Part shown: positions 1 through 64,000 of the stretch, in pieces
Layout of the letters: the number at the start of each line of letters is the position of its first letter
Numbering within the stretch: the stretch's first letter is position 1
Source: Nannocystis sp. RBIL2
GTDB taxonomy: Bacteria > Myxococcota_A > Polyangia > Nannocystales > Nannocystaceae
NCBI RefSeq assembly: GCF_026626745.1
Contig: NZ_JAPNJW010000001.1
Location: 716,311 to 780,310, forward strand
Direction of reading: 5' to 3'
Length of the DNA stretch: 64,000 nt
Translations under genes and position numbers: made by a program
Notes under the pieces: generated by a model
Databases searched by the model: none
What the model saw: only the letters and a program-made list of their open reading frames with translations
What the model was told of the DNA's origin: nothing

Positions 1-173
1 TCAGTCGCAGGTACATACAAACACGTTACATCGCGCGCGCGTCGGCGCGCCGGCCAGGATCGCTCGCGCGGGTGCGCCCGATTGCGACGATGTAAGGAGC
101 CCCATCGGACATGTCCGAATGAACATGTCCGAACAGTCTTCTCACCCGAAGACCCGGCCGCGGCGGCGCCGCT

Positions 174-3149
174 TCAGCGAGCGACGTGGGCCAGCAGCCA
201 GGCGTCGACCCGCGAGACGTCCTCGTCGGCGTGATCGCCGGCGTAGTCGGCCCGCGCCTCCGACGCCAACGTCAGCGCCCGCGGACGGTCGCGGCCCGCG
301 ACCGCGCGGGCGAGCGCGAACCGCAGTTCGCCCAGGTCGACCGGCTGCACGTCCTTGCGGGTGCGGATCGCCAGCGCCCGCTCGAGCAGCGGCCGGGCCT
401 CCTCGAGGCGCCCGAGCTCGACCAGCGCCACGCCGAGGCCGTGCAGCGGATACGCCACCTCGGGGTCGTCGGGGCCGAACAGCGCCTGGCCCCGAGCCAG
501 CGCCTCCTCGTAGATCGGCACCGCGCGGGCGTAGTCGTGCTGCAGGTGGTAGCTGTTGGCGAGGTTGTACAGGGCATCGACCAGCCGCCCCTCCTGCCCC
601 GACGCCCGCCGCAGCACCCCCGCCGCCGCCTCGAAGTCGCCGCTCGCGCGCGCGTAGTCGCCGGTGAACACCAGCGCGCTGCCGAGGTTCATCCGCGTCG
701 ACGCGATCTCGGGGTGGTCCGGCCCGAGCGTGCGCACGCGGATGTCGAGCGCCCGCTCGAGCGCGGCGATCGCCTGGTCGAAGCGACCGGCCCGCATCTC
801 GAGGACGGCGATGTTGTTGAGCACCGACGCGACGTCGGGGTGGTCGGGTCCGAGGCGATCCTCGGCCAGCGCCAGCGCGTCGCCGAAGTACCGGCGCGCC
901 GCCTCGTCGCGCCCGCGCTTGTCCTCGAGCGAGCCGAGCGCGTTGAAGGCCGCGATCAGCAGCAGCCGCGACGACGCCGGCGCCGCGCGCAGCACCTCGA
1001 CCGCGGCCAGCAGCGTCTGGCGCGCGCCCTCGTGCTCGCCGCGGGCCGTCCGCACGATGCCGAGCGAGATGTCCCTTCGCGCCTGTTCGATGGGCCCTGC
1101 CCCTACGCGCAGGTCGGTGGCCGCCGCCAGCTGCAGCATCCGCTCGCCCTCGGCGTGGCGTTGCTGCAGCCCGCCGAGCACCAGCCCGAGCTCGGCCATC
1201 GCCTGCCCGCGCATCGGGTCGACCGCGCCGGCCTCCGCCGCCGCGATCGCCCGCGTGTGCAGCTCGACCGCCTGCTCGAAGCGGCCCTGGTCGGCCGCGA
1301 TCTGCCCGAGGGTGATCAGCGCCCGCGCCTCGATCGCCCCCGCCCCGGTCGCGCGCCCCTCCTGCAGCGCGCGCTCGGCCAGGCCCTGCGCCGCCGCGTA
1401 CTTGGCCGCGTGCCGCTTGGCCACCGCGTGGGCCAGGATGCCCTCGAGCCGCGCGACCTCCTCGCGGCTGGCGAGCCCGCGCCCGGGGCCCTGCATCAGC
1501 TGCTCGGCGTCGGCGCAGGCCTTCAGGTCGGGCAGCCCCTCGACCGCGACCGCGGCGCGCTGCACCACCTCGCGGTCCGCCTCGGAGAACAGCGCCGCGG
1601 TCGCCTGCAGCTGCTCGAGGTGGCGATCGAGGCAGGCCATGCGGCGGTCGAGCAGCAGCGGCGACTGCTCGTGGTGGACCAGCGACGCCTCGCAGACCTC
1701 GCGGCGCATCGCCACCCACGTCGCCGCGTACTCGTCGAGGGCGGCCGTCGCGGTCTCGGCCGCGCGCGCCGCGTACGGCTGCCCGGTCTCGAGGAACGCC
1801 TGCCGCGCCCGCTCCTTGATGCCCTCGTCCCACACCCCGACGAGGTGGCGGTCCGCGCCCTCGCAGCCCGGCGGCTTGACCTGCGCCCACACGATCCCGC
1901 CGGTCACCGTCGCCGCCACGCCCGCCACCGCCAGCGCGCCGAAGATCGTGCGCCGCCGCCGTTCCGTCGGCGCCAGCGCGGCGAGCATCGCGTCCATCGA
2001 TTCGAACCGCTGGCTCGGCTCGACCGCCAGCGCGCGGAGGATCGCCCGCCGCACGTGCAGCGGCACCGACGTGCGCACCGGCGTGGCGTCGATCTTGCCG
2101 CTGAGCACGCTCGTCGTCAGCTGCACGTAATTCTTGGCGGGGAACGGGTGGGCCTTGAACAGCGCCTCGAACAGCGCCACCGCGAACGCGAACTGGTCCG
2201 CGCGGGCATCGACGCGCTGCCCCATGTGCTGCTCCGGCGCCATGTAGGCCGGCGTGCCGACCAGCGCGCCGGTCCGCGTCAATCGCATCGACGACAGCCC
2301 CGCGATCGCCGAGTCGAGCCCCGTCGCCGGCGCCTGCGAGGCCAGCGCGACCGCCTGCAGCTTGGCCGCCGCCGGGTCGGTGTCGGCCAGCGGCGCCGGG
2401 TGGTTGCCGCGGTCGGTGGTGGCGAACGGCGACAGGCTCGCCGACATCGACGCGCTCGGCGGCGTCGAGATGTTCTCGGACATGTCCCGAGGGACAGCCG
2501 TGAACTCGGGCCCCTCCGCGCCGCGGGCGATGCCGAAGTCGACCACGCGCACCCGGCCGTCGCGGCCGACCAGCACGTTATCGGGCTTGAAGTCGCGGTG
2601 GACGATCCCGGCCTTGTGCGCGGCCGCCAGCCCGCGGCCGGCGGCCACGAAGGTGTCGAGGATCTCCTGGCTGGTCCGCTTGCCGTCCTTGAGCCAGCGC
2701 GACAGGTTGTGCCCGTCGACCAGCTCCATCGTCAGGTACACCAGCTCGCCGATGCGGTTGGCGTCGTAGATGGCGACCACGTTCGGGTGCTGCAGCCTGG
2801 CCAGCGCCTGGGCCTCGCGCAGCAGTCGGCCGACGATCTCGTCGGCGCGGTGGCCGGGGCGGGCGTGCATGATCTTGAGCGCCACCCGGCGGTCGAGCCG
2901 CGGGTCGTAGGCGGTGTAGACCACGCCCATCGCCCCCGCGCCGATGCGGTCGAGCACCGTGTAGCGCTCGATCGCCGCCCCGCGCTCGAACTTGAGCGCC
3001 TGGACCTCGTCGATCGACGGCGACTCGACCAGCGTCTCGACCCCGGTCAGGTGCGACTGATCGAGGTCGGAATGGGCCCCGGCGGTGCTGCGCGCGCTCG
3101 GCGGGCCTTCCGCGAAAGGCCCCTCGCCCGTCCTCGCCGCCTCGCCCAC
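174..3149 (-). CDS. Ser/Thr protein kinase with C-terminal TPR-repeat domain
   Basis: 991-aa ORF. N-terminal Hanks kinase motifs (GAGAMGVVY, VALK, HRDFKPDNVLV, DFGIA, APE) are followed by a long run of TPR-like helical repeats. Confidence 0.85.
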   Translation of the reverse strand: MGEAARTGEGPFAEGPPSARSTAGAHSDLDQSHLTGVETLVESPSIDEVQALKFERGAAIERYTVLDRIGAGAMGVVYTAYDPRLDRRVALKIMHARPGHRADEIVGRLLREAQALARLQHPNVVAIYDANRIGELVYLTMELVDGHNLSRWLKDGKRTSQEILDTFVAAGRGLAAAHKAGIVHRDFKPDNVLVGRDGRVRVVDFGIARGAEGPEFTAVPRDMSENISTPPSASMSASLSPFATTDRGNHPAPLADTDPAAAKLQAVALASQAPATGLDSAIAGLSSMRLTRTGALVGTPAYMAPEQHMGQRVDARADQFAFAVALFEALFKAHPFPAKNYVQLTTSVLSGKIDATPVRTSVPLHVRRAILRALAVEPSQRFESMDAMLAALAPTERRRRTIFGALAVAGVAATVTGGIVWAQVKPPGCEGADRHLVGVWDEGIKERARQAFLETGQPYAARAAETATAALDEYAATWVAMRREVCEASLVHHEQSPLLLDRRMACLDRHLEQLQATAALFSEADREVVQRAAVAVEGLPDLKACADAEQLMQGPGRGLASREEVARLEGILAHAVAKRHAAKYAAAQGLAERALQEGRATGAGAIEARALITLGQIAADQGRFEQAVELHTRAIAAAEAGAVDPMRGQAMAELGLVLGGLQQRHAEGERMLQLAAATDLRVGAGPIEQARRDISLGIVRTARGEHEGARQTLLAAVEVLRAAPASSRLLLIAAFNALGSLEDKRGRDEAARRYFGDALALAEDRLGPDHPDVASVLNNIAVLEMRAGRFDQAIAALERALDIRVRTLGPDHPEIASTRMNLGSALVFTGDYARASGDFEAAAGVLRRASGQEGRLVDALYNLANSYHLQHDYARAVPIYEEALARGQALFGPDDPEVAYPLHGLGVALVELGRLEEARPLLERALAIRTRKDVQPVDLGELRFALARAVAGRDRPRALTLASEARADYAGDHADEDVSRVDAWLLAHVAR

Positions 3150-3359
3150 CGCTGCATGGTATCAAGGGCCGGCGGCGTTGTGGGCCTGGAGGCGTGCGGC
3201 GCCCCTGTTTGCAGGGGAGCGGCTGCAGCGCCGCTGCGGCGGGACGCGAAACGGCATTCGCCGTCCGGGCCTGCGGCGAACTCGGGGCCGCCTCGGGACC
3301 CGGCCGACGCGGCGCGCCGGGCTTGACTCCGCGGCCCTTCGAGCAGGAAAACCTCGGGC

Positions 3360-4619
3360 GTGCACGCCCGCGATCCCGAGCTCTCCGCCGCCGACCCTGA
3401 GATCTTCGCGCTGATCGAGCAGGAGGACGCGCGCCAGCGCGACAGCCTGCGCCTCATCGCCAGCGAGAATTACGTGTCGAAGGCCGTGCTCGCCGCGACC
3501 GGCACCAGCCTCACCAACAAGTACGCCGAGGGCTACCCGGGCAAGCGCTACTACGAGGGCATGGACTTCGTCGACCCGATCGAGTCGCTGGCCATCGCCC
3601 GCGCGCGCGAGCTGTTCGGGGCCGATCACGCCAACGTCCAGCCCTACAGCGGATCGCCGGCCAACCTGGCCGCGCTGCTCGCCCTGTGCCAAACCGGCGA
3701 CACCATCATGGGGCTGGCTCTCCCCGCGGGCGGTCACCTCACCCACGGCTGGAAGGTCAGCGCCACCGGCATCTACTACAAGGCCGTCCAGTACGGCGTC
3801 CGCCCCGACGACCACCGCATCGACCTCGACGAGGTCCGCAGCATCGCGCTCGCCAACCGGCCCAAGCTGATCTGGGTCGGTCACTCGGCCTACCCGCGCC
3901 AGCTCGACTTCGCCGGCTTCGCCGCGATCGCGCGCGAGGTCGGGGCCTACCTCGCGGCCGACATCGCGCACATCGCCGGCCTCGTCGCCGGCGGCGCGCA
4001 CCCGAGCCCCGTGCCGCACGCCGACGTCGTCACCACCACCACGCACAAGACGCTCCGCGGCCCGCGCGGCGGCCTGATCCTCAGCAAGGCCGCGCACGCG
4101 GCCGCGATCGACAAGGCAGTATTCCCCGGCCTGCAGGGCGGCCCGCACTGCCACACCACAGCCGCCAAGGCAGTCGCCTTCCGCGAGGCGCTGCAGCCGA
4201 GCTTCCGCGACTACGCCCACCAGATCGTCGCCAACGCCCAGGCCCTCGCCGAGGCCCTCATCGCCCGCGGCCACGTCCTCGTGTCCGGCGGCACCGACAA
4301 CCACCTGCTGCTCGTCGATCTGACGCCCACCGGCCAGGGCGGCCGCCACGTCGCGCGCGTGCTCAACCGCTGCGGCATCGAGCTCAACGCCAACGCCATC
4401 CCGTTCGACCCGCGCAAGCCGTTCGATCCCTCGGGCCTGCGCATCGGCCTGGCCGCCATCACCTCGCGCGGCATCGAGACCCACCACATGCCCGTCGTCG
4501 CCGACCTGATCGCCGACGGCATCGCCCTCGCCGTCGAGAACGCCGACGACGCCCGCTGCGAGGTCCACCGCGGCCGCGTGCGCGAGTTCCTGCGCGCCTT
4601 CCCGGCCCCCGGCCTCTGA
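3360..4619 (+). CDS. glyA: serine hydroxymethyltransferase
   Basis: 419 aa with the canonical SHMT N-terminus (IASENYVSKAVLAATGTSLTNKYAEGYPGKRYY) and the HLTHG segment. Confidence 0.93.
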   Translation: MHARDPELSAADPEIFALIEQEDARQRDSLRLIASENYVSKAVLAATGTSLTNKYAEGYPGKRYYEGMDFVDPIESLAIARARELFGADHANVQPYSGSPANLAALLALCQTGDTIMGLALPAGGHLTHGWKVSATGIYYKAVQYGVRPDDHRIDLDEVRSIALANRPKLIWVGHSAYPRQLDFAGFAAIAREVGAYLAADIAHIAGLVAGGAHPSPVPHADVVTTTTHKTLRGPRGGLILSKAAHAAAIDKAVFPGLQGGPHCHTTAAKAVAFREALQPSFRDYAHQIVANAQALAEALIARGHVLVSGGTDNHLLLVDLTPTGQGGRHVARVLNRCGIELNANAIPFDPRKPFDPSGLRIGLAAITSRGIETHHMPVVADLIADGIALAVENADDARCEVHRGRVREFLRAFPAPGL

Positions 4620-4643
4620 ACGGCCGCGCCCGCCCTCGCCGTC

Positions 4644-5825
4644 ATGCAGCCGTACCCCATCACTGCCATGGCCCTGTGCAACGGCATGGGCGACAGCACC
4701 GCCGCCGTGCTCGCCGCCTTGCGTGCCGGTCGCTCCGGCCTCGGCCCGTGCCCCGCCGAGTTCGAGCTCGACGCGGTCGTCGGCGCCATCCCGACCCCGC
4801 TGCCGTCGCTGCCCGGCTTCCTCGGCCCGGTCCGCGACACCCGGCAGGCGCGGATCGCCGCGGTCGCCCTGGCCGAGCTGCAGGCCCCGCTGGACCGCGC
4901 GCGCGCCCGCTGGGGTTCGGACCGCGTCGCCATCGTCCTCGGCACCAGCACCGGCGGCATCGAGGCCAGCGAGACCGCCTACGCCCACGCGCAGGCCCAC
5001 GGCGGCGCCCTCCCGGCCGCCTACGACGTCGAGACCTCGCACGCCCTCGACGCCGTCCTGCACGTCGCCCGCGTCCTCGGCGGCGGCCTCGGCGGCCCGG
5101 CCTACGTCGTCTCGACCGCCTGCTCCTCTTCCGCCAAGGTGTTCGCCTCGGCCCAGCGGCTGCTCGCCGCCGGCCTGTGCGACGCGGTCCTGGTCGGCGG
5201 CGTCGACAGCCTGTGCCGCCTCACCGTGCGCGGCTTCGCCGGCCTCGAGGTCCTGTCCTCGCGGCCATGTCGTCCGTTCTCGCGCGAGCGGGCCGGCATC
5301 AACATCGGCGAGGGCGCCGCGCTGCTCCTGGTCGAACGGACAGGTGACGGCCCGGCCCGCCTGCTCGGCGTCGGCGAGAGCTCCGACGCCTACCACATGA
5401 CGAGCCCGCACCCCGAGGGCCTCGGCGCGCGCATGGCGATGGAGCGCGCGCTCCAGCACGCCGGCCTTTCCGCCGCCGACGTCGACCACGTCAACGCCCA
5501 CGGCACCGGCACCAAGCAGAACGACAGCATGGAGAGCGCGGCGATCCGGGCGGTGTTCGCCGGGGCCCCTGCGCCCGCGGTGGTCGCCACCAAGGGCTAC
5601 ACCGGGCACATGCTCGGGGCCGCGGGCGCCACCGAGGTCGCCTTCGTCATCGACGCCATCGCCGGCGGCTACCTGCCCGCCAGCGTCGGCGCCGACCCGC
5701 TCGACGACACCCTCGCGGTCGACGTGGTCACCGCCCGCCGCGACGTCCCCACCCGCGCCGCGCTGAGCAACTCGTTCGCCTTCGGCGGCAGCAACTGCAG
5801 CGTCCTCGTCGGAGGCCCGGCATGA
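4644..5825 (+). CDS. beta-ketoacyl-ACP synthase (KAS I/II-like; ApeO-like ketosynthase)
   Basis: 393 aa with active-site Cys in STACSSS, two His motifs (HMTSP, NAHGTGT) and C-terminal NSFAFGGSN. Its stop originally overlapped the next gene start. Confidence 0.85.
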   Translation: MQPYPITAMALCNGMGDSTAAVLAALRAGRSGLGPCPAEFELDAVVGAIPTPLPSLPGFLGPVRDTRQARIAAVALAELQAPLDRARARWGSDRVAIVLGTSTGGIEASETAYAHAQAHGGALPAAYDVETSHALDAVLHVARVLGGGLGGPAYVVSTACSSSAKVFASAQRLLAAGLCDAVLVGGVDSLCRLTVRGFAGLEVLSSRPCRPFSRERAGINIGEGAALLLVERTGDGPARLLGVGESSDAYHMTSPHPEGLGARMAMERALQHAGLSAADVDHVNAHGTGTKQNDSMESAAIRAVFAGAPAPAVVATKGYTGHMLGAAGATEVAFVIDAIAGGYLPASVGADPLDDTLAVDVVTARRDVPTRAALSNSFAFGGSNCSVLVGGPA

Positions 5826-5832
5826 GCGCCTG

Positions 5833-5896
5833 CGCTTCCAGACATGTTCATCGGGACATGTCCCGATGTTCATCCTGCCCGCTGCCCGCGGCCCGC
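5833..5896. mobile_element. about 64-bp CATG-palindrome element inserted at the KS/CLF gene junction, flanked by 23-bp direct repeats (CGTCGGAGGCCCGGCATGAGCGC)
   Basis: Direct repeat copies lie at about 5810-5832 and 5896-5918. Each copy contains the ATGA stop/start overlap; the insert carries GACATGTTCATCGGGACATGTCCCGATGTTCATC. Confidence 0.6.
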
Positions 5897-5910
5897 GTCG
5901 GAGGCCCGGC

Positions 5911-6714
5911 ATGAGCGCGCTCGCCTTCGCCGTCCGCGGCCTCGGGTTCTGGACCCCCGGCTACCCCGACCTCGCCGCCTGGCGGGCCCGGCCCGACACC
6001 TGGCCCGAAGGACAGGCGCCTCCGACCGAGCCGGCCGCCCCGAAGGCCGAGCTGCTGCCACCGATGATGCGGCGGCGCACCAGCCTGCTCACCCGCATGG
6101 CCGCCGAGGTGGCCGCCCAGGCGCTGCAGGACGGCGGCGTCGACCGGGCCGCGGCCACCCTCGTGTACGGCTCCGTCTACGGCGAGATCCGCACCACCCT
6201 CGACCTCCTCGCCGCCCTGCTCGTCCCCGGCGAGCCGCTGTCGCCGACCAAGTTCCACAACAGCGTCCACAACACGGCGGCCGGCTACGTCTCGATCGCC
6301 ACCGGCAACCGGGCCGGCAACGCCGCCCTGTCAGCCGGCCTCTCGACCCTCGCCATGGGCCTCGTCGAGTGCGCCGCCCTCGTGGCCGCCGGCGAGGGCG
6401 ACGTGGTGCTCGTGCTCGCCGAGGAGCCGCTGCCCGAGCCGCTGGCCGCCGGCCGCCGCTGGGACCCGTTCGCCGCCGCCTTCGCCCTTTCGGCGCCTGT
6501 CCCCGGCGACATGCCCATGAGGACATGTCGCCTCGAACATGGCGCGAATGACATGCTCCCCGCGCCACGTCCGGTCCCGGCCGCCCTGGCCGCCAACCCG
6601 TGCGCCGCCGCGCTCGCGCTGGTCGAGGCGCTGGCCGCCGGCGCCCCGGCGCGGATCGCCCTCGAGCCGCACCTCGCGGTCGGCTGGCAGTGCGCGCTCG
6701 GAGCCGGGGCATGA
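5911..6714 (+). CDS. KS-like chain-length-factor-type protein (Ketoacyl-synt_2 family, lacks active-site Cys)
   Basis: About 267 aa starting MSALAFAVRGLGFWTP; carries a KS N-terminal-domain-like signature (FHNSVHNTAAGYVSIATG). Its TGA overlaps the next ATG. It contains an in-frame CATG-repeat insertion at about 6507-6561. Confidence 0.7.
   Translation: MSALAFAVRGLGFWTPGYPDLAAWRARPDTWPEGQAPPTEPAAPKAELLPPMMRRRTSLLTRMAAEVAAQALQDGGVDRAAATLVYGSVYGEIRTTLDLLAALLVPGEPLSPTKFHNSVHNTAAGYVSIATGNRAGNAALSAGLSTLAMGLVECAALVAAGEGDVVLVLAEEPLPEPLAAGRRWDPFAAAFALSAPVPGDMPMRTCRLEHGANDMLPAPRPVPAALAANPCAAALALVEALAAGAPARIALEPHLAVGWQCALGAGA
6507..6561 (+). repeat. 4 tandem 14-bp CATG-core units (CGACATGCCCATGAG / GACATGTCGCCTCG / AACATGGCGCGAAT / GACATGCTCC) lying in frame inside the CLF-like CDS
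   Basis: Read directly from the sequence; they encode DMPMRTCRLEHGANDMLP within the protein. Confidence 0.8.
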
Positions 6715-7160
6715 CCGCCGACTTCCCGCCGGTGGCCGAGTTGGTCCCGCAGCGCCCGCCGATGCTGCTGCTCGACGAGGTCGTGGCCGCCGGCGACGAC
6801 GGCATCACCTGCGCCGCGCAGGTCCGCCCCGACAACCTGTTCGTCGTCGACGGCCGGGTCCACGCCTCGGCCCTGCTCGAGTACATGGCCCAAACAATCG
6901 CCGCGTTCGCCGGCCTGCGCGCGCGCGCCGACCATCAGCCGCCCGCGCTCGGCCTGATCGCCGCCTGCCGCAACCTCGAGCTGCACGCCGAGCACCTCGC
7001 CGTCGGCGACCCGCTGCAGATCGTCGCCACCCGCGTGTTCGCCGGCGCCATGGCCGAGTACCGCGCCGCAGTCACGCGCCGCGGCCAGCCGCTGGCCGAG
7101 GCCGTGCTCTCCGTCGTCACCACCGCCCCACCCAGCACCTCCGCAGGGAGCCCCGCATGA
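6711..7160 (+). CDS. hotdog-fold 3-hydroxyacyl-ACP dehydratase (FabA/FabZ/ApeP-like)
   Basis: 149 aa (MTADFPPVAELVPQRPPMLLLDEVV...); the size and motifs are typical of APE/FAS dehydratases. ATGA overlaps occur with both neighbours. Confidence 0.7.
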   Translation: MTADFPPVAELVPQRPPMLLLDEVVAAGDDGITCAAQVRPDNLFVVDGRVHASALLEYMAQTIAAFAGLRARADHQPPALGLIAACRNLELHAEHLAVGDPLQIVATRVFAGAMAEYRAAVTRRGQPLAEAVLSVVTTAPPSTSAGSPA

Positions 7161-7879
7161 AGCCACGCGCGCTCGTCACCGGCGCCAGTCGAGGGATCGG
7201 CGCTGCGATCGCCGAGGCCCTCGCGGCCGCCGGCCACCCCATCATCCTCAACTACCGCAGCGACGACGCGGCCGCCGAGGCCGTCGCCGCCCGGATCCGA
7301 GCCGCCGGCGGCGAGGTCGTCCTCAGCCGCTTCGACGTCGGCGACGACGCGGCCGCCGATGCGGCGATGAACGCCATCCTCGCCGACCCGCGGCCGCTCG
7401 GTGTCCTCGTCAACAACGCCGGGATCGCCCGCGACGCCCCGTTCCCCGCGCTCGAGCGGGCCGACTGGGAAGCTGTCCTTCGGACCAGCCTGGGCGGCTT
7501 CTACAACGTCACCCGCCCGGTGATCATGCCGATGGTGCGGCGCAAGTGGGGCCGGATCATCACCATGAGCTCCGTCTCGGCCCAGCTCGGCAACCGCGGC
7601 CAGGTCGCCTACGCCGCGGCCAAGGCCGGCGTCATCGGCGCGACCAAATCGCTGGCGCTGGAGCTCGCCCGCAAGGGCGTCACAGTCAACGCGGTCTCCC
7701 CCGGCCTCGTCGACACCGACATGATCAAGGACGTCCCGCTCGACCACGTGATGCCGCGGATCCCGGCGCAACGGCTCGGCACCGCCCCCGAGGTCGCCGC
7801 GCTGGTCGCGTTCCTCGCCAGCGACGCCGCCGCGTACATCACCGGTCAGGTGATCGGGATCAACGGCGGCATGGTATGA
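7157..7879 (+). CDS. fabG: 3-oxoacyl-ACP reductase (SDR, FabG-like)
   Basis: 240 aa with TGASRGIG cofactor motif, NNAG, and the catalytic S...YAAAKAG triad spacing. Confidence 0.85.
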   Translation: MKPRALVTGASRGIGAAIAEALAAAGHPIILNYRSDDAAAEAVAARIRAAGGEVVLSRFDVGDDAAADAAMNAILADPRPLGVLVNNAGIARDAPFPALERADWEAVLRTSLGGFYNVTRPVIMPMVRRKWGRIITMSSVSAQLGNRGQVAYAAAKAGVIGATKSLALELARKGVTVNAVSPGLVDTDMIKDVPLDHVMPRIPAQRLGTAPEVAALVAFLASDAAAYITGQVIGINGGMV

Positions 7880-7886
7880 CCCGGCC

Positions 7887-9086
7887 ATGCACGACGTCCT
7901 GATCGTCGGGGCCGGCCCGGCCGGATCGACTGCCGCCAACTTGCTCGCGCAGGCGGGCGTCCGGGCCGTCGCGCTCGACAAGGACGTGTTCCCGCGCTTC
8001 CACATCGGCGAGTCGCTGCTGCCGATCGACCTGCCGATCTTCGCCCGCCTCGGCGTCGCCATGGATCGCACGAGCTGGCAGTTCAAGCAGGGCGCCGAGT
8101 TCATCGACGAGCGCACCGGCGAGTTCGCCTTCTTCAGCTTCGCCGACGGCCTCGAGGGCACGCCCCCGCACGCGTGGCAGGTCGACCGCGCCACCTTCGA
8201 CACCATGCTGTGCGACGTCGCCAGGAGCCGCGGCGCCGACATCCGCTTCGGCGAGCGCGTGCGCGACATCGAGTTCATAGGCGATCACGTCCGCGTCGTC
8301 ACCGACCGCGAGGAGCACCGGGCCCGCTTCCTCCTCGACTGCACCGGCCAGGACGCCATGCTCGGCCGCGGCGCCCGCACGATCGCCCCGCTGCACGAGC
8401 TCGGGCGCGCCGCCGTCTTCTGCCACTTCGACGACCTCTCGCCCGAGGTGTGGGCCGAGCTCGGTGAGCAGGGCAACATCAAGGTCCTGATCGTCGAGGA
8501 CGGCTGGCACTGGCTGATCCCCATGCACGGCGGTCGGCTCAGCGTCGGCCTGGTGAAGTGGCGCGGCAAGCTCGACGACGACGCCTTCGAGGCCGCCCTG
8601 GCCGCCTCGCCGCTGTGCCGCCGGCTCACCGCCGGGGCCACCCGCAGCGCCTCGCGGACGATCCGCAACTGGAGCTACAAGAACACTCGCCCCTCCGGCC
8701 CGCGCTGGGCCTGCGTCGGCGACGCCTGCGCATTCCTCGATCCGGTGTTCTCGTCGGGCGTCTCGCTGGCGATGCTGGGCGCCGAACGGACCGTCGACCT
8801 CCTCGTCCCCGCGCTCGCCGAGGGCCGCGAGGCCGCGGCCGATCTCATGGCCCCGGTGCACGCCACCATGCAGGTCGCCTACGACAGCTTCGAGCAGCTG
8901 ATCCGCCGCTTCTACCACACGCGCCTCGTGTCGCACCTGTTCTTCGCCCGCACGCCCGACCCTCAGCTGCGGCGCGGCCTCATCAGCATGCTCGCGGGCG
9001 ACGTCTGGCGCGACGACAACCCGTTCCAGGACATGCTGCGAAGCTCTCGCGTGCAGCCGCAGCGGGTCGCCGCGCCGAGCGAGTGA
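7887..9086 (+). CDS. FAD-dependent oxidoreductase (halogenase / geranylgeranyl-reductase-like flavoprotein)
   Basis: 399 aa with an N-terminal GxGxxG dinucleotide fold (DVLIVGAGPAGSTAAN) and DxxxxGxxS-like segments. It is the last gene of the KS/CLF/DH/KR cassette. Confidence 0.75.
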   Translation: MHDVLIVGAGPAGSTAANLLAQAGVRAVALDKDVFPRFHIGESLLPIDLPIFARLGVAMDRTSWQFKQGAEFIDERTGEFAFFSFADGLEGTPPHAWQVDRATFDTMLCDVARSRGADIRFGERVRDIEFIGDHVRVVTDREEHRARFLLDCTGQDAMLGRGARTIAPLHELGRAAVFCHFDDLSPEVWAELGEQGNIKVLIVEDGWHWLIPMHGGRLSVGLVKWRGKLDDDAFEAALAASPLCRRLTAGATRSASRTIRNWSYKNTRPSGPRWACVGDACAFLDPVFSSGVSLAMLGAERTVDLLVPALAEGREAAADLMAPVHATMQVAYDSFEQLIRRFYHTRLVSHLFFARTPDPQLRRGLISMLAGDVWRDDNPFQDMLRSSRVQPQRVAAPSE

Positions 9087-9237
9087 CTGCAAGCTTTGTA
9101 AGCCAGATCGCAATTTAGTCACTCGCTACCTCCCCCGACTTCCGCGAAAGGCAGAGGTCGGCGCGCGATGGTTGCGTGTGCAACGTTGCAATTTGCCCAA
9201 TCCCATTGTTCCCTCATCGGCGTCGGGAACGAGTCGC

Positions 9238-10482
9238 ATGCACGCACGCATCCCTCTTCGCATCCGGGTCGGCGTCGATTGGCGCGTCGCGGTGGCTCTG
9301 ATGCTGGCGGGCTGTCTCGATCGCAACGGCGGGCAGATCGATCCGACCACGGTCGAGCTGTCGACCGGCAGCGGCACCGACAGCAGCAGCAGCGGCACCA
9401 GCGGCCCCGGCATCATGACCACCACCGTCGATCCGGGCGGCAGCGACGGCGACAGCGGCTCGACCGGCGACCCGACGCCCGCGCCGTGCGGCAACGGCAA
9501 GATCGACGTGCCCGAGCAGTGCGATCAGGGCGACGCCAACGGCGACGACCGCGAGTGCACGTCCTCCTGCCGCTGGAACATCTGCGGCGACGGCCTGCTC
9601 AAGATCGGCGACGAGGTCTGCGACGACGGCAAGGGCAAGAACGGCAGCTACGGCCACTGCGGCAAGTACTGCAAGGACTTCTCCCCACACTGCGGCGACG
9701 GCACGTTGCAGGCGGCCGACGGCGAGGTCTGCGACGACACCAATCCGATGTACGGCTGCCTCCCCGACTGCACGCGGGCGACCTCGTGCCTCGACATCCG
9801 CACCGGCTGGGGCGACGCGGCCCAGACCGGCCTCTACTCGATCCGTCGCGAGGACAGGCAGGTGACCGTGTGGTGCGACATGCAAGCCGACGGCGGCGGC
9901 TACACATTCTTAAAGTACGCATCGGGCACTCTGGTCCCCAACCCGCCCGAGCCGGACAAGTTCATCGGCGAGCCGCTCACCGCGGCGCAAGCCGAGGAGA
10001 AGTGCGCCTCGTGGGGCCTGCGCCTGTTCTCCCCGCGCACGCAGCAGCACCTGCGAGCCGCCGTCACCGCCGCGAGCGCCCCCGAGTTCGCCCCGATCCA
10101 CGTCACCGGCGGCTACCCCTCGGGCGTCGCCGCCGACAGCGACGCCGCCGGCTACCTGTCGATCATGGGCATCTATCCCGTCACTCCGGGCCTCAGCTGC
10201 GCGAGCAAGCCGCTCAACAGCGAGGACTGCCCGCAGTGGGCCGCGAAGCCCGATCCGCAGGACCCCGACGTCGTGAGGCCCTACTGGGTCACCGACAAGA
10301 TCTTCTTGGACGAGCCAGGCACCACCAATTGCGCCGGCTGCTCGCTCTACTACGCCTGGAACCTCGACGTGCAGCCTCCCGTCCTCACGAGCTACGAGGC
10401 GGTCAACCTGAACGGCAAGGGTTGGGTCAGCCCGCACTTCCTGTGCGAAGTCGGCGACAAGCTCGGCCCGCCCGAAGGCTGA
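9238..10482 (+). CDS. secreted lipoprotein with myxococcal cysteine-rich repeats and a fibrinogen-related (FReD-like) C-terminal domain
   Basis: Lipobox signal (VAVALMLAGC). Three CxxCGDGxxxxxExCDDG-type repeats. The C-terminal GLYSIRREDRQVTVWCDMQADGGGYTFLKY matches the fibrinogen C-domain core (VYCDM..GGGWT). Confidence 0.65.
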   Translation: MHARIPLRIRVGVDWRVAVALMLAGCLDRNGGQIDPTTVELSTGSGTDSSSSGTSGPGIMTTTVDPGGSDGDSGSTGDPTPAPCGNGKIDVPEQCDQGDANGDDRECTSSCRWNICGDGLLKIGDEVCDDGKGKNGSYGHCGKYCKDFSPHCGDGTLQAADGEVCDDTNPMYGCLPDCTRATSCLDIRTGWGDAAQTGLYSIRREDRQVTVWCDMQADGGGYTFLKYASGTLVPNPPEPDKFIGEPLTAAQAEEKCASWGLRLFSPRTQQHLRAAVTAASAPEFAPIHVTGGYPSGVAADSDAAGYLSIMGIYPVTPGLSCASKPLNSEDCPQWAAKPDPQDPDVVRPYWVTDKIFLDEPGTTNCAGCSLYYAWNLDVQPPVLTSYEAVNLNGKGWVSPHFLCEVGDKLGPPEG

Positions 10483-10543
10483 CACCTGCTCTCTCGGCCA
10501 TGTCCTGGGACTCCTGTCCTCGAGGCCACCCGGTCCGCCTCGC

Positions 10544-11143
10544 TCAGGCGACCCCGAGCGACTCCAGCAGCTCCACCACCTCCGCGAGCGGCAGCCCGAC
10601 CACGTTCGTGTAGCTGCCCTCGATCTTGCGCACCAGCCCGGCCGCCGCGCCCTGGATCCCGTAGGCCCCGGCCTTGTCGCGCCACTCCTCCGTGTCGAGG
10701 TAGCGATCGATCTGCGCCGGAATCAGCGGCCGGAACCACACCGTCGTCGTCACCGCGAACGGGTGCCAGCGGACCTCGGGCCCGCGGAGGTCCGCGATCG
10801 CCACGGCAGTCGTCGTGAAGTGGGAGCGGCCCGCCAGCCGGGTCAGCATCGCCGCCGCCTCCGCGCGGTCGGCCGCCTTCGCCAGCGGTTCGACCTGTCC
10901 TTCGAGCCAGACCGTCGTGTCGGCCGCCAGCACCACCGAACCTGGCCGCAAGGCCAGGTCGGCCTTGGCCCGCGCCACCCGCTCGACGTACGCCGGCGGC
11001 GGCTCGCCGGGCAACCACGTCTCGTCGGCGTCGACCGGCGCGCGCGTACACGCGATCCCGGCCGAGCGCAGCAGTTCGGCCCGCCGCGGCGACGCCGAGG
11101 CGAGGACGAGGACAGGCGGGGTCTGCGGGGCGGGCTCGGTCAT
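10544..11143 (-). CDS. maf: Maf-like nucleoside triphosphate pyrophosphatase (septum formation protein)
   Basis: About 200 aa with LVLASASPRRAELL and C-terminal AGAYGIQG motifs. Confidence 0.8.
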   Translation of the reverse strand: MTEPAPQTPPVLVLASASPRRAELLRSAGIACTRAPVDADETWLPGEPPPAYVERVARAKADLALRPGSVVLAADTTVWLEGQVEPLAKAADRAEAAAMLTRLAGRSHFTTTAVAIADLRGPEVRWHPFAVTTTVWFRPLIPAQIDRYLDTEEWRDKAGAYGIQGAAAGLVRKIEGSYTNVVGLPLAEVVELLESLGVA

Positions 11144-11376
11144 GGCCGGCTTTTGCCGGAAAGCGACCGTCCGCGCAACCTCGCCGCGGCGCCCGCCCGC
11201 GGGTGCGACGAGGCTCGGCCCGCCACGCCATGTTTTCCGCACGCGCCAGCTTCCGTGCTCCTCGCGCAGGTCGACCGTGCTCGTCCGCGACGCAGCCGCG
11301 GCCGCGACGGACGAGCCCGCAAGCGGCCCTGCGGCGCCCCGGCGGGCCCGGCGGCGGTGCGTGCTACCATCTCGGC

Positions 11377-12366
11377 ATGCGGCGCCCCTTCTGCCTCTCG
11401 AGCGTCTACCTCCTCGCGGTCCTCGCGCTGTCGGCCCCGCTCATCGTCGTCGAGGCGCCCGACCCCGGCGAACCTGTCCCCGAGGACACCTGCGACGCCG
11501 ACGCCGTCGACCCCGAGCTGCTGGGCGTCTGGCACCGCTGGGACGCCCTCGCCGAGGGCGACCGCATGCGCTTCTACTTCTTCCACGAGGGCGGCTTCGG
11601 CCTCTACCGCTACGGCAAGGTCGGCCTCACCAACACCCACAGCTTCGACTACCGCGCCGAGGGCGGCCACCTCGAGCTCACCTTCCGCAAGACCGGCGAG
11701 CGCCGGCGCGTCCCCTACCGCCTCGAGGAGCAGGGCGGACGCACCTGGCTGGTCCTCGACGACGACCCGCGCGAGCCCGGCGGCGCCCGCTACTTCAAGG
11801 CCCCGGCGGCCACCACCGGCGCGCCCTGCTACGACCCCGCGGGCGACCTGCCCCAAAAGCCAGGCACTCCCGCGCCCGGGCCCACCGCCAGCGACCTGCC
11901 CCAAGAGCCAGGCTCCCCCGCGCCCGCGCTGCTCGCCGCGGGCCTGCCCCGAGAGCCAGGCTCCCCCGCGCCCCTCGCCGCCGACGACCTCGCCGCCGCC
12001 GAGCGGATCGGCGGGCGCCTGTGGGGCGAGGAGGTCCGTTACGCCACCGGCGGCATGGGCTTCTCGATCTACCAGCTGCAGCCGCAAGCGATCGACGGCC
12101 GCGGCGTCGGCTGGCACCACCGCGGCGACTACGACGAGTGGACCACTGAGACCCTGACCTACCGCCAGCGCGGCGATCGCCTGGCCCTGTCGTTCCCGCT
12201 GCGCCACGACGGCCTCGACACCGCGATCCTCGTCAGCGGCAGCGGCGACGACCGCACCCTCCAGCTCGCCGAGGATCCGCGCGACTTCTGGCGCGCCCAC
12301 ACCTACCGCGACATGGGCCCCACCTTCGCCGGCGCGGTCGCCCCGAGCGCCTGCCTGCCGCAGTGA
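11377..12366 (+). CDS. hypothetical secreted protein with 3 x 48-bp internal tandem repeats
   Basis: Signal peptide MRRPFCLSSVYLLAVLALSAP; repeats DLPQ(K/E)PG(T/S)PAP; no recognisable domain. Confidence 0.45.
   Translation: MRRPFCLSSVYLLAVLALSAPLIVVEAPDPGEPVPEDTCDADAVDPELLGVWHRWDALAEGDRMRFYFFHEGGFGLYRYGKVGLTNTHSFDYRAEGGHLELTFRKTGERRRVPYRLEEQGGRTWLVLDDDPREPGGARYFKAPAATTGAPCYDPAGDLPQKPGTPAPGPTASDLPQEPGSPAPALLAAGLPREPGSPAPLAADDLAAAERIGGRLWGEEVRYATGGMGFSIYQLQPQAIDGRGVGWHHRGDYDEWTTETLTYRQRGDRLALSFPLRHDGLDTAILVSGSGDDRTLQLAEDPRDFWRAHTYRDMGPTFAGAVAPSACLPQ
11845..11973 (+). repeat. 3 x 48-bp tandem repeat within the hypothetical secreted protein gene
   Basis: GACCTGCCCCAA(A/G)AGCCAGGC(A/T)C(T/C)CCCGCGCCC x 3. 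Confidence 0.8.
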
Positions 12367-12418
12367 CCACCCCGTCGACGCCGACTCTGCCTGTCTCTTC
12401 GCGCAGGCCCTTCAAGAC

Positions 12419-13150
12419 ATGTCCTTGACGCCAGACGACATCGCCGCCAACCTCGCCGCCGTCCGCGCCCGGATCGCCGCCGCCGTCGCCCGACGCGGCC
12501 CCGGTCCCGTGCCCACCCTCATCGGCGTCAGCAAGAAGCAGCCCGCCGAGGCCGTGATCACCGCCTGTCGGGCCGGCCTCGGCGACCTCGGCGAGAACTA
12601 CGCCCAGGAGCTGGTCGCCAAGGCCGAGCTCGTCGCCGCGGCCGTCACCCCGCCGCGCTGGCACTTCATCGGCCCGCTGCAGACCAACAAGGTGCGCAAG
12701 GTCGTCGCCGTCGGCGCCCTCGTCCACACCGTCGATCGCCCGGGGCTCGTCGACGAGCTCGCCCGCGAGGTCGAGCGCCTGCGCGCGGGCCGAGGCGCCA
12801 CCACCCCGCTCGAGCTGCTCGTCGAGGTCAACGTCGGCGACGAGGCGCAGAAGGCTGGCGTCTCCCCGACGGACCTGCCGGCGCTGCTCGACCAGATCGC
12901 CGCCCGTCCCCAGCTGCGCTGCGTCGGCCTCATGGCGATCCCCCCCGAGGGCGAGCCGGAGCAGACTCGCCCGTACTTCGCCCGCCTGCGCGAGCTGCTG
13001 CGCCGTGAAGCCGCGATCGCGCGCCCCGGCGTCGACCTGGTCCACCTCTCCATGGGCATGAGCGCCGACTTCGAGGTCGCGATCGAAGAGGGCGCGACCA
13101 TGGTCCGCGTCGGCACCGCCATCTTCGGCGCCCGTCCGCCGCGCGCCTGA
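12419..13150 (+). CDS. yggS: YggS-family pyridoxal-phosphate-binding protein (PLP homeostasis)
   Basis: 243 aa with the alanine-racemase N-terminal fold signature (LIGVSKKQP...GHLQTNKVR...). Confidence 0.85.
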   Translation: MSLTPDDIAANLAAVRARIAAAVARRGPGPVPTLIGVSKKQPAEAVITACRAGLGDLGENYAQELVAKAELVAAAVTPPRWHFIGPLQTNKVRKVVAVGALVHTVDRPGLVDELAREVERLRAGRGATTPLELLVEVNVGDEAQKAGVSPTDLPALLDQIAARPQLRCVGLMAIPPEGEPEQTRPYFARLRELLRREAAIARPGVDLVHLSMGMSADFEVAIEEGATMVRVGTAIFGARPPRA

Positions 13151-13300
13151 CCGCTGCGCCGCCGCGATCGCACGCGGTGCCGCGACCACCGTCACGGTTC
13201 AGGCCGCCATCGCCTCCCCGGTGATGTTCGGCCGCGTCGGCGAGCTCGCGCTCCCGCCAGGGCTCGTGACCGAGGGCAAGCGGCGCGCCCGCGGGCGCCC

Positions 13301-14638
13301 ATGTCCCCGCGCGGCGCGGCGTGCTATCGCAGGCGCGTGCCCAAGGCACCATTGCTCGCACCGCCCGGGCCCCCGACGATCTCCTTCTACTGGGACGGCG
13401 CCCCGGTCGCCGCTTGCCCCGGCGACACCGTCGCCTCCGCGCTGATCGCCGCCGGCGAGCTCGCCACCAGCCGCAGCGCCAAGTACCGCCGGCTGCGCGG
13501 CCCCGCCTGCCTGCACGGTGGCTGCGGCACCTGCCTCGTGCGCGTCGACGGTCGGCCCAACCAGCGGGCCTGTCTCACGCCTGTCCGCGAGGACATGCGC
13601 GTCGAGCCGCAGAACACCTACGGCGGCCTCGACCCGACCGCCCTCGTCGACCAGGTGTTCCGCCGCGGCATCGACCACCACCACCTCGTCGTCTACCCGC
13701 GGATCGCCAACCAGATGATGCAGGGCGTCGCCCGCGAGCTGGCCGGCTTCGGCGAGCTGCCCGACGCGCCGCCCGAAGACGTCCCCGGCGTCGTTGACCA
13801 CGCCCCCGAGGTCCTGGTCATCGGGGCAGGTCGCTCGGGCCGCGCGCTCGCTACCTCTCTGGCCGCCGCCGGCCACCCGCCGCTGGTCGTCGAGCGCCGC
13901 CCCGCCGCCGCCCTCGCCGGCAGCGATCTCCCGGCCCGGCTCCTCGCCGGCGTCGGCGTGTTCGCCTGCTACCCGCAGGAGCGGCTGTGGGCCGCCGCCT
14001 CCGAGCAGCCGCCGGTGCTCCACCGCCTGCGCCCGCGCCACGTCGTGCTGGCCGTCGGCGCCCACGAGCCGACCATCCCCCTGGCCAACAACGACCTCCC
14101 GGGGGTCGTGTCCGCACGTGGCCTCGCGGACATGCTCGAACAGACAGGTCGCAAGCTCAGCGCGCGCGTCGTCGTCATCGGCGAGGGCGCCCGCGCCGAG
14201 CTGCTCGCGAGCACCCTCGCCGCCGAGCGGGTCCCGCCGGCCCGCGTGCGCAAGCTGATCGGCGCGCGTCGGGTCAAGGGCGTCCAGCTCGAGGACGGCA
14301 AGATCCTCCGCTGCGACCTCGTCGCCCTCGCCCCCGACCCCGCGCCCGCCTTCGAGCTGGCCGCCCAGGCCGGCGCCCCGATCCACTTCACCGGGGCCGG
14401 CTTCGCCCCCGTCGTTGACGCCGACGGCCGGATCGCCGCCGGCCCGGCCGCGCACCCGCTCGAGGCCGAAGGCGCCCAGACGGCCCCGCCTCCGCCGTGG
14501 ACGCTGTGGGCCGTCGGCGAGCTGGCCGGCGCCACCACGCCCGCCGAGATCCGCGGCACCGTCGACCGCTGCGCCGCGGCCCTGGTGCGCGCGCTCGCCG
14601 AGTCACCTGCCCCGAAGGACAGCCATGACCGCGCCTGA
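13301..14638 (+). CDS. opine/sarcosine oxidase alpha-subunit or HcnB-like FAD/NAD oxidoreductase with N-terminal 2Fe-2S domain
   Basis: 445 aa. The N-terminal Cys cluster ([22 protein letters not shown]) is followed by the pyridine-nucleotide-disulfide oxidoreductase fold ([14 protein letters not shown]). Confidence 0.75.
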
Positions 14639-14689
14639 GCCCCGCGTCCGCGATCTGTCCCGTGGGACAGGCCCGAGCACCCGGGCCCA

Positions 14690-14800
14690 CCAGTCGTCCT
14701 CGACTGCCGAGCTCGCCGGGCTTTCGACTGCCGAGCTCACAGCCCCAGCCGCCCCCGCGCACGAGCCGTCACCAGCAACTGCCGAGCTCGCCGAGCCCGC
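14690..14800. repeat. three copies of ACTGCCGAGCTC(G/A)C in the 285-bp spacer between flavoenzyme subunit genes; the GT-centred palindrome CTGTCCC-GT-GGGACAG lies just upstream at about 14655-14670
   Basis: Read directly from the sequence. Confidence 0.75.
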
Positions 14801-14923
14801 GACGGCCGAGCCCGCTCGCCTGTCTCCCGGGCCAGCCGCCGGCGACCTGTCCTTGCGGACATCCTGTCGGCGCTCGCCTCCCCTGTCGCCGCCGACCTCC
14901 CTCCTGCCCCCGCGAGGCCTGCC

Positions 14924-15217
14924 ATGACCGCGCGCACCTTCGTCTGTCGCTGCGAGGACGTCACTCTGACGGAGATCGAGCGGGCCATCGCCGCCGGTCT
15001 GTCCGACGTCGAGGAGATCAAGCGCTACACCGGCCTCGGCACCGGGCCGTGCCAGGGCAAGGAGTGCCTGTCGGCGCTGGGGCGGCTGCTCGTCGCCCGC
15101 AACCTGATCGCGCCCGCCGCCCTGCGCCCGTTCACCGCCCGCCCGCCGGTCGAGCCGGTGACCTTCGGCGCCCTCGCGGCCGGCGCCACCGACCACCCGG
15201 AGGATCCGTCGCCATGA
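14924..15217 (+). CDS. (2Fe-2S)-binding BFD-like small subunit (HcnA / OoxA-small-subunit-like)
   Basis: 97 aa with a CRCE...C...GPCQGKEC cysteine pattern; its TGA overlaps the next ATG. Confidence 0.7.
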   Translation: MTARTFVCRCEDVTLTEIERAIAAGLSDVEEIKRYTGLGTGPCQGKECLSALGRLLVARNLIAPAALRPFTARPPVEPVTFGALAAGATDHPEDPSP

Positions 15218-16425
15218 CCGTCGCGATGGGCCGCGCCGACACTCCGCTGCCGGCCGACGTCGACGTCGCGGTGATCGGCGGCGGCATCATGGGCCTGGGG
15301 CTCGCCTACCACCTGGCCCTGCTGTCCGGCGGCAAGGGCAAGCAGCCGCTGTCGGTCGCGGTCATCGAGCGCAGCTACCTCGTCAGCGGCGCCTCCGGCC
15401 GCAACGGCGGCGGCGTGCGCATGCAGTGGGGCGACGCTGGCAACGTCCGCCTGATGATGGACAGCATCGAGCTGTGCAAGGACCTCGCGCAGCAGCTCGG
15501 CATCAACTTGTGGTTCCGCCAGGGCGGCTACCTGTTCCTCGCCCGCACCGAGGCCGGCGAGCGTCGGCTCGAGCGCAACGTCCAGCTCCACGGCGAGGTC
15601 GGGGCGCCGACCCGCCTGCTCACCGCCGCCGAGGCGCAGGCGATCGTCCCCCAGCTCGACGTCGCCGAGGTCCGGCTCGCCACCTTCAACCCCGAAGACG
15701 GCGTCGTGTTCCCGTGGGCCTTCGTGTGGGGCTACGCCGCCAAGGCGGTCGAGCGCGGCGTCGTCCTGCGCACGCACACCAGCGTCGTCCGCGTCGAGCC
15801 GCTGGCCCAGGGCTTCGCGCTGCACCTGCACACCGGCGAGGTCGTGCGCGCGCGCCGGGTCGTCAACGCCACCGGCGCCTGGTCGGGCGCGCTCAACCAC
15901 CAGCTCGGCATCGACCTGCCCAACCGCCCGCACCGCCACGAGATCCTCTCGAGCGAGCCGCTCAAGCCGTTCCTCGATCCGCTGGTCGTCGACCTCTCGA
16001 GCGGCCTCTACTTCTCCCAGAGCACCCGCGGCGAGCTCGTCACCGGCATCAGCCTGCCCGACGCGCCCGACGGCAGCGACGAGAGCCTCACCCTCCACTC
16101 CAGCCTCCGCTTCCTCACCCACCTCAGCGCCACGCTCACGCGCCTGATGCCGATCACCGCGGCGATGAAGGTCCTGCGGCAGTGGGTCGGTCCCTACGAC
16201 GTCTCGCCCGACGGCGACGCGATCGTCGGCCCCAGCCCCGGCCACCCCGACTTCATCCAGGTGTGCGGCTTCACCGGGCACGGCTTCATGATGGCGCCCG
16301 CGGTGGGTCGGCTGCTGGCGCGCTGGCTCGCCCTCGGCGAGGCCCACCCGATGCTGGCGCGCTGGTCCCCGGGTCGCTTCGCCGCCGGGGGTGTCGCCCG
16401 CCGCGAGGACATGATCATCGGCTGA
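15214..16425 (+). CDS. FAD-dependent oxidoreductase (DAO family; SoxB / HcnC / D-amino-acid-dehydrogenase-like)
   Basis: About 403 aa with VAVIGGGIMGLGLAYHLA GxGxxG fold and a C-terminal GFTGHGFMMAPAVG motif. Confidence 0.8.
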   Translation: MTVAMGRADTPLPADVDVAVIGGGIMGLGLAYHLALLSGGKGKQPLSVAVIERSYLVSGASGRNGGGVRMQWGDAGNVRLMMDSIELCKDLAQQLGINLWFRQGGYLFLARTEAGERRLERNVQLHGEVGAPTRLLTAAEAQAIVPQLDVAEVRLATFNPEDGVVFPWAFVWGYAAKAVERGVVLRTHTSVVRVEPLAQGFALHLHTGEVVRARRVVNATGAWSGALNHQLGIDLPNRPHRHEILSSEPLKPFLDPLVVDLSSGLYFSQSTRGELVTGISLPDAPDGSDESLTLHSSLRFLTHLSATLTRLMPITAAMKVLRQWVGPYDVSPDGDAIVGPSPGHPDFIQVCGFTGHGFMMAPAVGRLLARWLALGEAHPMLARWSPGRFAAGGVARREDMIIG

Positions 16426-16736
16426 CTCGCCGGGATCGGCCCCGCAAATAAACCCGTGCGCCTCGCCATGAACCGGTAGCCACGCGCGAATTCGGCGGCG
16501 CCGCCTCACGCGCCCCGCGCGATGTGGGCCCGAGTCGCCCCCGCCAGGGTCGGCTTCGCGACGGGTCTTATGCCGCTCCGCCGCGGCTTCCGGGCGATTG
16601 GCGGCGGAAAACCCCGGCGTTTCCCGACTCCCCGCCGGCCGTCCAGCGCCCCGCGAACCAGGTTGCGACCGCCCGGTGCGCCTGCCCCTCGGCGGCCGGA
16701 CTGCGATATCATCTCCGTCCGACCTCCGAGGTGCCA

Positions 16737-16752
16737 TGGGCCCGTGCTTGCC
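16737..16752 (+). promoter_or_regulatory. candidate sigma-54 (-24/-12) promoter, TGGGCCCGTGCTTGCC
   Basis: GG and GC elements have the consensus TGGCAC-N5-TTGC spacing, about 60 bp upstream of the MBL hydrolase gene. Confidence 0.25.
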
Positions 16753-16812
16753 AGCCGAATTTGTTCTGCCCTATCATCGGCGAAACATGCAGCCAGCGAA
16801 GGATAGCGCCCC

Positions 16813-17628
16813 ATGGAAGTGACTTTCTGGGGCACCCGGGGCAGCATTCCAGTTTCCGGGCCGCGGTACGCAGAGTTCGGCGGCAACACGCCCTGCCTTC
16901 AGATTTCGCTCGAGAGCACGACGGACACCGTCATCCTCGATTCGGGCTCGGGCATCCGTGAGCTCGGCATCCGCCTCGTGCAGACTCGAGCCGCGCACTC
17001 GCGGGTCATTCACCTGTTTCTGACCCACGCTCACTGGGATCACATCCAGGGCTTCCCGTTCTTCCCGCCGGCCTTCATGCCGGACTTCCGGCTCCACATC
17101 TACTGCACGAAGGACGCGCGAGCGGTCCTCGACCGGCAGATGTCGACGCCGTTCTTCCCGGTCGGCCTCGACGTGATGGGCTCCACCAAGCTCTTCCATC
17201 ACCTGCTGCCGCAGGAGGTCACGACCATCGCCGAGGCGACGCTGCGGCACATCCCGCTGCCGCACCCGCAGGAGAGCACCGCGTTCCGCGTCGACGAGCG
17301 CGGCAAGTCGGTCGTGTTCGCCACCGACACCGAGCACGCGCCCGACCACATCAACGAGACCCTGCGTGACCTGGCCGAAGGGGCAGACGTCCTGATCTAC
17401 GACGCCCAGTACACCTCCGAGGAGTACAGCGCCGGCAAGCAGGGCTGGGGTCACAGCACCTTCGCCGAGGCCGTCAAGCTGGCCCGCGCCGCCCGCGTCG
17501 GCAAGCTCGTCCTCTACAGCCACGACCCGGCCCACGACGACGAGATGCTGCGCAAGATCGAGGCGGCCGCCCAGGAGGCCTACCCCGGCACCGTCGCCGC
17601 CCGCGACGGCATGAAGCTGAAGCTCTGA
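16813..17628 (+). CDS. MBL-fold metallo-hydrolase
   Basis: 271 aa with LTHAHWDHIQG metal-binding motif (HxHxDH). Confidence 0.8.
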   Translation: MEVTFWGTRGSIPVSGPRYAEFGGNTPCLQISLESTTDTVILDSGSGIRELGIRLVQTRAAHSRVIHLFLTHAHWDHIQGFPFFPPAFMPDFRLHIYCTKDARAVLDRQMSTPFFPVGLDVMGSTKLFHHLLPQEVTTIAEATLRHIPLPHPQESTAFRVDERGKSVVFATDTEHAPDHINETLRDLAEGADVLIYDAQYTSEEYSAGKQGWGHSTFAEAVKLARAARVGKLVLYSHDPAHDDEMLRKIEAAAQEAYPGTVAARDGMKLKL

Positions 17629-17695
17629 GCCGACTGGCCGCCAGGACATGTCCTCGCGGCCAGCTCGGCGGTGCCGTCCGTCCGGCTGAGCTCGC

Positions 17696-18320
17696 ATGTC
17701 GCAGCACGAGATCGAAGACACCGTCGCCGACTCGCTGCGCGTGCTCCACGAGCACCACCGCGGCGACGACCACTGCGGGTGCGCGGTGATCGGCAGGCGG
17801 TAGGTGAAGCGCCGCGCGATCAGGATGTCGAAGACCGGCCCACCGTCGGTCACGAGAACGGTTTCCTCCTCGAGGGCGCCCTGTACTGCGACGCCGGCAC
17901 GCCGCTGTGGCACGAGCTCGCCGCCGCCGGGGTGCTGCGAGGCGCCGACGCCGAACCGCCGCGGCCGCTGCCCCTCGGCGCCGTCGCGCTGCAGGTGACG
18001 CGGGCGGCCGAGCCGATCGACGACCGCGACCTGATCGCCAGGTGGATCAACTTCGGCCCGCGAATGCTGTTCCCGAAGACCCGGCACGTGCACAAGGGCG
18101 AGCTGGTGGCCCCGAACCCGTTCACGGGCGACCCGATCGTCGCCCCGAAGACTGCGTCCTCCCGGCCGAACCGACGGTCGCAGAGCTCGCCGCCATCCCC
18201 GACGCAGTCGCGCTGCGCGAGCTGGCCCGCCGCGTCGACGCCATCAACGTCCCGGTCCACTACGACTACCGCCCGCCGCGCGAGCTCTGGTCCGAGGCCG
18301 AAGCCTGGTTCTGGGGCTGA
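17696..18320 (+). pseudogene. disrupted hypothetical gene (in-frame TAG near 17800 plus two apparent frameshifts near 17860 and 18138)
   Basis: Three segments, each with high third-position GC, lie in different frames. They read MSQHEIEDTVADSL... / ...HENGFLLEGALYCDAGTPLWHEL...NPFTGDPIVAP / EDCVLPAEPTVAELAAIP...YDYRPPRELWSEAEAWFWG. Confidence 0.3.
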
Positions 18321-18470
18321 CCTGCCGCTCGCGCGCGTCGGCTCCGGCGCGCCGTTCGTGCTCGCCAGAGTAGTGACCGACGCGCCGACCATGCTCGCGG
18401 CGCATCACCTGTCCCGAAGTTCCGAACGGGATCGTCCGCGCCTGGGCCCGCAGCGGCTCGCGCCGCGCGC

Positions 18471-19778
18471 TCACGCGACCAGTCGACCGACCGCGAGCGG
18501 CCCGTCGGCGTTCTCGACCTCGATTTGCGTCGCCCGGCCGAGCAGCGCGTCGTCTCCGGCCGCCAGCACCGTCAAGCCGTTGCCGGCCCGACCGACCAGC
18601 AGCCCCGTCCGCCGGTGTCGCGTCCGGTGCACGACCACCGGCAGGGTGCGCCCGACCTGCGCCGCCGCGAACGCCCGCTGCTTCGCCGCCGACAGCGCCC
18701 GCAACGCCGCCCCGCGCTGCTGCTTGACCGCCGCATCGACCTGTCCCGAGAGACAGGCAGCATCGGTGCCCGCGCGCGGTGAGTAGGCGAACACGTGCAG
18801 GTACGCCAGCGGCAGCGCGGCCAGCAGCGCGTGCGTGGCCGCGAACGCCTCGTCCGACTCCCCGGGGAAGCCGACGATCACGTCGGTGCCGACGCCGATC
18901 CCCGGCACCGCCCCGGCCAGGCGAGGCACCAGCGCCTGCAGGTCGGCGGCGGTGTGCGCCCGACGCATGCGCCGCAGCGTGTCGTCGTCGCCGCTCTGCA
19001 CCGGCAAGTGGAGGTACGGACACAGCCGCGGATCCGTCGCCAGCAGCGTCACCAGGTGATCGTCGACTTCGTGCGGATCGACCGAGCCGAGGCGCAGCCG
19101 CGCCGGCCCGAGCTGCGGCAGCAGCTCCGCGACCAGCGACGACAACGTGCTGCGCGGCCGCAGGTCGCGGCCATAGATCCCGAGGTGGACCCCGGTGAGC
19201 ACCACCTCCGGCACCCCCGCCGCGACCAGCTCGTCCAGCTGCGCCCGCACCTCCGCCGGCGGCACGCTCACGCTGCGCCCGCGCACCTGCGGCACGATGC
19301 AGAAGCTGCAGCGGTAGTCGCAGCCGTCCTGGATCTTCAGGTACGCCCGGCTGCGCCGCGGGTCGGCGGCCGGGCGCAACCGGGCCGCGCGGACGCGCCG
19401 CAGCAGGTCGACCGGGGCCACGTGGATCTCCGGGACATGTTCCTCCGAACATGTCTCTCCGAGCACCTCGAACAGCCGCTCCTTCTCGCGGTTGCCGACC
19501 ACCAGCGTCACCCCGGGCAGCGCGGCCGCCTCCGCGGGGGCGGCCGTCGCCCAGCAGCCGGTGACGACCACCTTCGCCCCGGCGCGCGCGGCCCGGCGCA
19601 CGTGCTGGCGCGCGTCGGCGTCGGCCTCGTGGGTGATCGTGCAGGTGTTGACGATCACGACCTCGGGCGCGGCCTCGGCGTCGACCACGGTGTGGCCGGC
19701 CGCGCGGGCCATCTGCTCGAGGGCGTCGGACTCGAACTGGTTGAGGCGACAGCCGAGCGTGCTGAACGCGACGCGCAT
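18471..19778 (-). CDS. mtaB: radical SAM methylthiotransferase, MtaB (YqeV)-like
   Basis: N-terminal MTTase domain (MRVAFSTLGCRLNQFESD), CxxxCxxC radical SAM motif (DGCDYRCSFCIVP) and a C-terminal TRAM-like region. Its ATG overlaps the kinase stop (ATGA). Confidence 0.85.
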   Translation of the reverse strand: MRVAFSTLGCRLNQFESDALEQMARAAGHTVVDAEAAPEVVIVNTCTITHEADADARQHVRRAARAGAKVVVTGCWATAAPAEAAALPGVTLVVGNREKERLFEVLGETCSEEHVPEIHVAPVDLLRRVRAARLRPAADPRRSRAYLKIQDGCDYRCSFCIVPQVRGRSVSVPPAEVRAQLDELVAAGVPEVVLTGVHLGIYGRDLRPRSTLSSLVAELLPQLGPARLRLGSVDPHEVDDHLVTLLATDPRLCPYLHLPVQSGDDDTLRRMRRAHTAADLQALVPRLAGAVPGIGVGTDVIVGFPGESDEAFAATHALLAALPLAYLHVFAYSPRAGTDAACLSGQVDAAVKQQRGAALRALSAAKQRAFAAAQVGRTLPVVVHRTRHRRTGLLVGRAGNGLTVLAAGDDALLGRATQIEVENADGPLAVGRLVA

Positions 19779-21841
19779 CAGAGCGGCACGACGATCGTGA
19801 ACTCTTGCGGCGTCTTGCGGGTGTTGACGAACCGGACCTTGGTCTTGAAGGCCCGCGCCAGGCACTTCGCCTCCGCGCTCGTGTCGTCGGAGGTCGCCTC
19901 GGTCACGCGCCCCTTGGGGCCGTCGACCTTGAGCCGCAGCTTGTAGGTCTTGCCCTTCGGCGTGCTGATCGTCCGGCAGGTCTCGAACTCGGCGCGGTAG
20001 CTCTTCAGCGCCTGCGAGCGCTCCATCGGCCCCAGCACCTCGGGCCAGTTGGCCGACACTTCCTCGCCCTTCGGCGCGGCCGGCTCGCTCTTCTTGACCG
20101 TGGTCGTCTTCTTGGGCTCGGTGGCCTTCTTGCCCGGGTCCTTCTTCGCGTCGTCGTCGACCACGATCGGCGCGTCGTCGGCCTTCTTCGGCTCCGGCGT
20201 CGGCTCGACCTTCGTCTCCGGCGGCGCCTCGATCTTCGCCTCCGGCGGCGTCTCGACCGGCTTCGGCGCCTCGGGCGAGCCCGCCGTGACCGCCGCGACC
20301 TCGCTCGGCTTGTCGACCGGCTGCGGCTTCGGATCGTCGCCGCGGCTGAGCGCGCACACCAGGCCGACCACCAGCACCAGCACCGCCGCGCCGAGGCCGA
20401 TCACCAGGCGCGACAACATCTGCGCGTCCATCGTGCCGCCGCGCCACGGCAGCGACAGCGACGTCGGCCGCAGCCCCGACGCGCTGCTGTTGAGTCCTTG
20501 CGTCAGCAACGAATCGTCCGGCGTCACCGGGTTGGGCACGGCCACGCCCGCCGGCATGCTGACCCCGACGGCCAGGCGCGCCGCGTGGGCCGCCGCCTCG
20601 AGGTTGGTCGTGGTCCGCCCGGCGTCCGGCCCGGCGGCCCCGCGCGGCGTCGCTACGATGGCTTCGATCAGCTCGCCCATCGTCTGGTAACGCTGCGTCT
20701 TGTCCTTCTCCATCGCCCTCAGGATGACCGCCTCGACCTCGACCGGAATGTCGGCCTCGGGCGCCAGCTGCCGCGGAGGCACCGGCTTGGCGTTCACCTG
20801 CTGCGACAGCACCCCGTACATCGTCTTGTCGGTGAACGGGAGGTTGCCGGTGAGCAGCTGATAGAGGATGCAGCCGACCGCATAGATGTCCATGCGCTGG
20901 TCGGCCGGGTCGCCGTGGATCTGCTCGGGCGCCATGTACTCGGGCGTGCCGATCAGCGCGCCGACCTGCGTCAGCGGGTTCGTGCCGCCGTCGCGGTTCT
21001 CCTCGAGGAACTTGGCGATCCCGAAGTCGAGCACCTTGACGAAGTCGCGGATGCCGTTGCGCTGGATCAGGAAGACGTTCTCCGGCTTCATGTCCCGGTG
21101 GATGATCCCGTGCGCGTGGGCGGCCTGCAGCGCGCGGCAGATCTGCAGCAGCACCCGGCGGGCCCGCGCCCACGACATCGGCCCCTTCTTGAGGACTTTG
21201 CCGAGGTCCTCGCCCTGCAGGTGCTCCATGGCGAAGAACACCTGGCCGTTGGGCATCGCCCCGAAGTCGGTGATGTCGATGACGTTCTCGTGGCCGATCG
21301 TCGACGCCGCCCGGGCCTCGCGGAGGAACCGCTTCACCTGGTCGGGGCGGTTGGTGTAGGCCGGGTTCAGGACCTTCACGGCCACCTTCTTGCCGAGCGC
21401 CACGTGCTCGGCGAGGTAGACCTTGCCCATCCCGCCCTTGCCGATGAGATCGAGGATCCGGTAGCGGTCGGCCAGCACCTGGCCGAACAGCGCGTCGCGC
21501 TTGGCCGCCGTCGCCTTGGCCTTCAGGCTCTTGGCCGCGGTGCGCTCGACGGTGTCCTCGTCTTCGGCCTGGGGCTCGCCGTCCACGCTGGTCGGCTGCC
21601 CGTCGAGCTCGACCTCGCCGGACGCCCGTCCGAGCTCGATCGAGAAGTGGGCCGCCGAGACCTGGTTCTCGAGCGCTGCCTCATACTCCTCTGCGAGGTC
21701 GTCGTCGCCGCCCATCTCGTGCGAGACCACGGGCGTCGGCGGGAGCGAGTCCGGAGGATCCACGATGACCGCGGTCAACCGCGGCCCCGATCGATCCTCG
21801 CCAGCCTGGCCGGAGTCGCGGCTCCCTTCGTTCGTCGCCAT
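19778..21841 (-). CDS. Ser/Thr protein kinase, membrane-anchored, with Pro/Lys-rich repeats and a C-terminal extracytoplasmic domain
   Basis: 687 aa with Hanks motifs (GKGGMGKVY, VAVK, HRDMKPENVF, DFGIA, APE) and one TM segment (LVIGLGAAVLVLVVGLV). Confidence 0.85.
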   Translation of the reverse strand: MATNEGSRDSGQAGEDRSGPRLTAVIVDPPDSLPPTPVVSHEMGGDDDLAEEYEAALENQVSAAHFSIELGRASGEVELDGQPTSVDGEPQAEDEDTVERTAAKSLKAKATAAKRDALFGQVLADRYRILDLIGKGGMGKVYLAEHVALGKKVAVKVLNPAYTNRPDQVKRFLREARAASTIGHENVIDITDFGAMPNGQVFFAMEHLQGEDLGKVLKKGPMSWARARRVLLQICRALQAAHAHGIIHRDMKPENVFLIQRNGIRDFVKVLDFGIAKFLEENRDGGTNPLTQVGALIGTPEYMAPEQIHGDPADQRMDIYAVGCILYQLLTGNLPFTDKTMYGVLSQQVNAKPVPPRQLAPEADIPVEVEAVILRAMEKDKTQRYQTMGELIEAIVATPRGAAGPDAGRTTTNLEAAAHAARLAVGVSMPAGVAVPNPVTPDDSLLTQGLNSSASGLRPTSLSLPWRGGTMDAQMLSRLVIGLGAAVLVLVVGLVCALSRGDDPKPQPVDKPSEVAAVTAGSPEAPKPVETPPEAKIEAPPETKVEPTPEPKKADDAPIVVDDDAKKDPGKKATEPKKTTTVKKSEPAAPKGEEVSANWPEVLGPMERSQALKSYRAEFETCRTISTPKGKTYKLRLKVDGPKGRVTEATSDDTSAEAKCLARAFKTKVRFVNTRKTPQEFTIVVPL

Positions 21842-21856
21842 CGCGCTCGTCGGACG

Positions 21857-22507
21857 CTAGCACGGCCGCCGCGGGCGGAAAAGCTGGCGCTGACCCCGGG
21901 GCCGCGCTTCGTCGGCCGACAGCGCCCGCCATTGCCCGGGCGCGAGGCCCTCGAGGGTCCAGGGTCCGATCGCCCAGCGGACCAGACGCAGCGTCGGCAA
22001 CCCGACCGCCGCGGTCATGCGCCGTACCTGGCGGTTTCGGCCCTCGCGCAGGACGAGCTCCAACCAGCAGGTCGGGATCGACAGGCGCGTGCGAATCGGC
22101 GGCGTTCGCTCCCACAGCGGCGGTGGGTCGACGAGCCTCACCTCGGCGGGGGCGGTCGGGCCGTCACGGAGGACCAAACCGGCCCGCAGGCGCTCCAGCG
22201 CCGCTTCCTGGGCCGTCCCCTCGACCTGCACCCAATACGTCTTCGCCAGCTTGTGGCGCGGATCGCTGAGTTGGTGCTGCAGGGCCCCATCGTCGGTCAG
22301 CACCACCAGGCCCTCGCTGTCGAAGTCGAGGCGACCGGCGGCGTACACGCCGGGGACGTCGATGAAGTTCGCCAGCGTCGGCCGGCCTTCCCGGTCGGTG
22401 AATTGCGTCAACACCCCGTAGGGCTTGTTGAACAGGAGCACCTGCGCCACGCCGGCCAAGTGTGGGCCGCCTCGTCGCTCGCGGGGGTGCGTCGCCGACG
22501 ATTGCAT
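21857..22507 (-). CDS. rluE: rRNA pseudouridine synthase (RluE / RsuA family)
   Basis: Motifs [15 protein letters not shown] and [17 protein letters not shown] contain the catalytic Asp. The start is chosen at MQSSATHP; the ORF extends to 22672. Confidence 0.75.
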
Positions 22508-22661
22508 CCTCACGAACAGCGCAGACGCGACGGCGACGCCCGCTGGGGGCGCGATCCCCCGGACTTCGGCGCGAGCCCGTGCCTGTGGCCTGGACGCCCT
22601 CGGTTCGAGGAAGTACCACAGTGCGACGGCGCCTGCGCGCCGCGGCCCAAAGCGAGGAATC

Positions 22662-24470
22662 GTGAGCACCACCAGCTTCTCCGTCGACCTCCGCGATCTC
22701 CACTTCGTCCTCTTCGACCAACTCGCCGCGCACGAGCAGCTCGCCGCGATCCCGCGCTTCGCCGAGCTCGACCGCGAGGTCTACGAGGCCACGCTCGCGG
22801 AGGGCGAGCGCCTGGCGCGGGAGGTCCTGGCCCCGATCAATGCGCCCGGCGATCTCGCGGGCTGCAGCTTCGACGGCCAGGGCAACGTCACGACCCCGAA
22901 GGGCTATCGCGAGGCCTGGGAGGTCCTGCGCGAGGGTGGCTGGCTCGCGCCCTCGGCGCCGAGCGAGCTCGGCGGCAGCGGCCTGCCCTTCACGATCCAC
23001 GTCAGTTTGAGCGAGATGCTGTGCGGCGCATGCATGGCCTTCATGATGTACGCCGGCCTGACCGTCGGCGCCGCGCGCGTGATCCTGGGCCACGGCCCGG
23101 AGGGCACGCGGGAGATGATCGCCCGCAAGATGTTCACCGGCGAGTGGGGCGGGACGATGTGCCTCACCGAGGCCGGCGCCGGCAGCTCGGTCGGCGACAA
23201 CCGCTGCCGCGCCACCCCCACGGATGAGCCTGGCGTCTATCTGCTCGAGGGCGAGAAGATCTTCATCAGCGGCGGCGACCAGGACCTGACCGACAACATC
23301 GTCCACCTGGTGCTCGCCCGCACCCCGAACGCCGGCAAGGGCACCAAGGGGCTGTCGCTGTTCATGGTCCCGAAGTACGAGTTCGACGCCGGCGGCGCGC
23401 TCGGGGCCCGCAACGGCGCCAAGGTGCTGCGCATCGAGGAGAAGATGGGCATCCACGGCTCCTCGACCTGCGTCCTCGGCCTCGGCGGCGACCTCCCGTG
23501 TCGCGGCGTTCTGCTCGGCCAGGAGAACCAGGGCATCGAGCTGATGTTCCTGATGATGAACGAGGCGCGGATCGGCGTCGCCGTGCAGGGCCACGCGATG
23601 GCGGCCGCGGCCTACAACTACGCCCGCGGCTACGCGCAGGAGCGGATCCAGGGCCAGTCGATCCGCGAGGCCCGCAGCCAGGACGCGCCCAGCGTGGCGA
23701 TCGTCCAGCACCCCGACGTGCGCCGCATGCTGATGACCCAGAAGGTCTACGCCGAGGCGATGCGGTCGCTGCTGCTGCGCATGGCGCTGGTCGTCGACCG
23801 CGAGCACGCCACCGAGGACCCGGCCGAGCGCGAGCGCCTGCGCGGCCGCATCGACCTGCTCACGCCGATCCTCAAGGCCACCTGCACCGACCTCGGCTTC
23901 GAGGTCGCCGTCGGCGCGGTCCAGGTCTACGGCGGCTACGGCTACATCGGCGAGTACCCCGTCGAGCAGCTCGTCCGCGACGTCAAGATCTGCTCGATCT
24001 ACGAGGGCACTAACGGCATCCAGGCCATGGACCTGGTCGGCCGCAAGCTGCGGATCGGCGGCGGCGCGCTGTTCATCGAGTGGATGCAGGAGGCCCAGAG
24101 CCGGCTCGCCGCCGCCGCGGAGGCCGGCCTCGGCGGCCCCGCCGAGGCGATCGGCAAGGCAGTGCAGCTGCTCGCCGCCAGCGCGATGCACCTCGCGGGC
24201 CTCGGCAAGGCGCGCAAGGTCGAGGCGGCGATGATCCAGGCCGTCCCCTTCACGCGCATGTTCGGCCTGGTCCTGCTCGCCATCGAGTGCGTCGAGCAGG
24301 CGCTGGTCGCCGCCCGCCTCCGCCAGACCCGCGGCGACGAGCCGCTGCTGATCGGCAAGCAGCGCAACCTCGAGTTCTTCGTCGCCGCGATCCTCCCGCA
24401 GGCGATCGCCCTCGGCAAGAGCATCCAGTCGAACGACGAGAGCGCCCTCGACCCCTCGCTGTTCGTCTGA
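22662..24470 (+). CDS. long-chain acyl-CoA dehydrogenase (FadE-like, about 600 aa)
   Basis: GTG start ([10 protein letters not shown]). ACAD N-terminal, middle ([17 protein letters not shown]) and C-terminal domains, plus the extra C-terminal region typical of large FadE proteins. Confidence 0.85.
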
Positions 24471-24477
24471 ACTTTAC

Positions 24478-24564
24478 GGCATGTCCGTGTGGACATGCCC
24501 TTTCATGCAGGGCCGTTCGGACATGTCCGAACGGCCCTGTCGCTTGCTCCGTCGACAAGCGACA
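24478..24564. terminator. cluster of three GC-rich palindromes (22, 32 and 25 nt) downstream of the acyl-CoA dehydrogenase
   Basis: GGCATGTCC-GTGT-GGACATGCC; a perfect 32-nt palindrome CAGGGCCGTTCGGACATGTCCGAACGGCCCTG; and GTCGCTTG-N9-CAAGCGAC. Confidence 0.6.
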
Positions 24565-24649
24565 CGAGCAGCCTGACGACCGCAATTCTCGAGCGCTCAT
24601 GGGCTCCCCACGCTGGGTCGCCTGCGCCAGGTCGGGCCCGAAAGCAGCA

Positions 24650-24677
24650 TGACCGCCAGGACATGTCCTGGCGGTCA
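24650..24677. terminator. perfect 28-nt palindrome TGACCGCCAGGACATGTCCTGGCGGTCA next to the convergent binding-protein gene end
   Basis: Read directly from the sequence; a candidate bidirectional terminator hairpin with a CATG core. Confidence 0.6.
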
Positions 24678-24702
24678 CGCCTCTCGCGCGGGTGAGCGCG
24701 GC

Positions 24703-26271
24703 TCAGGGCGCGGGCGCCCAGGTGCCGGTGGCGCTGGGGCAGGCCGGCGCGTACACGGCGGTCTTCGTCCACCCGCCCTTGTCGTCGAGCGTGTAGGCGG
24801 CGATCGGGCTGCACACCTCGCCGCTGGCGTCGAAGTCGAGCGGGCCGGTGATGCCGACGAGGTCGACGGTCTTGCTCGACTGGAAGGCGGTGAGCGCCGC
24901 GGGCACGAACATCTTGGGGCCGACGCCGAAGTCGACCGGCGTGCCGGCCTTGTCGGACAGCTTCTTGAACGCGTCGGCGACGCGCAGGCCGACCACGATG
25001 TCGCCCGACTTCACGGCGGCCATGCCGAACAGCGACGCCATCGTCGCGTCGTAGGCGAGCGCGCCCTCGGGCGCGAGGTTCGCCTCACCGAGGCGCGTGC
25101 GCAGCTTGGCCAGCTGCGGCGTCTCGAGGTCGGGCGTGACTGCGACGACGATGCCCGCGAGGTCGGGGTCCTCGAGCGCCGCGACCGCCGGCATCGCCCG
25201 CTTGGTCACGTAGATCTTCTGCGGCAGCGGAGCGCCGGTGGTCTTGTAGTGCTTGATGATCTCGGCGACCTCGGACCGCCCGAGCAGGATCAGCATCGGC
25301 GGCTCGGCGAAGGTCTTGAGCGCCGTGTCGAGCTTGGCCTTGGCGCCCTTGGTGGCGTCGTCGAGCCCGCGGTACGAGGCGATGAACTGGCTGCCCGGGA
25401 CCTGCGGGATCTGGCTCGGCCCGCTCGTCTCCTCGGTCGCCACCGCGTTGTAAAGGCTGAGCCCGTACGCGTCCTCCGACAGCAGCAGGATCGCGTTGGC
25501 CGTCGGGTCGCCGGCGAAGTCGGCCCCGATGCGCTCGCCCAGCGCCGGGCCCTGGAACTTCGCGCCGGCCATCGCCTGGAACACCAGGCCGCTGCCGGTC
25601 GAGGTGTCGAGCTCGCTCATGTCGGCCGTGATCATCGGCCCCATCGTGAACGCGTTGACGCCCTGGGCGAACGTCACTTGATCGACCACCGCAGTGAACT
25701 CGACGTCGTCGGCCGGGCCGATGAGCACCGGGATCGTCAGCGTGTCGCCGAGGTGGCGCGCGGCCGACGTCGCCGCCGCGACCTCGCTCTGGGTGTCGCA
25801 CACCACCAGCGCGATCTTGTCGCCGTTCGGCAGCTCGCCGCTGGCGTTGAACTCCTCGACCGCCGCCAGCACGCCCTTCTCCATCTCGAGCCCGAGGTCG
25901 GCGTCGGCGCCGGTCTTCGGCAGCATCACGCCGATGAACGCGACGTCGTCGCTGATCTCGCCGCCGGGGTAGATGGGTGCGCCGCACTCGTCGGACTCGG
26001 TCGAGGCGCACTCGCGCGGCGCACTCGAGGTCGCGCAGATGTACGACTCGCCGAGGCCCGCGCACTGCGAGTTGGCGTCACAGCCCTTCTCGCGGATCTT
26101 GCAGACGTTGGCCGCGCAGTACATCGGCTTGTTGTCGTCGAAGAACGCCGCGCAGTCGGCGTCCTCGTAGCACTCGGTGAAGTCGAGGGTCGCCGAGCAC
26201 GCGCCCGCGATCACCCCGAGAGCGCCGCACACAGAGAACCGGACAAGCAGATGCGAGAAGACTGACGACAT
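24703..26271 (-). CDS. periplasmic substrate-binding lipoprotein (Peripla_BP_6 / LivK-like) with N-terminal Cys-rich segment
   Basis: 522 aa with signal plus lipobox (LGVIAGACS), a Cys-rich stretch, then a type I periplasmic binding-protein fold. Confidence 0.7.
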   Translation of the reverse strand: MSSVFSHLLVRFSVCGALGVIAGACSATLDFTECYEDADCAAFFDDNKPMYCAANVCKIREKGCDANSQCAGLGESYICATSSAPRECASTESDECGAPIYPGGEISDDVAFIGVMLPKTGADADLGLEMEKGVLAAVEEFNASGELPNGDKIALVVCDTQSEVAAATSAARHLGDTLTIPVLIGPADDVEFTAVVDQVTFAQGVNAFTMGPMITADMSELDTSTGSGLVFQAMAGAKFQGPALGERIGADFAGDPTANAILLLSEDAYGLSLYNAVATEETSGPSQIPQVPGSQFIASYRGLDDATKGAKAKLDTALKTFAEPPMLILLGRSEVAEIIKHYKTTGAPLPQKIYVTKRAMPAVAALEDPDLAGIVVAVTPDLETPQLAKLRTRLGEANLAPEGALAYDATMASLFGMAAVKSGDIVVGLRVADAFKKLSDKAGTPVDFGVGPKMFVPAALTAFQSSKTVDLVGITGPLDFDASGEVCSPIAAYTLDDKGGWTKTAVYAPACPSATGTWAPAP

Positions 26272-26297
26272 GGTCGCAAAGCTCCAGCGTTCGCGGC

Positions 26298-27161
26298 TCA
26301 GAAGCGGTAGACGTAACCGAGGCCGAGCTGGCTCGGCGAGACCTTGGGCTGCATCGCCTGCACGGCCTTCGACTTGCGGGCCTTCGGCACCAGCAAGAGC
26401 ACCATGCCGACCACCGCGAGCACGCCGCCGGCGATGAACAGCCCGTCGGCGGTGGCCGCCAGCGACTTGCCCTTCTGACCGGCCTCGCGCTGGTCGTCGA
26501 GCGTCTCCGCGGCCTCGAACTTGTTCTCCTGGCCCTTGGCCAGCCCGCCCGCGACCCCGCCGCCAATCAGCAGCGCCGCGCCGACGCCGAACATCGTGTA
26601 GCCGATCGGCTTCAGGATCTTGGCCTTGCTCTGCCCCGCCTTGTCGGCGCCGGGCGGCGGCTGCGGCCCCGGCTGCGGCCCGACCTGCTGGCCCGCCTCG
26701 GGCTGCTTCGGCTCGGGCTGCTTCGGCTTCGACTTGGCCTCTTCCTTCTCGCGGATCTCGACGATCTTCTCGAGCGTGGCGAGCCGCTGCAGCGCCGTGT
26801 CGCGCAGGCCGATGTCGACCGACTCGTCGGCGATGAACTTCTGGTAGTAGGCGATCGCCGCGTCGACGTTGTTGGCCTGCTCTTGGATGCGGCCGATGTT
26901 GAACAAGATCGCCGGGTCGGGCTGCAGCGCGTAGGCCCGCTCGAACAGCGCCACCGCGCCCGCGTAGTCCTTCTCGCGGTACTTGGCGCGCGCCTGCTCG
27001 GCCAAGCTCTCGAAGGTCTCGCCGTTCGCGTCGGTGGGCGGCGGCTGGGCCAGCGCCGCGCGCACGGCGATCGGGACGTACACCGCAGCCGCCGCCGAGC
27101 GGGCGGGCATGCTCGAGGCGAGAAACGCAGCGGCCACGAGAGTGACGATCGGCTTCTTCAT
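26298..27161 (-). CDS. TPR-repeat protein with signal peptide and C-terminal membrane anchor
   Basis: 287 aa. Signal MKKPIVTLVAAAFLASS, TPR-like helices, Pro/Gln-rich linker and a C-terminal hydrophobic segment. Confidence 0.6.
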   Translation of the reverse strand: MKKPIVTLVAAAFLASSMPARSAAAAVYVPIAVRAALAQPPPTDANGETFESLAEQARAKYREKDYAGAVALFERAYALQPDPAILFNIGRIQEQANNVDAAIAYYQKFIADESVDIGLRDTALQRLATLEKIVEIREKEEAKSKPKQPEPKQPEAGQQVGPQPGPQPPPGADKAGQSKAKILKPIGYTMFGVGAALLIGGGVAGGLAKGQENKFEAAETLDDQREAGQKGKSLAATADGLFIAGGVLAVVGMVLLLVPKARKSKAVQAMQPKVSPSQLGLGYVYRF

Positions 27162-27218
27162 GGGGGGCCTTCAGGGCGGGGTCGTCACGCGCGACCCGCA
27201 CGAACCGAGAGCTAGAGA

Positions 27219-29294
27219 CTAACGCTTTTTGCTCGGACCGACCGGCAACAAATCGTCTTCCGGCGCGGGGTTGGGCTTCTGCTTGACCTGCCCGTCGGGC
27301 GGTTTTTTGGTCCCGCCCCCGGGAGGCCGCTTGCTGCCCCCGCCCGTCGGCGTCTTCGGCTGCTCGACCGGCGGCTGCGGGTTCGCCGGCGCCCCCGTCC
27401 GGGTCAGCAGATAGTCGTAGGGCTGATCCTTGGCCGCGCTGACGCTCAGCGCGGTCTGCATCGGCCCGTAGCCGGGCGCGGTCAGCGAGATGTTGTATTT
27501 GCCGGCGTGCAGCGGCACGTCGATCGGGGTCGAGCCGAGCGGTCCGCCGTCCAGCGTGACCTCCGCGGTCACCGGGGCCGAGCGGATCGTGATGATCGCA
27601 AACCCCATGTCCGGGTTGAGGTTGGGGTAAAGCCCCTTGATGCGCTGCTTGGCCTCCTCGTTGCCGGCGTCGAGCGCCAGCACGTCGCGGTAGCCCTTGA
27701 CCGCGCTGATGCGGTCGCCGTCGCGCTCGTGCTTGCGCGCGCTGGCCAGCGCCTTCATGACCTCGAGGCGGGACCGCAGCTCGTCGGCGCGGTCGGACAG
27801 CTCCGGGTCGCGGGCGAACTCCTCCTCGGCGCTCTCGAGCTTGCGCTCCGCCTGCGGCAGCTTGCCCTCGTCGATGAGCTGCGCGATCTTGTCGAGGTTG
27901 CCCTCGAGCTGCTCGCGCCCGCCCTCCTCGCGGGTCGCCACCTCGGGCCGCTCGGTCTCCGCCTCGGCCGGACCGCTGCCGCTCAGCGCGTAGAACAGCA
28001 GCGCGATCACCGTCAGCGCCGCGACCCCGCCGTAGACCAGGTTCAGCGTGCGCTGCCGGGCGGCGGCCTCCTGGGCCTGCGGGCCGACGACGAGCAGCGT
28101 GCGCCCGTCCTGGCTCTGCACCAGGCTCCCACCCTCCAGCGGGATGCCCTGAGCCTTGAGTTGGTCGAGGGTCGCCTGCGGGAACTGAGCCGTGATGGGC
28201 ATCACCGACGACGGCATCGTCTGCGGCCCGCCCGGCGCGCCCGGCATCCCCTGCGCAAGCGGCGCGGCGGCAACGGCCGGTGCCGACCGCGGCCGGCCGA
28301 ACGTGCCGACCACGATGTTCTCCGGCGACGGGATCGGCTTGCTGTGCTCGGTGGTGCTCTGCGGCTCCTCCGGCTCCAGCGGCTCGGTCCGCGGCTGCGC
28401 CCGCGGCAAGCGGAACATCGAGAACGGCACCTGATCGATGAGCCCCTCGACGACCTCGTTGGCGTCGCGTGGGCGCCGCTCCCGGCTCTTTTCGAGGCAC
28501 CGGCTGATGAGCTCCAGCACCCCCTCCGGGGCCCCGCTGTCGGCCGGCAGCAGCTCCTGGATCGGCTGCGGCTTCTCGTGGACGTGCTTGTACAGGACCG
28601 ACGCGTCGTTGTCGGCCTGGAACGGCATCACCCCGGTCAGCATGAAGTAGAACAGGATGCCGACCGCGTAAACATCGACCCGCTGGTCGATCTTCTCGCC
28701 CAGGATCTGCTCGGGAGACAGGCAGGTGGGCGTGCCGAGGACGTTCTGCTTGGTGATGTCGGACGAGCCGGAGACCAGCTTGGCGAGCCCGAAATCGAGG
28801 ATCTTGACGTAGTTGGCCCGCCCCTGCCGCTCGCACAGCATGATGTTGGCGGGCTTGATGTCGCGGTGGATGATCCCGCGCGAATGGGCCTCGCCGAGGC
28901 CTTTGAGCACCTGCGCCGCGATCGGCACGAAGTCGGCGAGCGTGAGGTGGTTGCGGCGGCGGACGAAGCGGTCGAGCGTCTCGCCCTGGACGTACTCCAT
29001 GACGATGAACGCGCGGCCGTCCACCTTGCCGAAGTCGTGGATGGTCACGATGTTCGGGTGCTGCAGGCTGGACAGCCCGCGGGCCTCGCGTTCGAAGCGG
29101 GCCAGGGCCTCCGAGTCGCCGACCCAATCGGGGGCCAGCACCTTGAGGACCACCGGGCGATTCAAGTCGATCTGCGTCGCCTGGTACACGACGCCCATCC
29201 CACCGCGGCCGAGCCGGCGCTCGATCAAGTAGCGCCGAGCGAAAGTCGTCCCCAGCAGGGGGTCTGCTTGTGCTTGGTCTTCCGGTTTGCTCAT
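27219..29294 (-). CDS. Ser/Thr protein kinase with TM segment and C-terminal PEGA domain
   Basis: 691 aa with Hanks motifs (GRGGMGVVY, HRDIKPANIM, DFGLA, SPE), TM (VAALTVIALLFYAL), a TPR-like region, and a PEGA-like segment (FAIITIRSAPVTAEVTLDGGPLGSTPIDVPLHAGKYNISLTAPGY). Confidence 0.85.
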   Translation of the reverse strand: MSKPEDQAQADPLLGTTFARRYLIERRLGRGGMGVVYQATQIDLNRPVVLKVLAPDWVGDSEALARFEREARGLSSLQHPNIVTIHDFGKVDGRAFIVMEYVQGETLDRFVRRRNHLTLADFVPIAAQVLKGLGEAHSRGIIHRDIKPANIMLCERQGRANYVKILDFGLAKLVSGSSDITKQNVLGTPTCLSPEQILGEKIDQRVDVYAVGILFYFMLTGVMPFQADNDASVLYKHVHEKPQPIQELLPADSGAPEGVLELISRCLEKSRERRPRDANEVVEGLIDQVPFSMFRLPRAQPRTEPLEPEEPQSTTEHSKPIPSPENIVVGTFGRPRSAPAVAAAPLAQGMPGAPGGPQTMPSSVMPITAQFPQATLDQLKAQGIPLEGGSLVQSQDGRTLLVVGPQAQEAAARQRTLNLVYGGVAALTVIALLFYALSGSGPAEAETERPEVATREEGGREQLEGNLDKIAQLIDEGKLPQAERKLESAEEEFARDPELSDRADELRSRLEVMKALASARKHERDGDRISAVKGYRDVLALDAGNEEAKQRIKGLYPNLNPDMGFAIITIRSAPVTAEVTLDGGPLGSTPIDVPLHAGKYNISLTAPGYGPMQTALSVSAAKDQPYDYLLTRTGAPANPQPPVEQPKTPTGGGSKRPPGGGTKKPPDGQVKQKPNPAPEDDLLPVGPSKKR

Positions 29295-29425
29295 GGCTTC
29301 TCGGGGGACCCTGTGACGTTAACACACCTTCCCCCGGTGTTGCGCGTCTTCGGCAAAACCCGGCGGCAGTCGCCGCAATGGCGCGCGCGTAGAGGCGCAG
29401 GACGACGCAGTCGACGGCTTGTGGC

Positions 29426-30898
<1,473 letters not shown>

Positions 30899-30909
30899 GG
30901 AGGTGCTGC

Positions 30910-31596
30910 ATGTACGGCTACGGCAACTGGACCCTGCCCGGCAGCTGGCACGCGGCGCTGGCCGAAGAGATGGCCAAGCCATACTTCAAGGACCTCGTCG
31001 ACTTCGTCAGCTATGAGCGCGAAAATAATACGGTTTATCCGCCCGAAGAGGACGTGTTTCGCGCCTTCGAGGCGACCCCCTTCGAGCAGGTCAAGGTCGT
31101 GATCCTCGGCCAGGACCCGTACCACGACGAGGGTCAGGCCCACGGTCTGTGCTTCTCGGTGCTGCCCGGGGTCAAGCCGCCCGCCTCTCTGGCCAACATC
31201 TTCAAGGAGCTCGCGGCCGACCTCGGGTCCGGCATCCCTCCGCACGGCAACCTGCAGCCGTGGGCCGAGCAGGGGGTCCTGCTGCTCAACACGGTCCTCA
31301 CCGTCCGCGCCCACACCCCCGGCTCGCACAAGAACAAGGGCTGGGAGAAGTTCACCGACGCCGTCATCCGCGCCCTGAGCAGCCGCGGTGAGCCGGTGGT
31401 GTTCGCGCTGTGGGGTGACTTCGCCAGGAAGAAAGCCGCCCTCATCGACGAGCGCCGCCACCGCATCCTGGTCGCCCCCCACCCCTCGCCGATCCTCGGC
31501 AAGGGCCCGAAGTTCCTCGGCAGCCGGCCGTTCTCGGCCATCAACGCCGCCCTCGAGGACCTCGGCTACCCGGCGATCGACTGGCAAATCTTCTGA
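30910..31596 (+). CDS. ung: uracil-DNA glycosylase (family 1)
   Basis: 228 aa with family-1 UDG motifs (ILGQDPYH, HGLCFSV, LLLNTVLTV, HPSP). Confidence 0.9.
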   Translation: MYGYGNWTLPGSWHAALAEEMAKPYFKDLVDFVSYERENNTVYPPEEDVFRAFEATPFEQVKVVILGQDPYHDEGQAHGLCFSVLPGVKPPASLANIFKELAADLGSGIPPHGNLQPWAEQGVLLLNTVLTVRAHTPGSHKNKGWEKFTDAVIRALSSRGEPVVFALWGDFARKKAALIDERRHRILVAPHPSPILGKGPKFLGSRPFSAINAALEDLGYPAIDWQIF

Positions 31597-31619
31597 CAGA
31601 AGCCGCCGCCACAGCCCCG

Positions 31620-31905
31620 GCCGTTGCCGGTGATGGCAAAGCGCCACCACCTCGACCCGCCGCCGCTTGCGGTACACGAAGAAGTACGGCAGCCCGGCGA
31701 GGAAACACCGCCGGGTGCCGAACAGATACGGCGGCCAGGCTCCGGGGAAACGCAGCATTGCCCCGAGTGCTCGCTGGAACTCGGCTTCCAATCGGTGAAC
31801 GTGGACGGGCCCGAGTCGCGCGGCGAAGGCGCTGGCCTCTCGCATCTCCCGTTCGGCCTCCGGATGGAACCCGAGTTTTTTCCCCTGCTCTCTTTCGCTC
31901 GTCAT
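31620..31905 (-). CDS. RelE/ParE-family toxin-like ORF (orphan; no in-frame stop until it runs antisense through ung)
   Basis: ParE-like pattern ...EAEREMREASAFAARLG...GTRRCFLAGLPYFFVYRKRRRVEVVALCHHRQRP, compared with ParE RRCxxGxHxxFYRxxxxxVEIxRVLH. The 3' boundary is undefined and the end coordinate is an estimate. Confidence 0.35.
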
Positions 31906-32195
31906 GCTACGGAATCGGCATGACGACCCCTCCTTTTGCACGACGGCCTCCGCGGATCCTCACGGACGCGGATGGGGTGACCCTCCCGAAGGAGCTCAAG
32001 CATCGGCTGGCGGAGCTGGACCGCAGCGAGGTGGAGCTCCGGTCGGTAGAGGAGGTCTGGCAGAGCGTGTTCGGCCACGAGGCTCCGCCCGGGCTGAAGT
32101 CCCGCTCCCGCTGAGCACCCCGGCGATTCGCCGAAATTTTGTCCCCGTCGAAGTCGGCGGTTATCCTACATCACCCACACCGGAGTTTTTGTCGG

Positions 32196-32579
32196 ATGAC
32201 GCACGAACGACGCCAAGATCGCAGCGAAAACCCCTGGACCGCCGGGGATCTCTACCTTCGGGCCGTTGCCCAGCGGACCGGCCTGGAGCACCTCACGCTC
32301 GCCACCCGCGAGGGTCTGTTCCTCTCGGGCACCGGTGACAAGGACCTCGGCAGCCGCGTCGCCGCGGTCGCCCCCCTCTTCGTCGAGGAGCCCGCGACCC
32401 TGCGTGCCGGTATGATCGACGAACTGACCGACGGCCAGCCGATGCAGGTCTGGCGCGTCACCGTCCGCGACCGTCCCTTCTACCTCATCGGCTTCGGCGC
32501 CCTCACCGACATGTCCGAGGAGGTCCAGCACGCCTTCGACCGGATCTTCGCTCGTCCGGCCGCGCGCATCTCGAACTGA
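32196..32579 (+). CDS. Roadblock/LC7-like (MglB-type) small protein
   Basis: About 127 aa (MTHERRQDRSENPWTAGDLYLRAVAQRTGLEHLTLATREGLFLSG...) with size and alternating pattern typical of the Robl_LC7 fold; a weak call. Confidence 0.4.
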   Translation: MTHERRQDRSENPWTAGDLYLRAVAQRTGLEHLTLATREGLFLSGTGDKDLGSRVAAVAPLFVEEPATLRAGMIDELTDGQPMQVWRVTVRDRPFYLIGFGALTDMSEEVQHAFDRIFARPAARISN

Positions 32580-32814
32580 GATCGTCATCGCGTCACGACG
32601 CGCGCTCCGAGAGCCGCGACGATCTTCGTCGCGGCTCTTTGCGTTGGTCGCCTTCCGCCAGGGCCCCCCGCTCGACCTCGCGATCTCGCTGGCCGACCTC
32701 GCGGGACTTGAGCGATCGACCGCGACCTCTCGCGTCCCGCTCGCTCGACCTCGCATCGCCTCGCGCGAGCCGCGAGCAACTCTCGCGGCTCCTCGAGTGT
32801 GCGACCTCTCGACC

Positions 32815-33741
32815 TCAGGCCGGGATCACGCACACGCCGACATCGTCGGTGCCCGGCGGTGGGTCGGCGAAGAACGGCACGCAGTCTTCCGTCGGGGCGC
32901 AGTCGGCGTCGCCGCCGGACACCGAGCAGAAGGGCGTGCAGCAGCCCATCGCGCCCATGCAGCCTTCGACCGTCTCGGCGGCCTGGCAGCTGAAGCCGGC
33001 CAGGCACGCGTTGGTGTACTCGCACGGCGAGTTGTCGTCGCCGATGTTCTGGCCGGGGTCGGGGGTGAAGCAGATGAAGCCGCCGAACGACGAGTCGCCG
33101 TAGCAGCCCTGCATGTCTTCGCAGTCTTGCAGCAGTGGGTCGCACGACTGCAGGCACACCGGCAGCACGCCCTCGTTCGCCGACTCGAGGCAGAGCTCGC
33201 CCTCGCCGCACGTGTTGCCTTCGCCGCAGTACGCCGTGCAGGTCCCGCCCTGCCCGGTGGCGAAGTCGAAGTTCAGGCAGATCGTCCCCTTCGAGCAGTT
33301 GTCGAGCCCCGAGAACACCGACTCGCCCATGTCGATGTTGCACGGGTCTCCGACCGCGCCCGCGTTCATCGGCTCGTCGACGCACTTGTTGGCGTCCCAG
33401 TAGTTCGTCGCCATCGAGTCGTAGGCCACGCACTTCTGGCCTTCGGGACAGTCCTGGATCTTCGGGTTGCACATGCTCTCGCCGCCCTCGGTCGTGGTCG
33501 GCGATTCGGTCGTCGGCGAGACGGTGCTCGCCTCGCTGTCGGTCCCCGTGGCGGTCTCGGTGGTGGTCTCGGTGGCGGTCCCGGTGCTCGTCTCGCTGTC
33601 GGTCCCGGTGCTGGTCGTCGGCTCCGTGGTCGGAGTGGTCTCGGTCTCTTTCCCCATCCCGTCGTCGCCGCAGCCTGCGATCAGCAGCGCGCCGACGAGC
33701 GCAGTCCTCCCCAGCACCTTCGCGCGTCCCGACTTCATCAT
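32815..33741 (-). CDS. Cys-rich lipoprotein with Thr/Glu/Ser-rich linker
   Basis: Lipobox (LLIAGCGDD), a low-complexity TTEPTTSTGTDSETST linker, then a C-terminal domain with more than 30 Cys. Confidence 0.6.
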   Translation of the reverse strand: MMKSGRAKVLGRTALVGALLIAGCGDDGMGKETETTPTTEPTTSTGTDSETSTGTATETTTETATGTDSEASTVSPTTESPTTTEGGESMCNPKIQDCPEGQKCVAYDSMATNYWDANKCVDEPMNAGAVGDPCNIDMGESVFSGLDNCSKGTICLNFDFATGQGGTCTAYCGEGNTCGEGELCLESANEGVLPVCLQSCDPLLQDCEDMQGCYGDSSFGGFICFTPDPGQNIGDDNSPCEYTNACLAGFSCQAAETVEGCMGAMGCCTPFCSVSGGDADCAPTEDCVPFFADPPPGTDDVGVCVIPA

Positions 33742-33898
33742 GGCGATTTTATCGCGAACGGCTCGCGCGGGCGTCAACGCCTGCATCCGCGCCGAGCCGC
33801 TCCGTCGCCCACGCGCGCGGCTCCAGCGCTGTCTTCACTGCAGCGCGGGAACGCACGCCTCGGTTTGAGCCACCGTCTCATTCTGATACACTGGTCGA

Positions 33899-35449
33899 AT
33901 GGAGCCAGCAGCGCGCAAGAGACCGGCGAAGCCGAGCACCGGAGAGACACCGCCGCGGCGCACGCGGGTCGATCGCGACAGCGTGCTGTTCGCGCTCGGC
34001 GAGCTCGTGCGCCGCGAGGTCGACCTCGACGCCTTGCTGGCGCAGGTCATCGACACCGTCACCCGGGCCATGGACGCCGACCGCGGCACCTTTTACCTGG
34101 TCGATCGGGCCCGCGGTGAGCTGTTCAGCAAGGCCGCGCACTTGCCGGAGCTGCGCGAGATCCGTCTCAAGGTCGGCCAGGGCATCGCCGGCCACGTCGC
34201 ACGCACCGGCGAGGCCATCAACCTCTCGCACACCGAGGGCGACCCGCGGTTTTACGGCGCCATCGATCGCGCCACCAACTACGCCACGCGCTCGATGCTG
34301 TGCGTCCCGGTGCTCGATCGCGCCGGCGAGATCCTCGGCGTCCTCCAGCTTCTCAACAAGAAGGGCGCCGCCTTCGACGACGACGACGAGGCCCTGCTGC
34401 GCGCGCTCGCCAGCCAGGTCGCCATGCTGGTCGAGAGCACCAGTCTTTACGGCCAGCTGCGGGCCCCCACCGGCGGACCGCTGCGCTACCGCTTCAACGG
34501 CGTGGTCGGCGGCGGCGCGCGGATGAGACGCGTCTACGATCTCGTGACACGGGCGGCGGGCACCGACGCCACCGTCCTCATCACCGGCGAGACCGGCACC
34601 GGCAAGGGTCTGATCGCGCGGGCGATCCACTACAACAGCCCGCGCGCCGGGCGGCCCTTCGTCGCCGTCGACTGCGCCTCGCTGCCGGCCACCTTGATCG
34701 AAAACGAGCTCTTCGGTCATGAGCGCGGCGCGTACACCGGGGCCGACCAGCGCAGCGTCGGCAAGTTCGAGGCCGCCGACGGCGGAACCGTCTTCCTCGA
34801 CGAGCTCGGCGAGGTCCCGCTCACGCTCCAGAGCAAGCTGCTGCGCGTCCTGCAGGACCGCGAGTTCGAGCGGGTCGGCGGGCGCAAGACCCTCAAGGTC
34901 GACGTCCGGATCCTCGCTGCCACCAACCGCAACCTCGAGGACATGGTCGCCCGCCAGCGCTTCCGCGAGGACCTCTACTACCGCCTGCGCGTGCTCTCGC
35001 TGGCCATGCCGCCGCTGCGCGAGCGCGGCCCCGAGGACCTCGAGCAGCTCGCCTATCACTTCCTGGCCGGCTTCGCCCAGCGCCACAACAAGCAGGTCGT
35101 GCGCTTCTCCCCGCCCGCGCTCGCGCGGCTGCATGGGCACAGCTGGCCCGGCAACATCCGTGAGCTCGAGAACTGCATCGAGGGCGCGGTCGTCCTCAGC
35201 GTCGGCGACGCCATCGAGGTCGCCGATCTGCCGCTGCCCGCCGACCCGCGCGAGCTCCCGGCCGCGGGCCGCAAGGCCGGTCGCGGCGGGACCGACCTCG
35301 CCCGGCTGTCGTGGAACGAGATGGAGAAGCTCTACATCGAGGCCGTGCTGGCCGCCCACGACGGCAACCGCAGCGGCGCTGCCCGGGCCATGGGCATCGG
35401 TCGCGCCACCCTCCTGCGCAAGATCAAGACCCTCAAGATCCGCGCCTGA
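33899..35449 (+). CDS. sigma-54-dependent transcriptional activator with N-terminal GAF domain
   Basis: GAF region, then AAA+ sigma-54 activation domain ([29 protein letters not shown]-like [14 protein letters not shown]), then a C-terminal Fis-type HTH. Confidence 0.85.
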
Positions 35450-35633
35450 CCTCGGGCCCGCACGGTCCGTTCGCCGCAGGTGCATCGTAACGATCCACCT
35501 GCCTCGCTTTGATACACCCCCGCTCCCATCGCTACCGCGACGTCCGCCGTTCACCCGCGCCACGACTCCGCAGCGGGCCCGTCACAGCGCCTGGCACGCC
35601 GGCTGCTAAGGGGTCTCGCGCAGGAGTCGAACG

Positions 35634-37202
<1,569 letters not shown>

Positions 37203-37277
37203 GCGACGACCCCGCCGCGGCCCGCGAGGGGCGTCGCTCGCGGCGACGCCCCTCGCGCCGTTCCCCGTAGTCGTCTT

Positions 37278-37499
37278 CGACCTGTCTCTCCGGACATCTC
37301 GCGCGCGCTCGGGCCGCGGCTGTGTTCAACCTGTCCCTTTGAACATATCGCGCTCCGACCGCGCCATACTCGACCTGTCTCTCCGGACATCTCGACCGCG
37401 CAGATCCACCCGTCATCGTTCAGGTGGATCACCTGCCCCTTCGGACATCCTCGAGGCGCGGCGCTCACCGGCTCGCCGCCTGTCCCTTCGGACATCCCA
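37278..37499. repeat. array of 5 spaced copies of a 24-bp unit CGACCTGTCyCTyCGGACATCyCG (units 1 and 3 identical), periodicity 44-59 bp
   Basis: Read directly from the sequence. Degenerate further copies occur at about 37570 and 37695, the latter overlapping the start of the downstream lipoprotein gene. Confidence 0.85.
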
Positions 37500-37657
37500 T
37501 CTCCGCTCCCCGCGGGCGGCGCCTGCGCCTGCGTTCGCGGCTCGCCCGGTCCCTTCCTCACCAGACCTGCGACTGTCCCCTCGCCTCGGTCTGCGCGACG
37601 CGCCTCGATTGCCGGGCGCGGTCCGGGGTCCACGTTTGCCTGAACTCTGGATCACCG

Positions 37658-38287
37658 ATGACCACGCCAGCTCCGACCTCGGCCGCCGCGCGCTCGACCT
37701 GTCTCTTGCGACATGTCGCCATCCTCTCCGCGCTCGCCGCCTGCGACCTCGTGCCGCGAGACGGCGACGACCCCGGCACCACCACCGCCGCCTCGACCAC
37801 CGGCGCTGCTGCCTGCCCGCTCAACGACGCCTGGGAGCCCAACGACGAACCCGACGATCCGACCGACGTCGCCTGGAGCGGCGTCAGCGAGTGGTCCGCC
37901 TACCACGAGGTCACCGACGCCTACCTCTGCCCCGGCGAGGACGACTGGTACCGCTTCGACGTCGCCAGCCTCGGTTACGGCGTCCACTACCTCTACGTGC
38001 GCGCTCTGGTGAGGGACGCCGGCCTGTGCGGGGCCGCGTGCGGGGAGCCCGTGCTCGCGCCCGGCCCCGACAACGCCATGACCATCGAGGTCTACCGCGC
38101 CGATACGCACGAGCCCTTGACCGCGCAGACGGCCGACGGTGGCGTGCTCGCGCTCGGTGGTTACGGCGACGACTACGCCGGCACTCTGCTGGTCCGCGTC
38201 CACAGCGACACCGCGACCGCCGAGTACCCCTATCGCCTGAGCGTCGAGCTCCGCAACTACGAAGGCGAGGACGAGTGTGAGTGCTGA
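37658..38287 (+). CDS. hypothetical lipoprotein
   Basis: Signal peptide and lipobox (LLRHVAILSALAACDL); Asp/Glu-rich, ending CEC. Confidence 0.5.
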   Translation: MTTPAPTSAAARSTCLLRHVAILSALAACDLVPRDGDDPGTTTAASTTGAAACPLNDAWEPNDEPDDPTDVAWSGVSEWSAYHEVTDAYLCPGEDDWYRFDVASLGYGVHYLYVRALVRDAGLCGAACGEPVLAPGPDNAMTIEVYRADTHEPLTAQTADGGVLALGGYGDDYAGTLLVRVHSDTATAEYPYRLSVELRNYEGEDECEC

Positions 38288-39296
38288 AGCCTCGGCGGGG
38301 CGCGTCGCGGTCGCGCTTCTCGCCGGCCTGGCGATCGCCTGCGGCGTCCCGACGCCGACCGGGACCACCGGCATCGACGACGAGCCCGCCGCGCGCGACC
38401 GCGTCGACGTCCACGTCCACCTCGTCGGCGGTGCAGTCGACGAGCTGCTCGCCGCGCTCGATCGCAACGCCATCGCCGCCGCCGTCGTGATCGCCTCGCC
38501 GCACCTCGATCCCGCGCTCGGCCTCGCTCCTGGCCCCGACGCGCGCATGCACGGCTGGCGCGAGGCCAACGACGCCCTGCTCGCCGCCACCGCGGCCCAC
38601 CGCGCGCGCCTGTTCCCGTTCGTCGCAGTCGAGCCGGCCGAGGTCGACATCCCCGCGCTCGAGCGGTGGTTTCAGGGCGGTGCTCGCGGCGTCAAGCTGT
38701 ACTTCGGCCACCAGAAGCTGCACGCCCGCCCGCTCGACGATCCGGCCCACGCCTCGCTGTTCGAGTGGCTCGAGCAGCGCTCCGTGCCCGTGCTCGTCCA
38801 CGTCAACACCGTGCGCTACCGCGACGAGCTCGCCCGCGTGCTGCGGGCCCACCCGCGCCTCGAGCTGGTCTGCGCGCACCTGTGCGGCAGCCGCACCGAC
38901 CTCGATCGCCTCGCCGGACTCCTGCGCGAGTTCCCGCGGCTGCGCGTCGACACTAGCCACGGCGCCGGCCTGCCCGGCGTCGACGGCTTCACCGCCATCG
39001 AGGAGGATCGGGATCGGCTGCGCGCTCTCATCGAGATCCAGCCCGAGCGGTTCCTGTACGGCTCCGACCTCGTCACCGCCCCCGGCGACCTCGACGCCGC
39101 GCGCGCCTGGGACCTGCAGCTCGCCGCCAACCTCGGCCTGCTCGAGCGCGAGCGGTTCGAGTTCTGGCGCCACGCCGCCCGGATCGGCGCGCTCACGCCC
39201 GGCGTCTACCACGGCCTCGCGCTCCCCGAGCCCGCCGTCTCCCGCGTGCTCGCCGGCAACGCCCGCGCCTGGCTCGGCGCCTACCGATCCCCGTAA
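38277..39296 (+). CDS. amidohydrolase-2 family metal-dependent hydrolase (TIM barrel) with lipoprotein signal
   Basis: Lipobox (LAGLAIACG); metal-ligand pattern VDVHVHLV ... HLCG ... D. Confidence 0.65.
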   Translation: MSAEASAGRVAVALLAGLAIACGVPTPTGTTGIDDEPAARDRVDVHVHLVGGAVDELLAALDRNAIAAAVVIASPHLDPALGLAPGPDARMHGWREANDALLAATAAHRARLFPFVAVEPAEVDIPALERWFQGGARGVKLYFGHQKLHARPLDDPAHASLFEWLEQRSVPVLVHVNTVRYRDELARVLRAHPRLELVCAHLCGSRTDLDRLAGLLREFPRLRVDTSHGAGLPGVDGFTAIEEDRDRLRALIEIQPERFLYGSDLVTAPGDLDAARAWDLQLAANLGLLERERFEFWRHAARIGALTPGVYHGLALPEPAVSRVLAGNARAWLGAYRSP

Positions 39297-39378
39297 TTTC
39301 AGAGCATGTCTCGAAGCACATGCCCCATCGAACATGCCCTGAAAGACATGCCCCATCGGGCATGCCCGTGAGCGCCGC
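39297..39378. repeat. 5 tandem 13-16-bp CATG-core units (AGAGCATGTCTCGA / AGCACATGCCCCATCG / AACATGCCCTGAA / AGACATGCCCCATCG / GGCATGCCCGTGAG) filling a convergent intergenic region
   Basis: Read directly from the sequence; the array occupies the entire space between two convergent stop codons. Confidence 0.85.
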
Positions 39379-40653
39379 TCACTCGTCGGTCTCTTCGCCC
39401 GGGTCCGGCGCTTCGGTCCCGAGCTCGAGGTCGACGAGGATCGGGTTGTGGTCGGACACCAGCTTGCCCTCGGCGACCGGACGCTCGATCACCTGCGGCT
39501 CGCGCGGGCGCAGGCCCTTGCCGGCGAACCAGTCGACGCGCAACGGCACCCGCCCGCCCCACGGCGCCAGGCGGCGCTCGAGGTACGTCCACATCACCCG
39601 GCGCATCGCCTTGGGCATGTAGTCGAGCGCCTTGCGGAAGATCTCGGGGTCGTAGATGTCGTAGTAGATGGTCCCGCGGGTGAAGTCGTTGAAGCCGTCG
39701 ATCTCGAACCCACCGTCGCGCATCGCCGCGAACACCGCCCGCTCGAAGTGCTCCTCCGGCTTCATGTACTGGGCCGCCATGCCCTCGATGCCGAAGCGCG
39801 TCAGCTTGTAGAAGAAGTTGTAGGCCAGACCGCGGCCGCTGCTGAGGTCGTAGGTGTTGGTGTTGAGGTCGCCGCCGAGGAGCATGCGTTCGCCGCCGAA
39901 CTCGCGCAGGCGGGTGACGATCTCGCGGATGTCGCGGGCGCGGTCGCGGGGCCCGGCGAACGGATCGAGGTGGACCAGCGCGACCGTCAGCGGCCCGTCG
40001 GGCAGCAGCAGCTCGCACAGCAGCGCGCGCTTGTTGCCGATCCGCTTCTCCGTCGCGTGGAACTTGTCGCGTCGCTCCTGCAGCTCCACCGCCTCGAAGC
40101 GGAGCACCGGGAAGCGGGTCAACAGGGCGCAGCCGTGCATCGCCTTGGTGTTGGGCACGCCGTGACCACGCTCGCCGCGGTCGCCCTCGACCAGCACGAG
40201 GTGATAGTTGGCGAACACGTAGCCCATGCCGAGCGCGTGGGCGAGCTCCTTTGGCACGTTGCGGTTGCCCGAGCGGCCCATGCCGATGTCGACCTCGGTC
40301 AGCAGCAGCAGGTCGGCCGCCGACAGCTCGGGGTCGGAGGTCAACAGCGTGTGGAGGCCTTCGAAGCGCTTGCCGCGCTCGACGTTCCAGGCGACCGCGC
40401 GGACGATCCCCGGACGTCGCGGCGCCAGCGAGTGGCCGAGCGTCGGCTCGAGGTCCCACTCGAAGCCGCGGAGGACCCGCTCCAGCTGCGGGCGGATCGT
40501 GCGGAACACCGGGTCTCGCTCCAGGCGGCGGCGGGTGCGGATCCGGGCGATGTGGGCCAGCGCTTCGGTGAAGTCGTGGTCGAGCTGCGAGCGGAGCGGG
40601 AGCGGACCTGGCTCCGAGACCAGGTTAGGATAGGCGAAGGTATTCGTCGGCAC
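39379..40653 (-). CDS. endonuclease/exonuclease/phosphatase (EEP) family protein
   Basis: 424 aa with EEP motifs (AWNVERG, LLLTEVD, GDLNT, SDHNPILVDL). Confidence 0.75.
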   Translation of the reverse strand: MPTNTFAYPNLVSEPGPLPLRSQLDHDFTEALAHIARIRTRRRLERDPVFRTIRPQLERVLRGFEWDLEPTLGHSLAPRRPGIVRAVAWNVERGKRFEGLHTLLTSDPELSAADLLLLTEVDIGMGRSGNRNVPKELAHALGMGYVFANYHLVLVEGDRGERGHGVPNTKAMHGCALLTRFPVLRFEAVELQERRDKFHATEKRIGNKRALLCELLLPDGPLTVALVHLDPFAGPRDRARDIREIVTRLREFGGERMLLGGDLNTNTYDLSSGRGLAYNFFYKLTRFGIEGMAAQYMKPEEHFERAVFAAMRDGGFEIDGFNDFTRGTIYYDIYDPEIFRKALDYMPKAMRRVMWTYLERRLAPWGGRVPLRVDWFAGKGLRPREPQVIERPVAEGKLVSDHNPILVDLELGTEAPDPGEETDE

Positions 40654-40814
40654 GCGCCTCCCCGGATCGGACCTACGCGATCGGTACCAGATCGCAACGG
40701 CGCTGTCCCGGGGTCTGCGCCCGCGCGCCCGGGCAATTTCGATCCGCGACCCGTGTGCGCAGTACGCGGGTCGGATCGCCGTGGATCCCCGGCGATCGGG
40801 GTTATTCTAGTCGC

Positions 40815-41732
40815 ATGTCGCAGCTCGGCCTCGTCGCCCTCCTCGCCTCGCCGCTCCCGTGGACCGCGCCCGCGCCCGCGCCCGCGCCGATCTACGGCGG
40901 CGAGTTGGTCGAGCCGGGCGCGTGGCCGACCGCCGTGGCGATCCTCATGGGCGACACCATGTGCACCGGCACGCTCGTCAGCCCGACGGTCGTGTTGACT
41001 GCCGCGCACTGCCTCGACAACAACCCCTCGCCCGCGCTCATGCACGTCGTCGTCGGCGACGACGTGTGGACGAACTACGAGACCTTCGTCTCCGTCGCCT
41101 CGCACGGCTCGCACCCCGACTTTTGCGGCACCGACACCGAGGTGTGCAAGGTCGACATCTGGGACTACGGCTACGTCGTGCTCGAGGAGCCGCTCGTCGG
41201 CGTCGCGCCGACGCGGCCGCTCAGCGATCAGGCCGAGTGGGACGACGCCATGTACATCGGCGCCCCGATCACCGTGGTCGGCTTCGGCGACGACGAGAAG
41301 AGCCTCAACGGCTTCAAGCGTCAGGTCGACGTCGAGATCGTCCGCTTCAGCCCGAGCGGCCTCGAGTTCCAGGCCGGCGGCGAGGGCCACGACTCGTGCC
41401 AGGGCGACTCCGGCGGCCCTGCGTTCGTCACCCTCGCCTCCGGCGAGGTCGTGCTCGCCGGCGTCACCTCGCGCGGCTACACGTGCGGCAAGGGAGGCTT
41501 CTACGCCATCCCCTACGCCGCGCTGTGCTGGCTGAACCAAGAGACAGGTGTCGACCTGCGCACCGACGCGTGCGAGGCGTGCGACTGCCTGGTGACCGAG
41601 CCGAACCGCGACGACGGCTGCGGCTGCGACGCCGGCGGCGACGCCGGCGGTTCGCTCGGCCTGATCGTGCTGACGGCGCTGGCCGGGTTCAGAAGATCTG
41701 GGCGCCGACCCGCACGTACGTCTCGGCGCTGA
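40815..41732 (+). CDS. trypsin-like (S1) serine protease with MYXO-CTERM-like C-terminal sorting tail
   Basis: Catalytic triad context (TAAHC, D, GDSGGP). C-terminal Cys-rich GCGCDAGGDAGGS is followed by a hydrophobic stretch and an Arg-rich end. Confidence 0.7.
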   Translation: MSQLGLVALLASPLPWTAPAPAPAPIYGGELVEPGAWPTAVAILMGDTMCTGTLVSPTVVLTAAHCLDNNPSPALMHVVVGDDVWTNYETFVSVASHGSHPDFCGTDTEVCKVDIWDYGYVVLEEPLVGVAPTRPLSDQAEWDDAMYIGAPITVVGFGDDEKSLNGFKRQVDVEIVRFSPSGLEFQAGGEGHDSCQGDSGGPAFVTLASGEVVLAGVTSRGYTCGKGGFYAIPYAALCWLNQETGVDLRTDACEACDCLVTEPNRDDGCGCDAGGDAGGSLGLIVLTALAGFRRSGRRPARTSRR

Positions 41733-42462
41733 GGACCTCGAGCAGGCGGTCGTTGATCGCCTCGGCGTCGAAGTTCGCGAAGTCGACGCCGCGGAAGAAC
41801 GCGTCGTAGGTCTTGGCGACCGTCAGCGCCTTGCCGCCCGGCTCCTTGCCGGTGATCGTGAGCGGGCGTCCGTCCTCGGCCGTGCTGAGGTCGAGCTCGA
41901 CGATGCTGGTCTGATTGGTCTGGAACTTCCAGTTGGCGCCCTCGTGGGCGCCGGACGGGTCGACCGCCGTGCCGGCGAGGTAGACCGTCAGCCCCTCGAC
42001 CGACGCGTGGCCGTGGACCTGGTACGGCGTGTCGAACGCCTGCTCGGCCAGCGACGACTGGTAGCGGCCGTACTCGACGCGCAGCTTGCAATATGTCCCT
42101 TCGGGCAGATCGACCGAGGCGAAGTCGACGAGGTCCTGATCCTGCGCCAGCTGGTACTCGGGGAACGGGCCGTACGGCAGTTCGAAGTCGAAGCTCTCGC
42201 CGGCGCACGACTCGACCTGCGCCGCGGTCATCACGATCACGCCCTCGGCCAGGTTGACCTGCCAGCCCTTGTCGTTGACGAACACGCGGGCGGCTTCGGC
42301 CTCCCCGAAGTTGGGCAGGACCCCCTTCTCGTTGCGCGTACCGTGGTGCGAGATGGCCAGCGAGAGCGTCGTCTTCGGCTCGAGCAGCGCCTCACAGCCC
42401 GCCAGGCTCGACATCACAGTGACAGCCGCCAACACTCGCGTCGCGCTCCGCATCATCGTCAT
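41689..42462 (-). CDS. hypothetical lipoprotein
   Basis: Lipobox (VMSSLAGC); no recognisable domain; convergent with, and overlapping, the protease 3' end. Confidence 0.5.
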   Translation of the reverse strand: MTMMRSATRVLAAVTVMSSLAGCEALLEPKTTLSLAISHHGTRNEKGVLPNFGEAEAARVFVNDKGWQVNLAEGVIVMTAAQVESCAGESFDFELPYGPFPEYQLAQDQDLVDFASVDLPEGTYCKLRVEYGRYQSSLAEQAFDTPYQVHGHASVEGLTVYLAGTAVDPSGAHEGANWKFQTNQTSIVELDLSTAEDGRPLTITGKEPGGKALTVAKTYDAFFRGVDFANFDAEAINDRLLEVLSAETYVRVGAQIF

Positions 42463-42612
42463 AAAGCTGGGGCATCTTATCCATAGATGGCTGTGACGCG
42501 GAACCACCGTCCGCGCCTGTGCTCGTGCGCTAGGGTGGTGGCGGGGCGAACCTGCACCGGCGACGCGAGCGCGGCTGTCGGCGCGGCTGTCGGCCCTACC
42601 GGGACGACCGGT

Positions 42613-44556
42613 TCATGGCCCGGCGGCCCCGAGCCCGCGCCGCGCCCGCCTGGCGCCCGGGACAGGCGACGCTCCATGTGTGCGCGTCGCTCCTCCTCCC
42701 TCCGGCGGTACCAGACACGACGGCCCGTGACCGATCAGCGCAGCGCGCCCGGCTCGGCGCAGCGCCTCGCGAGCGAGGTGGTGCTGCGCCGGATCCCAGT
42801 AAAGGAGTAGCGACTTCTGCAGCTTCTTCTCGCGCAGCTCTTTCGCCGTGTAGACCGGCTGGCGCGTGAACGGATCGCGACCCGTGTAGTACATGCAGGT
42901 CGCCATGCTCATCGGCGTGGGGATGAAGTCCTGCACCTGTCTGGGTCGCACGCCTCGCGCCTTCAGCCATAGCGCGAGATCGACCATGTCGTCGAGCGTG
43001 CTGCCCGGGTGCCCGGAAATGAAGTAGGGCACCAGATGCTGATCTTTGCCCGCGGCTTCGCTCGCGCACGTGAACTGCTCGGCGAAGCGCTCGTAGCTGG
43101 CGACCCCGGGCTTCTTCATCTTGGCGAGCACGTCGTCCTTCACGTGCTCGGGAGCCACGGACAATTGTCCGCCGGTGTGGTGCGTCGCGAGCTCGCGGAT
43201 GAACGCCGGAGATCGTTCTGCCAGGTCGTAGCGGACGCCCGAGGCGATGAACACGCGCCGCACGCCCTCGGATTTGCGCACCTTCTTCAAGAGGTCGACG
43301 AGCGGCCCGTGGTCCGTGTCGAGGTTCTCGCACACGCCCGGATGGACGCACGACAGCTTGCGGCACGCGCTCTCGATCTGCTCGCTCTTGCAGCGCATCC
43401 GGTACATGTTGGCCGTCGGCCCGCCGACGTCCGAGATCACGCCGCGGAAGTCGTCCATGCGGCGCAGCGCCCGGATCTCCCGCAGCACGCTCTCGGCCGA
43501 GCGCGACTGGATGATGCGGCCCTCGTGCTCGGTGATCGAGCAGAACGTGCAGCCGCCGAAGCAGCCGCGCATCGTCACGATCGAGTGCTTGACCGTCTCG
43601 AACGCCGGGATCTTGCTGCCCGCGTACGTCCAGTGCGGCCGGCGCACGAACGGCAGGTCGTACAGCGCGTCCATGTCGCGCATGTCGAGCGGGTGCGCCG
43701 GCGGGTTGCAGTAGAGCGCCCGGTCGCCGTGCGGCTGGACCAGCGGCCGCCCGTTGCCCGGGTTCGTCTCGTGCTGGAACGCCCGCGACATCTCGAGGAA
43801 CGCGTCCTTGTCGGCGCTCGCCTCCTCGTAGCTGGGCAGGTGCAGCGGCAGTCCGTCGCGCACGTAGCGGCTCTTCGGCAGGTGCTCCCACTGGCCCTTC
43901 GGCAGCATCACCGCGGTGCCGCGGACGTCGCGGATCGTGCTGATGTCTTCGCCGGCCTTGAGCCGCCGCGCGACCTCCCACACCGGCCGCTCGCCCATGC
44001 CGAAGATCAGCAGGTCCGCCTTGCTGTCGACCAGCATGCTGCGGCGCACCTGGTCGCTCCAGTAGTCGTAGTGGGCGATCCGCCGCAGGCTCGCCTCGAT
44101 GCCGCCGAGCACCACCGGCAGCCCCGGGAACGCCTGCCGGGCCAGGTTCGAATAGACGATGCTGGCGCGGTTCGGCCGCTGCTCGAGCGCGCCGTCGGGC
44201 GAGTATTGATCCTCGCCGCGGATCTTCTTCTGCGCCGTCAGCTTGTTGAGCATCGAGTCGAGGTTGCCGGCGGTGATGCCGACGAACAGCCGCGGCCGGC
44301 CCAGCCGCGAGATGTCCTTCGGGTCATCCCAGCGCGGCTGCGCGATCATCCCGACCCGCAGCCCGCGGCCCTCGAGGAACCGGCCGATCAGCGCCCCGCC
44401 GAACGCCGGGTGGTCGACGTACGCGTCGCCGTTGATGATGAGCACGTCGAGCTCGTCCCACCCGCGCGCGTCCATCTCCTCCCGAGTCATCGGCAGGAAC
44501 GCCCGCAGGTCCCGCGGCGGCGCCGTCTTGCTGGCCCTGAGCTGGACGAGCGACAT
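42613..44556 (-). CDS. ygiQ: YgiQ-family radical SAM protein (UPF0313)
   Basis: FLPMTREEMDARGWDELDVLIINGDAYVDHPAFG N-terminus is diagnostic of YgiQ; radical SAM core GCFGGCTFCS. Confidence 0.8.
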   Translation of the reverse strand: MSLVQLRASKTAPPRDLRAFLPMTREEMDARGWDELDVLIINGDAYVDHPAFGGALIGRFLEGRGLRVGMIAQPRWDDPKDISRLGRPRLFVGITAGNLDSMLNKLTAQKKIRGEDQYSPDGALEQRPNRASIVYSNLARQAFPGLPVVLGGIEASLRRIAHYDYWSDQVRRSMLVDSKADLLIFGMGERPVWEVARRLKAGEDISTIRDVRGTAVMLPKGQWEHLPKSRYVRDGLPLHLPSYEEASADKDAFLEMSRAFQHETNPGNGRPLVQPHGDRALYCNPPAHPLDMRDMDALYDLPFVRRPHWTYAGSKIPAFETVKHSIVTMRGCFGGCTFCSITEHEGRIIQSRSAESVLREIRALRRMDDFRGVISDVGGPTANMYRMRCKSEQIESACRKLSCVHPGVCENLDTDHGPLVDLLKKVRKSEGVRRVFIASGVRYDLAERSPAFIRELATHHTGGQLSVAPEHVKDDVLAKMKKPGVASYERFAEQFTCASEAAGKDQHLVPYFISGHPGSTLDDMVDLALWLKARGVRPRQVQDFIPTPMSMATCMYYTGRDPFTRQPVYTAKELREKKLQKSLLLYWDPAQHHLAREALRRAGRAALIGHGPSCLVPPEGGGATRTHGASPVPGARRARRGLGAAGP

Positions 44557-44656
44557 GCGGCGAACACTAGTCGATCCCGCGCCGGCGCGCCCGTGCCTGC
44601 GCGTGCGCCACCTCTTGCCCGCGGGCTTGCGGGGCCCCCCCGCCTCTCTCCTATTA

Positions 44657-45439
44657 ATGCCGGGCATGACCGAGGCGCCCGCCCTCGCCGCTCGCGGCCT
44701 GACCTGTCGGCTCCCCGAGCGGGTCCTCTACGAGGCCCTCGACCTCGACCTCCGGCGCGGACGGATCTGCGTCGTCGCCGGCCCCAACGGCGCCGGCAAG
44801 TCGACCCTCCTGCGCACCCTCGCCGGGCTCGACCGTCCGCAAGCCGGCCACATCGAGCTGCTCGGCGACCGCCTCGCCGCCCTCTCGCCCGCCGCGCGCG
44901 CCCGCCGGCTGGCCTATTTGCCGCAGCACTGCCCCGTCGAGCCCGACCTCCACGTGCGGGAGGTCGTCCTCCTCGGCCGGCTGCCCAACCTCCCCCGCTT
45001 CGGTCCGCCGCGCGCCGCCGACGCCGAAGCCACTGACCTCGCCCTCGCGCGCCTCGGCCTCGCCGCCTTCGCCGAGCGCCCGATCGGCCGGCTCAGCGGC
45101 GGCGAGCGCCAGCGCGTCATGCTCGCGCGCATGCTCGCGGCCGAGGCCGCCGTCGTCATCCTCGACGAGCCGGCCGCCGGCCTCGACATCGGCCACGCCC
45201 TCGGCCTCTACCGCCACCTGCGGGCCCTCGCGCGCGAGGGTGTGGCGGTCCTCGTCGCCGAGCACGACCTCGACCTCGCCCGCCGCCACGCCGACGACGC
45301 GGTCCTGCTCGCCGCCGGCCGCGCCCGCGTCGGCGCCTGCCCCGACGTGTTCAGCCCGCAGCACCTCGGCGCGGCCTTCGGCGTGGTCGCCCACGAGCGA
45401 GACGGCCGCCTGTTCTTCGAGGCGCTGCCCGCCAGCTGA
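44657..45439 (+). CDS. ABC transporter ATP-binding protein (FecE/BtuD-like), orphan
   Basis: Walker A (GPNGAGKST), signature (LSGGERQRV), Walker B (ILDEPAAGLD). No permease or binding-protein gene is adjacent. An AT-rich TATTAAT box lies immediately upstream. Confidence 0.8.
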   Translation: MPGMTEAPALAARGLTCRLPERVLYEALDLDLRRGRICVVAGPNGAGKSTLLRTLAGLDRPQAGHIELLGDRLAALSPAARARRLAYLPQHCPVEPDLHVREVVLLGRLPNLPRFGPPRAADAEATDLALARLGLAAFAERPIGRLSGGERQRVMLARMLAAEAAVVILDEPAAGLDIGHALGLYRHLRALAREGVAVLVAEHDLDLARRHADDAVLLAAGRARVGACPDVFSPQHLGAAFGVVAHERDGRLFFEALPAS

Positions 45440-45449
45440 CGCCGCCGGC

Positions 45450-45524
45450 TGTCTTCACGGACAGGCGCTCGAGAGCATGTTCTCACGGACATGTCTGGAC
45501 GATCATGTCCCCGCGGACATGTCC
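45450..45524. repeat. TGTC-N6-GACA element plus 4 tandem CATG-core units (GAGAGCATGTTCTCACG / GACATGTCTGGAC / GATCATGTCCCCGCG / GACATGTCCTCAG) in a convergent intergenic region
   Basis: Read directly from the sequence between the ABC ATPase stop and the mqnD stop. Confidence 0.85.
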
Positions 45525-46343
45525 TCAGCGCGGCAACAGCCCCGCCGCCTGCCCGCGCGCGCGCAGCTCGGCCAGCGCCGCCGCCCCTTCGGCTCCCATG
45601 TCGCGCGAGAACTCGTTGACGTACAGCGCGATGTGCTGCCGGCAAACCTCGTCGCTCAGCTCCTGCGAGTGCGCCTTCACGAACGGCCACGCCGCGGCCG
45701 GGTCGGCCTCCGCCGCCGCGATCGACCGGGCGATCCCCTCCTCCACCGCCCGCACCTGCCCGGCGGGCAGCGAGCGGTGGGCCGCGATCACCCCGAGCGG
45801 CAGCGGCAGCCCCGTCGCCGCCTCCCACACCTCGCCGAGGTCCGCCACCTGCTGCAGCCCGTGATCGCGGAACACGAACCGCGCCTCGTGGATCACCAGC
45901 CCCGCGTCGACCTCCCCCGCGGCCACCGCCGGCATGATGCGATCGAAGCGCATCGGCACCACGGTCACCGACGCCGGCGCGAAGCAGCGCAGCAGCAGGT
46001 GCGCCGTCGTGTACGCGCCCGGGATGGCGATCTTCCGCCCCGCCAGCGCCACCAGCTCCGTCGCCTCGCGCGCGACCACCAGCGGCCCGCAGCCGCGGCC
46101 CAGCGCCGCGCCTGTCCGCAAGACCAGGTAATCGCGCTCGACCCAGAACAGCCCGTGCGCGCTCAGCTTCGTTACCGGCAGCGGCGCCTCGCCGGCCAGC
46201 GCGCGCTCGTTGAGCGCCTCGATGTCGGCCAGCCACGGCAGCGGCCGCAGCCCCGGCACGAACTCCGGCACGCGCACCAGCGCGTCGAACATCCACGTGT
46301 CGTTCGGACACGGCGAGAACCCGAGAGGCAGCGGCTCGCTCAT
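45525..46343 (-). CDS. mqnD: 1,4-dihydroxy-6-naphthoate synthase (futalosine pathway)
   Basis: 272 aa with N-terminal LGFSPCPNDTWMFDAL, characteristic of the MqnA/MqnD fold. Its ATG overlaps the upstream gene stop. Confidence 0.7.
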   Translation of the reverse strand: MSEPLPLGFSPCPNDTWMFDALVRVPEFVPGLRPLPWLADIEALNERALAGEAPLPVTKLSAHGLFWVERDYLVLRTGAALGRGCGPLVVAREATELVALAGRKIAIPGAYTTAHLLLRCFAPASVTVVPMRFDRIMPAVAAGEVDAGLVIHEARFVFRDHGLQQVADLGEVWEAATGLPLPLGVIAAHRSLPAGQVRAVEEGIARSIAAAEADPAAAWPFVKAHSQELSDEVCRQHIALYVNEFSRDMGAEGAAALAELRARGQAAGLLPR

Positions 46344-46987
46344 TCGTTCCCCCAGTTCGCGGCCTGCAGTCGCAGCAGCGCCGCCTGCACCCCGGCCACC
46401 GCGCGCGGCAGGTCCCACCCGCCCGCGGCGCGTCGGCCGGTTCGATTGCTCACGCAGCGCAGCTGCACCCACGGCACCCCGAGCGCGCGGCAGGCCCACG
46501 CCACCGCCGCCCCCTCCATCGTCTCGACCGTGGCCCCCGTGCCGCTGGCCAGCGCACGCGAGCGCGCGTCCGTCCCGCTGCAGGTGCTGACCGTCGCCCC
46601 GCGCACCACCGGCGCCGCGAGCAGCCGCGCCGCCGCGGCCGTACGCCCCGCGTCGGCTTCGAACGGCCCGACCGACCCGAGCCCCAGCTGCGCCAGCGGC
46701 AGGAAGCCGTCGTCGACCGCGACCCCCTCGTCGCCCAGCCAGTCCTCGCCGACCAGGCACACGTCGCCGACGTCGAGCCTGCCTCCCGGGCCATGTCCTT
46801 CGGGATAGGCGCCGCAGACCCCGAACAGCAGCACCCACGCCGGCCGCCGCAGGGCCAGCGCCTGCGTCATGCTCACCGCCGACGCCACCTTGCCGACGCC
46901 GAGTCGCAGCGCCGAGGGCAGCCCGCGGCCCTCGACCTCGGCGGCGCAGACGAGCAGCGGCGCGGTCACGGCCACACGATAGCGCAC
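46340..46987 (-). CDS. mqnB: futalosine hydrolase (MTA/SAH-nucleosidase family)
   Basis: Nucleosidase-fold motifs (LLFGVCGAYPEG, TVETMEGAAVAWAC, SNRTG). GTG start assumed at VRYRVAV; the ORF extends to 47071. Confidence 0.65.
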   Translation of the reverse strand: MRYRVAVTAPLLVCAAEVEGRGLPSALRLGVGKVASAVSMTQALALRRPAWVLLFGVCGAYPEGHGPGGRLDVGDVCLVGEDWLGDEGVAVDDGFLPLAQLGLGSVGPFEADAGRTAAAARLLAAPVVRGATVSTCSGTDARSRALASGTGATVETMEGAAVAWACRALGVPWVQLRCVSNRTGRRAAGGWDLPRAVAGVQAALLRLQAANWGNE

Positions 46988-47284
46988 CTCGCCGCGCGTC
47001 CCACCGGTGACCCCCCGACCGGTCTCACGCCGAAGGAATTTCTTAAACGCACGATCAATCGTCCGCGCCAACTACTTACTCACGCGAGTAAACATCTCGC
47101 CCGCTCGCGACTGACGCCACCAAAGCCCCGTGGACCGGCGCCAGGCCCCCTCTGCGCCCGATCCTGCGAAGCCCCCTGCACGCGTAAAACGGCGTGCGCA
47201 GCGGCCTTCGCAGGCATTCGAGACCGGTCGCGAATGCTTGTAACGCCGGCCTCGGGTGCGCTAACTAGGCCGCGAGCCTGGTCG

Positions 47285-47962
47285 ATGACACAAACCAACA
47301 CGGCAGCATTCGTCCGCGTCGAAGGCATCCTGCTCGCCCGCGGCGTGCTCAGCGCGGCGGCCTATCTGGCCGCCAACGCCAAGAAGTTCGGTGAGCGGGC
47401 CGTCCGCCTCGGCCTCGTCGGCCTCGCCGCCCCGGTCCACCGCCTGCTCGGGCAGACCGACCGCGCGCTGGCCCACCGCCTCGCCCACCTCGCCATCCGC
47501 GGCATGAGCCAGGACCGCGTCGAGGTCCTCTGCGAGGAGTACGCCGAGGATGTCCTGAAGGACACGATTTTGGATCAGGGCCTCGAGCTGCTCAAGCGGC
47601 TGCAGGCCGAGGGGCGGCGGGTCGTGCTGCTGTCGGACAGCATCGAGCCGATCATGAAGCCGCTCGCGCGCCACCTCAAGCACTACGACGAGCTCGTCTA
47701 CAACAAGATCGAGTTCGAGGACGGCGAGGCCACCGGCAAGCTGCTCGACCCGGTCATCGGCTCGAACGTCGGCGGCCGCTGGCTCGACGACTACGCCGCC
47801 GCGCACGACTTCGAGCTCTCGCGTTGCGCCGCCTACGGCGCCCACGGCCCGGACATGCTGCTGCTCTCGCGCGTCGGCAAGCCGTGCGCAGTCAACCCCG
47901 ACTTCGTCCTGCGCCGCAGCGCCAAGGACGCTGACTGGCCGATCATCGATTATCGCGACTGA
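47285..47962 (+). CDS. HAD-IB family hydrolase (phosphoserine-phosphatase-like)
   Basis: 225 aa with HAD-IB architecture; first gene of the lipid operon. Confidence 0.65.
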   Translation: MTQTNTAAFVRVEGILLARGVLSAAAYLAANAKKFGERAVRLGLVGLAAPVHRLLGQTDRALAHRLAHLAIRGMSQDRVEVLCEEYAEDVLKDTILDQGLELLKRLQAEGRRVVLLSDSIEPIMKPLARHLKHYDELVYNKIEFEDGEATGKLLDPVIGSNVGGRWLDDYAAAHDFELSRCAAYGAHGPDMLLLSRVGKPCAVNPDFVLRRSAKDADWPIIDYRD

Positions 47963-47990
47963 CCTTGGGGACAGGAACCGGAGGACACCC

Positions 47991-49676
47991 GTGAACACGC
48001 CGATCTCGATCAAGCACAGCTACGCCGGCCGCCATGTCCTGCTCACCGGGGTCACCGGCTTCCTCGGCAAGGTCTGGCTGGCGATGGTCCTGCAGTACGT
48101 GCCGGACGTCGGCAAGATCTACGTGCTCACGCGCAAGAAGGCGCTGCGCCCCGCCGCCGACCGGTTCGAGCGCCAGGTCCAGACCTCGCCGTGCTTCCGC
48201 CCGCTGCACGAGAAGTACGGCGCCGACATGAGCCGCTTCATCAGCGAGCGGATCGAGGTCGTCTCCGGCGACGTCTCGCAGCCCGACATGGGCGTCGAGG
48301 ACCCGGCGGTGCTGGCTCGCCTGCGCCGCGACATCGACCTCGTGATCAACTGCGCCGGCCTCGTCGACTTCGACCCCGACCTGCGCGAGGCCATGACGAC
48401 CAACGTCGAGGGCGCCCGCAACGCCGCCAACTTCGTCGCCGCCTGCGACAAGGCGGTGCTGCTGCACATCTCGACCTGCTACGTCACCGGCAAGAAGAAC
48501 GGCCTCATCCCCGAGGTCATCCGCCCCGACCTCTCGCCCGACGGCCAGCCGTTCGACGTCGAGGTCGAGTGCGCCGAGGTCCAGGTCAGCATCGACGCCA
48601 TCCTCGCCGAGCACGAGTCGCCGGAGATGGACAAGCGCGCCCACGACGACGCGGTCAAGCAGATCCGCGACAAGGGCGGCGACGAGAACAACGCGATGCT
48701 GGTGCGCAACACCGCCCGCCGGATCAAGCGCAACCTCTTGAAGGACGCGATGGTCGCCGAGGGCCAGCGCCGCGCCGGCCGCTGGGGCTTCACCAACATC
48801 TACACGTACACCAAGAACATGGCCGAGGCGTGGATCGCCCGCCGCCTCGATCCCGGCCGGTGGAGCATGTTCCGCCCCGCGATCGTCGAGAGCTCCATGA
48901 GCTACCCGTTCCCCGGGTGGAACCAGGGCTTCAACACCTGCGGCCCGCTGAGCTACGCGCTCGGCAGCTGGTTCCGCCACCTGCCGTGCAAGCAGGGCAA
49001 CCCCTTCGACATCATCCCCGTCGACTACGTCTGCCGCGGCATGACCGTCGCCGGCGCCGCGCTGATGCGGGGCGAGCACGCGCCGGTCTACCAGTGCGGC
49101 AGCTCGGACCTGAACCTCCTCACCATCGACCGCGCCGTCGAGCTGGTCGCGCTGGCCCACCGCAAGCACCTGCGCACCCGCGGCGACACCACCCTCGACC
49201 GCGTCGTCAAGTCGCGCTGGGACGCGATCGCCGTCACGCCCGACCACCCGATGCGGATCGAGAACATCCGCAAGATGACCGAGTCGGTCGACGAGTGGCT
49301 GCGCGACCCGCCGAAGGGCTGGCCGGAGTTCCTCCGCCGCCGCCTCGGCGACCTCGTCGAGCACACCGAGGACGCGCTCGAGTCGATCGACAAGATCGAG
49401 CGCATGTGCGAGCTCTACCTGCCGTTCATCCACGACAATTACTTCGCGTTCGTCACCCGCAACCTGCTGCGGCACCCCGTCGTCGAGCCCGAGTGGGACT
49501 GCGACCCGCGCAGCATCGACTGGCGCCACTACTGGATCGACGTCCACATCCCCGGGCTTCGCAAGTGGTGCTTCCCGCTGTTCGAGAACAAGACCCCCGA
49601 GAGCTACGCCCCGCGCCACCCCTTCCGCTTGCGCTCGCCCGAGGCCGCGCCCGCGCCCCACGCCGAGGTCGTCTGA
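47991..49676 (+). CDS. fatty acyl-CoA/ACP reductase (NAD_binding_4 plus FAR C-terminal domain)
   Basis: 561 aa with Rossmann motif [12 protein letters not shown], catalytic YTYTK, and a C-terminal 'sterile' FAR_C-like region. Confidence 0.8.
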
Positions 49677-49680
49677 CACC

Positions 49681-50826
<1,146 letters not shown>

Positions 50827-50836
50827 CCCTTCGAAC

Positions 50837-52318
50837 ATGTCCAAGAGCGCACCCGTCAAGAAGACCACCAGCAAGATCTGGGACAAGGTCAAGGACGTCG
50901 TCGACCCCGACCGCGCCCTCCAGGCCACCGTCGCCGCCGCCATCGAGGGCGTCGCCGTCCGCAACGTCCTCGGCATGGCGCCCGAGACGTGGAAGCCGGG
51001 CAAGCCGCTCAAGCTGCTGCTGGCCGGCTACGTCGGCACGCGCAACACCGGCGCCGACGTCCGCGTCGAGGAGATGATCCGCCAGCTGCGCCACGTCGTC
51101 GGCGACGACCAGCTCGAGCTGACGATCATGACCGTCGATCCCAAGTTGACGCGCGGCTACTTCCGCGCCGTCCACCAGATCGAGCTGCCGGCGGTGTTCC
51201 CCAAGTTCATCGCCACCGAGTGCCCGAAGCACCACGGCGTCATCGCTTGCGAGGGCTCGATGTTCAAGTCGAAGTTCTCGAGCGCGCTGACCTGCTTCAT
51301 GGCCGGCGCCCTCGGGCTCGCCAACGCCGAGAACAAGGTCAGCGTCGGCTACGGCGCCGAGGCCGGCAACATGACCCCGGCGCTCCGCGACTTCGTGCGC
51401 GACGCCTGCAAGAAGTCGCTCGTCATCTGCCGCAACGAGCCCTCGCGCAAGGTCCTCGGCGAGCTCGGCATCCGCACCACCTCTGGGGCCGACACCGCCT
51501 GGACCTTCGACCCCGCTCCGCTGTCCAGGGGCGCCCAGCTGCTGCGCGACGCCGGCTGGGACGGCCGCCAGAAGGTCCTCGTCGTCTGCCCGATCAACCC
51601 GTTCTGGTGGCCGGTCAAGCCCGACCTGCTCAAGTACGCCGCCTACAAGCTCGGCGGGCAGTACAAGCACGAGCACTACAGCGCCTTCTACTTCCACCAC
51701 CACAGCGAAGCGTCCGACAAGAAGTACAACGCGTACATCCAGGCCCTGGCCGACGGTGTCAACGCGTTCGCCGCGGAGCGCGAGTTCTTCACCATCCTCG
51801 TCGGCATGGAGCAGCTCGACCGCCACGCCTGCGAGGACCTGCAGCCGCGCCTCGATCGCGGCGGCGCGCTGTTCGTCAGCGACGAGCACGACATGTACGA
51901 CCTCGTCAGCGTGCTGCGTAACTGCAGCATGATGATTAGTTCGCGCTTCCACGCGATCGTCACCTCGATGCCCGGCCTCGTGCCCTCCGCCGGCGTCACC
52001 ATGGACGAGCGGATCCGCAACCTCATGAACGATCGCGGCCACCCGGACATGTTCTTCGAGGTCGACGAGGAGGGCCTCGGCGACAAGCTGCTGCACACCC
52101 TGCGCCGCCTGTGGCGCGACGCCGAGGGCATCAGCGCCGACATCGCCCGCGCCGTCCCGGCCCAGCTGAAGCTCATGGGTCAGATGGGCATCGACTTCAT
52201 GGACGAGGTCGTCCGCGTCTACCCCGAGTTCCCGCGCCGCGACCTCCCGCGCACCTGGGAAGCCCACCTGCCGCCGCTGCCCGCCAACGTGCAGCGCCTG
52301 CTGGAGCGCCACGCATGA
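50837..52318 (+). CDS. polysaccharide pyruvyl transferase family protein
   Basis: 493 aa with PS_pyruv_trans-type motifs (GYVGTRNTGAD ... ISSRFHAIV). Confidence 0.7.
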   Translation: MSKSAPVKKTTSKIWDKVKDVVDPDRALQATVAAAIEGVAVRNVLGMAPETWKPGKPLKLLLAGYVGTRNTGADVRVEEMIRQLRHVVGDDQLELTIMTVDPKLTRGYFRAVHQIELPAVFPKFIATECPKHHGVIACEGSMFKSKFSSALTCFMAGALGLANAENKVSVGYGAEAGNMTPALRDFVRDACKKSLVICRNEPSRKVLGELGIRTTSGADTAWTFDPAPLSRGAQLLRDAGWDGRQKVLVVCPINPFWWPVKPDLLKYAAYKLGGQYKHEHYSAFYFHHHSEASDKKYNAYIQALADGVNAFAAEREFFTILVGMEQLDRHACEDLQPRLDRGGALFVSDEHDMYDLVSVLRNCSMMISSRFHAIVTSMPGLVPSAGVTMDERIRNLMNDRGHPDMFFEVDEEGLGDKLLHTLRRLWRDAEGISADIARAVPAQLKLMGQMGIDFMDEVVRVYPEFPRRDLPRTWEAHLPPLPANVQRLLERHA

Positions 52319-53949
52319 GCGACAACTTCCTCGAAGTCATCCACGCGGCGGTCCAGAAGACCCGCGAGGATCAGCTCCTCATCGAGCTCCACGGCAAGGA
52401 GCGCCGGCCGACCTCGGCCGCGCAGCTGCTGCACCTCGTGGCCCACGCGCGCGGCTTCCTGCGCAGCCGCGGCGTCAAGCCGGGCGACCGCGTCGCCCTG
52501 CTCGCGCCCAACTCGGCCCGCTGGGTCGCCGCCGACCTCGCCATCCTGTTCGAGGGCGCGATCGTCGTCCCGCTCTACAGCCGCCAGGATCCGAAGGAGC
52601 TGGCGGTCATGGTCCGCGACTGCGGCCCGGTGCTCGTCATCGCCGACGGCCCCGAGCTCGCCGCCGGCCTGCGCAATGCGTGGCCCGAGCACTGCCCGAT
52701 CGAGGACATGCTCGACGTCCTCGCCGGCGAGCCCGTGCACGAGCCGCCGCGCCCGGTCGCGCCGACCGACCCGGTCACCATCATCTACACCTCCGGCACC
52801 AGCGGCGAGCCCAAGGGCGTCGTCCTCACCCGCGCCAACGTCGACTACATGCTGCCGCAGACCCGCGGCAGCGTCGACCGCATCACCGGCGGCAAGCGGG
52901 CCGACAAGGTGTTCCACTTCCTGCCGTTCTGCTTCGCCGGCTCGCGCGTCATGCTGTGGACGCAGCTGTACCGCGGCAACCCGCTGCTGCTGTCGACCGA
53001 CCTGCAGAACCTCGTCGCCGAGATGGGCGCCGCCGACCCGCACTACTACCTCAACGTGCCGGCGGTGCTCGAGCGGATCAAGAACGGCGTCGGCAAGAAG
53101 ATCGGCGAGCGCGGCGGCATCGCCCTCGCCCTCTACCACCGCGGCCAGGCCGCCTTCCGCGCCGTGCGCGAGGGCAAGGCTGGCCTTTTGGACAGGCTCA
53201 CTCTGGCCGCCGCCAAGAAGCTGGTCTTCAGCAAGATCAAGCAGCAGATCGGCCCCAGCCTCGAGTTCCTGATCTGCGGCTCGGCGGCGCTGGCCGAGGA
53301 GACGCAGTGGTGGTTCGAGCTGGTCGGCGTGCAGGTCTACCAGGTCTACGGCCTGACCGAGACCACCGCGATCGTCACCATGGACATCCCCGGCGGCGTG
53401 CGCCCCGGCTACGTCGGCCACGCGATCCAGGGCTGCGAGATCAAGATCTCCGACGAGGGTGAGCTGCTGGTGCGCGGCCCGGGCATCTTCGCCGGCTACT
53501 GGGGCCGCGAGCAGGCCACCGCCGAGGCGATCAAGGACGGCTGGTTCCACACCGGCGACCAGGGCGACCTCGACGCCACCGGCAACGTCCGCATCATCGG
53601 CCGCGTCAAGAACATCCTCGTCCCCGAGTCGGGCCACAACATCGCCCCTGAGCCGATCGAGGAGAAGTTCTTGGCCGCCTGCCCCAAGGCCGAGCAGTGC
53701 ATGCTGGTCGGCCACGCGCGGCCGTTCCTCGGCATCATCGTCCCCGGCGACGTGCCCAAGGACGCCATCGACGCCGCGCTCGAGATCGTCAACGCCAGCG
53801 TCCCGCACTACAAGAAGGTCCGCGCCTTCATCCGCGTCGCCGAGCCGTTCACGATCGAGAACGGCCTCCTCACCGCCAACCAGAAGCTGCGCCGCCGCGC
53901 CGTCGAGCAGCGCTACCGCGCCGAGATCGACAAGGCCTACGCGTCATGA
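52315..53949 (+). CDS. AMP-dependent synthetase/ligase (long-chain fatty-acid-CoA ligase-like)
   Basis: AMP-binding motifs (IIYTSGTSGEPKGV, YGLTET, GWFHTGDQG, RVKNIL). Both its start and its end form ATGA overlaps with the neighbouring genes. Confidence 0.8.
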   Translation: MSDNFLEVIHAAVQKTREDQLLIELHGKERRPTSAAQLLHLVAHARGFLRSRGVKPGDRVALLAPNSARWVAADLAILFEGAIVVPLYSRQDPKELAVMVRDCGPVLVIADGPELAAGLRNAWPEHCPIEDMLDVLAGEPVHEPPRPVAPTDPVTIIYTSGTSGEPKGVVLTRANVDYMLPQTRGSVDRITGGKRADKVFHFLPFCFAGSRVMLWTQLYRGNPLLLSTDLQNLVAEMGAADPHYYLNVPAVLERIKNGVGKKIGERGGIALALYHRGQAAFRAVREGKAGLLDRLTLAAAKKLVFSKIKQQIGPSLEFLICGSAALAEETQWWFELVGVQVYQVYGLTETTAIVTMDIPGGVRPGYVGHAIQGCEIKISDEGELLVRGPGIFAGYWGREQATAEAIKDGWFHTGDQGDLDATGNVRIIGRVKNILVPESGHNIAPEPIEEKFLAACPKAEQCMLVGHARPFLGIIVPGDVPKDAIDAALEIVNASVPHYKKVRAFIRVAEPFTIENGLLTANQKLRRRAVEQRYRAEIDKAYAS

Positions 53950-54719
53950 TCGACTGGACCTACAGCGAAGGCGTGTACGAGCTGACCCTCGCCACGCCGC
54001 CGTGCAACGAGATCGGCACGGCCATGCTCGCCGATCTGCGCCGCTTCCTCGACCAGATCGATCGTGACGCGCACACCCTGATCCTGCGCAGCGGCCTGCG
54101 CCAGGGCTTCTGCGCCGGCGCCGACCTGCGCGAGCTCTACCGCGGCCTGAGCGACGCGCCGAAGGATCAGCACGGGCCGCAGATCCGCCAGTTCATCGAC
54201 GCCATCCACGGCGTCATGGACGACCTCGACATGCTGCCGCTGACCACCGTCGGCGTCGTCCACGGCGTCTGCTTCGGCGGCGGCTTCGAGCTCGCCCTCA
54301 CCTGCGACGTCCTGATCGCCGAGAAGACCGCGCGCTTCTGCTTCCCCGAGCTGCGCCTCGGCATCATCCCCGGCTTCGGCGGCATCCCGCGGCTGCGCCG
54401 CGACGTCGGCAACGGCCTCATCCGCGACCTCCTGCTCAGCGGCCGCAGCATCAACGCCAAGAAGGCGCTGGCGGCCGGCCTCGTCAGCCAGGTCCTCGCC
54501 AGCGGCGAAGGCATCACCGCCGCGCGCGCGCTCGCGGCCCAGACCGCCAAGTTCGACAAGACCGCGCGCGAGGCCGCCAAGGCCTTCATCAAGAAGCTCC
54601 CGAAGGACGAGCTGCTCGCCGAGCGCGAGCTGTTCGTCCGCCTCGCCGAGGGCCCGGCGCTGCTGGCCGCCCTCAAGCGCTTCGTCGAGTCCACCGACCT
54701 GAGACCGTACCTGCCATGA
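53946..54719 (+). CDS. enoyl-CoA hydratase/isomerase (crotonase fold)
   Basis: 257 aa with oxyanion-hole segments (GFCAGADL, VHGVCFGGGFELAL). Confidence 0.8.
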   Translation: MIDWTYSEGVYELTLATPPCNEIGTAMLADLRRFLDQIDRDAHTLILRSGLRQGFCAGADLRELYRGLSDAPKDQHGPQIRQFIDAIHGVMDDLDMLPLTTVGVVHGVCFGGGFELALTCDVLIAEKTARFCFPELRLGIIPGFGGIPRLRRDVGNGLIRDLLLSGRSINAKKALAAGLVSQVLASGEGITAARALAAQTAKFDKTAREAAKAFIKKLPKDELLAERELFVRLAEGPALLAALKRFVESTDLRPYLP

Positions 54720-54949
54720 GCACCTCCCTCGACACCCTCATCCGTCTCGCCGCCAAGCGCTTCGGCGCCGACCCGGCCCAGCTCCGCGCCGAGGACGACC
54801 TGTTCGAGCGCCTCGGCATCGACAGCTTCCAGGCCGTCGAGCTCATCTCGGACGTCGAGGACGAGTTCGACGTCGAGCTGCCCGACTACGAGCTCCAGGG
54901 GATCAAGACCTTCGCCGCCCTGGCGCAGAAGATCGACGCGAGGCGCTAG
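54716..54949 (+). CDS. acyl carrier protein
   Basis: 77 aa with the phosphopantetheine-attachment Ser in LGIDSFQAVEL. Confidence 0.8.
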   Translation: MSTSLDTLIRLAAKRFGADPAQLRAEDDLFERLGIDSFQAVELISDVEDEFDVELPDYELQGIKTFAALAQKIDARR

Positions 54950-56665
54950 ATGCTCGACCTGGGAAAGCTGTCCTGCCTCGGCGAGGCGCTGCGTGACGCC
55001 ACCATCACGTACAAGAGCCGGACCGCGCTGATCGAGGCCGATCGCCACCGCGAGAACTCGCGGCACACCTTCGCCGAGCTGCGGGCCGCGGCCGAGCGGT
55101 TCGCCGGCGCCGTCCAGGCCCACGGCTTCGGCCCCGGCGATCGCTGCGCGATCGTCATGCAGAACCAGTCGAAGTGGTTGATCGGCGCCACCGGGGCGCT
55201 GTGGGCCGGCGCCGTGCTGGTCCCGATCGACTACAAGCTGACCGCGCCCGAGCAGCACGCCCTGCTCGCCCACTGCCGCCCGCGCGTCGTCCTCGCCGAA
55301 TGGCCGGCGTGGGACAAGCTGCAGCGCGAAGATCCCTCGATCTTCGAGCGCACCCTCGTCATCGTCACCGAGGCCCCCGAGGGCGCCGGCATCGGCCGCG
55401 CCGTGCGCTGGGAGGACCTGCCCCAAGGAGCAGGTTTCACCTACCACGCCCGCGCCCGCGAGGACGTCGCCTGCATCGTCTACTCCTCGGGCACCGGCGG
55501 CGCCGCCAAAGGCTGCCAGCTCACCCACGCCAACTACCTCGCCCAGGCCGAGACCCTCGGCAACCTCTACCCGCTGAGCGAGGGCGATCGTTACTTCTCG
55601 ATCCTCCCGACCAACCACGCCATCGACTTCATGTGCGGCTTCTTGCTCGCGCTGATGATGGGCGGCGCGGTCGTCCACCAGCGCACCCTGCGGCCGGCCT
55701 ACCTGGCCAGCACCATGAAGCGCTACGGCATCACCCACATGGCGCTGGTGCCCACGATCCTCAAGACCCTCGAGAAGAAGATCAAAGAGAAGATCGCCGA
55801 GCTACCGAAGTGGCAGCGGCTCGTGCTAGGCGGCCTGATGGACCTCAACGAGTACGCCACCCGCCAGGCGCCCGACCACCGGCTCAGCAAGACCCTGCTC
55901 GCCCCGATCCACGAGTACTTCGGCGGCAAGCTGCGGCTCATGTTCTGCGGCGGCGCCTTCGTCGACCGCACGAGCGCCGAGTACTTCAACCGCCTCGGCC
56001 TGCCGGTCGCCATCGGCTACGGCCTCACCGAGGCCGGCACCGTCCTCACCGTCAACGACCTCAAGCCGTTCCGCGGCGACAGCGTCGGCAAGGCGGTCGA
56101 GGGCACCGAGCTCGAGCTGCGCGACGTCAACGACGCCGGCGTCGGCGAGGTGTGGGTGCGCGGGCCCACCGTCATGCTCGGCTACCTCGACGCGCCCGAG
56201 CTGACCCGCGAGGCGATCGTCGACGGCTGGCTGCGCACCGGCGACCTCGGCAGCATCGACGCCGCCGGGCACCTCAAGCTGTTCGGTCGCACCAAGAACA
56301 TGATCGTCACCGAGGGCGGCAAGAACGTCTACCCCGAGGACATCGAGGCCGCCTTCGGCGACATCGACGACTGCGAGGAGTTCTGCGTGTTCGCGGCCAA
56401 CTTCATCTGGCCGACCGGCAAGATGACCGACGAGCAGCTCATCGTCGTCGTGCGGCCCAAGTCGGGCCTCGACGAGGCCGGCCGCGCCGCCCTCATCGAC
56501 GCCTTCCGCAGGCGCAACCTCCGGCTCGCCGACTACAAGCGGATCTCCGCCTACGTGCTGTGGGACCGCGAATTCCCGCGCACCGCCTCGCAGAAGATCA
56601 AGCGCGACCCGCTCGCCCGCGAGCTCAAGCCGCTCGGCCGCGACGGCGCCCTGCGGGAGCTGTGA
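54950..56665 (+). CDS. AMP-dependent synthetase/ligase (acyl-CoA or acyl-ACP synthetase-like)
   Basis: 571 aa with AMP-binding motifs (IVYSSGTGGAAKG, YGLTEAG, GWLRTGDLG, RTKNMI). Confidence 0.8.
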   Translation: MLDLGKLSCLGEALRDATITYKSRTALIEADRHRENSRHTFAELRAAAERFAGAVQAHGFGPGDRCAIVMQNQSKWLIGATGALWAGAVLVPIDYKLTAPEQHALLAHCRPRVVLAEWPAWDKLQREDPSIFERTLVIVTEAPEGAGIGRAVRWEDLPQGAGFTYHARAREDVACIVYSSGTGGAAKGCQLTHANYLAQAETLGNLYPLSEGDRYFSILPTNHAIDFMCGFLLALMMGGAVVHQRTLRPAYLASTMKRYGITHMALVPTILKTLEKKIKEKIAELPKWQRLVLGGLMDLNEYATRQAPDHRLSKTLLAPIHEYFGGKLRLMFCGGAFVDRTSAEYFNRLGLPVAIGYGLTEAGTVLTVNDLKPFRGDSVGKAVEGTELELRDVNDAGVGEVWVRGPTVMLGYLDAPELTREAIVDGWLRTGDLGSIDAAGHLKLFGRTKNMIVTEGGKNVYPEDIEAAFGDIDDCEEFCVFAANFIWPTGKMTDEQLIVVVRPKSGLDEAGRAALIDAFRRRNLRLADYKRISAYVLWDREFPRTASQKIKRDPLARELKPLGRDGALREL

Positions 56666-56742
56666 ACCGCCGCGGCCCCACCGCCCCCGCTCCGCGGCCA
56701 TCCGCCCCTCCACGGCCCTTCGGGGCCTGATAGCATGCCCGC

Positions 56743-57651
56743 ATGCAAGATCCGGCCACCCTCCTCGCAGTCGTCAACCCAGCCGCCGGCGGCGGCGTGT
56801 GCGGCAAGCGGGCGCCCGCGGTCGTCGACCGGCTGCGGCAGTCGGGCATCAAAGTCGACGTCGTCGAGACGCGCGCCGCCGGTCAGGCCACCGAGCTCGC
56901 GCGCGAGGCCGTCGCGGCCGGCCGGCGCCACTTCATCGCCGTCGGCGGCGACGGCACCAGCTACGAGCTGATCAACGGCATCTTCTCCGGCGCGCTGCCG
57001 GAGGGCGAGCGCCCGTCGCTCGGCATGCTGCCCCTCGGGACAGGTAACTCCTTCCTGCGCGACTTCACCGATCAGGGGGCCGAGTACGCGATCGAGGCGA
57101 TCATCGCCGGCAAGACCCGGCCGTGCGACCTCGTCCGTTGCACGCACACCCGCGGCGTCCTGCACTTCATCAACATCTTCAGCATCGGCTTTGTCGCCGA
57201 CGTCGGCGCCACCCGCAACCGCAACTTCTCGGCGCTGGGCGAGTTCGGCTACACGCTGAGCACCGTGCTGCGGGTGGCCGCGCTGCGGCCCTACACCTTC
57301 CCGATGCAGATCGACGGTCACCCCGAGGACCGCGAGCCGCTGACCTTCCTCTCGTTCAACAACAGCCGCTTCACCGGCGGCAAGATGATGATGGCGCCCG
57401 ACGCCAACACGCGCGACGGCCTGCTCGACATCATCCGGGTCGGTCGCCTCGGCCGCGTCGGCCTGCTGCGCACCTTCCCCAAGATCTTCAGCGGCACGCA
57501 CGTGCAGCACCCGGCCGTGCGCTGCTACCAGGCCCCCGGCCTCGACCTCCGCCTCGCCGAGGACATCGACGTCATGGTCGACGGCGAGATGATCAAGATA
57601 AACCCGCGCCGGCTGGAGGTCGTCCCCGGCGCGCTCGACGTCCGGACGTGA
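56743..57651 (+). CDS. diacylglycerol-kinase-catalytic-domain lipid kinase (YegS/BmrU-like)
   Basis: 302 aa with the DAGK_cat signature (VGGDGTSYELINGI ... LPLGTGNSF). Confidence 0.75.
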   Translation: MQDPATLLAVVNPAAGGGVCGKRAPAVVDRLRQSGIKVDVVETRAAGQATELAREAVAAGRRHFIAVGGDGTSYELINGIFSGALPEGERPSLGMLPLGTGNSFLRDFTDQGAEYAIEAIIAGKTRPCDLVRCTHTRGVLHFINIFSIGFVADVGATRNRNFSALGEFGYTLSTVLRVAALRPYTFPMQIDGHPEDREPLTFLSFNNSRFTGGKMMMAPDANTRDGLLDIIRVGRLGRVGLLRTFPKIFSGTHVQHPAVRCYQAPGLDLRLAEDIDVMVDGEMIKINPRRLEVVPGALDVRT

Positions 57652-57655
57652 TGTA

Positions 57656-58450
57656 ATGGTGTTCAAGATCCTCAAGAAGGCAGCTCAGGTCGTCTACTCG
57701 GCCGCGGTGTGGACCGTCTCGTTCGCGTGGATGGGCGCCGTCGCCGTCACGTGGGCCGCGGTGTCGACGGTGGTCCCGTCGCGCAAGACCCACAACTACA
57801 TCGGCGGGCCCGGCATGGGCGCGGTCCTCAAGATCACCCTGTCGCAGGTCGAGGTCATCTACGACCCCGACTTCGACCCCGAGCGGCGCGGCGTGTTCAT
57901 GATGAATCACGTCAACCTGCTCGACGCGCACGCCGCCTGCGCCTCGATCCCGCACGCCTTCTGCGGCCTGATGAACGCCTGGCAGTTCAAGATCCCGATG
58001 TACGGCTGGATCATGAAGCTGGCCGACGGCATCCCGGTGCCGGACGGCAAGAACCGCTACCGCGCCATCGCCGAGGCCGCGCGCGACCGGGCCAAGAAGG
58101 GCATCTCGATCCTCGCCTTCCCGGAGGCCCACCGCACGCTCGACGGCAAGGTCGCCGAGTTCAAGCGCGGCGTGTTCTGGATGGCCCGCATCGCCGGCCT
58201 CCCGGTCATTCCGCTGGCCACGCACGGCATGTACGATCTGATGCACAAGGGCTCGTACCTGCTCACCCCGACCAAGATCACGATCTATGTCGGCGCCCCG
58301 ATCGAGACGAAGGGCCTGTCCGACGCCGAGCTGGCGGAGGTCATGGAGCGCGCCCACAAGATCATCGCCGACTTCGCGGAGCGCGGCATCGTGCCCGGCC
58401 GCGCCGCGCCGATCCCCTCCGACGCCACGCCGATCGCCTCCGGCGCCTGA
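57656..58450 (+). CDS. 1-acyl-sn-glycerol-3-phosphate acyltransferase (PlsC/AGPAT family)
   Basis: N-terminal TM segment; HX4D motif (NHVNLLD) and FPEAHRT motif. Confidence 0.8.
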   Translation: MVFKILKKAAQVVYSAAVWTVSFAWMGAVAVTWAAVSTVVPSRKTHNYIGGPGMGAVLKITLSQVEVIYDPDFDPERRGVFMMNHVNLLDAHAACASIPHAFCGLMNAWQFKIPMYGWIMKLADGIPVPDGKNRYRAIAEAARDRAKKGISILAFPEAHRTLDGKVAEFKRGVFWMARIAGLPVIPLATHGMYDLMHKGSYLLTPTKITIYVGAPIETKGLSDAELAEVMERAHKIIADFAERGIVPGRAAPIPSDATPIASGA

Positions 58451-58526
58451 TCGCCCGGGTCGGCGATCGGTGTCGGGTGAATCCTCCGTCTGCAAGTCGC
58501 GGCGGCGGAGATGTGGGACCCGGGTC

Positions 58527-58571
58527 ATCGCGGCAGTGTGACGGCCATCGCCCGCGTCACACTGCCGCGAT
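58527..58571 (+). terminator. strong hairpin with 17-nt perfect stems (ATCGCGGCAGTGTGACG - loop 11 - CGTCACACTGCCGCGAT) followed by a T-rich tract, downstream of the lipid operon
   Basis: Read directly from the sequence. Confidence 0.55.
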
Positions 58572-58779
58572 TTCCTTTCGAGTTCCGGCCACGCGCGCGA
58601 TGCCGCCGCGTGGCATTGCTCGTTCCCGTCCCGGGTGTGTGTGACGGACGTACGAACCGTGGAGCCATCGAACGGGCCGCACACGGAGACGGCTGGGTTC
58701 GCCCGTCCGCAAGGATTTCGGTCACCTTGCGCGTCCGAAGGACCTCGATCATGCCGAGAGGTCAGGAGAAGATGGGACC

Positions 58780-59799
58780 ATGACTCGAGGGATTTGGCTG
58801 GCACTGGTCGGTTCGGTTGTGGCCTGTGATGTCGTCGATAACGACGTTCAAACGGCGGTTACGCTGCGAAGCGACGTCGGTAACGGACTCGAGTTGAACT
58901 CCGCCGTGATGAACGGTCAGCAGTTCAACGGCATGCGCATGAACGGGATCAACCTCAACGGCATGCGCATGAACGGTTGGACCATCAACGGGATCAACCT
59001 CAACGGTATCAACCTCAACGGCAGCAGCTTCTCCGCCACCATGGTGGTCGACGGCACTCCGGTTCAGGTGAGCGGCGACGACCTCATCGGCTCGCTGCTC
59101 AGCCTCGAGGCCGGCACCGACACCTACGTCCTGCGCTTCGACGACATCTTCCTCGACCCGGCCGACCCGACCGGCGACGTGTGGTTCTACGACATCGCGG
59201 TGCAGGACGTGGGGGCCGGCACCTGGTCCAGCCTCTGCTACGACCACAACGGCCAGCCGACCCAGGCGATCGCCATCGGCAACTGGTGGGACGGCGTCAC
59301 CGGCGACCGCAACGACGACGCCAGCGTCGTCACCTTCGCCTGCCGCGACGCCGTGCTGGCCAAGTGCGTCGAGTGGGGTTATCGCCCGTGGGCCACCGTC
59401 GGCGGCGTCTCGCTCGCCGATCACCACCAGGCGTGCACCCGGCTGGCCCGCGCCGACTACTGCGGCGACGGCACCCCCCACACCTTCAACGGCACGCCGA
59501 TCGACGTGTTCGACGGGCTCAGCCCGGCGATCCAGGGCCCGGCCACGCTGACCATGCAGAACTGGGGCATCGAGGCCGAGTGGGGCCCGGACGGCGCCGT
59601 CTGTGTCGGCGACCAGCGGCGCCTCAAGATGCTCGACGACGCCGGCGTCCCCTACGAGTTCCCGACCTGCCTCGACGCCATCGACGACATCAGCACCTGC
59701 GGCGACTTCGACAGCGGCCGCGGCGGCCTTTTGGCCGATCGCTACTGCGACAAGTGGCAGTCCGACCCGGGCTCCTGCGACGGCTCCCAGCCCGAGTGA
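58780..59799 (+). CDS. ADYC-domain lipoprotein with N-terminal NG(I/M)(N/R)(L/M)NG repeats
   Basis: Lipobox (LALVGSVVACD), tandem NGMRMNGINLNG repeats, and the eponymous ADYCGDG motif. Confidence 0.6.
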   Translation: MTRGIWLALVGSVVACDVVDNDVQTAVTLRSDVGNGLELNSAVMNGQQFNGMRMNGINLNGMRMNGWTINGINLNGINLNGSSFSATMVVDGTPVQVSGDDLIGSLLSLEAGTDTYVLRFDDIFLDPADPTGDVWFYDIAVQDVGAGTWSSLCYDHNGQPTQAIAIGNWWDGVTGDRNDDASVVTFACRDAVLAKCVEWGYRPWATVGGVSLADHHQACTRLARADYCGDGTPHTFNGTPIDVFDGLSPAIQGPATLTMQNWGIEAEWGPDGAVCVGDQRRLKMLDDAGVPYEFPTCLDAIDDISTCGDFDSGRGGLLADRYCDKWQSDPGSCDGSQPE

Positions 59800-59871
59800 G
59801 ACGCACGCCTCCGGGAACCTGGCCATTCGGCCAGGTTCCCCGCCTGACCGCCTCCCGTGGTATGGAGGCGC

Positions 59872-60312
59872 ATGAGCTGGATCCGGATCGGTGACACCAC
59901 CTGGACCTTTCGCAACGCCTCGCTCGAGCTCTACCATTGCGAGGGCCCCGAGGCCGACTGGAACCTCGCGCTGGACCACGCCGGCGCGACGCTGTGGCTG
60001 GCCGGCACCGTCGTCCCCGGGCCGCGCTCGCCCGAGGCGCTGATCGGCGCCGAGGTCTCGGTCGACCTGCGCTCGCTCGACGAGGTCGCCGGCGCCCTGC
60101 TCGGCCGCGCCGTCACCCTCTTCCCGCACGGCCAGGACGTGAATGCGCTCGGCTTTCGCCTGGCCGCCTCGCCCGGCGGAGTGCGCCTGGCCGCCTCTGC
60201 CCGCTGCGACTGGGACCGCTACCTCGGCACCTTCGACCACGGCCAGCCGGTCGACCTCGAGCTCGACATCGACGCCGCCGTCGTCGCGCTGCACCCCGGA
60301 AACATGCCCTGA
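59872..60312 (+). CDS. hypothetical protein
   Basis: 146-aa ORF with good third-position GC; no recognisable domain. Confidence 0.3.
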   Translation: MSWIRIGDTTWTFRNASLELYHCEGPEADWNLALDHAGATLWLAGTVVPGPRSPEALIGAEVSVDLRSLDEVAGALLGRAVTLFPHGQDVNALGFRLAASPGGVRLAASARCDWDRYLGTFDHGQPVDLELDIDAAVVALHPGNMP

Positions 60313-60375
60313 GGGGCATGCTCGATCGCGCAGGTCTTGTTCGACATGTCCTCTCGGACATGTGCTTTGCGACAG
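60301..60375. repeat. CATG-core units and palindromes (CATGCCC-TGAG-GGGCATG; TTCGACATGTCCTCTCGGACATGTGC)
   Basis: Read directly from the sequence. Confidence 0.8.
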
Positions 60376-60489
60376 CGCTGCGGTGAGGCCGCCCGGGGTC
60401 TGCCGGCGGCACGGGCGGGCACGCGCTGCCCGGCTGCGGGTTGACGCCCCGCCCCGCCCCGTCGAAGATGCCGCGTGGAGGGCGGGCCG

Positions 60490-61488
60490 ATGCGGAGCTT
60501 CCGGTGGTGCACGAGCGTGGCGCTGGTGACGGCTTGCGGAGGCGCGCCCGCGCCGGCAGAGACCGAGGGAGCGACGGCGGCCACGAGCAGCACGACCGAC
60601 GACGCCACCACGGCGACCGCGGACGGCCCGACCTCGACCGCCACCACCACCGGGGACGGCACCACGACCACGACCTCCGGGACCACCGCGGCGCCCACCA
60701 CCGGCGAGCCCACCACGGCCGATACCGCCGACCCCACGAGCACGAGCACCGGCGAGCCGCTGGGCCCGTGCGACGGCCCCCGCCCCGGCCCCGACAACAC
60801 GGGGGTGCCCCAAGGTGTGCGCCTCGTGCCGAGCGGCTCCATCACCGTCGACGAGGACGGCGCAGTGGTCGAGGGCCTCGACATCGACGGCACGATCACC
60901 GTGCTGGCCGACGACGTCACGATCCGCCACGTACGGATCCGCACCGACGACTACTACCCGATCCGCTACTTCGACGAGGACAACGTCGGCCTCGTGGTCG
61001 AGGACAGCGAGATCGAGGGCCTGTCCGGCAACGCGACCGCGGCGATCTCGTTCGCCAACTACACCGCGCGCCGGCTGAACATCCACGGCACTGCCGACGG
61101 CTTCAAGGCCGACAGCGACGTCCTGATCGAGGACTGCTGGGTCCACGACCTGTCCAACGGGCCAGACGAGCACAACGACGGTGTGCAGTCGACCGGCGGC
61201 GCCGGCGTCACCCTGCGCCACAACGACATCTCCGGGGCCAGCAACGCCGCAGTGCAGACCGGCGACCTCAATGGCGCCACCATCGACCTCACTCTGGAGT
61301 GCAACTGGTTCGACGGCGGCGGCTGGACCCTCAACATCCGCGGCACCGGCGAGACCGTGCCGATGGGCACCAAGATCCTGCACAACCGCTTCGGCCGCGG
61401 CCACGGCTACGGCCCGTGGACCCTCGACGACCCGGACCCGATCATCGAGGGCAACGTCTACGACGACGACGACTCGCCGATCCCGTGA
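60490..61488 (+). CDS. secreted lipoprotein with right-handed beta-helix-like repeat domain
   Basis: Lipobox (VALVTACGG), Thr-rich linker, and repeated (V/I)xDxxIxG beta-helix rungs. Confidence 0.5.
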   Translation: MRSFRWCTSVALVTACGGAPAPAETEGATAATSSTTDDATTATADGPTSTATTTGDGTTTTTSGTTAAPTTGEPTTADTADPTSTSTGEPLGPCDGPRPGPDNTGVPQGVRLVPSGSITVDEDGAVVEGLDIDGTITVLADDVTIRHVRIRTDDYYPIRYFDEDNVGLVVEDSEIEGLSGNATAAISFANYTARRLNIHGTADGFKADSDVLIEDCWVHDLSNGPDEHNDGVQSTGGAGVTLRHNDISGASNAAVQTGDLNGATIDLTLECNWFDGGGWTLNIRGTGETVPMGTKILHNRFGRGHGYGPWTLDDPDPIIEGNVYDDDDSPIP

Positions 61489-61714
61489 ATCGCCGGCTGT
61501 GCATAGTTCGGCGCTGCATCCATGCAGCATGTCTGCCGCCGACTGTGAACATTCGATGGAACATACCCGGCGAGCACGGACGACGTGGCCGGCCTCGCGG
61601 CTCAGGCCCCCGGCCGCCCGGCCGCCCGGCCGCCCGCCGGAATGCGCCTTGCGCCAGCCTTGCGCCGCCTCTACCCTGGCAGAGGTAGCGGTAATATCGC
61701 TGAGAGCGTCGATC

Positions 61715-63916
61715 ATGGCGACATTTCTTCCGTTGATGCGTCCCCGTCCTGCTCCGGCCCGTGCTGCGAATCGTGACCGCGGCGGCGAACGACCGCGGCC
61801 GCAGCGAGGCTCGCCCGCCCCGCTGTTCGCCCCCGGCGTACGTTCGCCCCTCGAAGCCGAAGCGGATCGAATCGCCGCTCGCGTCGCCGCGGAGCCCGCA
61901 CCGCTCGCGCGAGCGAACACCGATGCATCTTTCGCGGCACCCGCGAGAGCGTCGGTCGCGGCCGCTGCGCCCGCCGCCGACCTCGCGCCGCGACTGTCCC
62001 CCCTGGCCGCGTCGCCGGCACGCGCCGCGCACCGGCCGACGGCGCTGCCCGATCCGCCGTCCGGGTTCACCGCTCAGCTCCGTCAGGTCCCGGGGCGCCC
62101 GCTGGAGCCGGCGCTCCTCCGCCGGATGGAGGCGCAGTTCTCCGCCGATTTCTCGGGCGTTCGAATCCACGACGGATCACGCGCTCACCATCTGGCCGAC
62201 CAGCTCGGCGCACGGGCGTTCACGCGCGGCGCGGACATCTTTTTCAACCGCGGTCAGTTTCGGCCCGCCGATCCGTCAGGCACGCGATTGATCGCGCACG
62301 AACTGACGCACACCATTCAGCAAGGCCGCTCGCCGGCCGCGATCGCCCCCCGCCCCGACGCGCCGCTCCCACGATTCGGGCCCCCCGCTCCCGTGCGGCC
62401 TTTCATTCAGCGCGACCCACTCGCGCTTTCGGGCAGCCTCTCCGACGAGCTCAAGCGCGCCAGCAACCTCACCCCGCCGATCGTCGCCGGTGACTTCGTC
62501 AGCTTCGCCGTGCCGGTCGCGGGGAATCAGAAGATCGCGCTCCAGTTCGCCGAGAAGGGCACCCTCCTGCGCTTCAAGTCGACGCGAGATCCGGCGCCGC
62601 CGCTCGAGACGCCGATCCCGCTGGTACCGGACTTTCAGCCGGCCGTCGTCCGCCGCGACGACGGGCTCCTCGTCATTCGCTTGAACCCGGCCGGCGCCGA
62701 GGTCCAGGTGCAATACGCAGCAGGGTCCACGATCGTCAGCACCGACGCGATCGACCCCGAGCGGCCGTTCGGAGCGGTGCAAATGGGCCGTGAATTCTCC
62801 CGACCGTACCTCGGAGCGAAGATCACGCATCCCGGCGGGACGGAGAATTATTTCTTCGAGGACACGAGCCTGCCGGCCGAGGCGATCGCCAAGCCCACCT
62901 GGCAGCCCTTCATCCGCCAGGGGAAGATCGCCTATCGCGCCGCCTCCGGCCCCTACGCAGGCCGCGTCGTCGAGGTCGATGAATCGGATCGCAGCGCGGC
63001 AAAAAGCTTCGCGGGCGGCGCAGAGTCGGCCGCCAAATTCTCCGCCGAGCTGGCGCTCGGGGCCATCCCCTACGTCGGCCCGTTGCTGCTCGTGGGCCAG
63101 GCCGCGGCGGGCCGGACGCTCTGGGGCGAGCGCCTGTCCCCCGCGGGACGCGTCGTGCTCGGCCTGTTCGCTCTCCTGGGTCCGGCGTTGCGGCTGGCCA
63201 AGGCGACGCCCGAGGCCGAGCTGCAGCTGGCACGGCAGGAGGCGGCTGCCCGTGGGATCTCCGAACGCGAGGCGCTGCGGCTGCTCCGCGGGATGCGGGC
63301 GCTATCCGAGGAGCAGAGGGCCTTCATCCGCGAGGCCGAGGCCCGGATCCGGGGCGGTCAGGCGCTCACGGCCGCCGAGGCGTCCCAGCTCGCGCGACTC
63401 ATGAATCAGATGGGCGCAAAGACCGACCTCATCTTCAGCGCGGCGAACGACATCGAGCTCATCTGGCAGTCCCGACGGTATTGGGGCAAGACGGAGGGCT
63501 CGGCCTACGGCGCGCGCATCCCGGTGACGACCGCGCTCGAGCGCTTCAAGGCGATGATCGACGAGAAGCAGGGCATGCTGGTGTTTCAGGGCGACGCCGC
63601 CAAGCTGTTCCACGCCCACGAGGTCGAGGGCGGCTACAGCGCCATGAAGCGCCTCCTCGGCCAGCACAAGGCGGGCTTCGGCGACCTCATCCTCGACGAC
63701 GTCGTCAAGGAGGGCAACACTCTCATCGTCACCCGCGCACACCTGGCCACGGCCGCCGAGAAGCTGCACGCGGGCCAGACCACCTCGTGGGCGGCGACGA
63801 AGCTGTGGGGCCGCCGCTTGGTCCTCGACCCCCTGTTCGCCGCGGCCGGTGTCGGCGGCGCCTCCGTCGCCGTCTATTTCTTGTACTCTTTCCTCCGCGA
63901 GGCGAACGAAGAATGA
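61715..63916 (+). CDS. DUF4157 (zincin-like HExxH) domain protein with about 550-aa C-terminal extension
   Basis: DUF4157 hallmark ...DFSGVRIHDGSRAHHLADQLGARAFTRGADIFF...LIAHELTHTIQQ; large C-terminal region of unknown function with a hydrophobic C-terminal end. Confidence 0.65.
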   Translation: MATFLPLMRPRPAPARAANRDRGGERPRPQRGSPAPLFAPGVRSPLEAEADRIAARVAAEPAPLARANTDASFAAPARASVAAAAPAADLAPRLSPLAASPARAAHRPTALPDPPSGFTAQLRQVPGRPLEPALLRRMEAQFSADFSGVRIHDGSRAHHLADQLGARAFTRGADIFFNRGQFRPADPSGTRLIAHELTHTIQQGRSPAAIAPRPDAPLPRFGPPAPVRPFIQRDPLALSGSLSDELKRASNLTPPIVAGDFVSFAVPVAGNQKIALQFAEKGTLLRFKSTRDPAPPLETPIPLVPDFQPAVVRRDDGLLVIRLNPAGAEVQVQYAAGSTIVSTDAIDPERPFGAVQMGREFSRPYLGAKITHPGGTENYFFEDTSLPAEAIAKPTWQPFIRQGKIAYRAASGPYAGRVVEVDESDRSAAKSFAGGAESAAKFSAELALGAIPYVGPLLLVGQAAAGRTLWGERLSPAGRVVLGLFALLGPALRLAKATPEAELQLARQEAAARGISEREALRLLRGMRALSEEQRAFIREAEARIRGGQALTAAEASQLARLMNQMGAKTDLIFSAANDIELIWQSRRYWGKTEGSAYGARIPVTTALERFKAMIDEKQGMLVFQGDAAKLFHAHEVEGGYSAMKRLLGQHKAGFGDLILDDVVKEGNTLIVTRAHLATAAEKLHAGQTTSWAATKLWGRRLVLDPLFAAAGVGGASVAVYFLYSFLREANEE

Positions 63917-64000
63917 CGGCAGATAACGACCGCTGGATCGACGCGCTCGACTACCACGTCCTGTTCCTCTTCTTCATACTCGTCCCGATCGCCTTTTGGG
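63913..64000 (+). CDS. partial gene (5' end only) for a hydrophobic protein
   Basis: Its ATG overlaps the preceding stop (ATGA). It reads MTADNDRWIDALDYHVLFLFFILVPIAFW and is truncated by the window end. Confidence 0.3.
   Translation, partial: MTADNDRWIDALDYHVLFLFFILVPIAFW

Follow-up and report, generated by a model that had tools for sequence, protein, structure and literature searches.

A five-unit repeat array in Nannocystis as a candidate local amplification of a dispersed, genus-specific short-palindrome family

Five copies of a short dyad-symmetric unit stand in a row upstream of a lipoprotein gene in the 64 kb of Nannocystis DNA analysed here (the window). We lean towards reading this array as a local amplification of TGTCC-N4-GGACA, a dispersed short-palindrome family specific to the genus Nannocystis. 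The family is probably REP-like and recognised by a protein, a view that we infer, as we do its function, from patterns in the sequence. Dedicated control of the lipoprotein gene is not the role of the array. In the literature searched we could not find an earlier description of the family; searches on palindromic, REP or RAYT repeats of Nannocystis or myxobacteria, and on the motif strings, returned nothing on this dyad.

Results

The preliminary description of this DNA had reported a five-unit array upstream of the lipoprotein gene, and this was borne out at a level far above chance: with <=3 mismatches allowed, CCTGTCYCTYCGGACATC had 11 matches in the window against 0.19 expected, and 0 of 100 shuffles reached 11. 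All units lie on the + strand in a single, direct orientation; they are 72-100% identical to one another and start 49, 44, 58 and 47 nt apart. Units 1 (37277-37301) and 3 (37370-37394) had been called identical and do share the same 25 nt (TCGACCTGTCTCTCCGGACATCTCG) between unrelated flanks. Units 2 (37326-37350; right arm GAACA) and 4 (37428-37452; left arm TGCC) are degenerate. Only for unit 5 (37475-37499) is there a copy at the corresponding place in both N. pusilla (locus L110, position 7700) and locus L112 (position 2197), where the arms are kept and the spacer is different. Tandem Repeats Finder did not detect a tandem array because the spacers are unrelated. A BLAST overlap hinted that unit 4 came from a segmental duplication of the flotillin 3' end; this origin was rejected, as alignment confined the similarity to the unit. 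An Rfam covariance-model scan of 36500-38500 returned three chance-level matches only (E 4-8), none of them on the array, and scans of 37000-37900 for sigma-70 promoters and intrinsic terminators found nothing.

The array is preceded by a flotillin/SPFH gene (35634-37202). A perfect, G+C-rich 15-bp inverted repeat (37223-37257), 21 nt past the flotillin stop, resembles a terminator stem but has no T-run, and it is missing from L112 and L110. On the other side of the array, alignment revealed a conserved lipoprotein leader (37500-37657, + strand) that contains the block GTCCACGTTTGC and a sequence at ~37570; the latter had been listed as a further unit and turned out to be a left half only (CTGTCCCCTCG), with no GACA partner. 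The copy claimed at ~37695 in the region coding for the lipoprotein signal peptide was found, with exact arms, at 37694-37718 (+ strand, CGACCTGTCTCTTGCGACATGTCG). L110 and L112 both retain this dyad, its flanks having changed (C..T, A..T, C..G), and its predicted hairpin has -9.0 kcal/mol.

Solitary copies at 14846 and ~6497 were confirmed. The one placed at 12392 is present, in split form: TGTC-N20-GACA, equivalent to two 14-nt registers with a decayed middle. Eleven exact dyads had been missed (2483, 11475, 13582, 14656, 18742, 24482, 37172, 45450, 45506, 47551 and 60347). Among what went unreported was the dyad in the last codons of the flotillin gene (37170-37187, + strand, CCTGTCCCCGCGGACAGC), which encodes P-V-P-A-D-S; its arms are kept in 5/5 orthologous loci, with variation in the 6-nt spacer and in the residues encoded.

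The core of the array units is a dyad, TGTC-N6-GACA, mostly in the form TGTCC-N4-GGACA. The inverted GACA pair had been recognised before; the spacer of 6-8 nt then assigned to it is exactly 6 nt, with other spacings at background. The window has 17 TGTC-N6-GACA sites and 0-1 each for N4, N5, N7 and N8, and 302,357 bp from 38 Nannocystis loci have 175 such sites, where each other spacing in the range N2-N11 gives 0-6. These 302 kb were picked because each locus has one copy, and 135 of the 175 sites exceed the ~40 copies by which the loci were recruited; the unselected sequence behind any genome-wide extrapolation is the 64-kb window. Extrapolated, a density of ~1 copy per 2-4 kb would give thousands of copies in a 12-Mb Nannocystis genome, above the >100 per genome that is asked of REP families. 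The unit thus recurs at hundreds of genomic positions (17 in the window, 175 in the 302 kb), an outcome that the preliminary description had named as speaking against a regulatory array. In 69 loci from other taxa, 76 dyad sites were counted where ~1 per locus was expected from locus selection, which is no excess. A genome scan of 185,579 species gave 109 matches, ~40 of them in Nannocystis or Nannocystaceae.

A position weight matrix of 149 sites showed no GTAG or CGTC tag; only G-A-[C/G]-[C/A] adjoins the arms, and the half-site consensus is G-A-[C/G]-[C/A]-TGTCC. The natural register of the family is 14 nt (GGACATGTCC-N4 repeated), with inverted-pair spacings peaking at 6, 20, 34 and 48 nt and everted-pair spacings at 0, 14, 28 and 42 nt. 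Arrays of >=3 units occur 27 times in 366 kb. Most units in the other arrays are direct, and the remaining clusters are 14-nt head-to-tail chains; one array of near-identical units (ACCTGTCYCTYCGGMCATCT; L095 5390-5510) has a spacing of 53-54 nt. Within the window, a degenerate chain of five units (ACATGYCC-N6; 39300-39375) in strict 14-nt register, also missed earlier, lies in a convergent spacer at the opposite end of the lipoprotein-amidohydrolase cassette, and three dyads at 28-nt (2 x 14) spacing lie in an intergenic spacer (45450-45519).

Recent transposition of a longer element was considered as a source of the copies and rejected: unlinked copies are alike over only ~22 nt, and near-identical pairs are orthologues only. 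Pairwise identity of copies at 34 variable positions peaks at 13. Searching ~0.9 Mb by tblastn with two approximate RayT/IS200 queries gave no RAYT/IS200-type transposase, a search of low power because RAYTs are single-copy.

Dyads concentrate in non-coding DNA directly past stop codons. Per kb, convergent spacers had 3.05 dyads, tandem spacers 1.35, divergent spacers 0.74 and coding sequence 0.28. These values are approximate, as are all our location statistics, since genes were called with a crude GC3-based caller. In tandem spacers 30 of 52 dyads lie <=100 nt from the upstream stop. Family members lie outside genes in 59% of cases (~40% in genes). On these approximate calls, the location is that of REP elements, predominantly extragenic and favouring gene 3' ends. 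Two cases in the window are a dyad 12 nt past the stop of an acyl-CoA dehydrogenase gene (24482-24495) and the dyad GACATGTCCTCTCGGACATGT, 35 nt past a stop codon (60347-60360).

Single copies, chains and arrays all occur, and copy number shifts between close relatives. The array spacer holds 5 units in the window, 3 in N. pusilla, whose flotillin is 93% identical to that of the window, and 1 in L112; N. bainbridge and L113 lack the whole lipoprotein-amidohydrolase pair. Across 21.8 kb of synteny with N. punicea (96% identity in the acyl-CoA dehydrogenase), 1 exact dyad in that species compares with 5 in the window. Both dyads of the spacer ahead of the 2Fe-2S subunit gene (14656 and 14848; 14656-14861) are absent from N. 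punicea, and dyad 24482 amounts to exactly 14 extra nt relative to that species. Such a difference of exactly one 14-nt register in a neighbouring dyad suggests that new copies arise mainly via local duplication or slippage. The first post-stop dyad, on the other hand, was kept in 3/3 alignable N. pusilla/N. bainbridge spacers despite indels in the flanks. The copy nearest the gene end may tend to be held by selection while extra copies are gained and lost. Unit 5, the leader and the signal-peptide dyad are conserved in three genomes, and on the strength of this conservation unit 5 and the signal-peptide copy might yet make some contribution to lipoprotein expression.

It had been proposed that the units are enhancer sites (upstream activator sequences) of the GAF sigma-54 activator whose gene (33899-35449) lies 2 kb upstream of the array. 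The array does look like such sites in that they are dyad-symmetric, follow one another in tandem and neighbour an activator gene. We consider this reading close to refuted and give it hardly any probability. No sigma-54 promoter (TGGCACG-N4-TTGCW, <=3 mismatches) was found between 37203 and 37660, a range that takes in the DNA between the array and the lipoprotein start, whereas genuine sites of this type would have a -24/-12 promoter (GG-N10-GC) ~70-200 bp downstream. The best sigma-54 promoter match of the whole window (CTGGCACGCCGGCTGCT, about 35591-35607) is instead found 41 nt ahead of the flotillin start and is conserved in five orthologous loci. Because this conserved match precedes flotillin, the likely target of the activator is flotillin. 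The array is located past this promoter, the one conserved sigma-54 promoter in the neighbourhood. The dyad is moreover spread genome-wide and not confined to a few target promoters, favours 3' flanks and varies in unit number, and N. bainbridge and L113 retain the activator and flotillin without the array or the lipoprotein gene. The regular spacing of 4.5-5.5 helical turns that had been described did not hold up, as the four spacings show no helical phasing. An exact-sequence look-up of the activator protein returned no record.

Since its spacing is fixed and its arms are invariant, recognition of the dyad by some sequence-specific protein is plausible; this would be a genome-wide factor, not the GAF sigma-54 activator. 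A test for hairpin covariation found none. The fifth pair is T-G in 35 sites, C-A in 22 and T-A in 2 only, its Watson-Crick counts equal the expectation from column frequencies, and compensated arm variants are not enriched (TGCC-N6-GGCA 6 vs a background of 9.9). Because arms and spacer length are fixed, the spacer sequence is free and compensatory changes are absent, it would be the sequence of the arms that is recognised, probably by a protein dimer on duplex DNA or on the extruded stem.

Strict spacing, invariant arms, a free spacer and independent decay of half-sites form the classic signature of a dimer site, and the dyads have all four, with N6 as the strict spacing. The units could on this ground be operators of a dimeric DNA-binding protein, a global regulator or nucleoid-associated protein, with the cluster loading several dimers and either controlling the lipoprotein promoter or insulating it from flotillin read-through. 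The conservation of unit 5, the leader and the signal-peptide copy in three genomes, and the one orientation common to all units, also agree with this. We regard it nevertheless as unlikely, though worth keeping in mind, given the thousands of sites, which abound past stops and in convergent spacers and are scarce in divergent promoter regions, the 5, 3 or 1 units in close relatives, the spacings without helical phasing, and a damaged arm in 2/5 units. Two known types of site were compared with the dyad and set apart. MrpC and CooA sites (TGTC-N8-GACA, of the CRP/FNR type) have N8 in place of the N6 found here. The LexA box is CTGT-N8-ACAG; in the dyads A, not C, precedes TGTC in 42% of sites, and their copy number is far too high.

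The stem-loops of E. coli REP elements have roles at the RNA level, and units transcribed as part of the flotillin 3' UTR or of the lipoprotein 5' UTR could likewise end transcription, stop 3' exonucleases or be bound by an RNA-binding protein. The 3'-flank bias of the family, the conserved first post-stop dyad, the long, perfect hairpins of related sequence (-27 to -31 kcal/mol) directly past stop codons, and the folding of the whole spacer, which is more stable than that of shuffles (z -6.6), all point this way. The units themselves fold weakly, however, at -4 to -9 kcal/mol (z -1.3 to -2.8): unit 1 has a predicted RNA hairpin of just -6.2 kcal/mol (z -1.3), unit 2 falls within the loop closed by another stem, TGTTCAA/TTGAACA, and in the folding predictions neither unit 2 nor unit 4 forms the canonical stem, unit 4 having no fold at all. 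Compensatory changes are lacking, as described above. RNA-specific selection was looked for as a strand bias relative to transcription and gave no signal in spacers: orientation is unbiased for asymmetric units, and G-U on the sense strand is not favoured over C-A (16 vs 20). Nor was an intrinsic terminator, a G+C-rich stem plus T-run, found; the terminator scan was empty at the array, and past 47 oriented post-stop dyads there is no T-run, the T fraction being 0.171 on either side. Action in RNA seems to us improbable on balance, a little more so than the operator function.

We also asked whether the array could be a decayed protein-coding tandem repeat of the P-V-P-S-D-I type. Read in the CCT GTC frame, each unit gives RPVSPDIS, QPVPLNIS, SPAPSDIL or PPVPSDIP, the flotillin tail is PVPADS, and in L097 (5504-7996) there are in-frame PPVPSDTLSF repeats with a 72-nt period. 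The spacings of the array are not multiples of 3, however, so the units switch between frames; the 455-nt spacer is non-coding, with a GC3 of 0.68-0.74 in all six frames vs 0.90-0.97 in the flanking genes; and 59% of the family lies outside genes. A coding remnant is in our opinion very improbable.

Discussion

Among the closest known systems are several repeat families. REP/BIME elements (PMC2817692, PMC3116915), which are found in Enterobacteria and Pseudomonas and mobilised by RAYT transposases, are like the Nannocystis dyads short imperfect palindromes in hundreds to thousands of lineage-specific copies. Both lie mainly outside genes and prefer convergent spacers and the 3' flanks of genes, are single or clustered with copy number varying between relatives, and conserve the stem sequence itself beyond its ability to pair. 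The Nannocystis core differs in being only 14 bp long (~22-24 nt with its partly symmetric flanks), compared with REP stem-loop palindromes of ~20-40 nt, and in having a centre of 4 nt with fixed length. Its clusters are direct with irregular spacing, or 14-nt chains, and not alternating BIME pairs or REPIN doublets; ~40% of copies are in genes; and no RAYT has been found so far, by a low-power search of ~0.9 Mb. The dyad also carries no conserved GTAG or CGTC tag, and membership in the REP family proper is therefore not established. The SMAG repeats of Stenotrophomonas (PMC3733652) are very short stem-loops with >1000 copies per genome, often in dimers or clusters in spacers, as here, and again the Nannocystis dyad lacks the terminal tetranucleotide that defines GTAG/CGTC repeats; the survey of such tagged repeats does not mention myxobacteria (PMC3733652).

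HIP1 of cyanobacteria (GCGATCGC; PMC5861425, PMC4390886) is another short palindrome with tens-of-fold over-representation genome-wide. Like the dyad it occurs in genes and spacers, has individual sites conserved between species and lacks a link to a transposase; a role at the DNA level is suspected, for example in methylation, recombination or uptake (PMC5861425, PMC4390886). HIP1 is however a contiguous 8-mer and not a 5-4-5 dyad, and it has neither fixed-register tandem arrays nor a marked bias to gene 3' flanks. With a CRISPR the array shares repeats of ~24 nt and unique spacers of 20-35 nt. The preliminary description had ruled a CRISPR out, correctly: the five repeats are non-uniform, single copies of the unit are dispersed over the genome, and a Pfam scan of the four adjacent genes (GAF sigma-54 activator, flotillin, lipoprotein, amidohydrolase) detected no Cas family.

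The fallback offered there, that the units could as well be a selfish repeat, comes close to the data. In the local amplification that we favour, the five units, which lie in the 3' flank of a flotillin gene driven by sigma-54 and in the distal lipoprotein leader, would most likely be REP-like filler that was carried along. Their effect may at most be a generic one at the 3' end of the gene, as a weak stem-loop, a protein roadblock or an insulator. A more far-reaching and speculative idea, to which we give little credence, is that an abundant protein specific to Nannocystis recognises TGTCC-N4-GGACA / GGACATGTCC by sequence and so marks the 3' ends of thousands of genes, as a dedicated factor-dependent terminator, insulator or chromosome-organising system. 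Cooperative loading of this protein, not selfish spread, would then lie behind the arrays, the 14-nt chains and the conserved first post-stop site.

At this locus, a regulatory explanation that was tempting but wrong is thereby removed, and the array is left as generic genomic furniture. For the genus, it describes a 5-4-5 dyad with a 14-nt register, thousands of copies by extrapolation and a bias to gene ends, part of it conserved, part in rapid flux, and found even in frame inside genes. Repeat families of this kind mark sites of recombination and indels, and they mislead motif discovery, the prediction of sRNAs and terminators, and genome assembly. The genome announcement of N. exedens reported unresolved repetitive regions (PMC5658511). 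If a dedicated binding protein exists, the family would open a tractable experimental route to the question of how a very G+C-rich genome, in which no T-run follows the post-stop dyads, defines the ends of its genes.

Some relatives of the motif are longer. After dyad 24482 come two perfect palindromes of 32 and 34 nt (24508-24539 and 24647-24680) with GGACATGTCC at the apex, and long perfect palindromes with this apex have covarying lower stems. This shows that forming an actual stem-loop is of importance in at least some of the motif's relatives, and a pure reading of duplex DNA sits awkwardly with it.

The array and its neighbouring genes

A preliminary description of the window had reported five good repeat units upstream of a lipoprotein gene (37658-38287). 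All five were located, on the + strand at 37277-37301, 37326-37350, 37370-37394, 37428-37452 and 37475-37499, and units 1 and 3, described as identical, are the same over 25 nt. A further copy lies on the same strand in the lipoprotein signal-peptide region (37694-37718). At about 37570, where another unit had been placed, a half-site is present and the full unit is absent; a solitary copy reported at 12392 exists but is split. The spacer separating the lipoprotein gene from the flotillin-like SPFH gene (35634-37202) is non-coding, with GC3 below that of the flanking genes in every frame. With up to 3 mismatches allowed, the 18-mer consensus matched the window 11 times, against 0.19 matches expected from shuffles. 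The array is real and highly non-random.

The array had also been likened to clustered transcription-factor sites, such as enhancer-like sites for the GAF sigma-54 activator encoded at 33899-35449, as much as to a selfish repeat. The stretch from the array to the lipoprotein start contained no sigma-54 promoter. The window's best match, the strong predicted promoter CTGGCACGCCGGCTGCT (35591-35607), is positioned directly downstream of the activator gene and 41 nt before the flotillin/SPFH start codon (35634). All five orthologous loci (L110-L114) conserve it, even those that lack the array or the lipoprotein gene. The conserved promoter before flotillin, and the lack of one after the array, speak against a locus-specific enhancer array and point to flotillin as the activator's likely target. 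Activator and sigma-54-dependent flotillin look like a conserved module.

The window, N. pusilla and environmental contig L112 share an invariant block, GTCCACGTTTGC (37632-37643 in the window), approximately 20 nt upstream of the lipoprotein ATG. It was ruled out as a sigma-54 site because in N. pusilla its GG-to-GC spacing is off by one. The true lipoprotein start is uncertain: translation from the annotated ATG (37658) adds 16 N-terminal residues that are poorly conserved, and a TTG at 37706, in frame and within the loop formed by the signal-peptide dyad, would yield a canonical short lipoprotein signal, MRHVAILSALAAC.

A genus-wide dyad repeat

The array belongs to a REP-like dyad repeat found across the genus, of which it is an ordinary local cluster. 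The invariant core of the unit is TGTC-N6-GACA, usually TGTCC-N4-GGACA. The 64-kb window has 17 such dyads, against 0-1 for versions with N4, N5, N7 or N8. When ACCTGTCYNNNNGGACATC was searched in one genome per prokaryotic species, at least 109 loci were retrieved, and among the matches listed approximately 40 belonged to Nannocystis or unnamed Nannocystaceae. Across 302 kb from 38 Nannocystis loci there were 175 N6 dyads and only 0-6 dyads at each other spacing from N2 to N11, whereas in 69 loci of other taxa the N6 dyad did not exceed the copies by which the loci had been retrieved. The window is itself Nannocystis DNA: identity is 96% to N. punicea for the acyl-CoA dehydrogenase and 93% to N. 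pusilla for the flotillin. At the observed density of 0.27-0.45 dyads per kb, a 12-Mb genome would hold roughly 3,000-5,000 copies, a number extrapolated from density and not counted.

Dyad density differs sharply among close lineages. A syntenic 21.8 kb of N. punicea (L115) contains one exact dyad, compared to five in the window stretch, and two relatives of about 80% identity (L113 and L116) have 0-1 in 13.6-21.8 kb. Across the window and all the Nannocystis loci, CGAC-N6-GTCG, CGAG-N6-CTCG and CGTC-N6-GACG are 2-3-fold above the mean of the other spacings, an excess that may reflect codon periodicity, with spacer lengths in multiples of 3.

Probable recognition of the arms

The fifth arm pair is C-G at 111 sites, T-G at 35, C-A at 22 and T-A at only 2, so that the arms lack covariation. 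Inner-pair Watson-Crick counts match the prediction from column frequencies, and pairing-preserving arm variants were not enriched. Spacer length is nearly fixed (192 N6 sites vs. 4 with N5 and 6 with N7). The array units are weak predicted hairpins (-4 to -9 kcal/mol, z -1.3 to -2.8), and in units 2 and 4 the canonical stem is not formed in the predicted folding. Among intergenic copies, neither the orientation of asymmetric units nor the distribution of G-U vs. C-A showed a bias relative to transcription. Together, the missing covariation, fixed spacer, weak hairpins and absent strand bias favour a reading in which the arm sequence is recognised at a set geometry, for example by a dimeric protein, over one based on a generic RNA stem.

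Relatives of the dyad with GGACATGTCC at the apex count against a purely duplex reading. These palindromes (17634-17663, 24508-24539 and 24647-24680) are 30-34 nt long, perfect or with one mismatch, and located just 3' of stop codons, with predicted stems of -27 to -31 kcal/mol. N. punicea retains them (L115 4755, 4821, 11833 and 12031), one in duplicate, and their lower stems vary by locus yet remain complementary. By these features they look like true stem-loops. For the dyad repeat itself, a sequence-specific protein is probably the reader.

Register, gain and loss of copies

The half-site consensus is G-A-[C/G]-[C/A]-TGTCC, and the central four bases are variable, most commonly CGAG/CTCG, CTTC and CCGA. 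Copies follow a 14-nt register: inverted-pair spacers peak at 6, 20, 34 and 48 nt and everted pairs (GACA-TGTC) at 0, 14, 28 and 42 nt, which indicates that many copies are pieces of GGACATGTCC-N4 chains. One decayed chain occupies the convergent spacer 39300-39375. In 366 kb there are 27 arrays of at least three units, whose periods are 14, 28, 37-42 or 50-82 nt, and the units of one N. bainbridge array (L095 5390-5510) are nearly identical to those of the window. Unlinked copies have approximately 22 nt in common and nothing further, and thus no longer element is being moved. The dyad at 24482 (window 24471-24510) corresponds to exactly 14 extra nt, one register, relative to N. punicea L115 11810-11835, which suggests that the repeat grows as 14-nt units are added through slippage or duplication.

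Orthologous loci share the gene order activator, flotillin, (lipoprotein, amidohydrolase), followed by a convergent Exo_endo_phos gene. The two-gene cassette of lipoprotein and Amidohydro_2 (window 37658-39296) is carried by the window, N. pusilla and L112; in N. bainbridge (L111) and L113, which lack it, flotillin directly faces the Exo_endo_phos gene. Both cassette junctions carry dyad repeats. The flotillin-lipoprotein spacer holds five units in the window, three in N. pusilla and one in L112, with only the last unit and a 160-nt leader common to all. The flotillin-tail dyad keeps its arms in five of five genomes while its spacer and encoded residues change, and the signal-peptide dyad persists in three genomes, where its flanks read C..T, A..T and C..G. 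In the N. pusilla and N. bainbridge spacers, the first post-stop dyad is kept in all three that can be aligned, despite surrounding indels, whereas extra array members are not. Within the family, then, a subset of sites is under constraint while copies are rapidly gained and lost locally.

Placement and known systems

According to our own GC3-based gene calls, intergenic DNA makes up only about 22% of the sequence but holds 113 of the 192 dyads. Convergent spacers are the richest, with 3.05 dyads per kb, followed by tandem spacers with 1.35 and divergent ones with 0.74; coding sequence has 0.28. Of the 52 dyads in tandem spacers, 30 are within 100 nt of the upstream stop. This placement is that known for REP elements and terminators and is unlike that of promoter-bound regulators. 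A T-run was looked for after the dyads and none was found.

The nearest known systems are REP/BIME and SMAG-type repeats, which the dyad repeat resembles in its copy number, its restriction to one lineage, its preference for 3' flanks and its clustering. However, the GTAG or CGTC tag that defines REPs is absent from the dyad, and their alternating orientation is absent from its clusters. A low-powered tblastn search with approximate queries over about 0.9 Mb found no RAYT/IS200. An Rfam scan of 36500-38500 gave no relevant match, no description was found in the literature searched, and the repeat is apparently undescribed so far. Selfish persistence, marking of gene 3' ends and chromosome organisation are candidate roles.

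Like cyanobacterial HIP1, the dyad is a short palindrome that genes, too, tolerate and conserve. Coding dyads in the Nannocystis loci favour the frames x-V-x-x-D-[I/M/T] (41 sites) and [L/M]-S-x-x-T (28 sites) and avoid the cysteine frame (8 sites), a bias that fits a DNA-level motif filtered by protein tolerance. Some of the arrays run in frame within genes. In N. radixulma, a long ORF (L097 5504-7996, GC3 0.90) carries the dyad in frame within a 72-nt (24-residue) repeat AARDPPVPSDTLSFGASRTASAPS; this in-gene array encodes a PPVPSDTLSF repeat, and the family thus exists also as coding tandem repeats.

Follow-up and report, generated by a model that had tools for sequence, protein, structure and literature searches.

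A phased CATG repeat at the 3' ends of Nannocystis genes as a candidate source of bidirectional, U-less RNA hairpins

What purpose, if any, is served by the tandem CATG units that lie between two converging stop codons at 39.3 kb of the 64,000-nucleotide stretch of Nannocystis sp. RBIL2 DNA analysed here (hereafter, the window)? The gap in question (39297-39378, 82 bp) separates an amidohydrolase gene (+) from an EEP-family gene (-), both confirmed by Pfam. An earlier, sequence-only reading of the window had counted five units in it; all five CATGs were located, and the RNA of the array folds with z = -3.9 on the + strand and z = -5.2 on the - strand. The question reaches beyond one gap, since it is poorly understood how transcription comes to a stop in high-GC bacteria without U-tract terminators and, to our knowledge, almost no terminators have been mapped in the myxobacteria, with their 10-13 Mb genomes rich in natural-product clusters. 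We suggest, tentatively and with slightly less than even confidence, that the units are members of a REP/BIME-like family, that its transcripts form hairpins, and that these hairpins act as bidirectional terminators without a U-tract or protect the 3' ends of mRNAs.

The repeat is not confined to this gap, nor is its frequency in the window attributable to chance. There are 17 CATG-N10-CATG pairs against 0.51 expected from dinucleotide-preserving shuffles, none of 100 shuffles reaching 17, and the fuller form RRCATGYY-N6-RRCATGYY occurs nine times against an expectation of 0.00; every other CATG-CATG spacing is found 0-4 times, multiples of the codon phase excepted. CATG as such occurs 271 times (166 by mononucleotide expectation), and the window counts give no sign of its avoidance or of genome-wide enrichment. 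Eight gaps of the window carry CATG repeats. Four of them had been described as filled from end to end, mostly between convergent genes; CATG units are present at all four, far above chance, but the filling does not extend to all. The 85-bp gap at 45440-45524, between converging genes for an ABC ATPase (+) and mqnD (-), again Pfam-confirmed, does hold a hairpin and four units, whereas the overlap reported with the last codons of mqnD falls away: the last unit ends at 45524 and the stop codon occupies 45525-45527, so that the array adjoins the gene. The gap at 24471-24702 (232 bp; acyl-CoA dehydrogenase (+) and periplasmic binding protein (-), Pfam-confirmed) is convergent as stated, but only about 40% of it is repeat. 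The 60.3-kb gap is in fact co-directional (+/+), its units make up about 37% of 162 bp, and its first hairpin overlaps the upstream stop codon (60310-60312).

Several sites had escaped the first list, namely 107-130, 5840-5863, 17634-17663 and in-phase units in two coding regions. The palindrome at 17634-17663 begins 6 nt past the stop codon of a metallo-beta-lactamase-fold gene in a convergent gap, and the repeat core forms the centre of each of the three longest palindromes (30-34 bp) of the window. In-phase RRCATGYY units inside coding sequence have a chance expectation of about zero. Those of the CLF gene fall in a variable loop of the chain-length factor, where the reading frame is kept and GC3 dips locally; CLF orthologues carry two to three CATGs in phase, and the idea that this coding array is an insertion was rejected, the segment being present in all orthologues.

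Table 1. Repeat sites and related features of the window, and orthologous arrays that keep their register in other Nannocystis genomes
Feature	Coordinates	Strand	Remarks
Doublet	107..130	-	about 45 bp downstream of a Ser/Thr kinase-TPR gene (stop codon at 174)
92-bp insertion between KS and CLF	5830..5921	+	71 bp with two units, plus second copy of 21-bp target TCGGAGGCCCGGCATGAGCGC
Four in-phase CATGs	6508..6555	+	inside CLF coding frame; repeat status uncertain
30-bp palindrome	17634..17663	.	one mismatch; GGACATGTCC centre; fold z = -4.7
In-phase doublet	19434..19455	.	inter-domain linker of MiaB-like gene; repeat status uncertain
Doublet	24477..24500	.	CATG at 24480, 24494; 9-bp-stem hairpin 7 nt past acyl-CoA dehydrogenase stop codon
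32-bp palindrome	24508..24539	.	outermost pair mismatched; central single GGACATGTCC core; fold z = -7.8, -9.1
34-bp palindrome	24647..24680	.	one mismatch; GGACATGTCC centre; 23 bp from stop codon of periplasmic-binding-protein gene (-)
Five-unit array	39302..39367	.	CATG at 39305, 39319, 39333, 39347, 39361
CTGTC-N6-GACAG hairpin	45449..45464	.	beside four-unit array
Four-unit array	45473..45524	.	adjoins mqnD stop codon 45525-45527
Two doublets	60300..60365	+	CATG at 60303/60317 and 60345/60359; co-directional gap
Register-retaining orthologues L028/L036			N. punicea, N. radixulma
Register-retaining orthologues L021/L101 and L040/L095			N. radixulma, N. bainbridge
Register-retaining orthologues W/L105/L106			doublet 107-130 after kinase gene; window, N. 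radixulma, N. pusilla

Some observations at these sites stand by themselves. The CTGTC-N6-GACAG hairpin at 45.45 kb has no counterparts and no repeat family that we could find elsewhere. Between mqnD and the ABC ATPase gene, Nannocystis sp. SCPEA4 (L107, 992-5242) and a metagenome relative (L001, 1430-5789) carry three extra genes, two of them coding for proteins of unknown kind and one for a lysyl oxidase, whereas L002 and the window have the two genes as direct neighbours, which places the 45.45-kb array at the junction of an indel. SCPEA4 also has, downstream of mqnD (L107, 1030-1180), two near-identical CATG doublets about 88 bp apart, as though a doublet and its linker had been duplicated locally in tandem. 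At the very start of the window (1-50), just beyond the CATG doublet and downstream of the kinase gene, lies a very AT-rich non-coding block, GTACATACAAACACGTTAC, that is conserved in three Nannocystis lineages (the window, L105 at about 4200-4250 and L106 at about 4205-4250) and could be a promoter, an operator or a small RNA. Single cores also occur with their ATG serving as the predicted start codon of a gene, AGACATGTCC at 12413-12427 (Ala_racemase_N) and GAACATGTCC at 50831-50845 (PS_pyruv_trans), and may reflect chance or co-option.

The family appears to be a property of the genus. Four RCATGY cores in 14-bp register were sought in one genome from each of some 186,000 species, and at least 99 loci were found. 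Among the 99 matches listed, 68 come from six Nannocystis species and are of the same array class as the window, with heterogeneous arms and spacers, the remaining 31, unrelated to these, being perfect microsatellites with a unit of 7 or 14 bp; among these matches, then, the repeat family is restricted to Nannocystis. Contigs of more distant Nannocystaceae (L002, L108 and L110; 76-86% protein identity) have few or no arrays, in what are small samples. Scans of the window returned no Rfam match at the gathering threshold and no tRNA gene, and a search of the literature for palindromic or intergenic repeats in Nannocystis and other myxobacteria, and for GGACATGTCC in bacteria, found nothing relevant, so the family is apparently undescribed.

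Its anatomy was derived from 175 arrays comprising 596 units, with two to six units per array. The module is CATG-YYY-NNNN-RRR in 14-bp register, or, seen from the core, a 10-bp palindrome of consensus RRRCATGYYY, most commonly GGACATGTCC, followed by a 4-nt spacer rich in A and T. Within the Nannocystis loci, 417 CATG pairs are spaced by 14 bp, against 7 by 13 bp and 16 by 15 bp, with harmonics at 28, 42 and 56 bp; a conserved core thus recurs at the fixed centre-to-centre distance typical of phased protein-binding arrays, and the rarity of out-of-register neighbours implies selection against indels. The CATG is invariant, and its symmetric flanks are held only to purine or pyrimidine class. 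Beyond the YYY-NNNN-RRR pattern the intervening 10-mers are nearly random, 388 of 430 being distinct, and neighbours within an array agree at 4.35 of 10 bases (4.14 for random pairs), only 6% of them at eight or more. With tandem repeat finder (TRF) scores also low, a simple tandem repeat or minisatellite of near-identical copies was rejected. Copying of multi-unit blocks from one locus to another finds no support either, as two-unit blocks common to different loci number 26 where 35.7 are expected, and outside the arrays no conserved flanking signature or terminal repeat was found. A higher order of repetition is seen at L067 (6280-6600, about four copies of a doublet-plus-linker unit of about 73 bp) and similarly at L010 (3790-4050), where, in N. 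exedens and N. punicea, convergent gaps of 450-600 bp are taken up by units of about 60-73 bp.

As the structural module we identify an 18-nt hairpin, CATGYYY-N4-RRRCATG, such that each CATG is common to two consecutive hairpins. Complementarity exceeds chance between arms on opposite sides of the spacer (z = +2.6) and falls below it between those around a single CATG (z = -3), although the excess in Watson-Crick pairs across the spacer is small (1.62 versus 1.53 of 3) and base-pair covariation is weak. Arrays end in half-units (TG plus YY), as this module predicts, and the next in-phase position past the end matches CATG at three of four bases in 28% of cases, compared with 3% at control offsets. 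Adjacent modules pair, and the outer flanks of a unit pair show more complementarity than chance predicts (z = 4.4 and 3.0). Across the window sites the RNA folds have z from -0.8 to -9.1, below -2 in 9 of 12, and yield the CATGYYY-N4-RRRCATG hairpins on both strands. A single GGACATGTCC core may alternatively tip a stem of 12-17 bp, in the palindromes of 30-34 bp, and the same 10-bp core thus lies in the stem within arrays and in the loop within single palindromes. No preferred stable tetraloop was found, the spacers being diverse with a slight excess of UUCG (6) over CGAA (1). On the sense strand G.U exceeds A.C (71 to 44 and 107 to 71), which agrees with hairpins at the RNA level and could equally reflect a transcription-linked C-to-T mutation bias. 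The motif is its own reverse complement, so the orientation of a doublet, and with it REPIN-type inversion, is undefined.

The arrays have a marked preference for the ends of genes. Genes in the sampled loci were called with a home-made codon-usage caller trained on these same loci (the ABC gene was corrected by Pfam), and, the Nannocystis loci having been ascertained through their own arrays, a partial correction was made by excluding the gaps that triggered the scan; figures so corrected are termed unbiased. Of 161 arrays, 132 are intergenic. Taking all gaps together, an array is present in 55 of 80 convergent, 41 of 242 co-directional and 8 of 73 divergent ones; the scan-triggering arrays (41 convergent, 21 co-directional and 1 divergent) removed, the unbiased counts are 14 of 39, 21 of 221 and 7 of 72, or 36% of convergent gaps versus 10% of the other types. 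The association with convergent gaps that had been read from the window alone is thus borne out as a preference, with elements also present in co-directional and divergent gaps. Where a gap is co-directional, the array begins a median of 13 bp past the stop codon and ends a median of 187 bp before the next start codon, and the gap length besides the array is 222 bp, compared with 71.5 bp in array-free gaps, which suggests that arrays mark the ends of operons or transcription units. The arrays do lie where terminators would be expected, with GC-rich hairpins directly past stop codons, and the lack of a U-tract that had been pointed out is general, at least five T in the following 8 nt being found after only 2% of 207 array ends. 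Canonical hairpin-plus-T sites occur in the window at shuffle level.

Comparison with related genomes reveals both retention and turnover. Four orthologous arrays (Table 1) keep their CATGs and register while the fillers and the flanking intergenic DNA have diverged or can no longer be aligned, and compensatory changes in the arms are found between orthologous arrays (ccc/ggg versus ttc/gaa, for example); such retention across species points to constraint on the core and the ruler. Conversely, a five-unit array of N. radixulma (L036) has no counterpart in the N. punicea gap (L028), in genomes about 90% identical. The 39.3-kb array is a similar case. SCPEA4, which aligns to 29.3-46.5 kb of the window at about 90% DNA identity and whose EEP protein is 96% identical, has 3 bp between the stop codons of the amidohydrolase and EEP genes and no repeat in the orthologous gap; the array lies within a 79-bp block of the window (about 39285-39363) that SCPEA4 lacks. 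The window, for its part, has different codons in place of the last three, and a degenerate copy of the former gene end persists downstream of the array. Gain in the window or loss in SCPEA4 would both account for this, and neither can be proven, the outgroups L110 and L002 having no amidohydrolase neighbour. The sequence-only reading had held that repeat-free orthologous gaps furnished with conventional hairpin-U terminators would speak against a role in termination; the SCPEA4 gap is repeat-free, but a hairpin-U terminator is lacking there too.

A clearer history can be read at the junction of KS and CLF, two genes of an aryl-polyene-like cluster that overlap (ATGA) in N. radixulma and N. 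pusilla, whose CLF proteins are respectively 85% and 82% identical to that of the window. Judged by its sequence, the 92-bp block that separates them in the window is unambiguously an insertion. Its 71-bp part holds CATGs at 5843 and 5857 (site 5840-5863) and a 20-bp palindrome (5849-5868), and the target TCGGAGGCCCGGCATGAGCGC, at 5809-5829, is repeated at 5901-5921, a duplication that restores a stop codon, a ribosome-binding site and a start codon. KS and CLF look co-transcribed and operon-like. Since the SCPEA4 gap does without an array and two units are tolerated between KS and CLF, the arrays are not indispensable terminators. The inserted blocks of 71 bp and 82 bp match other loci only through units of 10-24 bp, and a longer, MITE-like element was rejected on that ground; no donor was found for the inserted blocks, and metagenomes gave no match to a donor or orthologue of the 39.3-kb array.

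How, then, might the arrays act? The explanation that we favour, that of RNA hairpins at gene 3' ends, is drawn from the REP/BIME-like behaviour of the family together with two precedents. In Escherichia coli, REP325 is both a partly Rho-dependent terminator and an mRNA stabiliser (bioRxiv 10.64898/2026.03.23.713779), and in a high-GC actinobacterial genome poor in L-shaped terminators the lineage-specific stem-loop TRIT is tied to defined mRNA 3' ends (PMC3384566). The Nannocystis motif, being its own reverse complement, would be present in both of two converging transcripts. Arrays in 3' UTRs would form at least one stable GC-rich hairpin right behind the stop codon. Such hairpins would make RNA polymerase pause or terminate with no need of a U-tract, head-on collisions or a factor probably helping, and would block 3' exonucleases. 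The arrays themselves would arise through insertion of short blocks and local tandem duplication, some of them then being kept by selection on CATG and register. We thus infer that arrays may terminate or stabilise transcripts at the RNA level, and that a putative trans-acting factor may read RCATGY at fixed spacing. Against this reading, hairpins without a U-tract are poor terminators of bacterial RNA polymerase in vitro, and the dispensable 39.3-kb array and the KS/CLF insertion speak against termination that is strong and obligatory.

There are also features that hairpins alone do not explain. Hairpins tolerate variation in loop length, and the exact 14-bp register and the invariant CATG are therefore left unaccounted for. 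The invariant CATG, the exact register and the presence of one core in both stem and loop suggest either a factor of fixed geometry that works on DNA or RNA, or that the arrays are generated in some unusual way. The protein-dependent termination raised in the sequence-only reading is suggested by the strict 14-bp ruler only indirectly, and the factor itself is putative. A bolder proposal, which we consider doubtful, invokes a dedicated molecular ruler that would write or read the arrays, whether a putative Nannocystis-specific RCATGY factor or a new mechanism of propagation. Such a factor would recognise RCATGY on DNA or RNA at intervals of 14 bp and enforce bidirectional termination or insulation at gene ends, by possible analogy with mTERF-like roadblock terminators or a gyrase-loading array; under propagation, modules of CATG plus a 10-nt hairpin would be laid down as ready-made heterogeneous blocks. 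Either version agrees with a strict register whose fillers are near-random, and with a heterogeneous five-unit block having appeared in a relative about 90% identical.

Three further explanations have to be set against the RNA hairpins. The arrays might be a neutral or selfish repeat without host function, inserted or expanded in blocks by slippage or illegitimate recombination and surviving only where harmless, just past stop codons and between convergent genes. This is the safe haven of the sequence-only reading, and we regard it as unlikely, if deserving of serious attention. It would readily account for the presence or absence of arrays between genomes about 90% identical (the 39.3-kb array, and that of L036 missing from L028), for the clear insertion with a 21-bp duplication at the operon-internal KS/CLF junction, for arrays that are recent tandem duplications of 14 bp or about 70 bp (L057, L035, L067 and L010) and for the scarcity of arrays in L002, L108 and L110, and insertion into minimal gaps would by itself yield gaps that seem filled end to end. 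In its pure form it nevertheless fits poorly: arrays hug the stop codon, mostly within about 25 bp, despite 100-200 bp of promoter-free space beyond, CATG and register are kept between species whose intergenic DNA is otherwise unalignable, out-of-register neighbours are rare in a manner implying selection against indels, and neither the distinctness of the fillers nor the count of shared two-unit blocks leaves room for a master copy.

Phased sites on double-stranded DNA are a different proposition, in which the site read every 14 bp by a putative dimeric factor would be RRRCATGYYY or, as an 18-bp operator, CATGYYY-N4-RRRCATG, with three units amounting to four helical turns. The arrays would then be bidirectional roadblocks, sites for a topoisomerase or nucleoid protein that relieve supercoiling between converging genes, or targets of a reader of RCATGY methylation. 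We think it rather improbable that this is the main explanation, even though the strict ruler, an invariant CATG with flanks held only to class, the very weak covariation and the use of one core in two structural contexts all agree with it, as does the analogy of E. coli BIMEs, which bind gyrase and IHF. Against it, arrays end in half-units and not in full sites, it is the arms on either side of the spacer that are complementary rather than those flanking CATG, CATG is only 1.6x its mononucleotide expectation, and the window offers no candidate protein, no methyltransferase, transposase or unusual DNA-binding gene having been found among about 40 window genes scanned against Pfam. The likeness of RRRCATGYYY to a p53 half-site is taken as coincidence, because we know of no bacterial p53-like protein. 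Finally, these could be ordinary intrinsic (Rho-independent) terminators that share a motif by happenstance, as GC-rich hairpins directly past stop codons would allow; with U-tracts almost always missing, and with an invariant CATG and a fixed 14-nt register at hundreds of sites that unrelated terminators would not have in common, this is highly implausible.

Among known systems, the REP/BIME elements of Enterobacteria and Pseudomonas, including REPIN-RAYT, are the nearest in behaviour to the RNA hairpins that we favour. Like them, the Nannocystis repeats are short extragenic palindromes in high copy, gathered at gene 3' ends and between convergent genes, variable among related genomes and persistent within the lineage, and they form tandem clusters with linkers at 3' ends (L067 and L010, in convergent gaps). 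They differ in their module, which is 14 bp and in strict register rather than the 20-40 nt of REP; in holding only CATG and the RRR/YYY class rather than a conserved master sequence of about 20-40 nt; and at the 5' foot, where the invariant tetranucleotide is CATG and the flank logo is without GTAG. A Pfam scan of some 40 window genes found no RAYT (Y1 transposase). A lineage-specific stem-loop motif in a high-GC organism is the parallel offered by TRIT and other U-less, 'I-shaped' terminators, though lineage and motif are unrelated to those of Nannocystis, TRIT is a single longer palindrome and not a phased chain of 14-bp modules, and termination by the Nannocystis arrays is putative. The DUS of Neisseria and the USS of Pasteurellaceae are motifs of about 10 bp found genome-wide, often as inverted pairs downstream of genes that form terminator stems; the Nannocystis repeat resembles them in its repeated 10-bp motif and its inverted pairs downstream of genes, whereas DUS and USS are frequent inside genes, fixed in sequence and without a 14-bp register, and we know of no link to competence in Nannocystis. 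HIP1 of the cyanobacteria is a short palindrome with a 4-bp core of restriction/methylation type, conserved as a pattern and not by descent from a master copy. The Nannocystis repeat is likewise conserved as a pattern around a 4-bp core, RCATGY being the NspI class of site, but HIP1 is scattered unphased through coding DNA, while the Nannocystis units are overwhelmingly extragenic and CATG is not broadly over-represented.

Conservation as a pattern, of core and ruler, rather than through a master copy sets this family apart from REPINs and raises the question of how it is generated and maintained. In a genus that can be cultured, a compact and symmetric element that is easy to recognise marks about one in three of the unbiased convergent gaps, together with many ends of operons, so that the question of its function is directly testable; operon annotation could benefit from it, and it could be a source of small bidirectional terminators for the engineering of myxobacteria. 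The window contains other repeats of quite another kind, all of them coding: a tandem repeat of 66-bp unit in 2.4 copies (36476-36655), in a 522-aa protein without a Pfam match; one of 48-bp unit in 2.7 copies (11843-11973), in an unannotated ORF (11377-12366); and AACGG-rich repeats of 15, 30 and 45 bp (58909-59024) at the N-terminus of an ADYC-domain protein. Towards its end, after a gene for a beta-helix protein, the window also encodes a 596-aa protein (62126-63916) with an N-terminal eCIS_core domain, as in extracellular contractile injection systems.

What the first reader, a model, noticed from the sequence alone, without database searches (positions are those of the whole stretch)
47285..58450. 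Eleven-gene lipid operon whose domain inventory matches a disaggregated ElbD-type ether-lipid machinery plus extra tailoring enzymes
Contiguous plus-strand genes, several joined by ATGA overlaps and ending at a strong hairpin (58527-58571), encode: a HAD-IB hydrolase, a fatty acyl reductase with FAR_C domain, a second thioester-reductase SDR, a pyruvyl transferase, an acyl-CoA ligase, an enoyl-CoA hydratase, an ACP, a second AMP-ligase, a DAG-kinase-like lipid kinase and a PlsC/AGPAT acyltransferase. From memory (Lorenzen et al. 2014), the Myxococcus xanthus ether-lipid enzyme ElbD combines CoA-ligase, ACP, reductase (NAD_binding_4) and AGPAT domains in one polypeptide. Here the same four functions are separate genes in one operon, with a second reductase, a lipid kinase, a phosphatase-like HAD and a pyruvyl transferase added. 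A pathway making alkyl- or alkenyl-glycerol-type or otherwise unusual, possibly head-group-modified, glycerolipids is a reasonable hypothesis. I cannot place this exact gene combination in any described pathway.
Basis: partly seen in the sequence, partly recalled or inferred. Interest (0 to 1): 0.7.

Follow-up and report, generated by a model that had tools for sequence, protein, structure and literature searches.

The report
Split ElbD-type lipid operon with PEP-transferase
This Nannocystis operon of ten genes is a cross-phylum, apparently undescribed relative of the myxobacterial ether-lipid (elb) cluster, in which the giant ElbD enzyme is split into separate genes and joined to a phosphoenolpyruvate-transferase-like enzyme that may be the missing ether-bond-forming step.

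Summary
Three pairs overlap by ATGA, and a strong hairpin follows the last gene.

The ElbD idea is supported by sequence. FAR, ligase 2, ACP and PlsC align colinearly with the four modules of fused ElbD-type proteins from myxobacteria (28-35% identity). The HAD resembles ElbB, and the lipid kinase has counterparts in canonical elb operons.

It is not simply ElbD plus tailoring enzymes:
- The same gene order recurs in Myxococcota, Acidobacteriota and Bdellovibrionota. At least 589 species genomes carry the signature gene.
- The best-conserved, tightest-linked core is the pyruvyl-transferase-like enzyme with hydratase, ACP and ligase 2. One metagenome contig carries only this module, with hydratase and ligase fused.
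- Canonical elb operons carry a Lar_N protein and an epimerase-type SDR where this cluster has that module.
- The HAD has lost its catalytic aspartates in every orthologue.

My reading is an elb-related pathway for an ether-type glycerolipid. The proposed mechanism is inference only: fatty alcohol plus PEP gives an enolpyruvyl ether, which is thioesterified, hydrated, reduced, phosphorylated and acylated. No paper describing this cluster was found.

The parts
47072..47284 (.). 5' intergenic region between the divergent mqnB-like gene and the operon; presumed promoter region
   Evidence: Lies between ORF 46340-47071 (-) (PNP_UDP_1) and the first operon gene. No sigma-70 consensus was found and no Rfam family matched.
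47285..47962 (+). ElbB-related HAD-IB-fold protein with degenerate active site (likely pseudo-phosphatase)
   Evidence: PF12710 9.8e-19. 32% identical (114 bits) to the HAD of a canonical elb operon. Motif I is F-x-R-V-E-G-x-L rather than DxDGTL in all 60 orthologues aligned. The first Asp of motif IV is also lost.
47991..49676 (+). Fatty acyl reductase with FAR_C-like tail; counterpart of the N-terminal module of ElbD
   Evidence: NAD_binding_4 6.3e-49, Sterile sub-threshold. Best PDB relative is 7eoz, a fatty acyl-CoA reductase, 3.9e-34. Residues 4-541 align with residues 38-593 of Minicystis ElbD-type protein at 34.7%, 298 bits. GxxGxxG and YxxxK motifs are conserved.
49681..50826 (+). Stand-alone thioester-reductase-type SDR
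   Evidence: NAD_binding_4 3e-43. TIGR01746 133 bits, below cutoff. Best PDB relatives are MxaA and PKS/NRPS terminal reductase domains. Only about 41-42 bits to the ElbD reductase and 40 bits to ElbE-type SDR. Second most conserved protein of the cluster.
50837..52318 (+). Signature enzyme: GT-B-fold protein of the polysaccharide pyruvyl transferase superfamily (PyT)
52315..53949 (+). Acyl-CoA-ligase-type adenylating enzyme (ligase 1), dispensable in some lineages
   Evidence: AMP-binding 2.7e-63 plus AMP-binding_C_3. FadD11-like, 200 bits. Missing from 13 of 48 well-covered loci.
53946..54719 (+). Crotonase-fold enoyl-thioester hydratase
   Evidence: ECH_1 1.7e-37. Both catalytic Glu motifs (GGGFELAL, FPELRLG) are at least 90% conserved. 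Found fused to ligase 2 in P0249/L089.
54716..54949 (+). Acyl carrier protein
   Evidence: PP-binding 8.8e-14. GIDS phosphopantetheine serine is conserved.
54950..56665 (+). Adenylating enzyme (ligase 2); counterpart of the ElbD A domain, paired with the ACP
   Evidence: AMP-binding 1.7e-69. 33-35% identical (251-277 bits) to the A domains of ElbD-type proteins. Its start directly abuts the ACP stop.
56743..57651 (+). YegS/DgkB-family lipid kinase
   Evidence: TIGR00147 151.9 bits, above cutoff 118.65. DAGK_cat plus YegS_C. Best PDB relatives are DgkB, BmrU and YegS. 30% identical (114 bits) to the kinase in the Pendulispora elb operon.
57656..58450 (+). PlsC/AGPAT-type acyltransferase; counterpart of the ElbD C-terminal module
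   Evidence: PF01553 3.2e-15. NHxxxxD and FPExxRT motifs. 26-29% identical to ElbD-type AT modules. Least conserved gene, and absent next to the kinase in many Terriglobales loci.
58527..58571 (+). Terminator-like hairpin followed by a U-rich tract
   Evidence: Fold of 58500-58600: dG -56 kcal/mol, z -3.64, 0 of 200 shuffles as stable.

Best explanation
This is a conserved lipid-biosynthesis operon that is an evolutionary sibling of the myxobacterial ether-lipid (elb) cluster.

SHOWN:
- Its FAR, ligase 2, ACP and PlsC genes are the separate-gene equivalents of the four modules of ElbD.
- Its HAD is an ElbB relative that has lost the catalytic aspartates.
- A YegS-type lipid kinase is shared with some canonical elb operons.
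- Canonical operons carry ElbC (a Lar_N-domain protein) and ElbE (an epimerase-type SDR). This cluster instead carries a pyruvyl-transferase-superfamily GT-B enzyme, a true enoyl-thioester hydratase and a terminal-thioester-reductase-type SDR, plus an optional CoA ligase.
- PyT, ECH, ACP and ligase 2 form the conserved functional core.

INFERRED: the product is a fatty-alcohol-derived (ether-type) glycerophospholipid precursor.

PROPOSED MECHANISM (inference only):
1. Ligase 1 or a housekeeping FadD activates a fatty acid, and FAR reduces it to a fatty alcohol.
2. PyT transfers the enolpyruvyl group of PEP to that alcohol. This creates the ether bond as a 2-(alkyloxy)acrylate.
3. Ligase 2 loads this acrylate onto the ACP.
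4. The hydratase adds water to the activated double bond, giving an O-alkyl-glyceroyl thioester.
5. The SDR reduces the thioester to the alcohol, giving an alkylglycerol.
6. The lipid kinase phosphorylates it.
7. PlsC acylates the remaining hydroxyl.

Which ligase serves which step is uncertain, and so is the regiochemistry (this route predicts a 2-O-alkyl ether).
For: Homology to ElbD-type proteins and to elb operon partners.

Cross-phylum synteny: of 48 loci with enough flank, 42 keep HAD-FAR-SDR, 41 keep ECH, and 38 keep ACP, ligase 2 and kinase.

Core module: PyT to ligase 2 are translationally coupled. A minimal locus holds only PyT, a fused ECH-ligase 2 and ACP.

Conservation rank across orthologues is PyT, SDR and ECH, then ligase 2, then the kinase, then ligase 1, then FAR and PlsC. 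This fits a conserved polar-backbone chemistry with variable tail handling.

The enzymes look catalytically competent:
- ECH keeps both catalytic Glu.
- The SDR's nearest solved relatives are carrier-protein thioester reductases such as MxaA.
- PyT keeps Arg, RxH and basic residues with the spacing of the PEP-binding R148, R306, H308 and K328 of CsaB (and PMC10435577 read).

Chemical logic, from established knowledge:
- PEP transferases make C-O-C bonds, and their enolpyruvyl product is an acrylate.
- Crotonases need a thioester. ACP-dependent crotonases (PKS beta-branching) and ACP-dependent reductases are known precedents.
- A kinase in the pathway implies a non-phosphorylated lipid alcohol intermediate.
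- No acyl-CoA dehydrogenase, thiolase or AGPS is present in the operon.
Against: - No lipid data exist for this cluster.
- No member of the PS_pyruv_trans family is known to me to stop at an enolpyruvyl ether or to use a fatty alcohol.
- Ligase 2 is homologous to the ElbD A domain, which loads fatty acids in vitro (PMC9131029). That favours a fatty-acid rather than an alkoxyacrylate substrate.
- The proposed route predicts a 2-O-alkylglycerol, whereas characterised myxobacterial ether lipids are 1-O-alkyl. I found no report of bacterial sn-2 monoethers in the library.
- The role of the degenerate HAD is unexplained.
- All acidobacterial carriers seen are uncultured MAGs, so no phenotype can be matched.
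Confidence: 0.45

Rival explanations
1. Classical ElbD-like route with tailoring. Ligase 2, ACP and FAR make fatty aldehyde or alcohol exactly as ElbD does. The ether bond to a glycerol-phosphate or DHAP-derived backbone is formed by an unknown ElbD-type mechanism. PyT only decorates the finished lipid or its head group with a pyruvate ketal or enolpyruvyl group, while ECH and the SDR modify the acyl chain.
For: Colinear homology of FAR, ligase 2, ACP and PlsC with ElbD-type proteins. The ElbD A and ACP domains load fatty acids in vitro. All characterised members of the PS_pyruv_trans family are ketal-forming tailoring enzymes.
Against: - PyT is the most conserved gene, and it occurs with ECH, ligase 2 and ACP but without FAR or PlsC in L089 and without FAR in L002.
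- ECH has nothing to act on if the ACP carries a saturated acyl chain and no dehydrogenase is present.
- The ElbC and ElbE partners of canonical operons are missing, so something must replace them.
- The need for a lipid kinase is unexplained if the backbone arrives phosphorylated.
Confidence: 0.25
2. An NRPS-like specialised-metabolite cluster. The adenylation enzyme, ACP and thioester reductase release a small aldehyde or alcohol natural product or signalling lipid, which is not a membrane lipid.
For: A stand-alone adenylating enzyme, ACP and NRPS/PKS-type terminal reductase are present. The literature notes that antiSMASH-type tools flag elb-like clusters as BGCs.
Against: Strict conservation of gene content and order across Myxococcota, Acidobacteriota and Bdellovibrionota, at 50% or more identity for PyT, in at least 589 species genomes. 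This is atypical of specialised metabolism. The lipid kinase, PlsC and FAR point to bulk lipid chemistry.
Confidence: 0.12
3. Housekeeping fatty-acid recycling. The genes are beta-oxidation or Aas-like lysophospholipid re-acylation paralogues with no special product.
For: Generic FadD, ECH, ACP and PlsC annotations. All NCBIfam hits for the ligases and ECH are below their equivalog cutoffs. PlsC has weak similarity to the Aas acyltransferase domain.
Against: The operon has no acyl-CoA dehydrogenase, 3-hydroxyacyl-CoA dehydrogenase or thiolase. It does have two reductases, a PEP-transferase-like enzyme and a kinase in fixed synteny. Its specific nearest relatives are ElbD-type proteins.
Confidence: 0.04

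Closest known systems
Myxococcus xanthus elbA-E ether-lipid operon (ElbD; Lorenzen et al. 2014, as summarised in PMC9131029 and PMC13012113), and its canonical relatives seen here in Pendulispora albinea (L088), Minicystis rosea (L087) and metagenome contig L084
   Same: Homologues of all four ElbD modules are present: FAR with FAR_C, adenylation domain, ACP and AGPAT-type acyltransferase. There is an ElbB-related HAD-fold protein, and a YegS-type lipid kinase as in L085 and L088. The clusters occur in the same phylum.
   Different: The ElbD modules are four separate genes, in a different order. The HAD has lost its DxD nucleophile, whereas ElbB-type HADs keep it. There is no Lar_N (ElbC) protein and no epimerase/3beta-HSD-type ElbE. 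Extra genes are PyT, ECH, a thioester-reductase-type SDR and a second ligase. The cluster extends widely into Acidobacteriota and Bdellovibrionota.
Ketal-pyruvyl transferases CsaB (Paenibacillus alvei) and Pvg1p (S. pombe), Pfam PF04230
   Same: The Pfam family match is above the gathering score, the fold is GT-B, and the G-x-x-N-x-G-D-type N-terminal motif and R-x-H C-terminal motif are conserved.
   Different: The score is below the CsaB equivalog cutoff. PyT has N- and C-terminal extensions of about 55 and 50 residues. There is no polysaccharide or glycosyltransferase gene context. It is embedded in a lipid operon. Donor and acceptor are untested.
Split-elbD 'elb-like' gene cluster families in Poribacteria and Acidobacteriota (bioRxiv 10.64898/2026.06.23.733905; Sinninghe Damste et al. 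2018, as cited there)
   Same: These are elb-related clusters outside Myxococcota in which elbD is not one polypeptide. Some have DAG kinase or acyltransferase neighbours.
   Different: Those variants split only between the reductase and A domains and keep elbB and elbD as the core. That preprint makes no mention of a pyruvyl transferase ('pyruvyl' occurs 0 times).
Carboxylic acid reductase and NRPS/PKS terminal-reductase logic (A domain, carrier protein, R domain; e.g. MxaA, CAR)
   Same: An adenylating enzyme, a carrier protein and an NAD_binding_4 reductase whose closest solved relatives are MxaA and PKS/NRPS R domains.
   Different: The three parts are separate proteins here, and they are combined with a crotonase and a PEP-transferase-like enzyme.

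Membership tests
elb ether-lipid cluster (ElbB-ElbE) | ElbD as one polypeptide: FAR/reductase, CoA-ligase (A), ACP, AGPAT | tested here: not met
   The four modules are separate genes (47991-49676, 54950-56665, 54716-54949, 57656-58450), in a different order.
elb ether-lipid cluster (ElbB-ElbE) | Sequence homology of each module to ElbD-type proteins | tested here: met
   Against ElbD-architecture proteins from Minicystis, Pendulispora and metagenomes: FAR 33-35% (266-298 bits), ligase 2 33-35% (251-277 bits), PlsC 26-29% (50-67 bits), ACP 29% (weak). M. xanthus ElbD itself could not be retrieved.
elb ether-lipid cluster (ElbB-ElbE) | ElbB: HAD-superfamily phosphohydrolase | tested here: inconclusive
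   The HAD is 32% identical (114 bits) to the HADs of canonical elb operons, but motif I DxDGTL is replaced by RVEG in all 60 orthologues, whereas the ElbB-type HADs keep it.
elb ether-lipid cluster (ElbB-ElbE) | ElbC (seen here as a Lar_N-domain protein in L084, L085 and L088) and ElbE (epimerase/3beta-HSD-type SDR) | tested here: not met
   tblastn of the Lar_N and ElbE-type proteins against the 64-kb window gave no hit at E <= 1e-3. The operon SDR is only 23% identical (40 bits) to an ElbE-type protein. The rest of the genome was not searched.
elb ether-lipid cluster (ElbB-ElbE) | Produces alkyl or alkenyl glycerol ether lipids | not testable with these tools
   Needs lipidomics of a mutant or a heterologous host.
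Polysaccharide pyruvyl transferase (PF04230; CsaB/Pvg1p) | Family HMM above the curated threshold | tested here: met
   PF04230 45.7 bits against cutoff 25.3. The CsaB equivalog TIGR03609 scores 73.6 bits, below its cutoff of 213.1.
Polysaccharide pyruvyl transferase (PF04230; CsaB/Pvg1p) | PEP-binding residues (CsaB R148, R306, H308, K328) | tested here: inconclusive
   Invariant R199, R370-F-H372 and R392 have comparable spacing (residues from PMC10435577). The correspondence rests on motif spacing, not on a residue-level alignment to CsaB or Pvg1p.
Polysaccharide pyruvyl transferase (PF04230; CsaB/Pvg1p) | GT-B-like two-Rossmann fold | tested here: met
Polysaccharide pyruvyl transferase (PF04230; CsaB/Pvg1p) | Uses PEP to pyruvylate a saccharide acceptor | not testable with these tools
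   No glycan-synthesis genes sit in the operon or its flanks. An enzyme assay is needed.
Crotonase-type enoyl-thioester hydratase | Two catalytic glutamates (rat ECH E144/E164 equivalents) | tested here: met
   GGGFELAL and FPELRLG are conserved at 90% or more in 62 sequences. The assignment to E144/E164 is by motif, from established knowledge.
HAD phosphatase | Motif I DxD nucleophile/acid pair and motif IV acidic pair | tested here: not met
   Motif I is R-V-E. The first Asp of motif IV is replaced by Ala in the alignment to PDB 3fvv.
Alcohol-forming fatty acyl reductase (FAR with FAR_C) | NAD_binding_4 domain plus C-terminal Sterile/FAR_C domain | tested here: inconclusive
   NAD_binding_4 6.3e-49. 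Sterile scores only 19.4 bits against cutoff 35.4. However, the alignment to ElbD-type proteins whose Sterile domain is significant runs through this region, residues 4-541.
YegS/BmrU/DgkB lipid kinase | Family HMM above cutoff; GGDGT motif | tested here: met
   TIGR00147 151.9 bits against 118.65. GGDGT and GTGNSF are conserved. The substrate is untested.
PlsC/AGPAT acyltransferase | HX4D and FPEGTR-type motifs | tested here: met
   NHVNLLD and FPEAHRT are present. PF01553 56.6 bits against cutoff 23.

The most novel reading that the evidence does not exclude
The C3 'glycerol' backbone of an ether lipid is not taken from glycerol-3-phosphate or DHAP but is built from phosphoenolpyruvate. A pyruvyl-transferase-family enzyme forms the ether bond by enolpyruvyl transfer to a fatty alcohol. 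The resulting alkoxyacrylate is then carried on an ACP, hydrated by a crotonase, reduced by a thioester reductase, and only then phosphorylated and acylated. This would be a new ether-bond-forming chemistry and a new route to alkylglycerols (predicted 2-O-alkyl). It would be widespread in uncultured soil Acidobacteriota and in Myxococcota, and could be relevant to the unknown origin of bacterial sn-2 ether bonds such as those in brGDGT-type lipids.
Probability: 0.2. Interest if true: 0.92.

Novelty: new variant of a known kind. Interest (0 to 1): 0.72.

Why it matters
How aerobic bacteria make the ether bond in the ElbD pathway is still unknown (PMC9131029). Which genes account for ether lipids in Acidobacteriota is also an open question for brGDGT palaeoclimate proxies.

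This operon offers three things:
1. A natural dissection of ElbD into single-function proteins, each of which can be assayed separately.
2. A concrete candidate for the C-O-C bond-forming enzyme (PyT). That candidate sits in the position occupied by the equally uncharacterised Lar_N protein ElbC in canonical operons.
3. A genetic marker, the highly conserved PyT, that is extremely abundant in soil and peat metagenomes. It could be used to map producers once the product is known.

Two cultured carriers, Nannocystis pusilla and N. exedens, make the hypothesis directly testable.

Tried and rejected
- M. xanthus ElbD itself could not be fetched. I used ElbD-architecture proteins from other myxobacteria instead.
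- For the same reason, I could not check whether Nannocystis also has a canonical elbBCDE locus elsewhere in its genome. The ElbD-type search listed no Nannocystis protein among the top 120, which is uninformative.
- The afdb50 fold library was unavailable.
- A PyT profile against PDB sequences gave nothing real.
- PyT against plasmids gave no match.
- Exact look-ups of the window PyT and of the Chondromyces protein found no record.
- Literature searches linking pyruvyl transferase to ether lipids or alkylglycerol, and Nannocystis to alkylglycerol, found nothing relevant.
- The Caulobacter ceramide-phosphoglycerate system also has an ACP, an acyl-ACP synthetase and a YegS-like kinase, so I considered it. 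I rejected it because the paper read does not mention a pyruvyl transferase ('pyruvyl' 0 times) and names other enzymes for the phosphoglycerate steps, and because none of the ten operon proteins has an aminotransferase (Spt-type) domain.
- An FkbH-type glyceryl-ACP loader role for the HAD was considered and dropped. The protein is a small HAD-IB with a degenerate site.
- Ligase 2's PDB neighbours (oxalate, malonyl, feruloyl, OSB and FadD13 ligases, all near 1e-31) do not discriminate its substrate.
- Rfam and tRNA scans of the window were empty. The promoter scan found nothing.

Full report
**What is there.** The window is about 70% G+C. GC3 frame analysis, combined with the ORF list, leaves ten plus-strand genes between 47285 and 58450, not eleven. 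The gaps are 28, 4 and 10 nt, then three 4-nt overlaps (PyT/ligase 1, ligase 1/ECH, ECH/ACP), a direct abutment (ACP/ligase 2), 77 nt and 4 nt.

- a HAD-IB fold
- an NAD_binding_4 reductase with a weak FAR_C tail
- a second NAD_binding_4 SDR
- a PS_pyruv_trans protein
- an AMP-ligase with AMP-binding_C_3
- a crotonase
- an ACP
- a second AMP-ligase
- a YegS/DgkB-type lipid kinase (the only protein above an NCBIfam cutoff)
- a PlsC-type acyltransferase

The hairpin at 58527-58571 is real and strong. The flanks are unrelated: futalosine-pathway mqnB/mqnD-like genes lie on the opposite strand upstream, and an ADYC-domain protein lies downstream. The operon is therefore a discrete unit.

**Source and conservation.** The pyruvyl-transferase-like protein (PyT) is 99% identical to a protein encoded in Nannocystis pusilla Na p29 and 98% to one in N. 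exedens DSM 71. It is extraordinarily conserved. The best 120 database relatives are 64-98% identical. The best 80 were 50-99% identical and came from Nannocystaceae, Polyangiales, Sandaracinaceae, Bradymonadia, Bdellovibrionota and, in about half the cases, Acidobacteriota (Terriglobia, Blastocatellia, Acidiferrales, Sulfotelmatobacter).

tblastn of all ten window proteins against these loci shows the same genes in the same order across phyla (also the called genes). Among 48 loci with enough flanking sequence:

| Genes kept next to PyT | Loci (of 48) |
|---|---|
| HAD-FAR-SDR | 42 |
| ECH | 41 |
| ACP, ligase 2 and kinase | 38 |
| Ligase 1 | 35 |
| PlsC | 23 |
| All ten genes | 15 |
| Nine genes (without PlsC) | 29 |
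| PyT alone | 4 |

This is a deeply conserved cluster, not a one-off combination. All acidobacterial carriers seen are MAGs or metagenome contigs.

**Test of the ElbD idea.** According to the literature read here, the M. xanthus elb operon has five genes (PMC9131029; PMC13012113):
- elbA: NAD-epimerase family
- elbB: HAD-like
- elbC: unknown function
- elbD: FAR-like, acyl-CoA synthetase, ACP and AGPAT modules in one polypeptide
- elbE: NAD-epimerase family

Only the A and ACP activities of ElbD were shown in vitro, and the ether-forming step is unknown.

I could not retrieve M. xanthus ElbD itself. An exhaustive HMMER search with ligase 2 gave an indirect route. Beyond its own orthologue group (above about 380 bits), the next tier (245-285 bits, 30-37% identity) is rich in proteins of 1,340-1,700 residues with the ligase domain in the middle. 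Pfam shows three of them to be NAD_binding_4 + Sterile, AMP-binding, PP-binding, Acyltransferase, which is the ElbD architecture. Their family includes proteins of the cultured myxobacteria Chondromyces, Polyangium, Minicystis and Pendulispora.

Their genomic contexts are canonical elb operons:
- L084 (metagenome) and L088 (Pendulispora albinea): HAD, Lar_N-domain protein, ElbD-type, epimerase-type SDR. L088 continues with a YegS-type kinase.
- L085: ElbD-type followed by HAD, with Lar_N and a kinase further downstream.

The 'unknown' ElbC thus appears to be a LarA-N-terminal-domain protein.

Pairwise BLASTP places the window proteins colinearly on these ElbD-type proteins:

| Window protein | Counterpart | Identity | Score |
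|---|---|---|---|
| FAR, residues 4-541 | ElbD-type residues ~22-593 | 33-35% | 266-298 bits |
| Ligase 2 | A domain | 33-35% | 251-277 bits |
| ACP | Carrier domain | 29% | weak |
| PlsC | Acyltransferase domain | 26-29% | 50-67 bits |
| HAD | ElbB-type HADs | 32% | 102-114 bits |
| Kinase | Pendulispora elb kinase | 30% | 114 bits |

**Where it departs from elb.**

(a) The second reductase is not the ElbD-type reductase. It scores about 41-42 bits against it and 40 bits against an ElbE-type SDR. Its nearest solved relatives are MxaA and PKS/NRPS terminal thioester reductases.

(b) No Lar_N or ElbE-type gene is present in the window.

(c) The HAD has R-V-E in place of the D-x-D nucleophile/acid pair in all 60 orthologues aligned, whereas the ElbB-type HADs keep DVDGTL or DLDGTL. 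One motif IV aspartate is also lost. It is very unlikely to be a conventional phosphatase.

PyT, the SDR and ECH have the highest share of positions conserved at 90% or more (0.29-0.35), against 0.12-0.16 for HAD, FAR and PlsC. PyT through ligase 2 are translationally coupled. One contig (L089, 51.5% G+C) carries only PyT, a fused ECH-ligase 2 protein and the ACP. A MAG labelled Planctomycetes carries PyT to PlsC without HAD-FAR-SDR. Ligase 1 is missing in several Myxococcota loci.

**The individual enzymes.**
- PyT passes the Pfam threshold for PS_pyruv_trans, and the CsaB model aligns over residues 59-405 although below its cutoff.
- Mutagenesis and docking of CsaB identified R148, R306, H308 and K328 as PEP-site residues (PMC10435577). 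PyT has invariant R199, R370-x-H372 and R392 at comparable spacing. That is consistent with a PEP site but was not verified by structural alignment.
- ECH retains both catalytic glutamate motifs, so it should be a genuine hydratase.
- The ACP has its GIDS serine, both reductases keep GxxGxxG and YxxxK, both ligases keep the core adenylation motifs, and PlsC keeps HX4D.
- None of the ten proteins has a clear transmembrane segment by hydropathy.

**Mechanism.** What is shown is homology, synteny and active-site conservation. Everything about the product is inferred.

The gene content excludes beta-oxidation, because there is no dehydrogenase or thiolase. It points to reduction of a fatty acyl chain (FAR), chemistry on an ACP-bound thioester (ligase 2, ACP, ECH, SDR), phosphorylation of a lipid alcohol (kinase) and acylation (PlsC).

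Two observations need explaining. A true hydratase is present without any enzyme to make an enoyl thioester. A PEP-transferase-family enzyme is locked to a ligase, an ACP and that hydratase. One scheme explains both:
1. Enolpyruvyl transfer from PEP to a fatty alcohol gives a 2-(alkyloxy)acrylate.
2. This is an alpha,beta-unsaturated acid that must be thioesterified before a crotonase can hydrate it.
3. Hydration gives an O-alkyl-glyceroyl thioester.
4. Four-electron reduction gives an alkylglycerol.
5. The kinase and PlsC convert the alkylglycerol to an ether analogue of phosphatidic acid.

Established knowledge supplies a precedent for each step type:
- MurA and EPSP synthase for enolpyruvyl ethers
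- PKS beta-branching crotonases for ACP-bound substrates
- MxaA and CAR for thioester reduction

The scheme also explains the need for a kinase and the conservation ranking. I rate this specific scheme at about 0.2-0.25. I rate the broader statement (an elb-related pathway to an ether-type, fatty-alcohol-derived glycerolipid) at about 0.45-0.55.

Points against:
- No PS_pyruv_trans enzyme is known to act this way.
- Ligase 2's homology to a fatty-acid-loading A domain suggests an alternative assignment, in which ligase 2, ACP and FAR make the alcohol and ligase 1 activates the acrylate. That assignment fits poorly with the ECH-ligase 2 fusion and with the dispensability of ligase 1.
- The predicted 2-O-alkyl regiochemistry differs from known myxobacterial 1-O-alkyl lipids.
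- The degenerate HAD has no assigned role.

It is suggestive that both cluster types pair the ElbD modules with an enzyme family that handles C3 alpha-keto or alpha-hydroxy acids: Lar_N in elb, and a PEP transferase here. This is only a parallel.

**Novelty.** Elb-like clusters, including ones with elbD split between the reductase and A domains and with neighbouring DAG kinases, have been reported in Poribacteria and Acidobacteriota. ElbD homologues are used as ether-lipid markers in metagenomes. I found no paper that mentions a pyruvyl transferase, a crotonase or this ten-gene arrangement in that context. The search library is incomplete, so this is absence of evidence only. I classify the finding as a new variant of a known kind, with a modest chance of a categorically new ether-forming chemistry.

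Noticed in passing
L084:2042-3619; L088:5937-7514; L085:18838-20472: In canonical elb-type operons the gene between the HAD (elbB) and the ElbD-type gene encodes a Lar_N (lactate-racemase N-terminal) domain protein of about 525-544 residues. The literature read here calls ElbC 'unknown function'. A nickel-pincer-type hydroxyacid racemase relative in an ether-lipid operon deserves attention.
   Followed up: partly
L089:6176-10388: A minimal module on a 51.5% G+C contig: PyT, a single 846-residue ECH-ligase 2 fusion, and an ACP. An aldehyde dehydrogenase is divergently transcribed, and no FAR, SDR, kinase or PlsC is adjacent.
   Followed up: partly
window 47285-47962 and 60 orthologues: The HAD-fold protein has an invariant F-x-R-[VA]-E-G-x-L in place of the DxDGTL motif across three phyla. 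This is a conserved pseudo-phosphatase, or a repurposed HAD of unknown role.
   Followed up: partly
L087:13999-17574 and 19067-20557: In Minicystis rosea the ElbD-ElbE pair is followed by a 1,191-residue CAR-like protein (AMP-binding, PP-binding, NAD_binding_4). An MBOAT acyltransferase lies nearby, and there is no HAD or Lar_N directly upstream. This is another elb variant.
   Followed up: no
L008-L083 (Acidobacteriota loci); P0121-P0240: Every acidobacterial carrier among the best hits is a MAG or metagenome contig (soil, peat, palsa or fen). No cultured acidobacterium appeared, which may explain why the cluster has no phenotype attached. Absence from cultured species was not proven.
   Followed up: partly
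L053:17170-18928: In many Terriglobales loci the kinase is followed not by PlsC but by a thioredoxin-like/VKOR pair and a putative esterase (PF00756).
   Followed up: partly
window 45525-47071 (-): Futalosine-pathway menaquinone genes (VitK2_biosynth/MqnD-like and PNP_UDP_1/MqnB-like) are divergently oriented from the operon. A VitK2_biosynth gene also lies near the minimal module in L089 (3467-4294), possibly by coincidence.
   Followed up: no
window 61181-63916 (+) and 58780-59799 (+): Downstream of the operon lie an eCIS-core-domain protein (PF13699, 2.5e-28) and an ADYC-domain protein (PF20032, 8.5e-61). Both are unrelated to the lipid operon.
   Followed up: no
window 3327-5825 (+), 7854-9086 (+), 22422-24470 (+): Elsewhere in the window: an SHMT gene directly followed by a beta-ketoacyl synthase, a tryptophan-halogenase-like flavoenzyme, and a long FadE-type acyl-CoA dehydrogenase about 25 kb upstream of the operon. 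There are also three Ser/Thr kinases and a sigma-54 activator, typical of myxobacteria.
   Followed up: no
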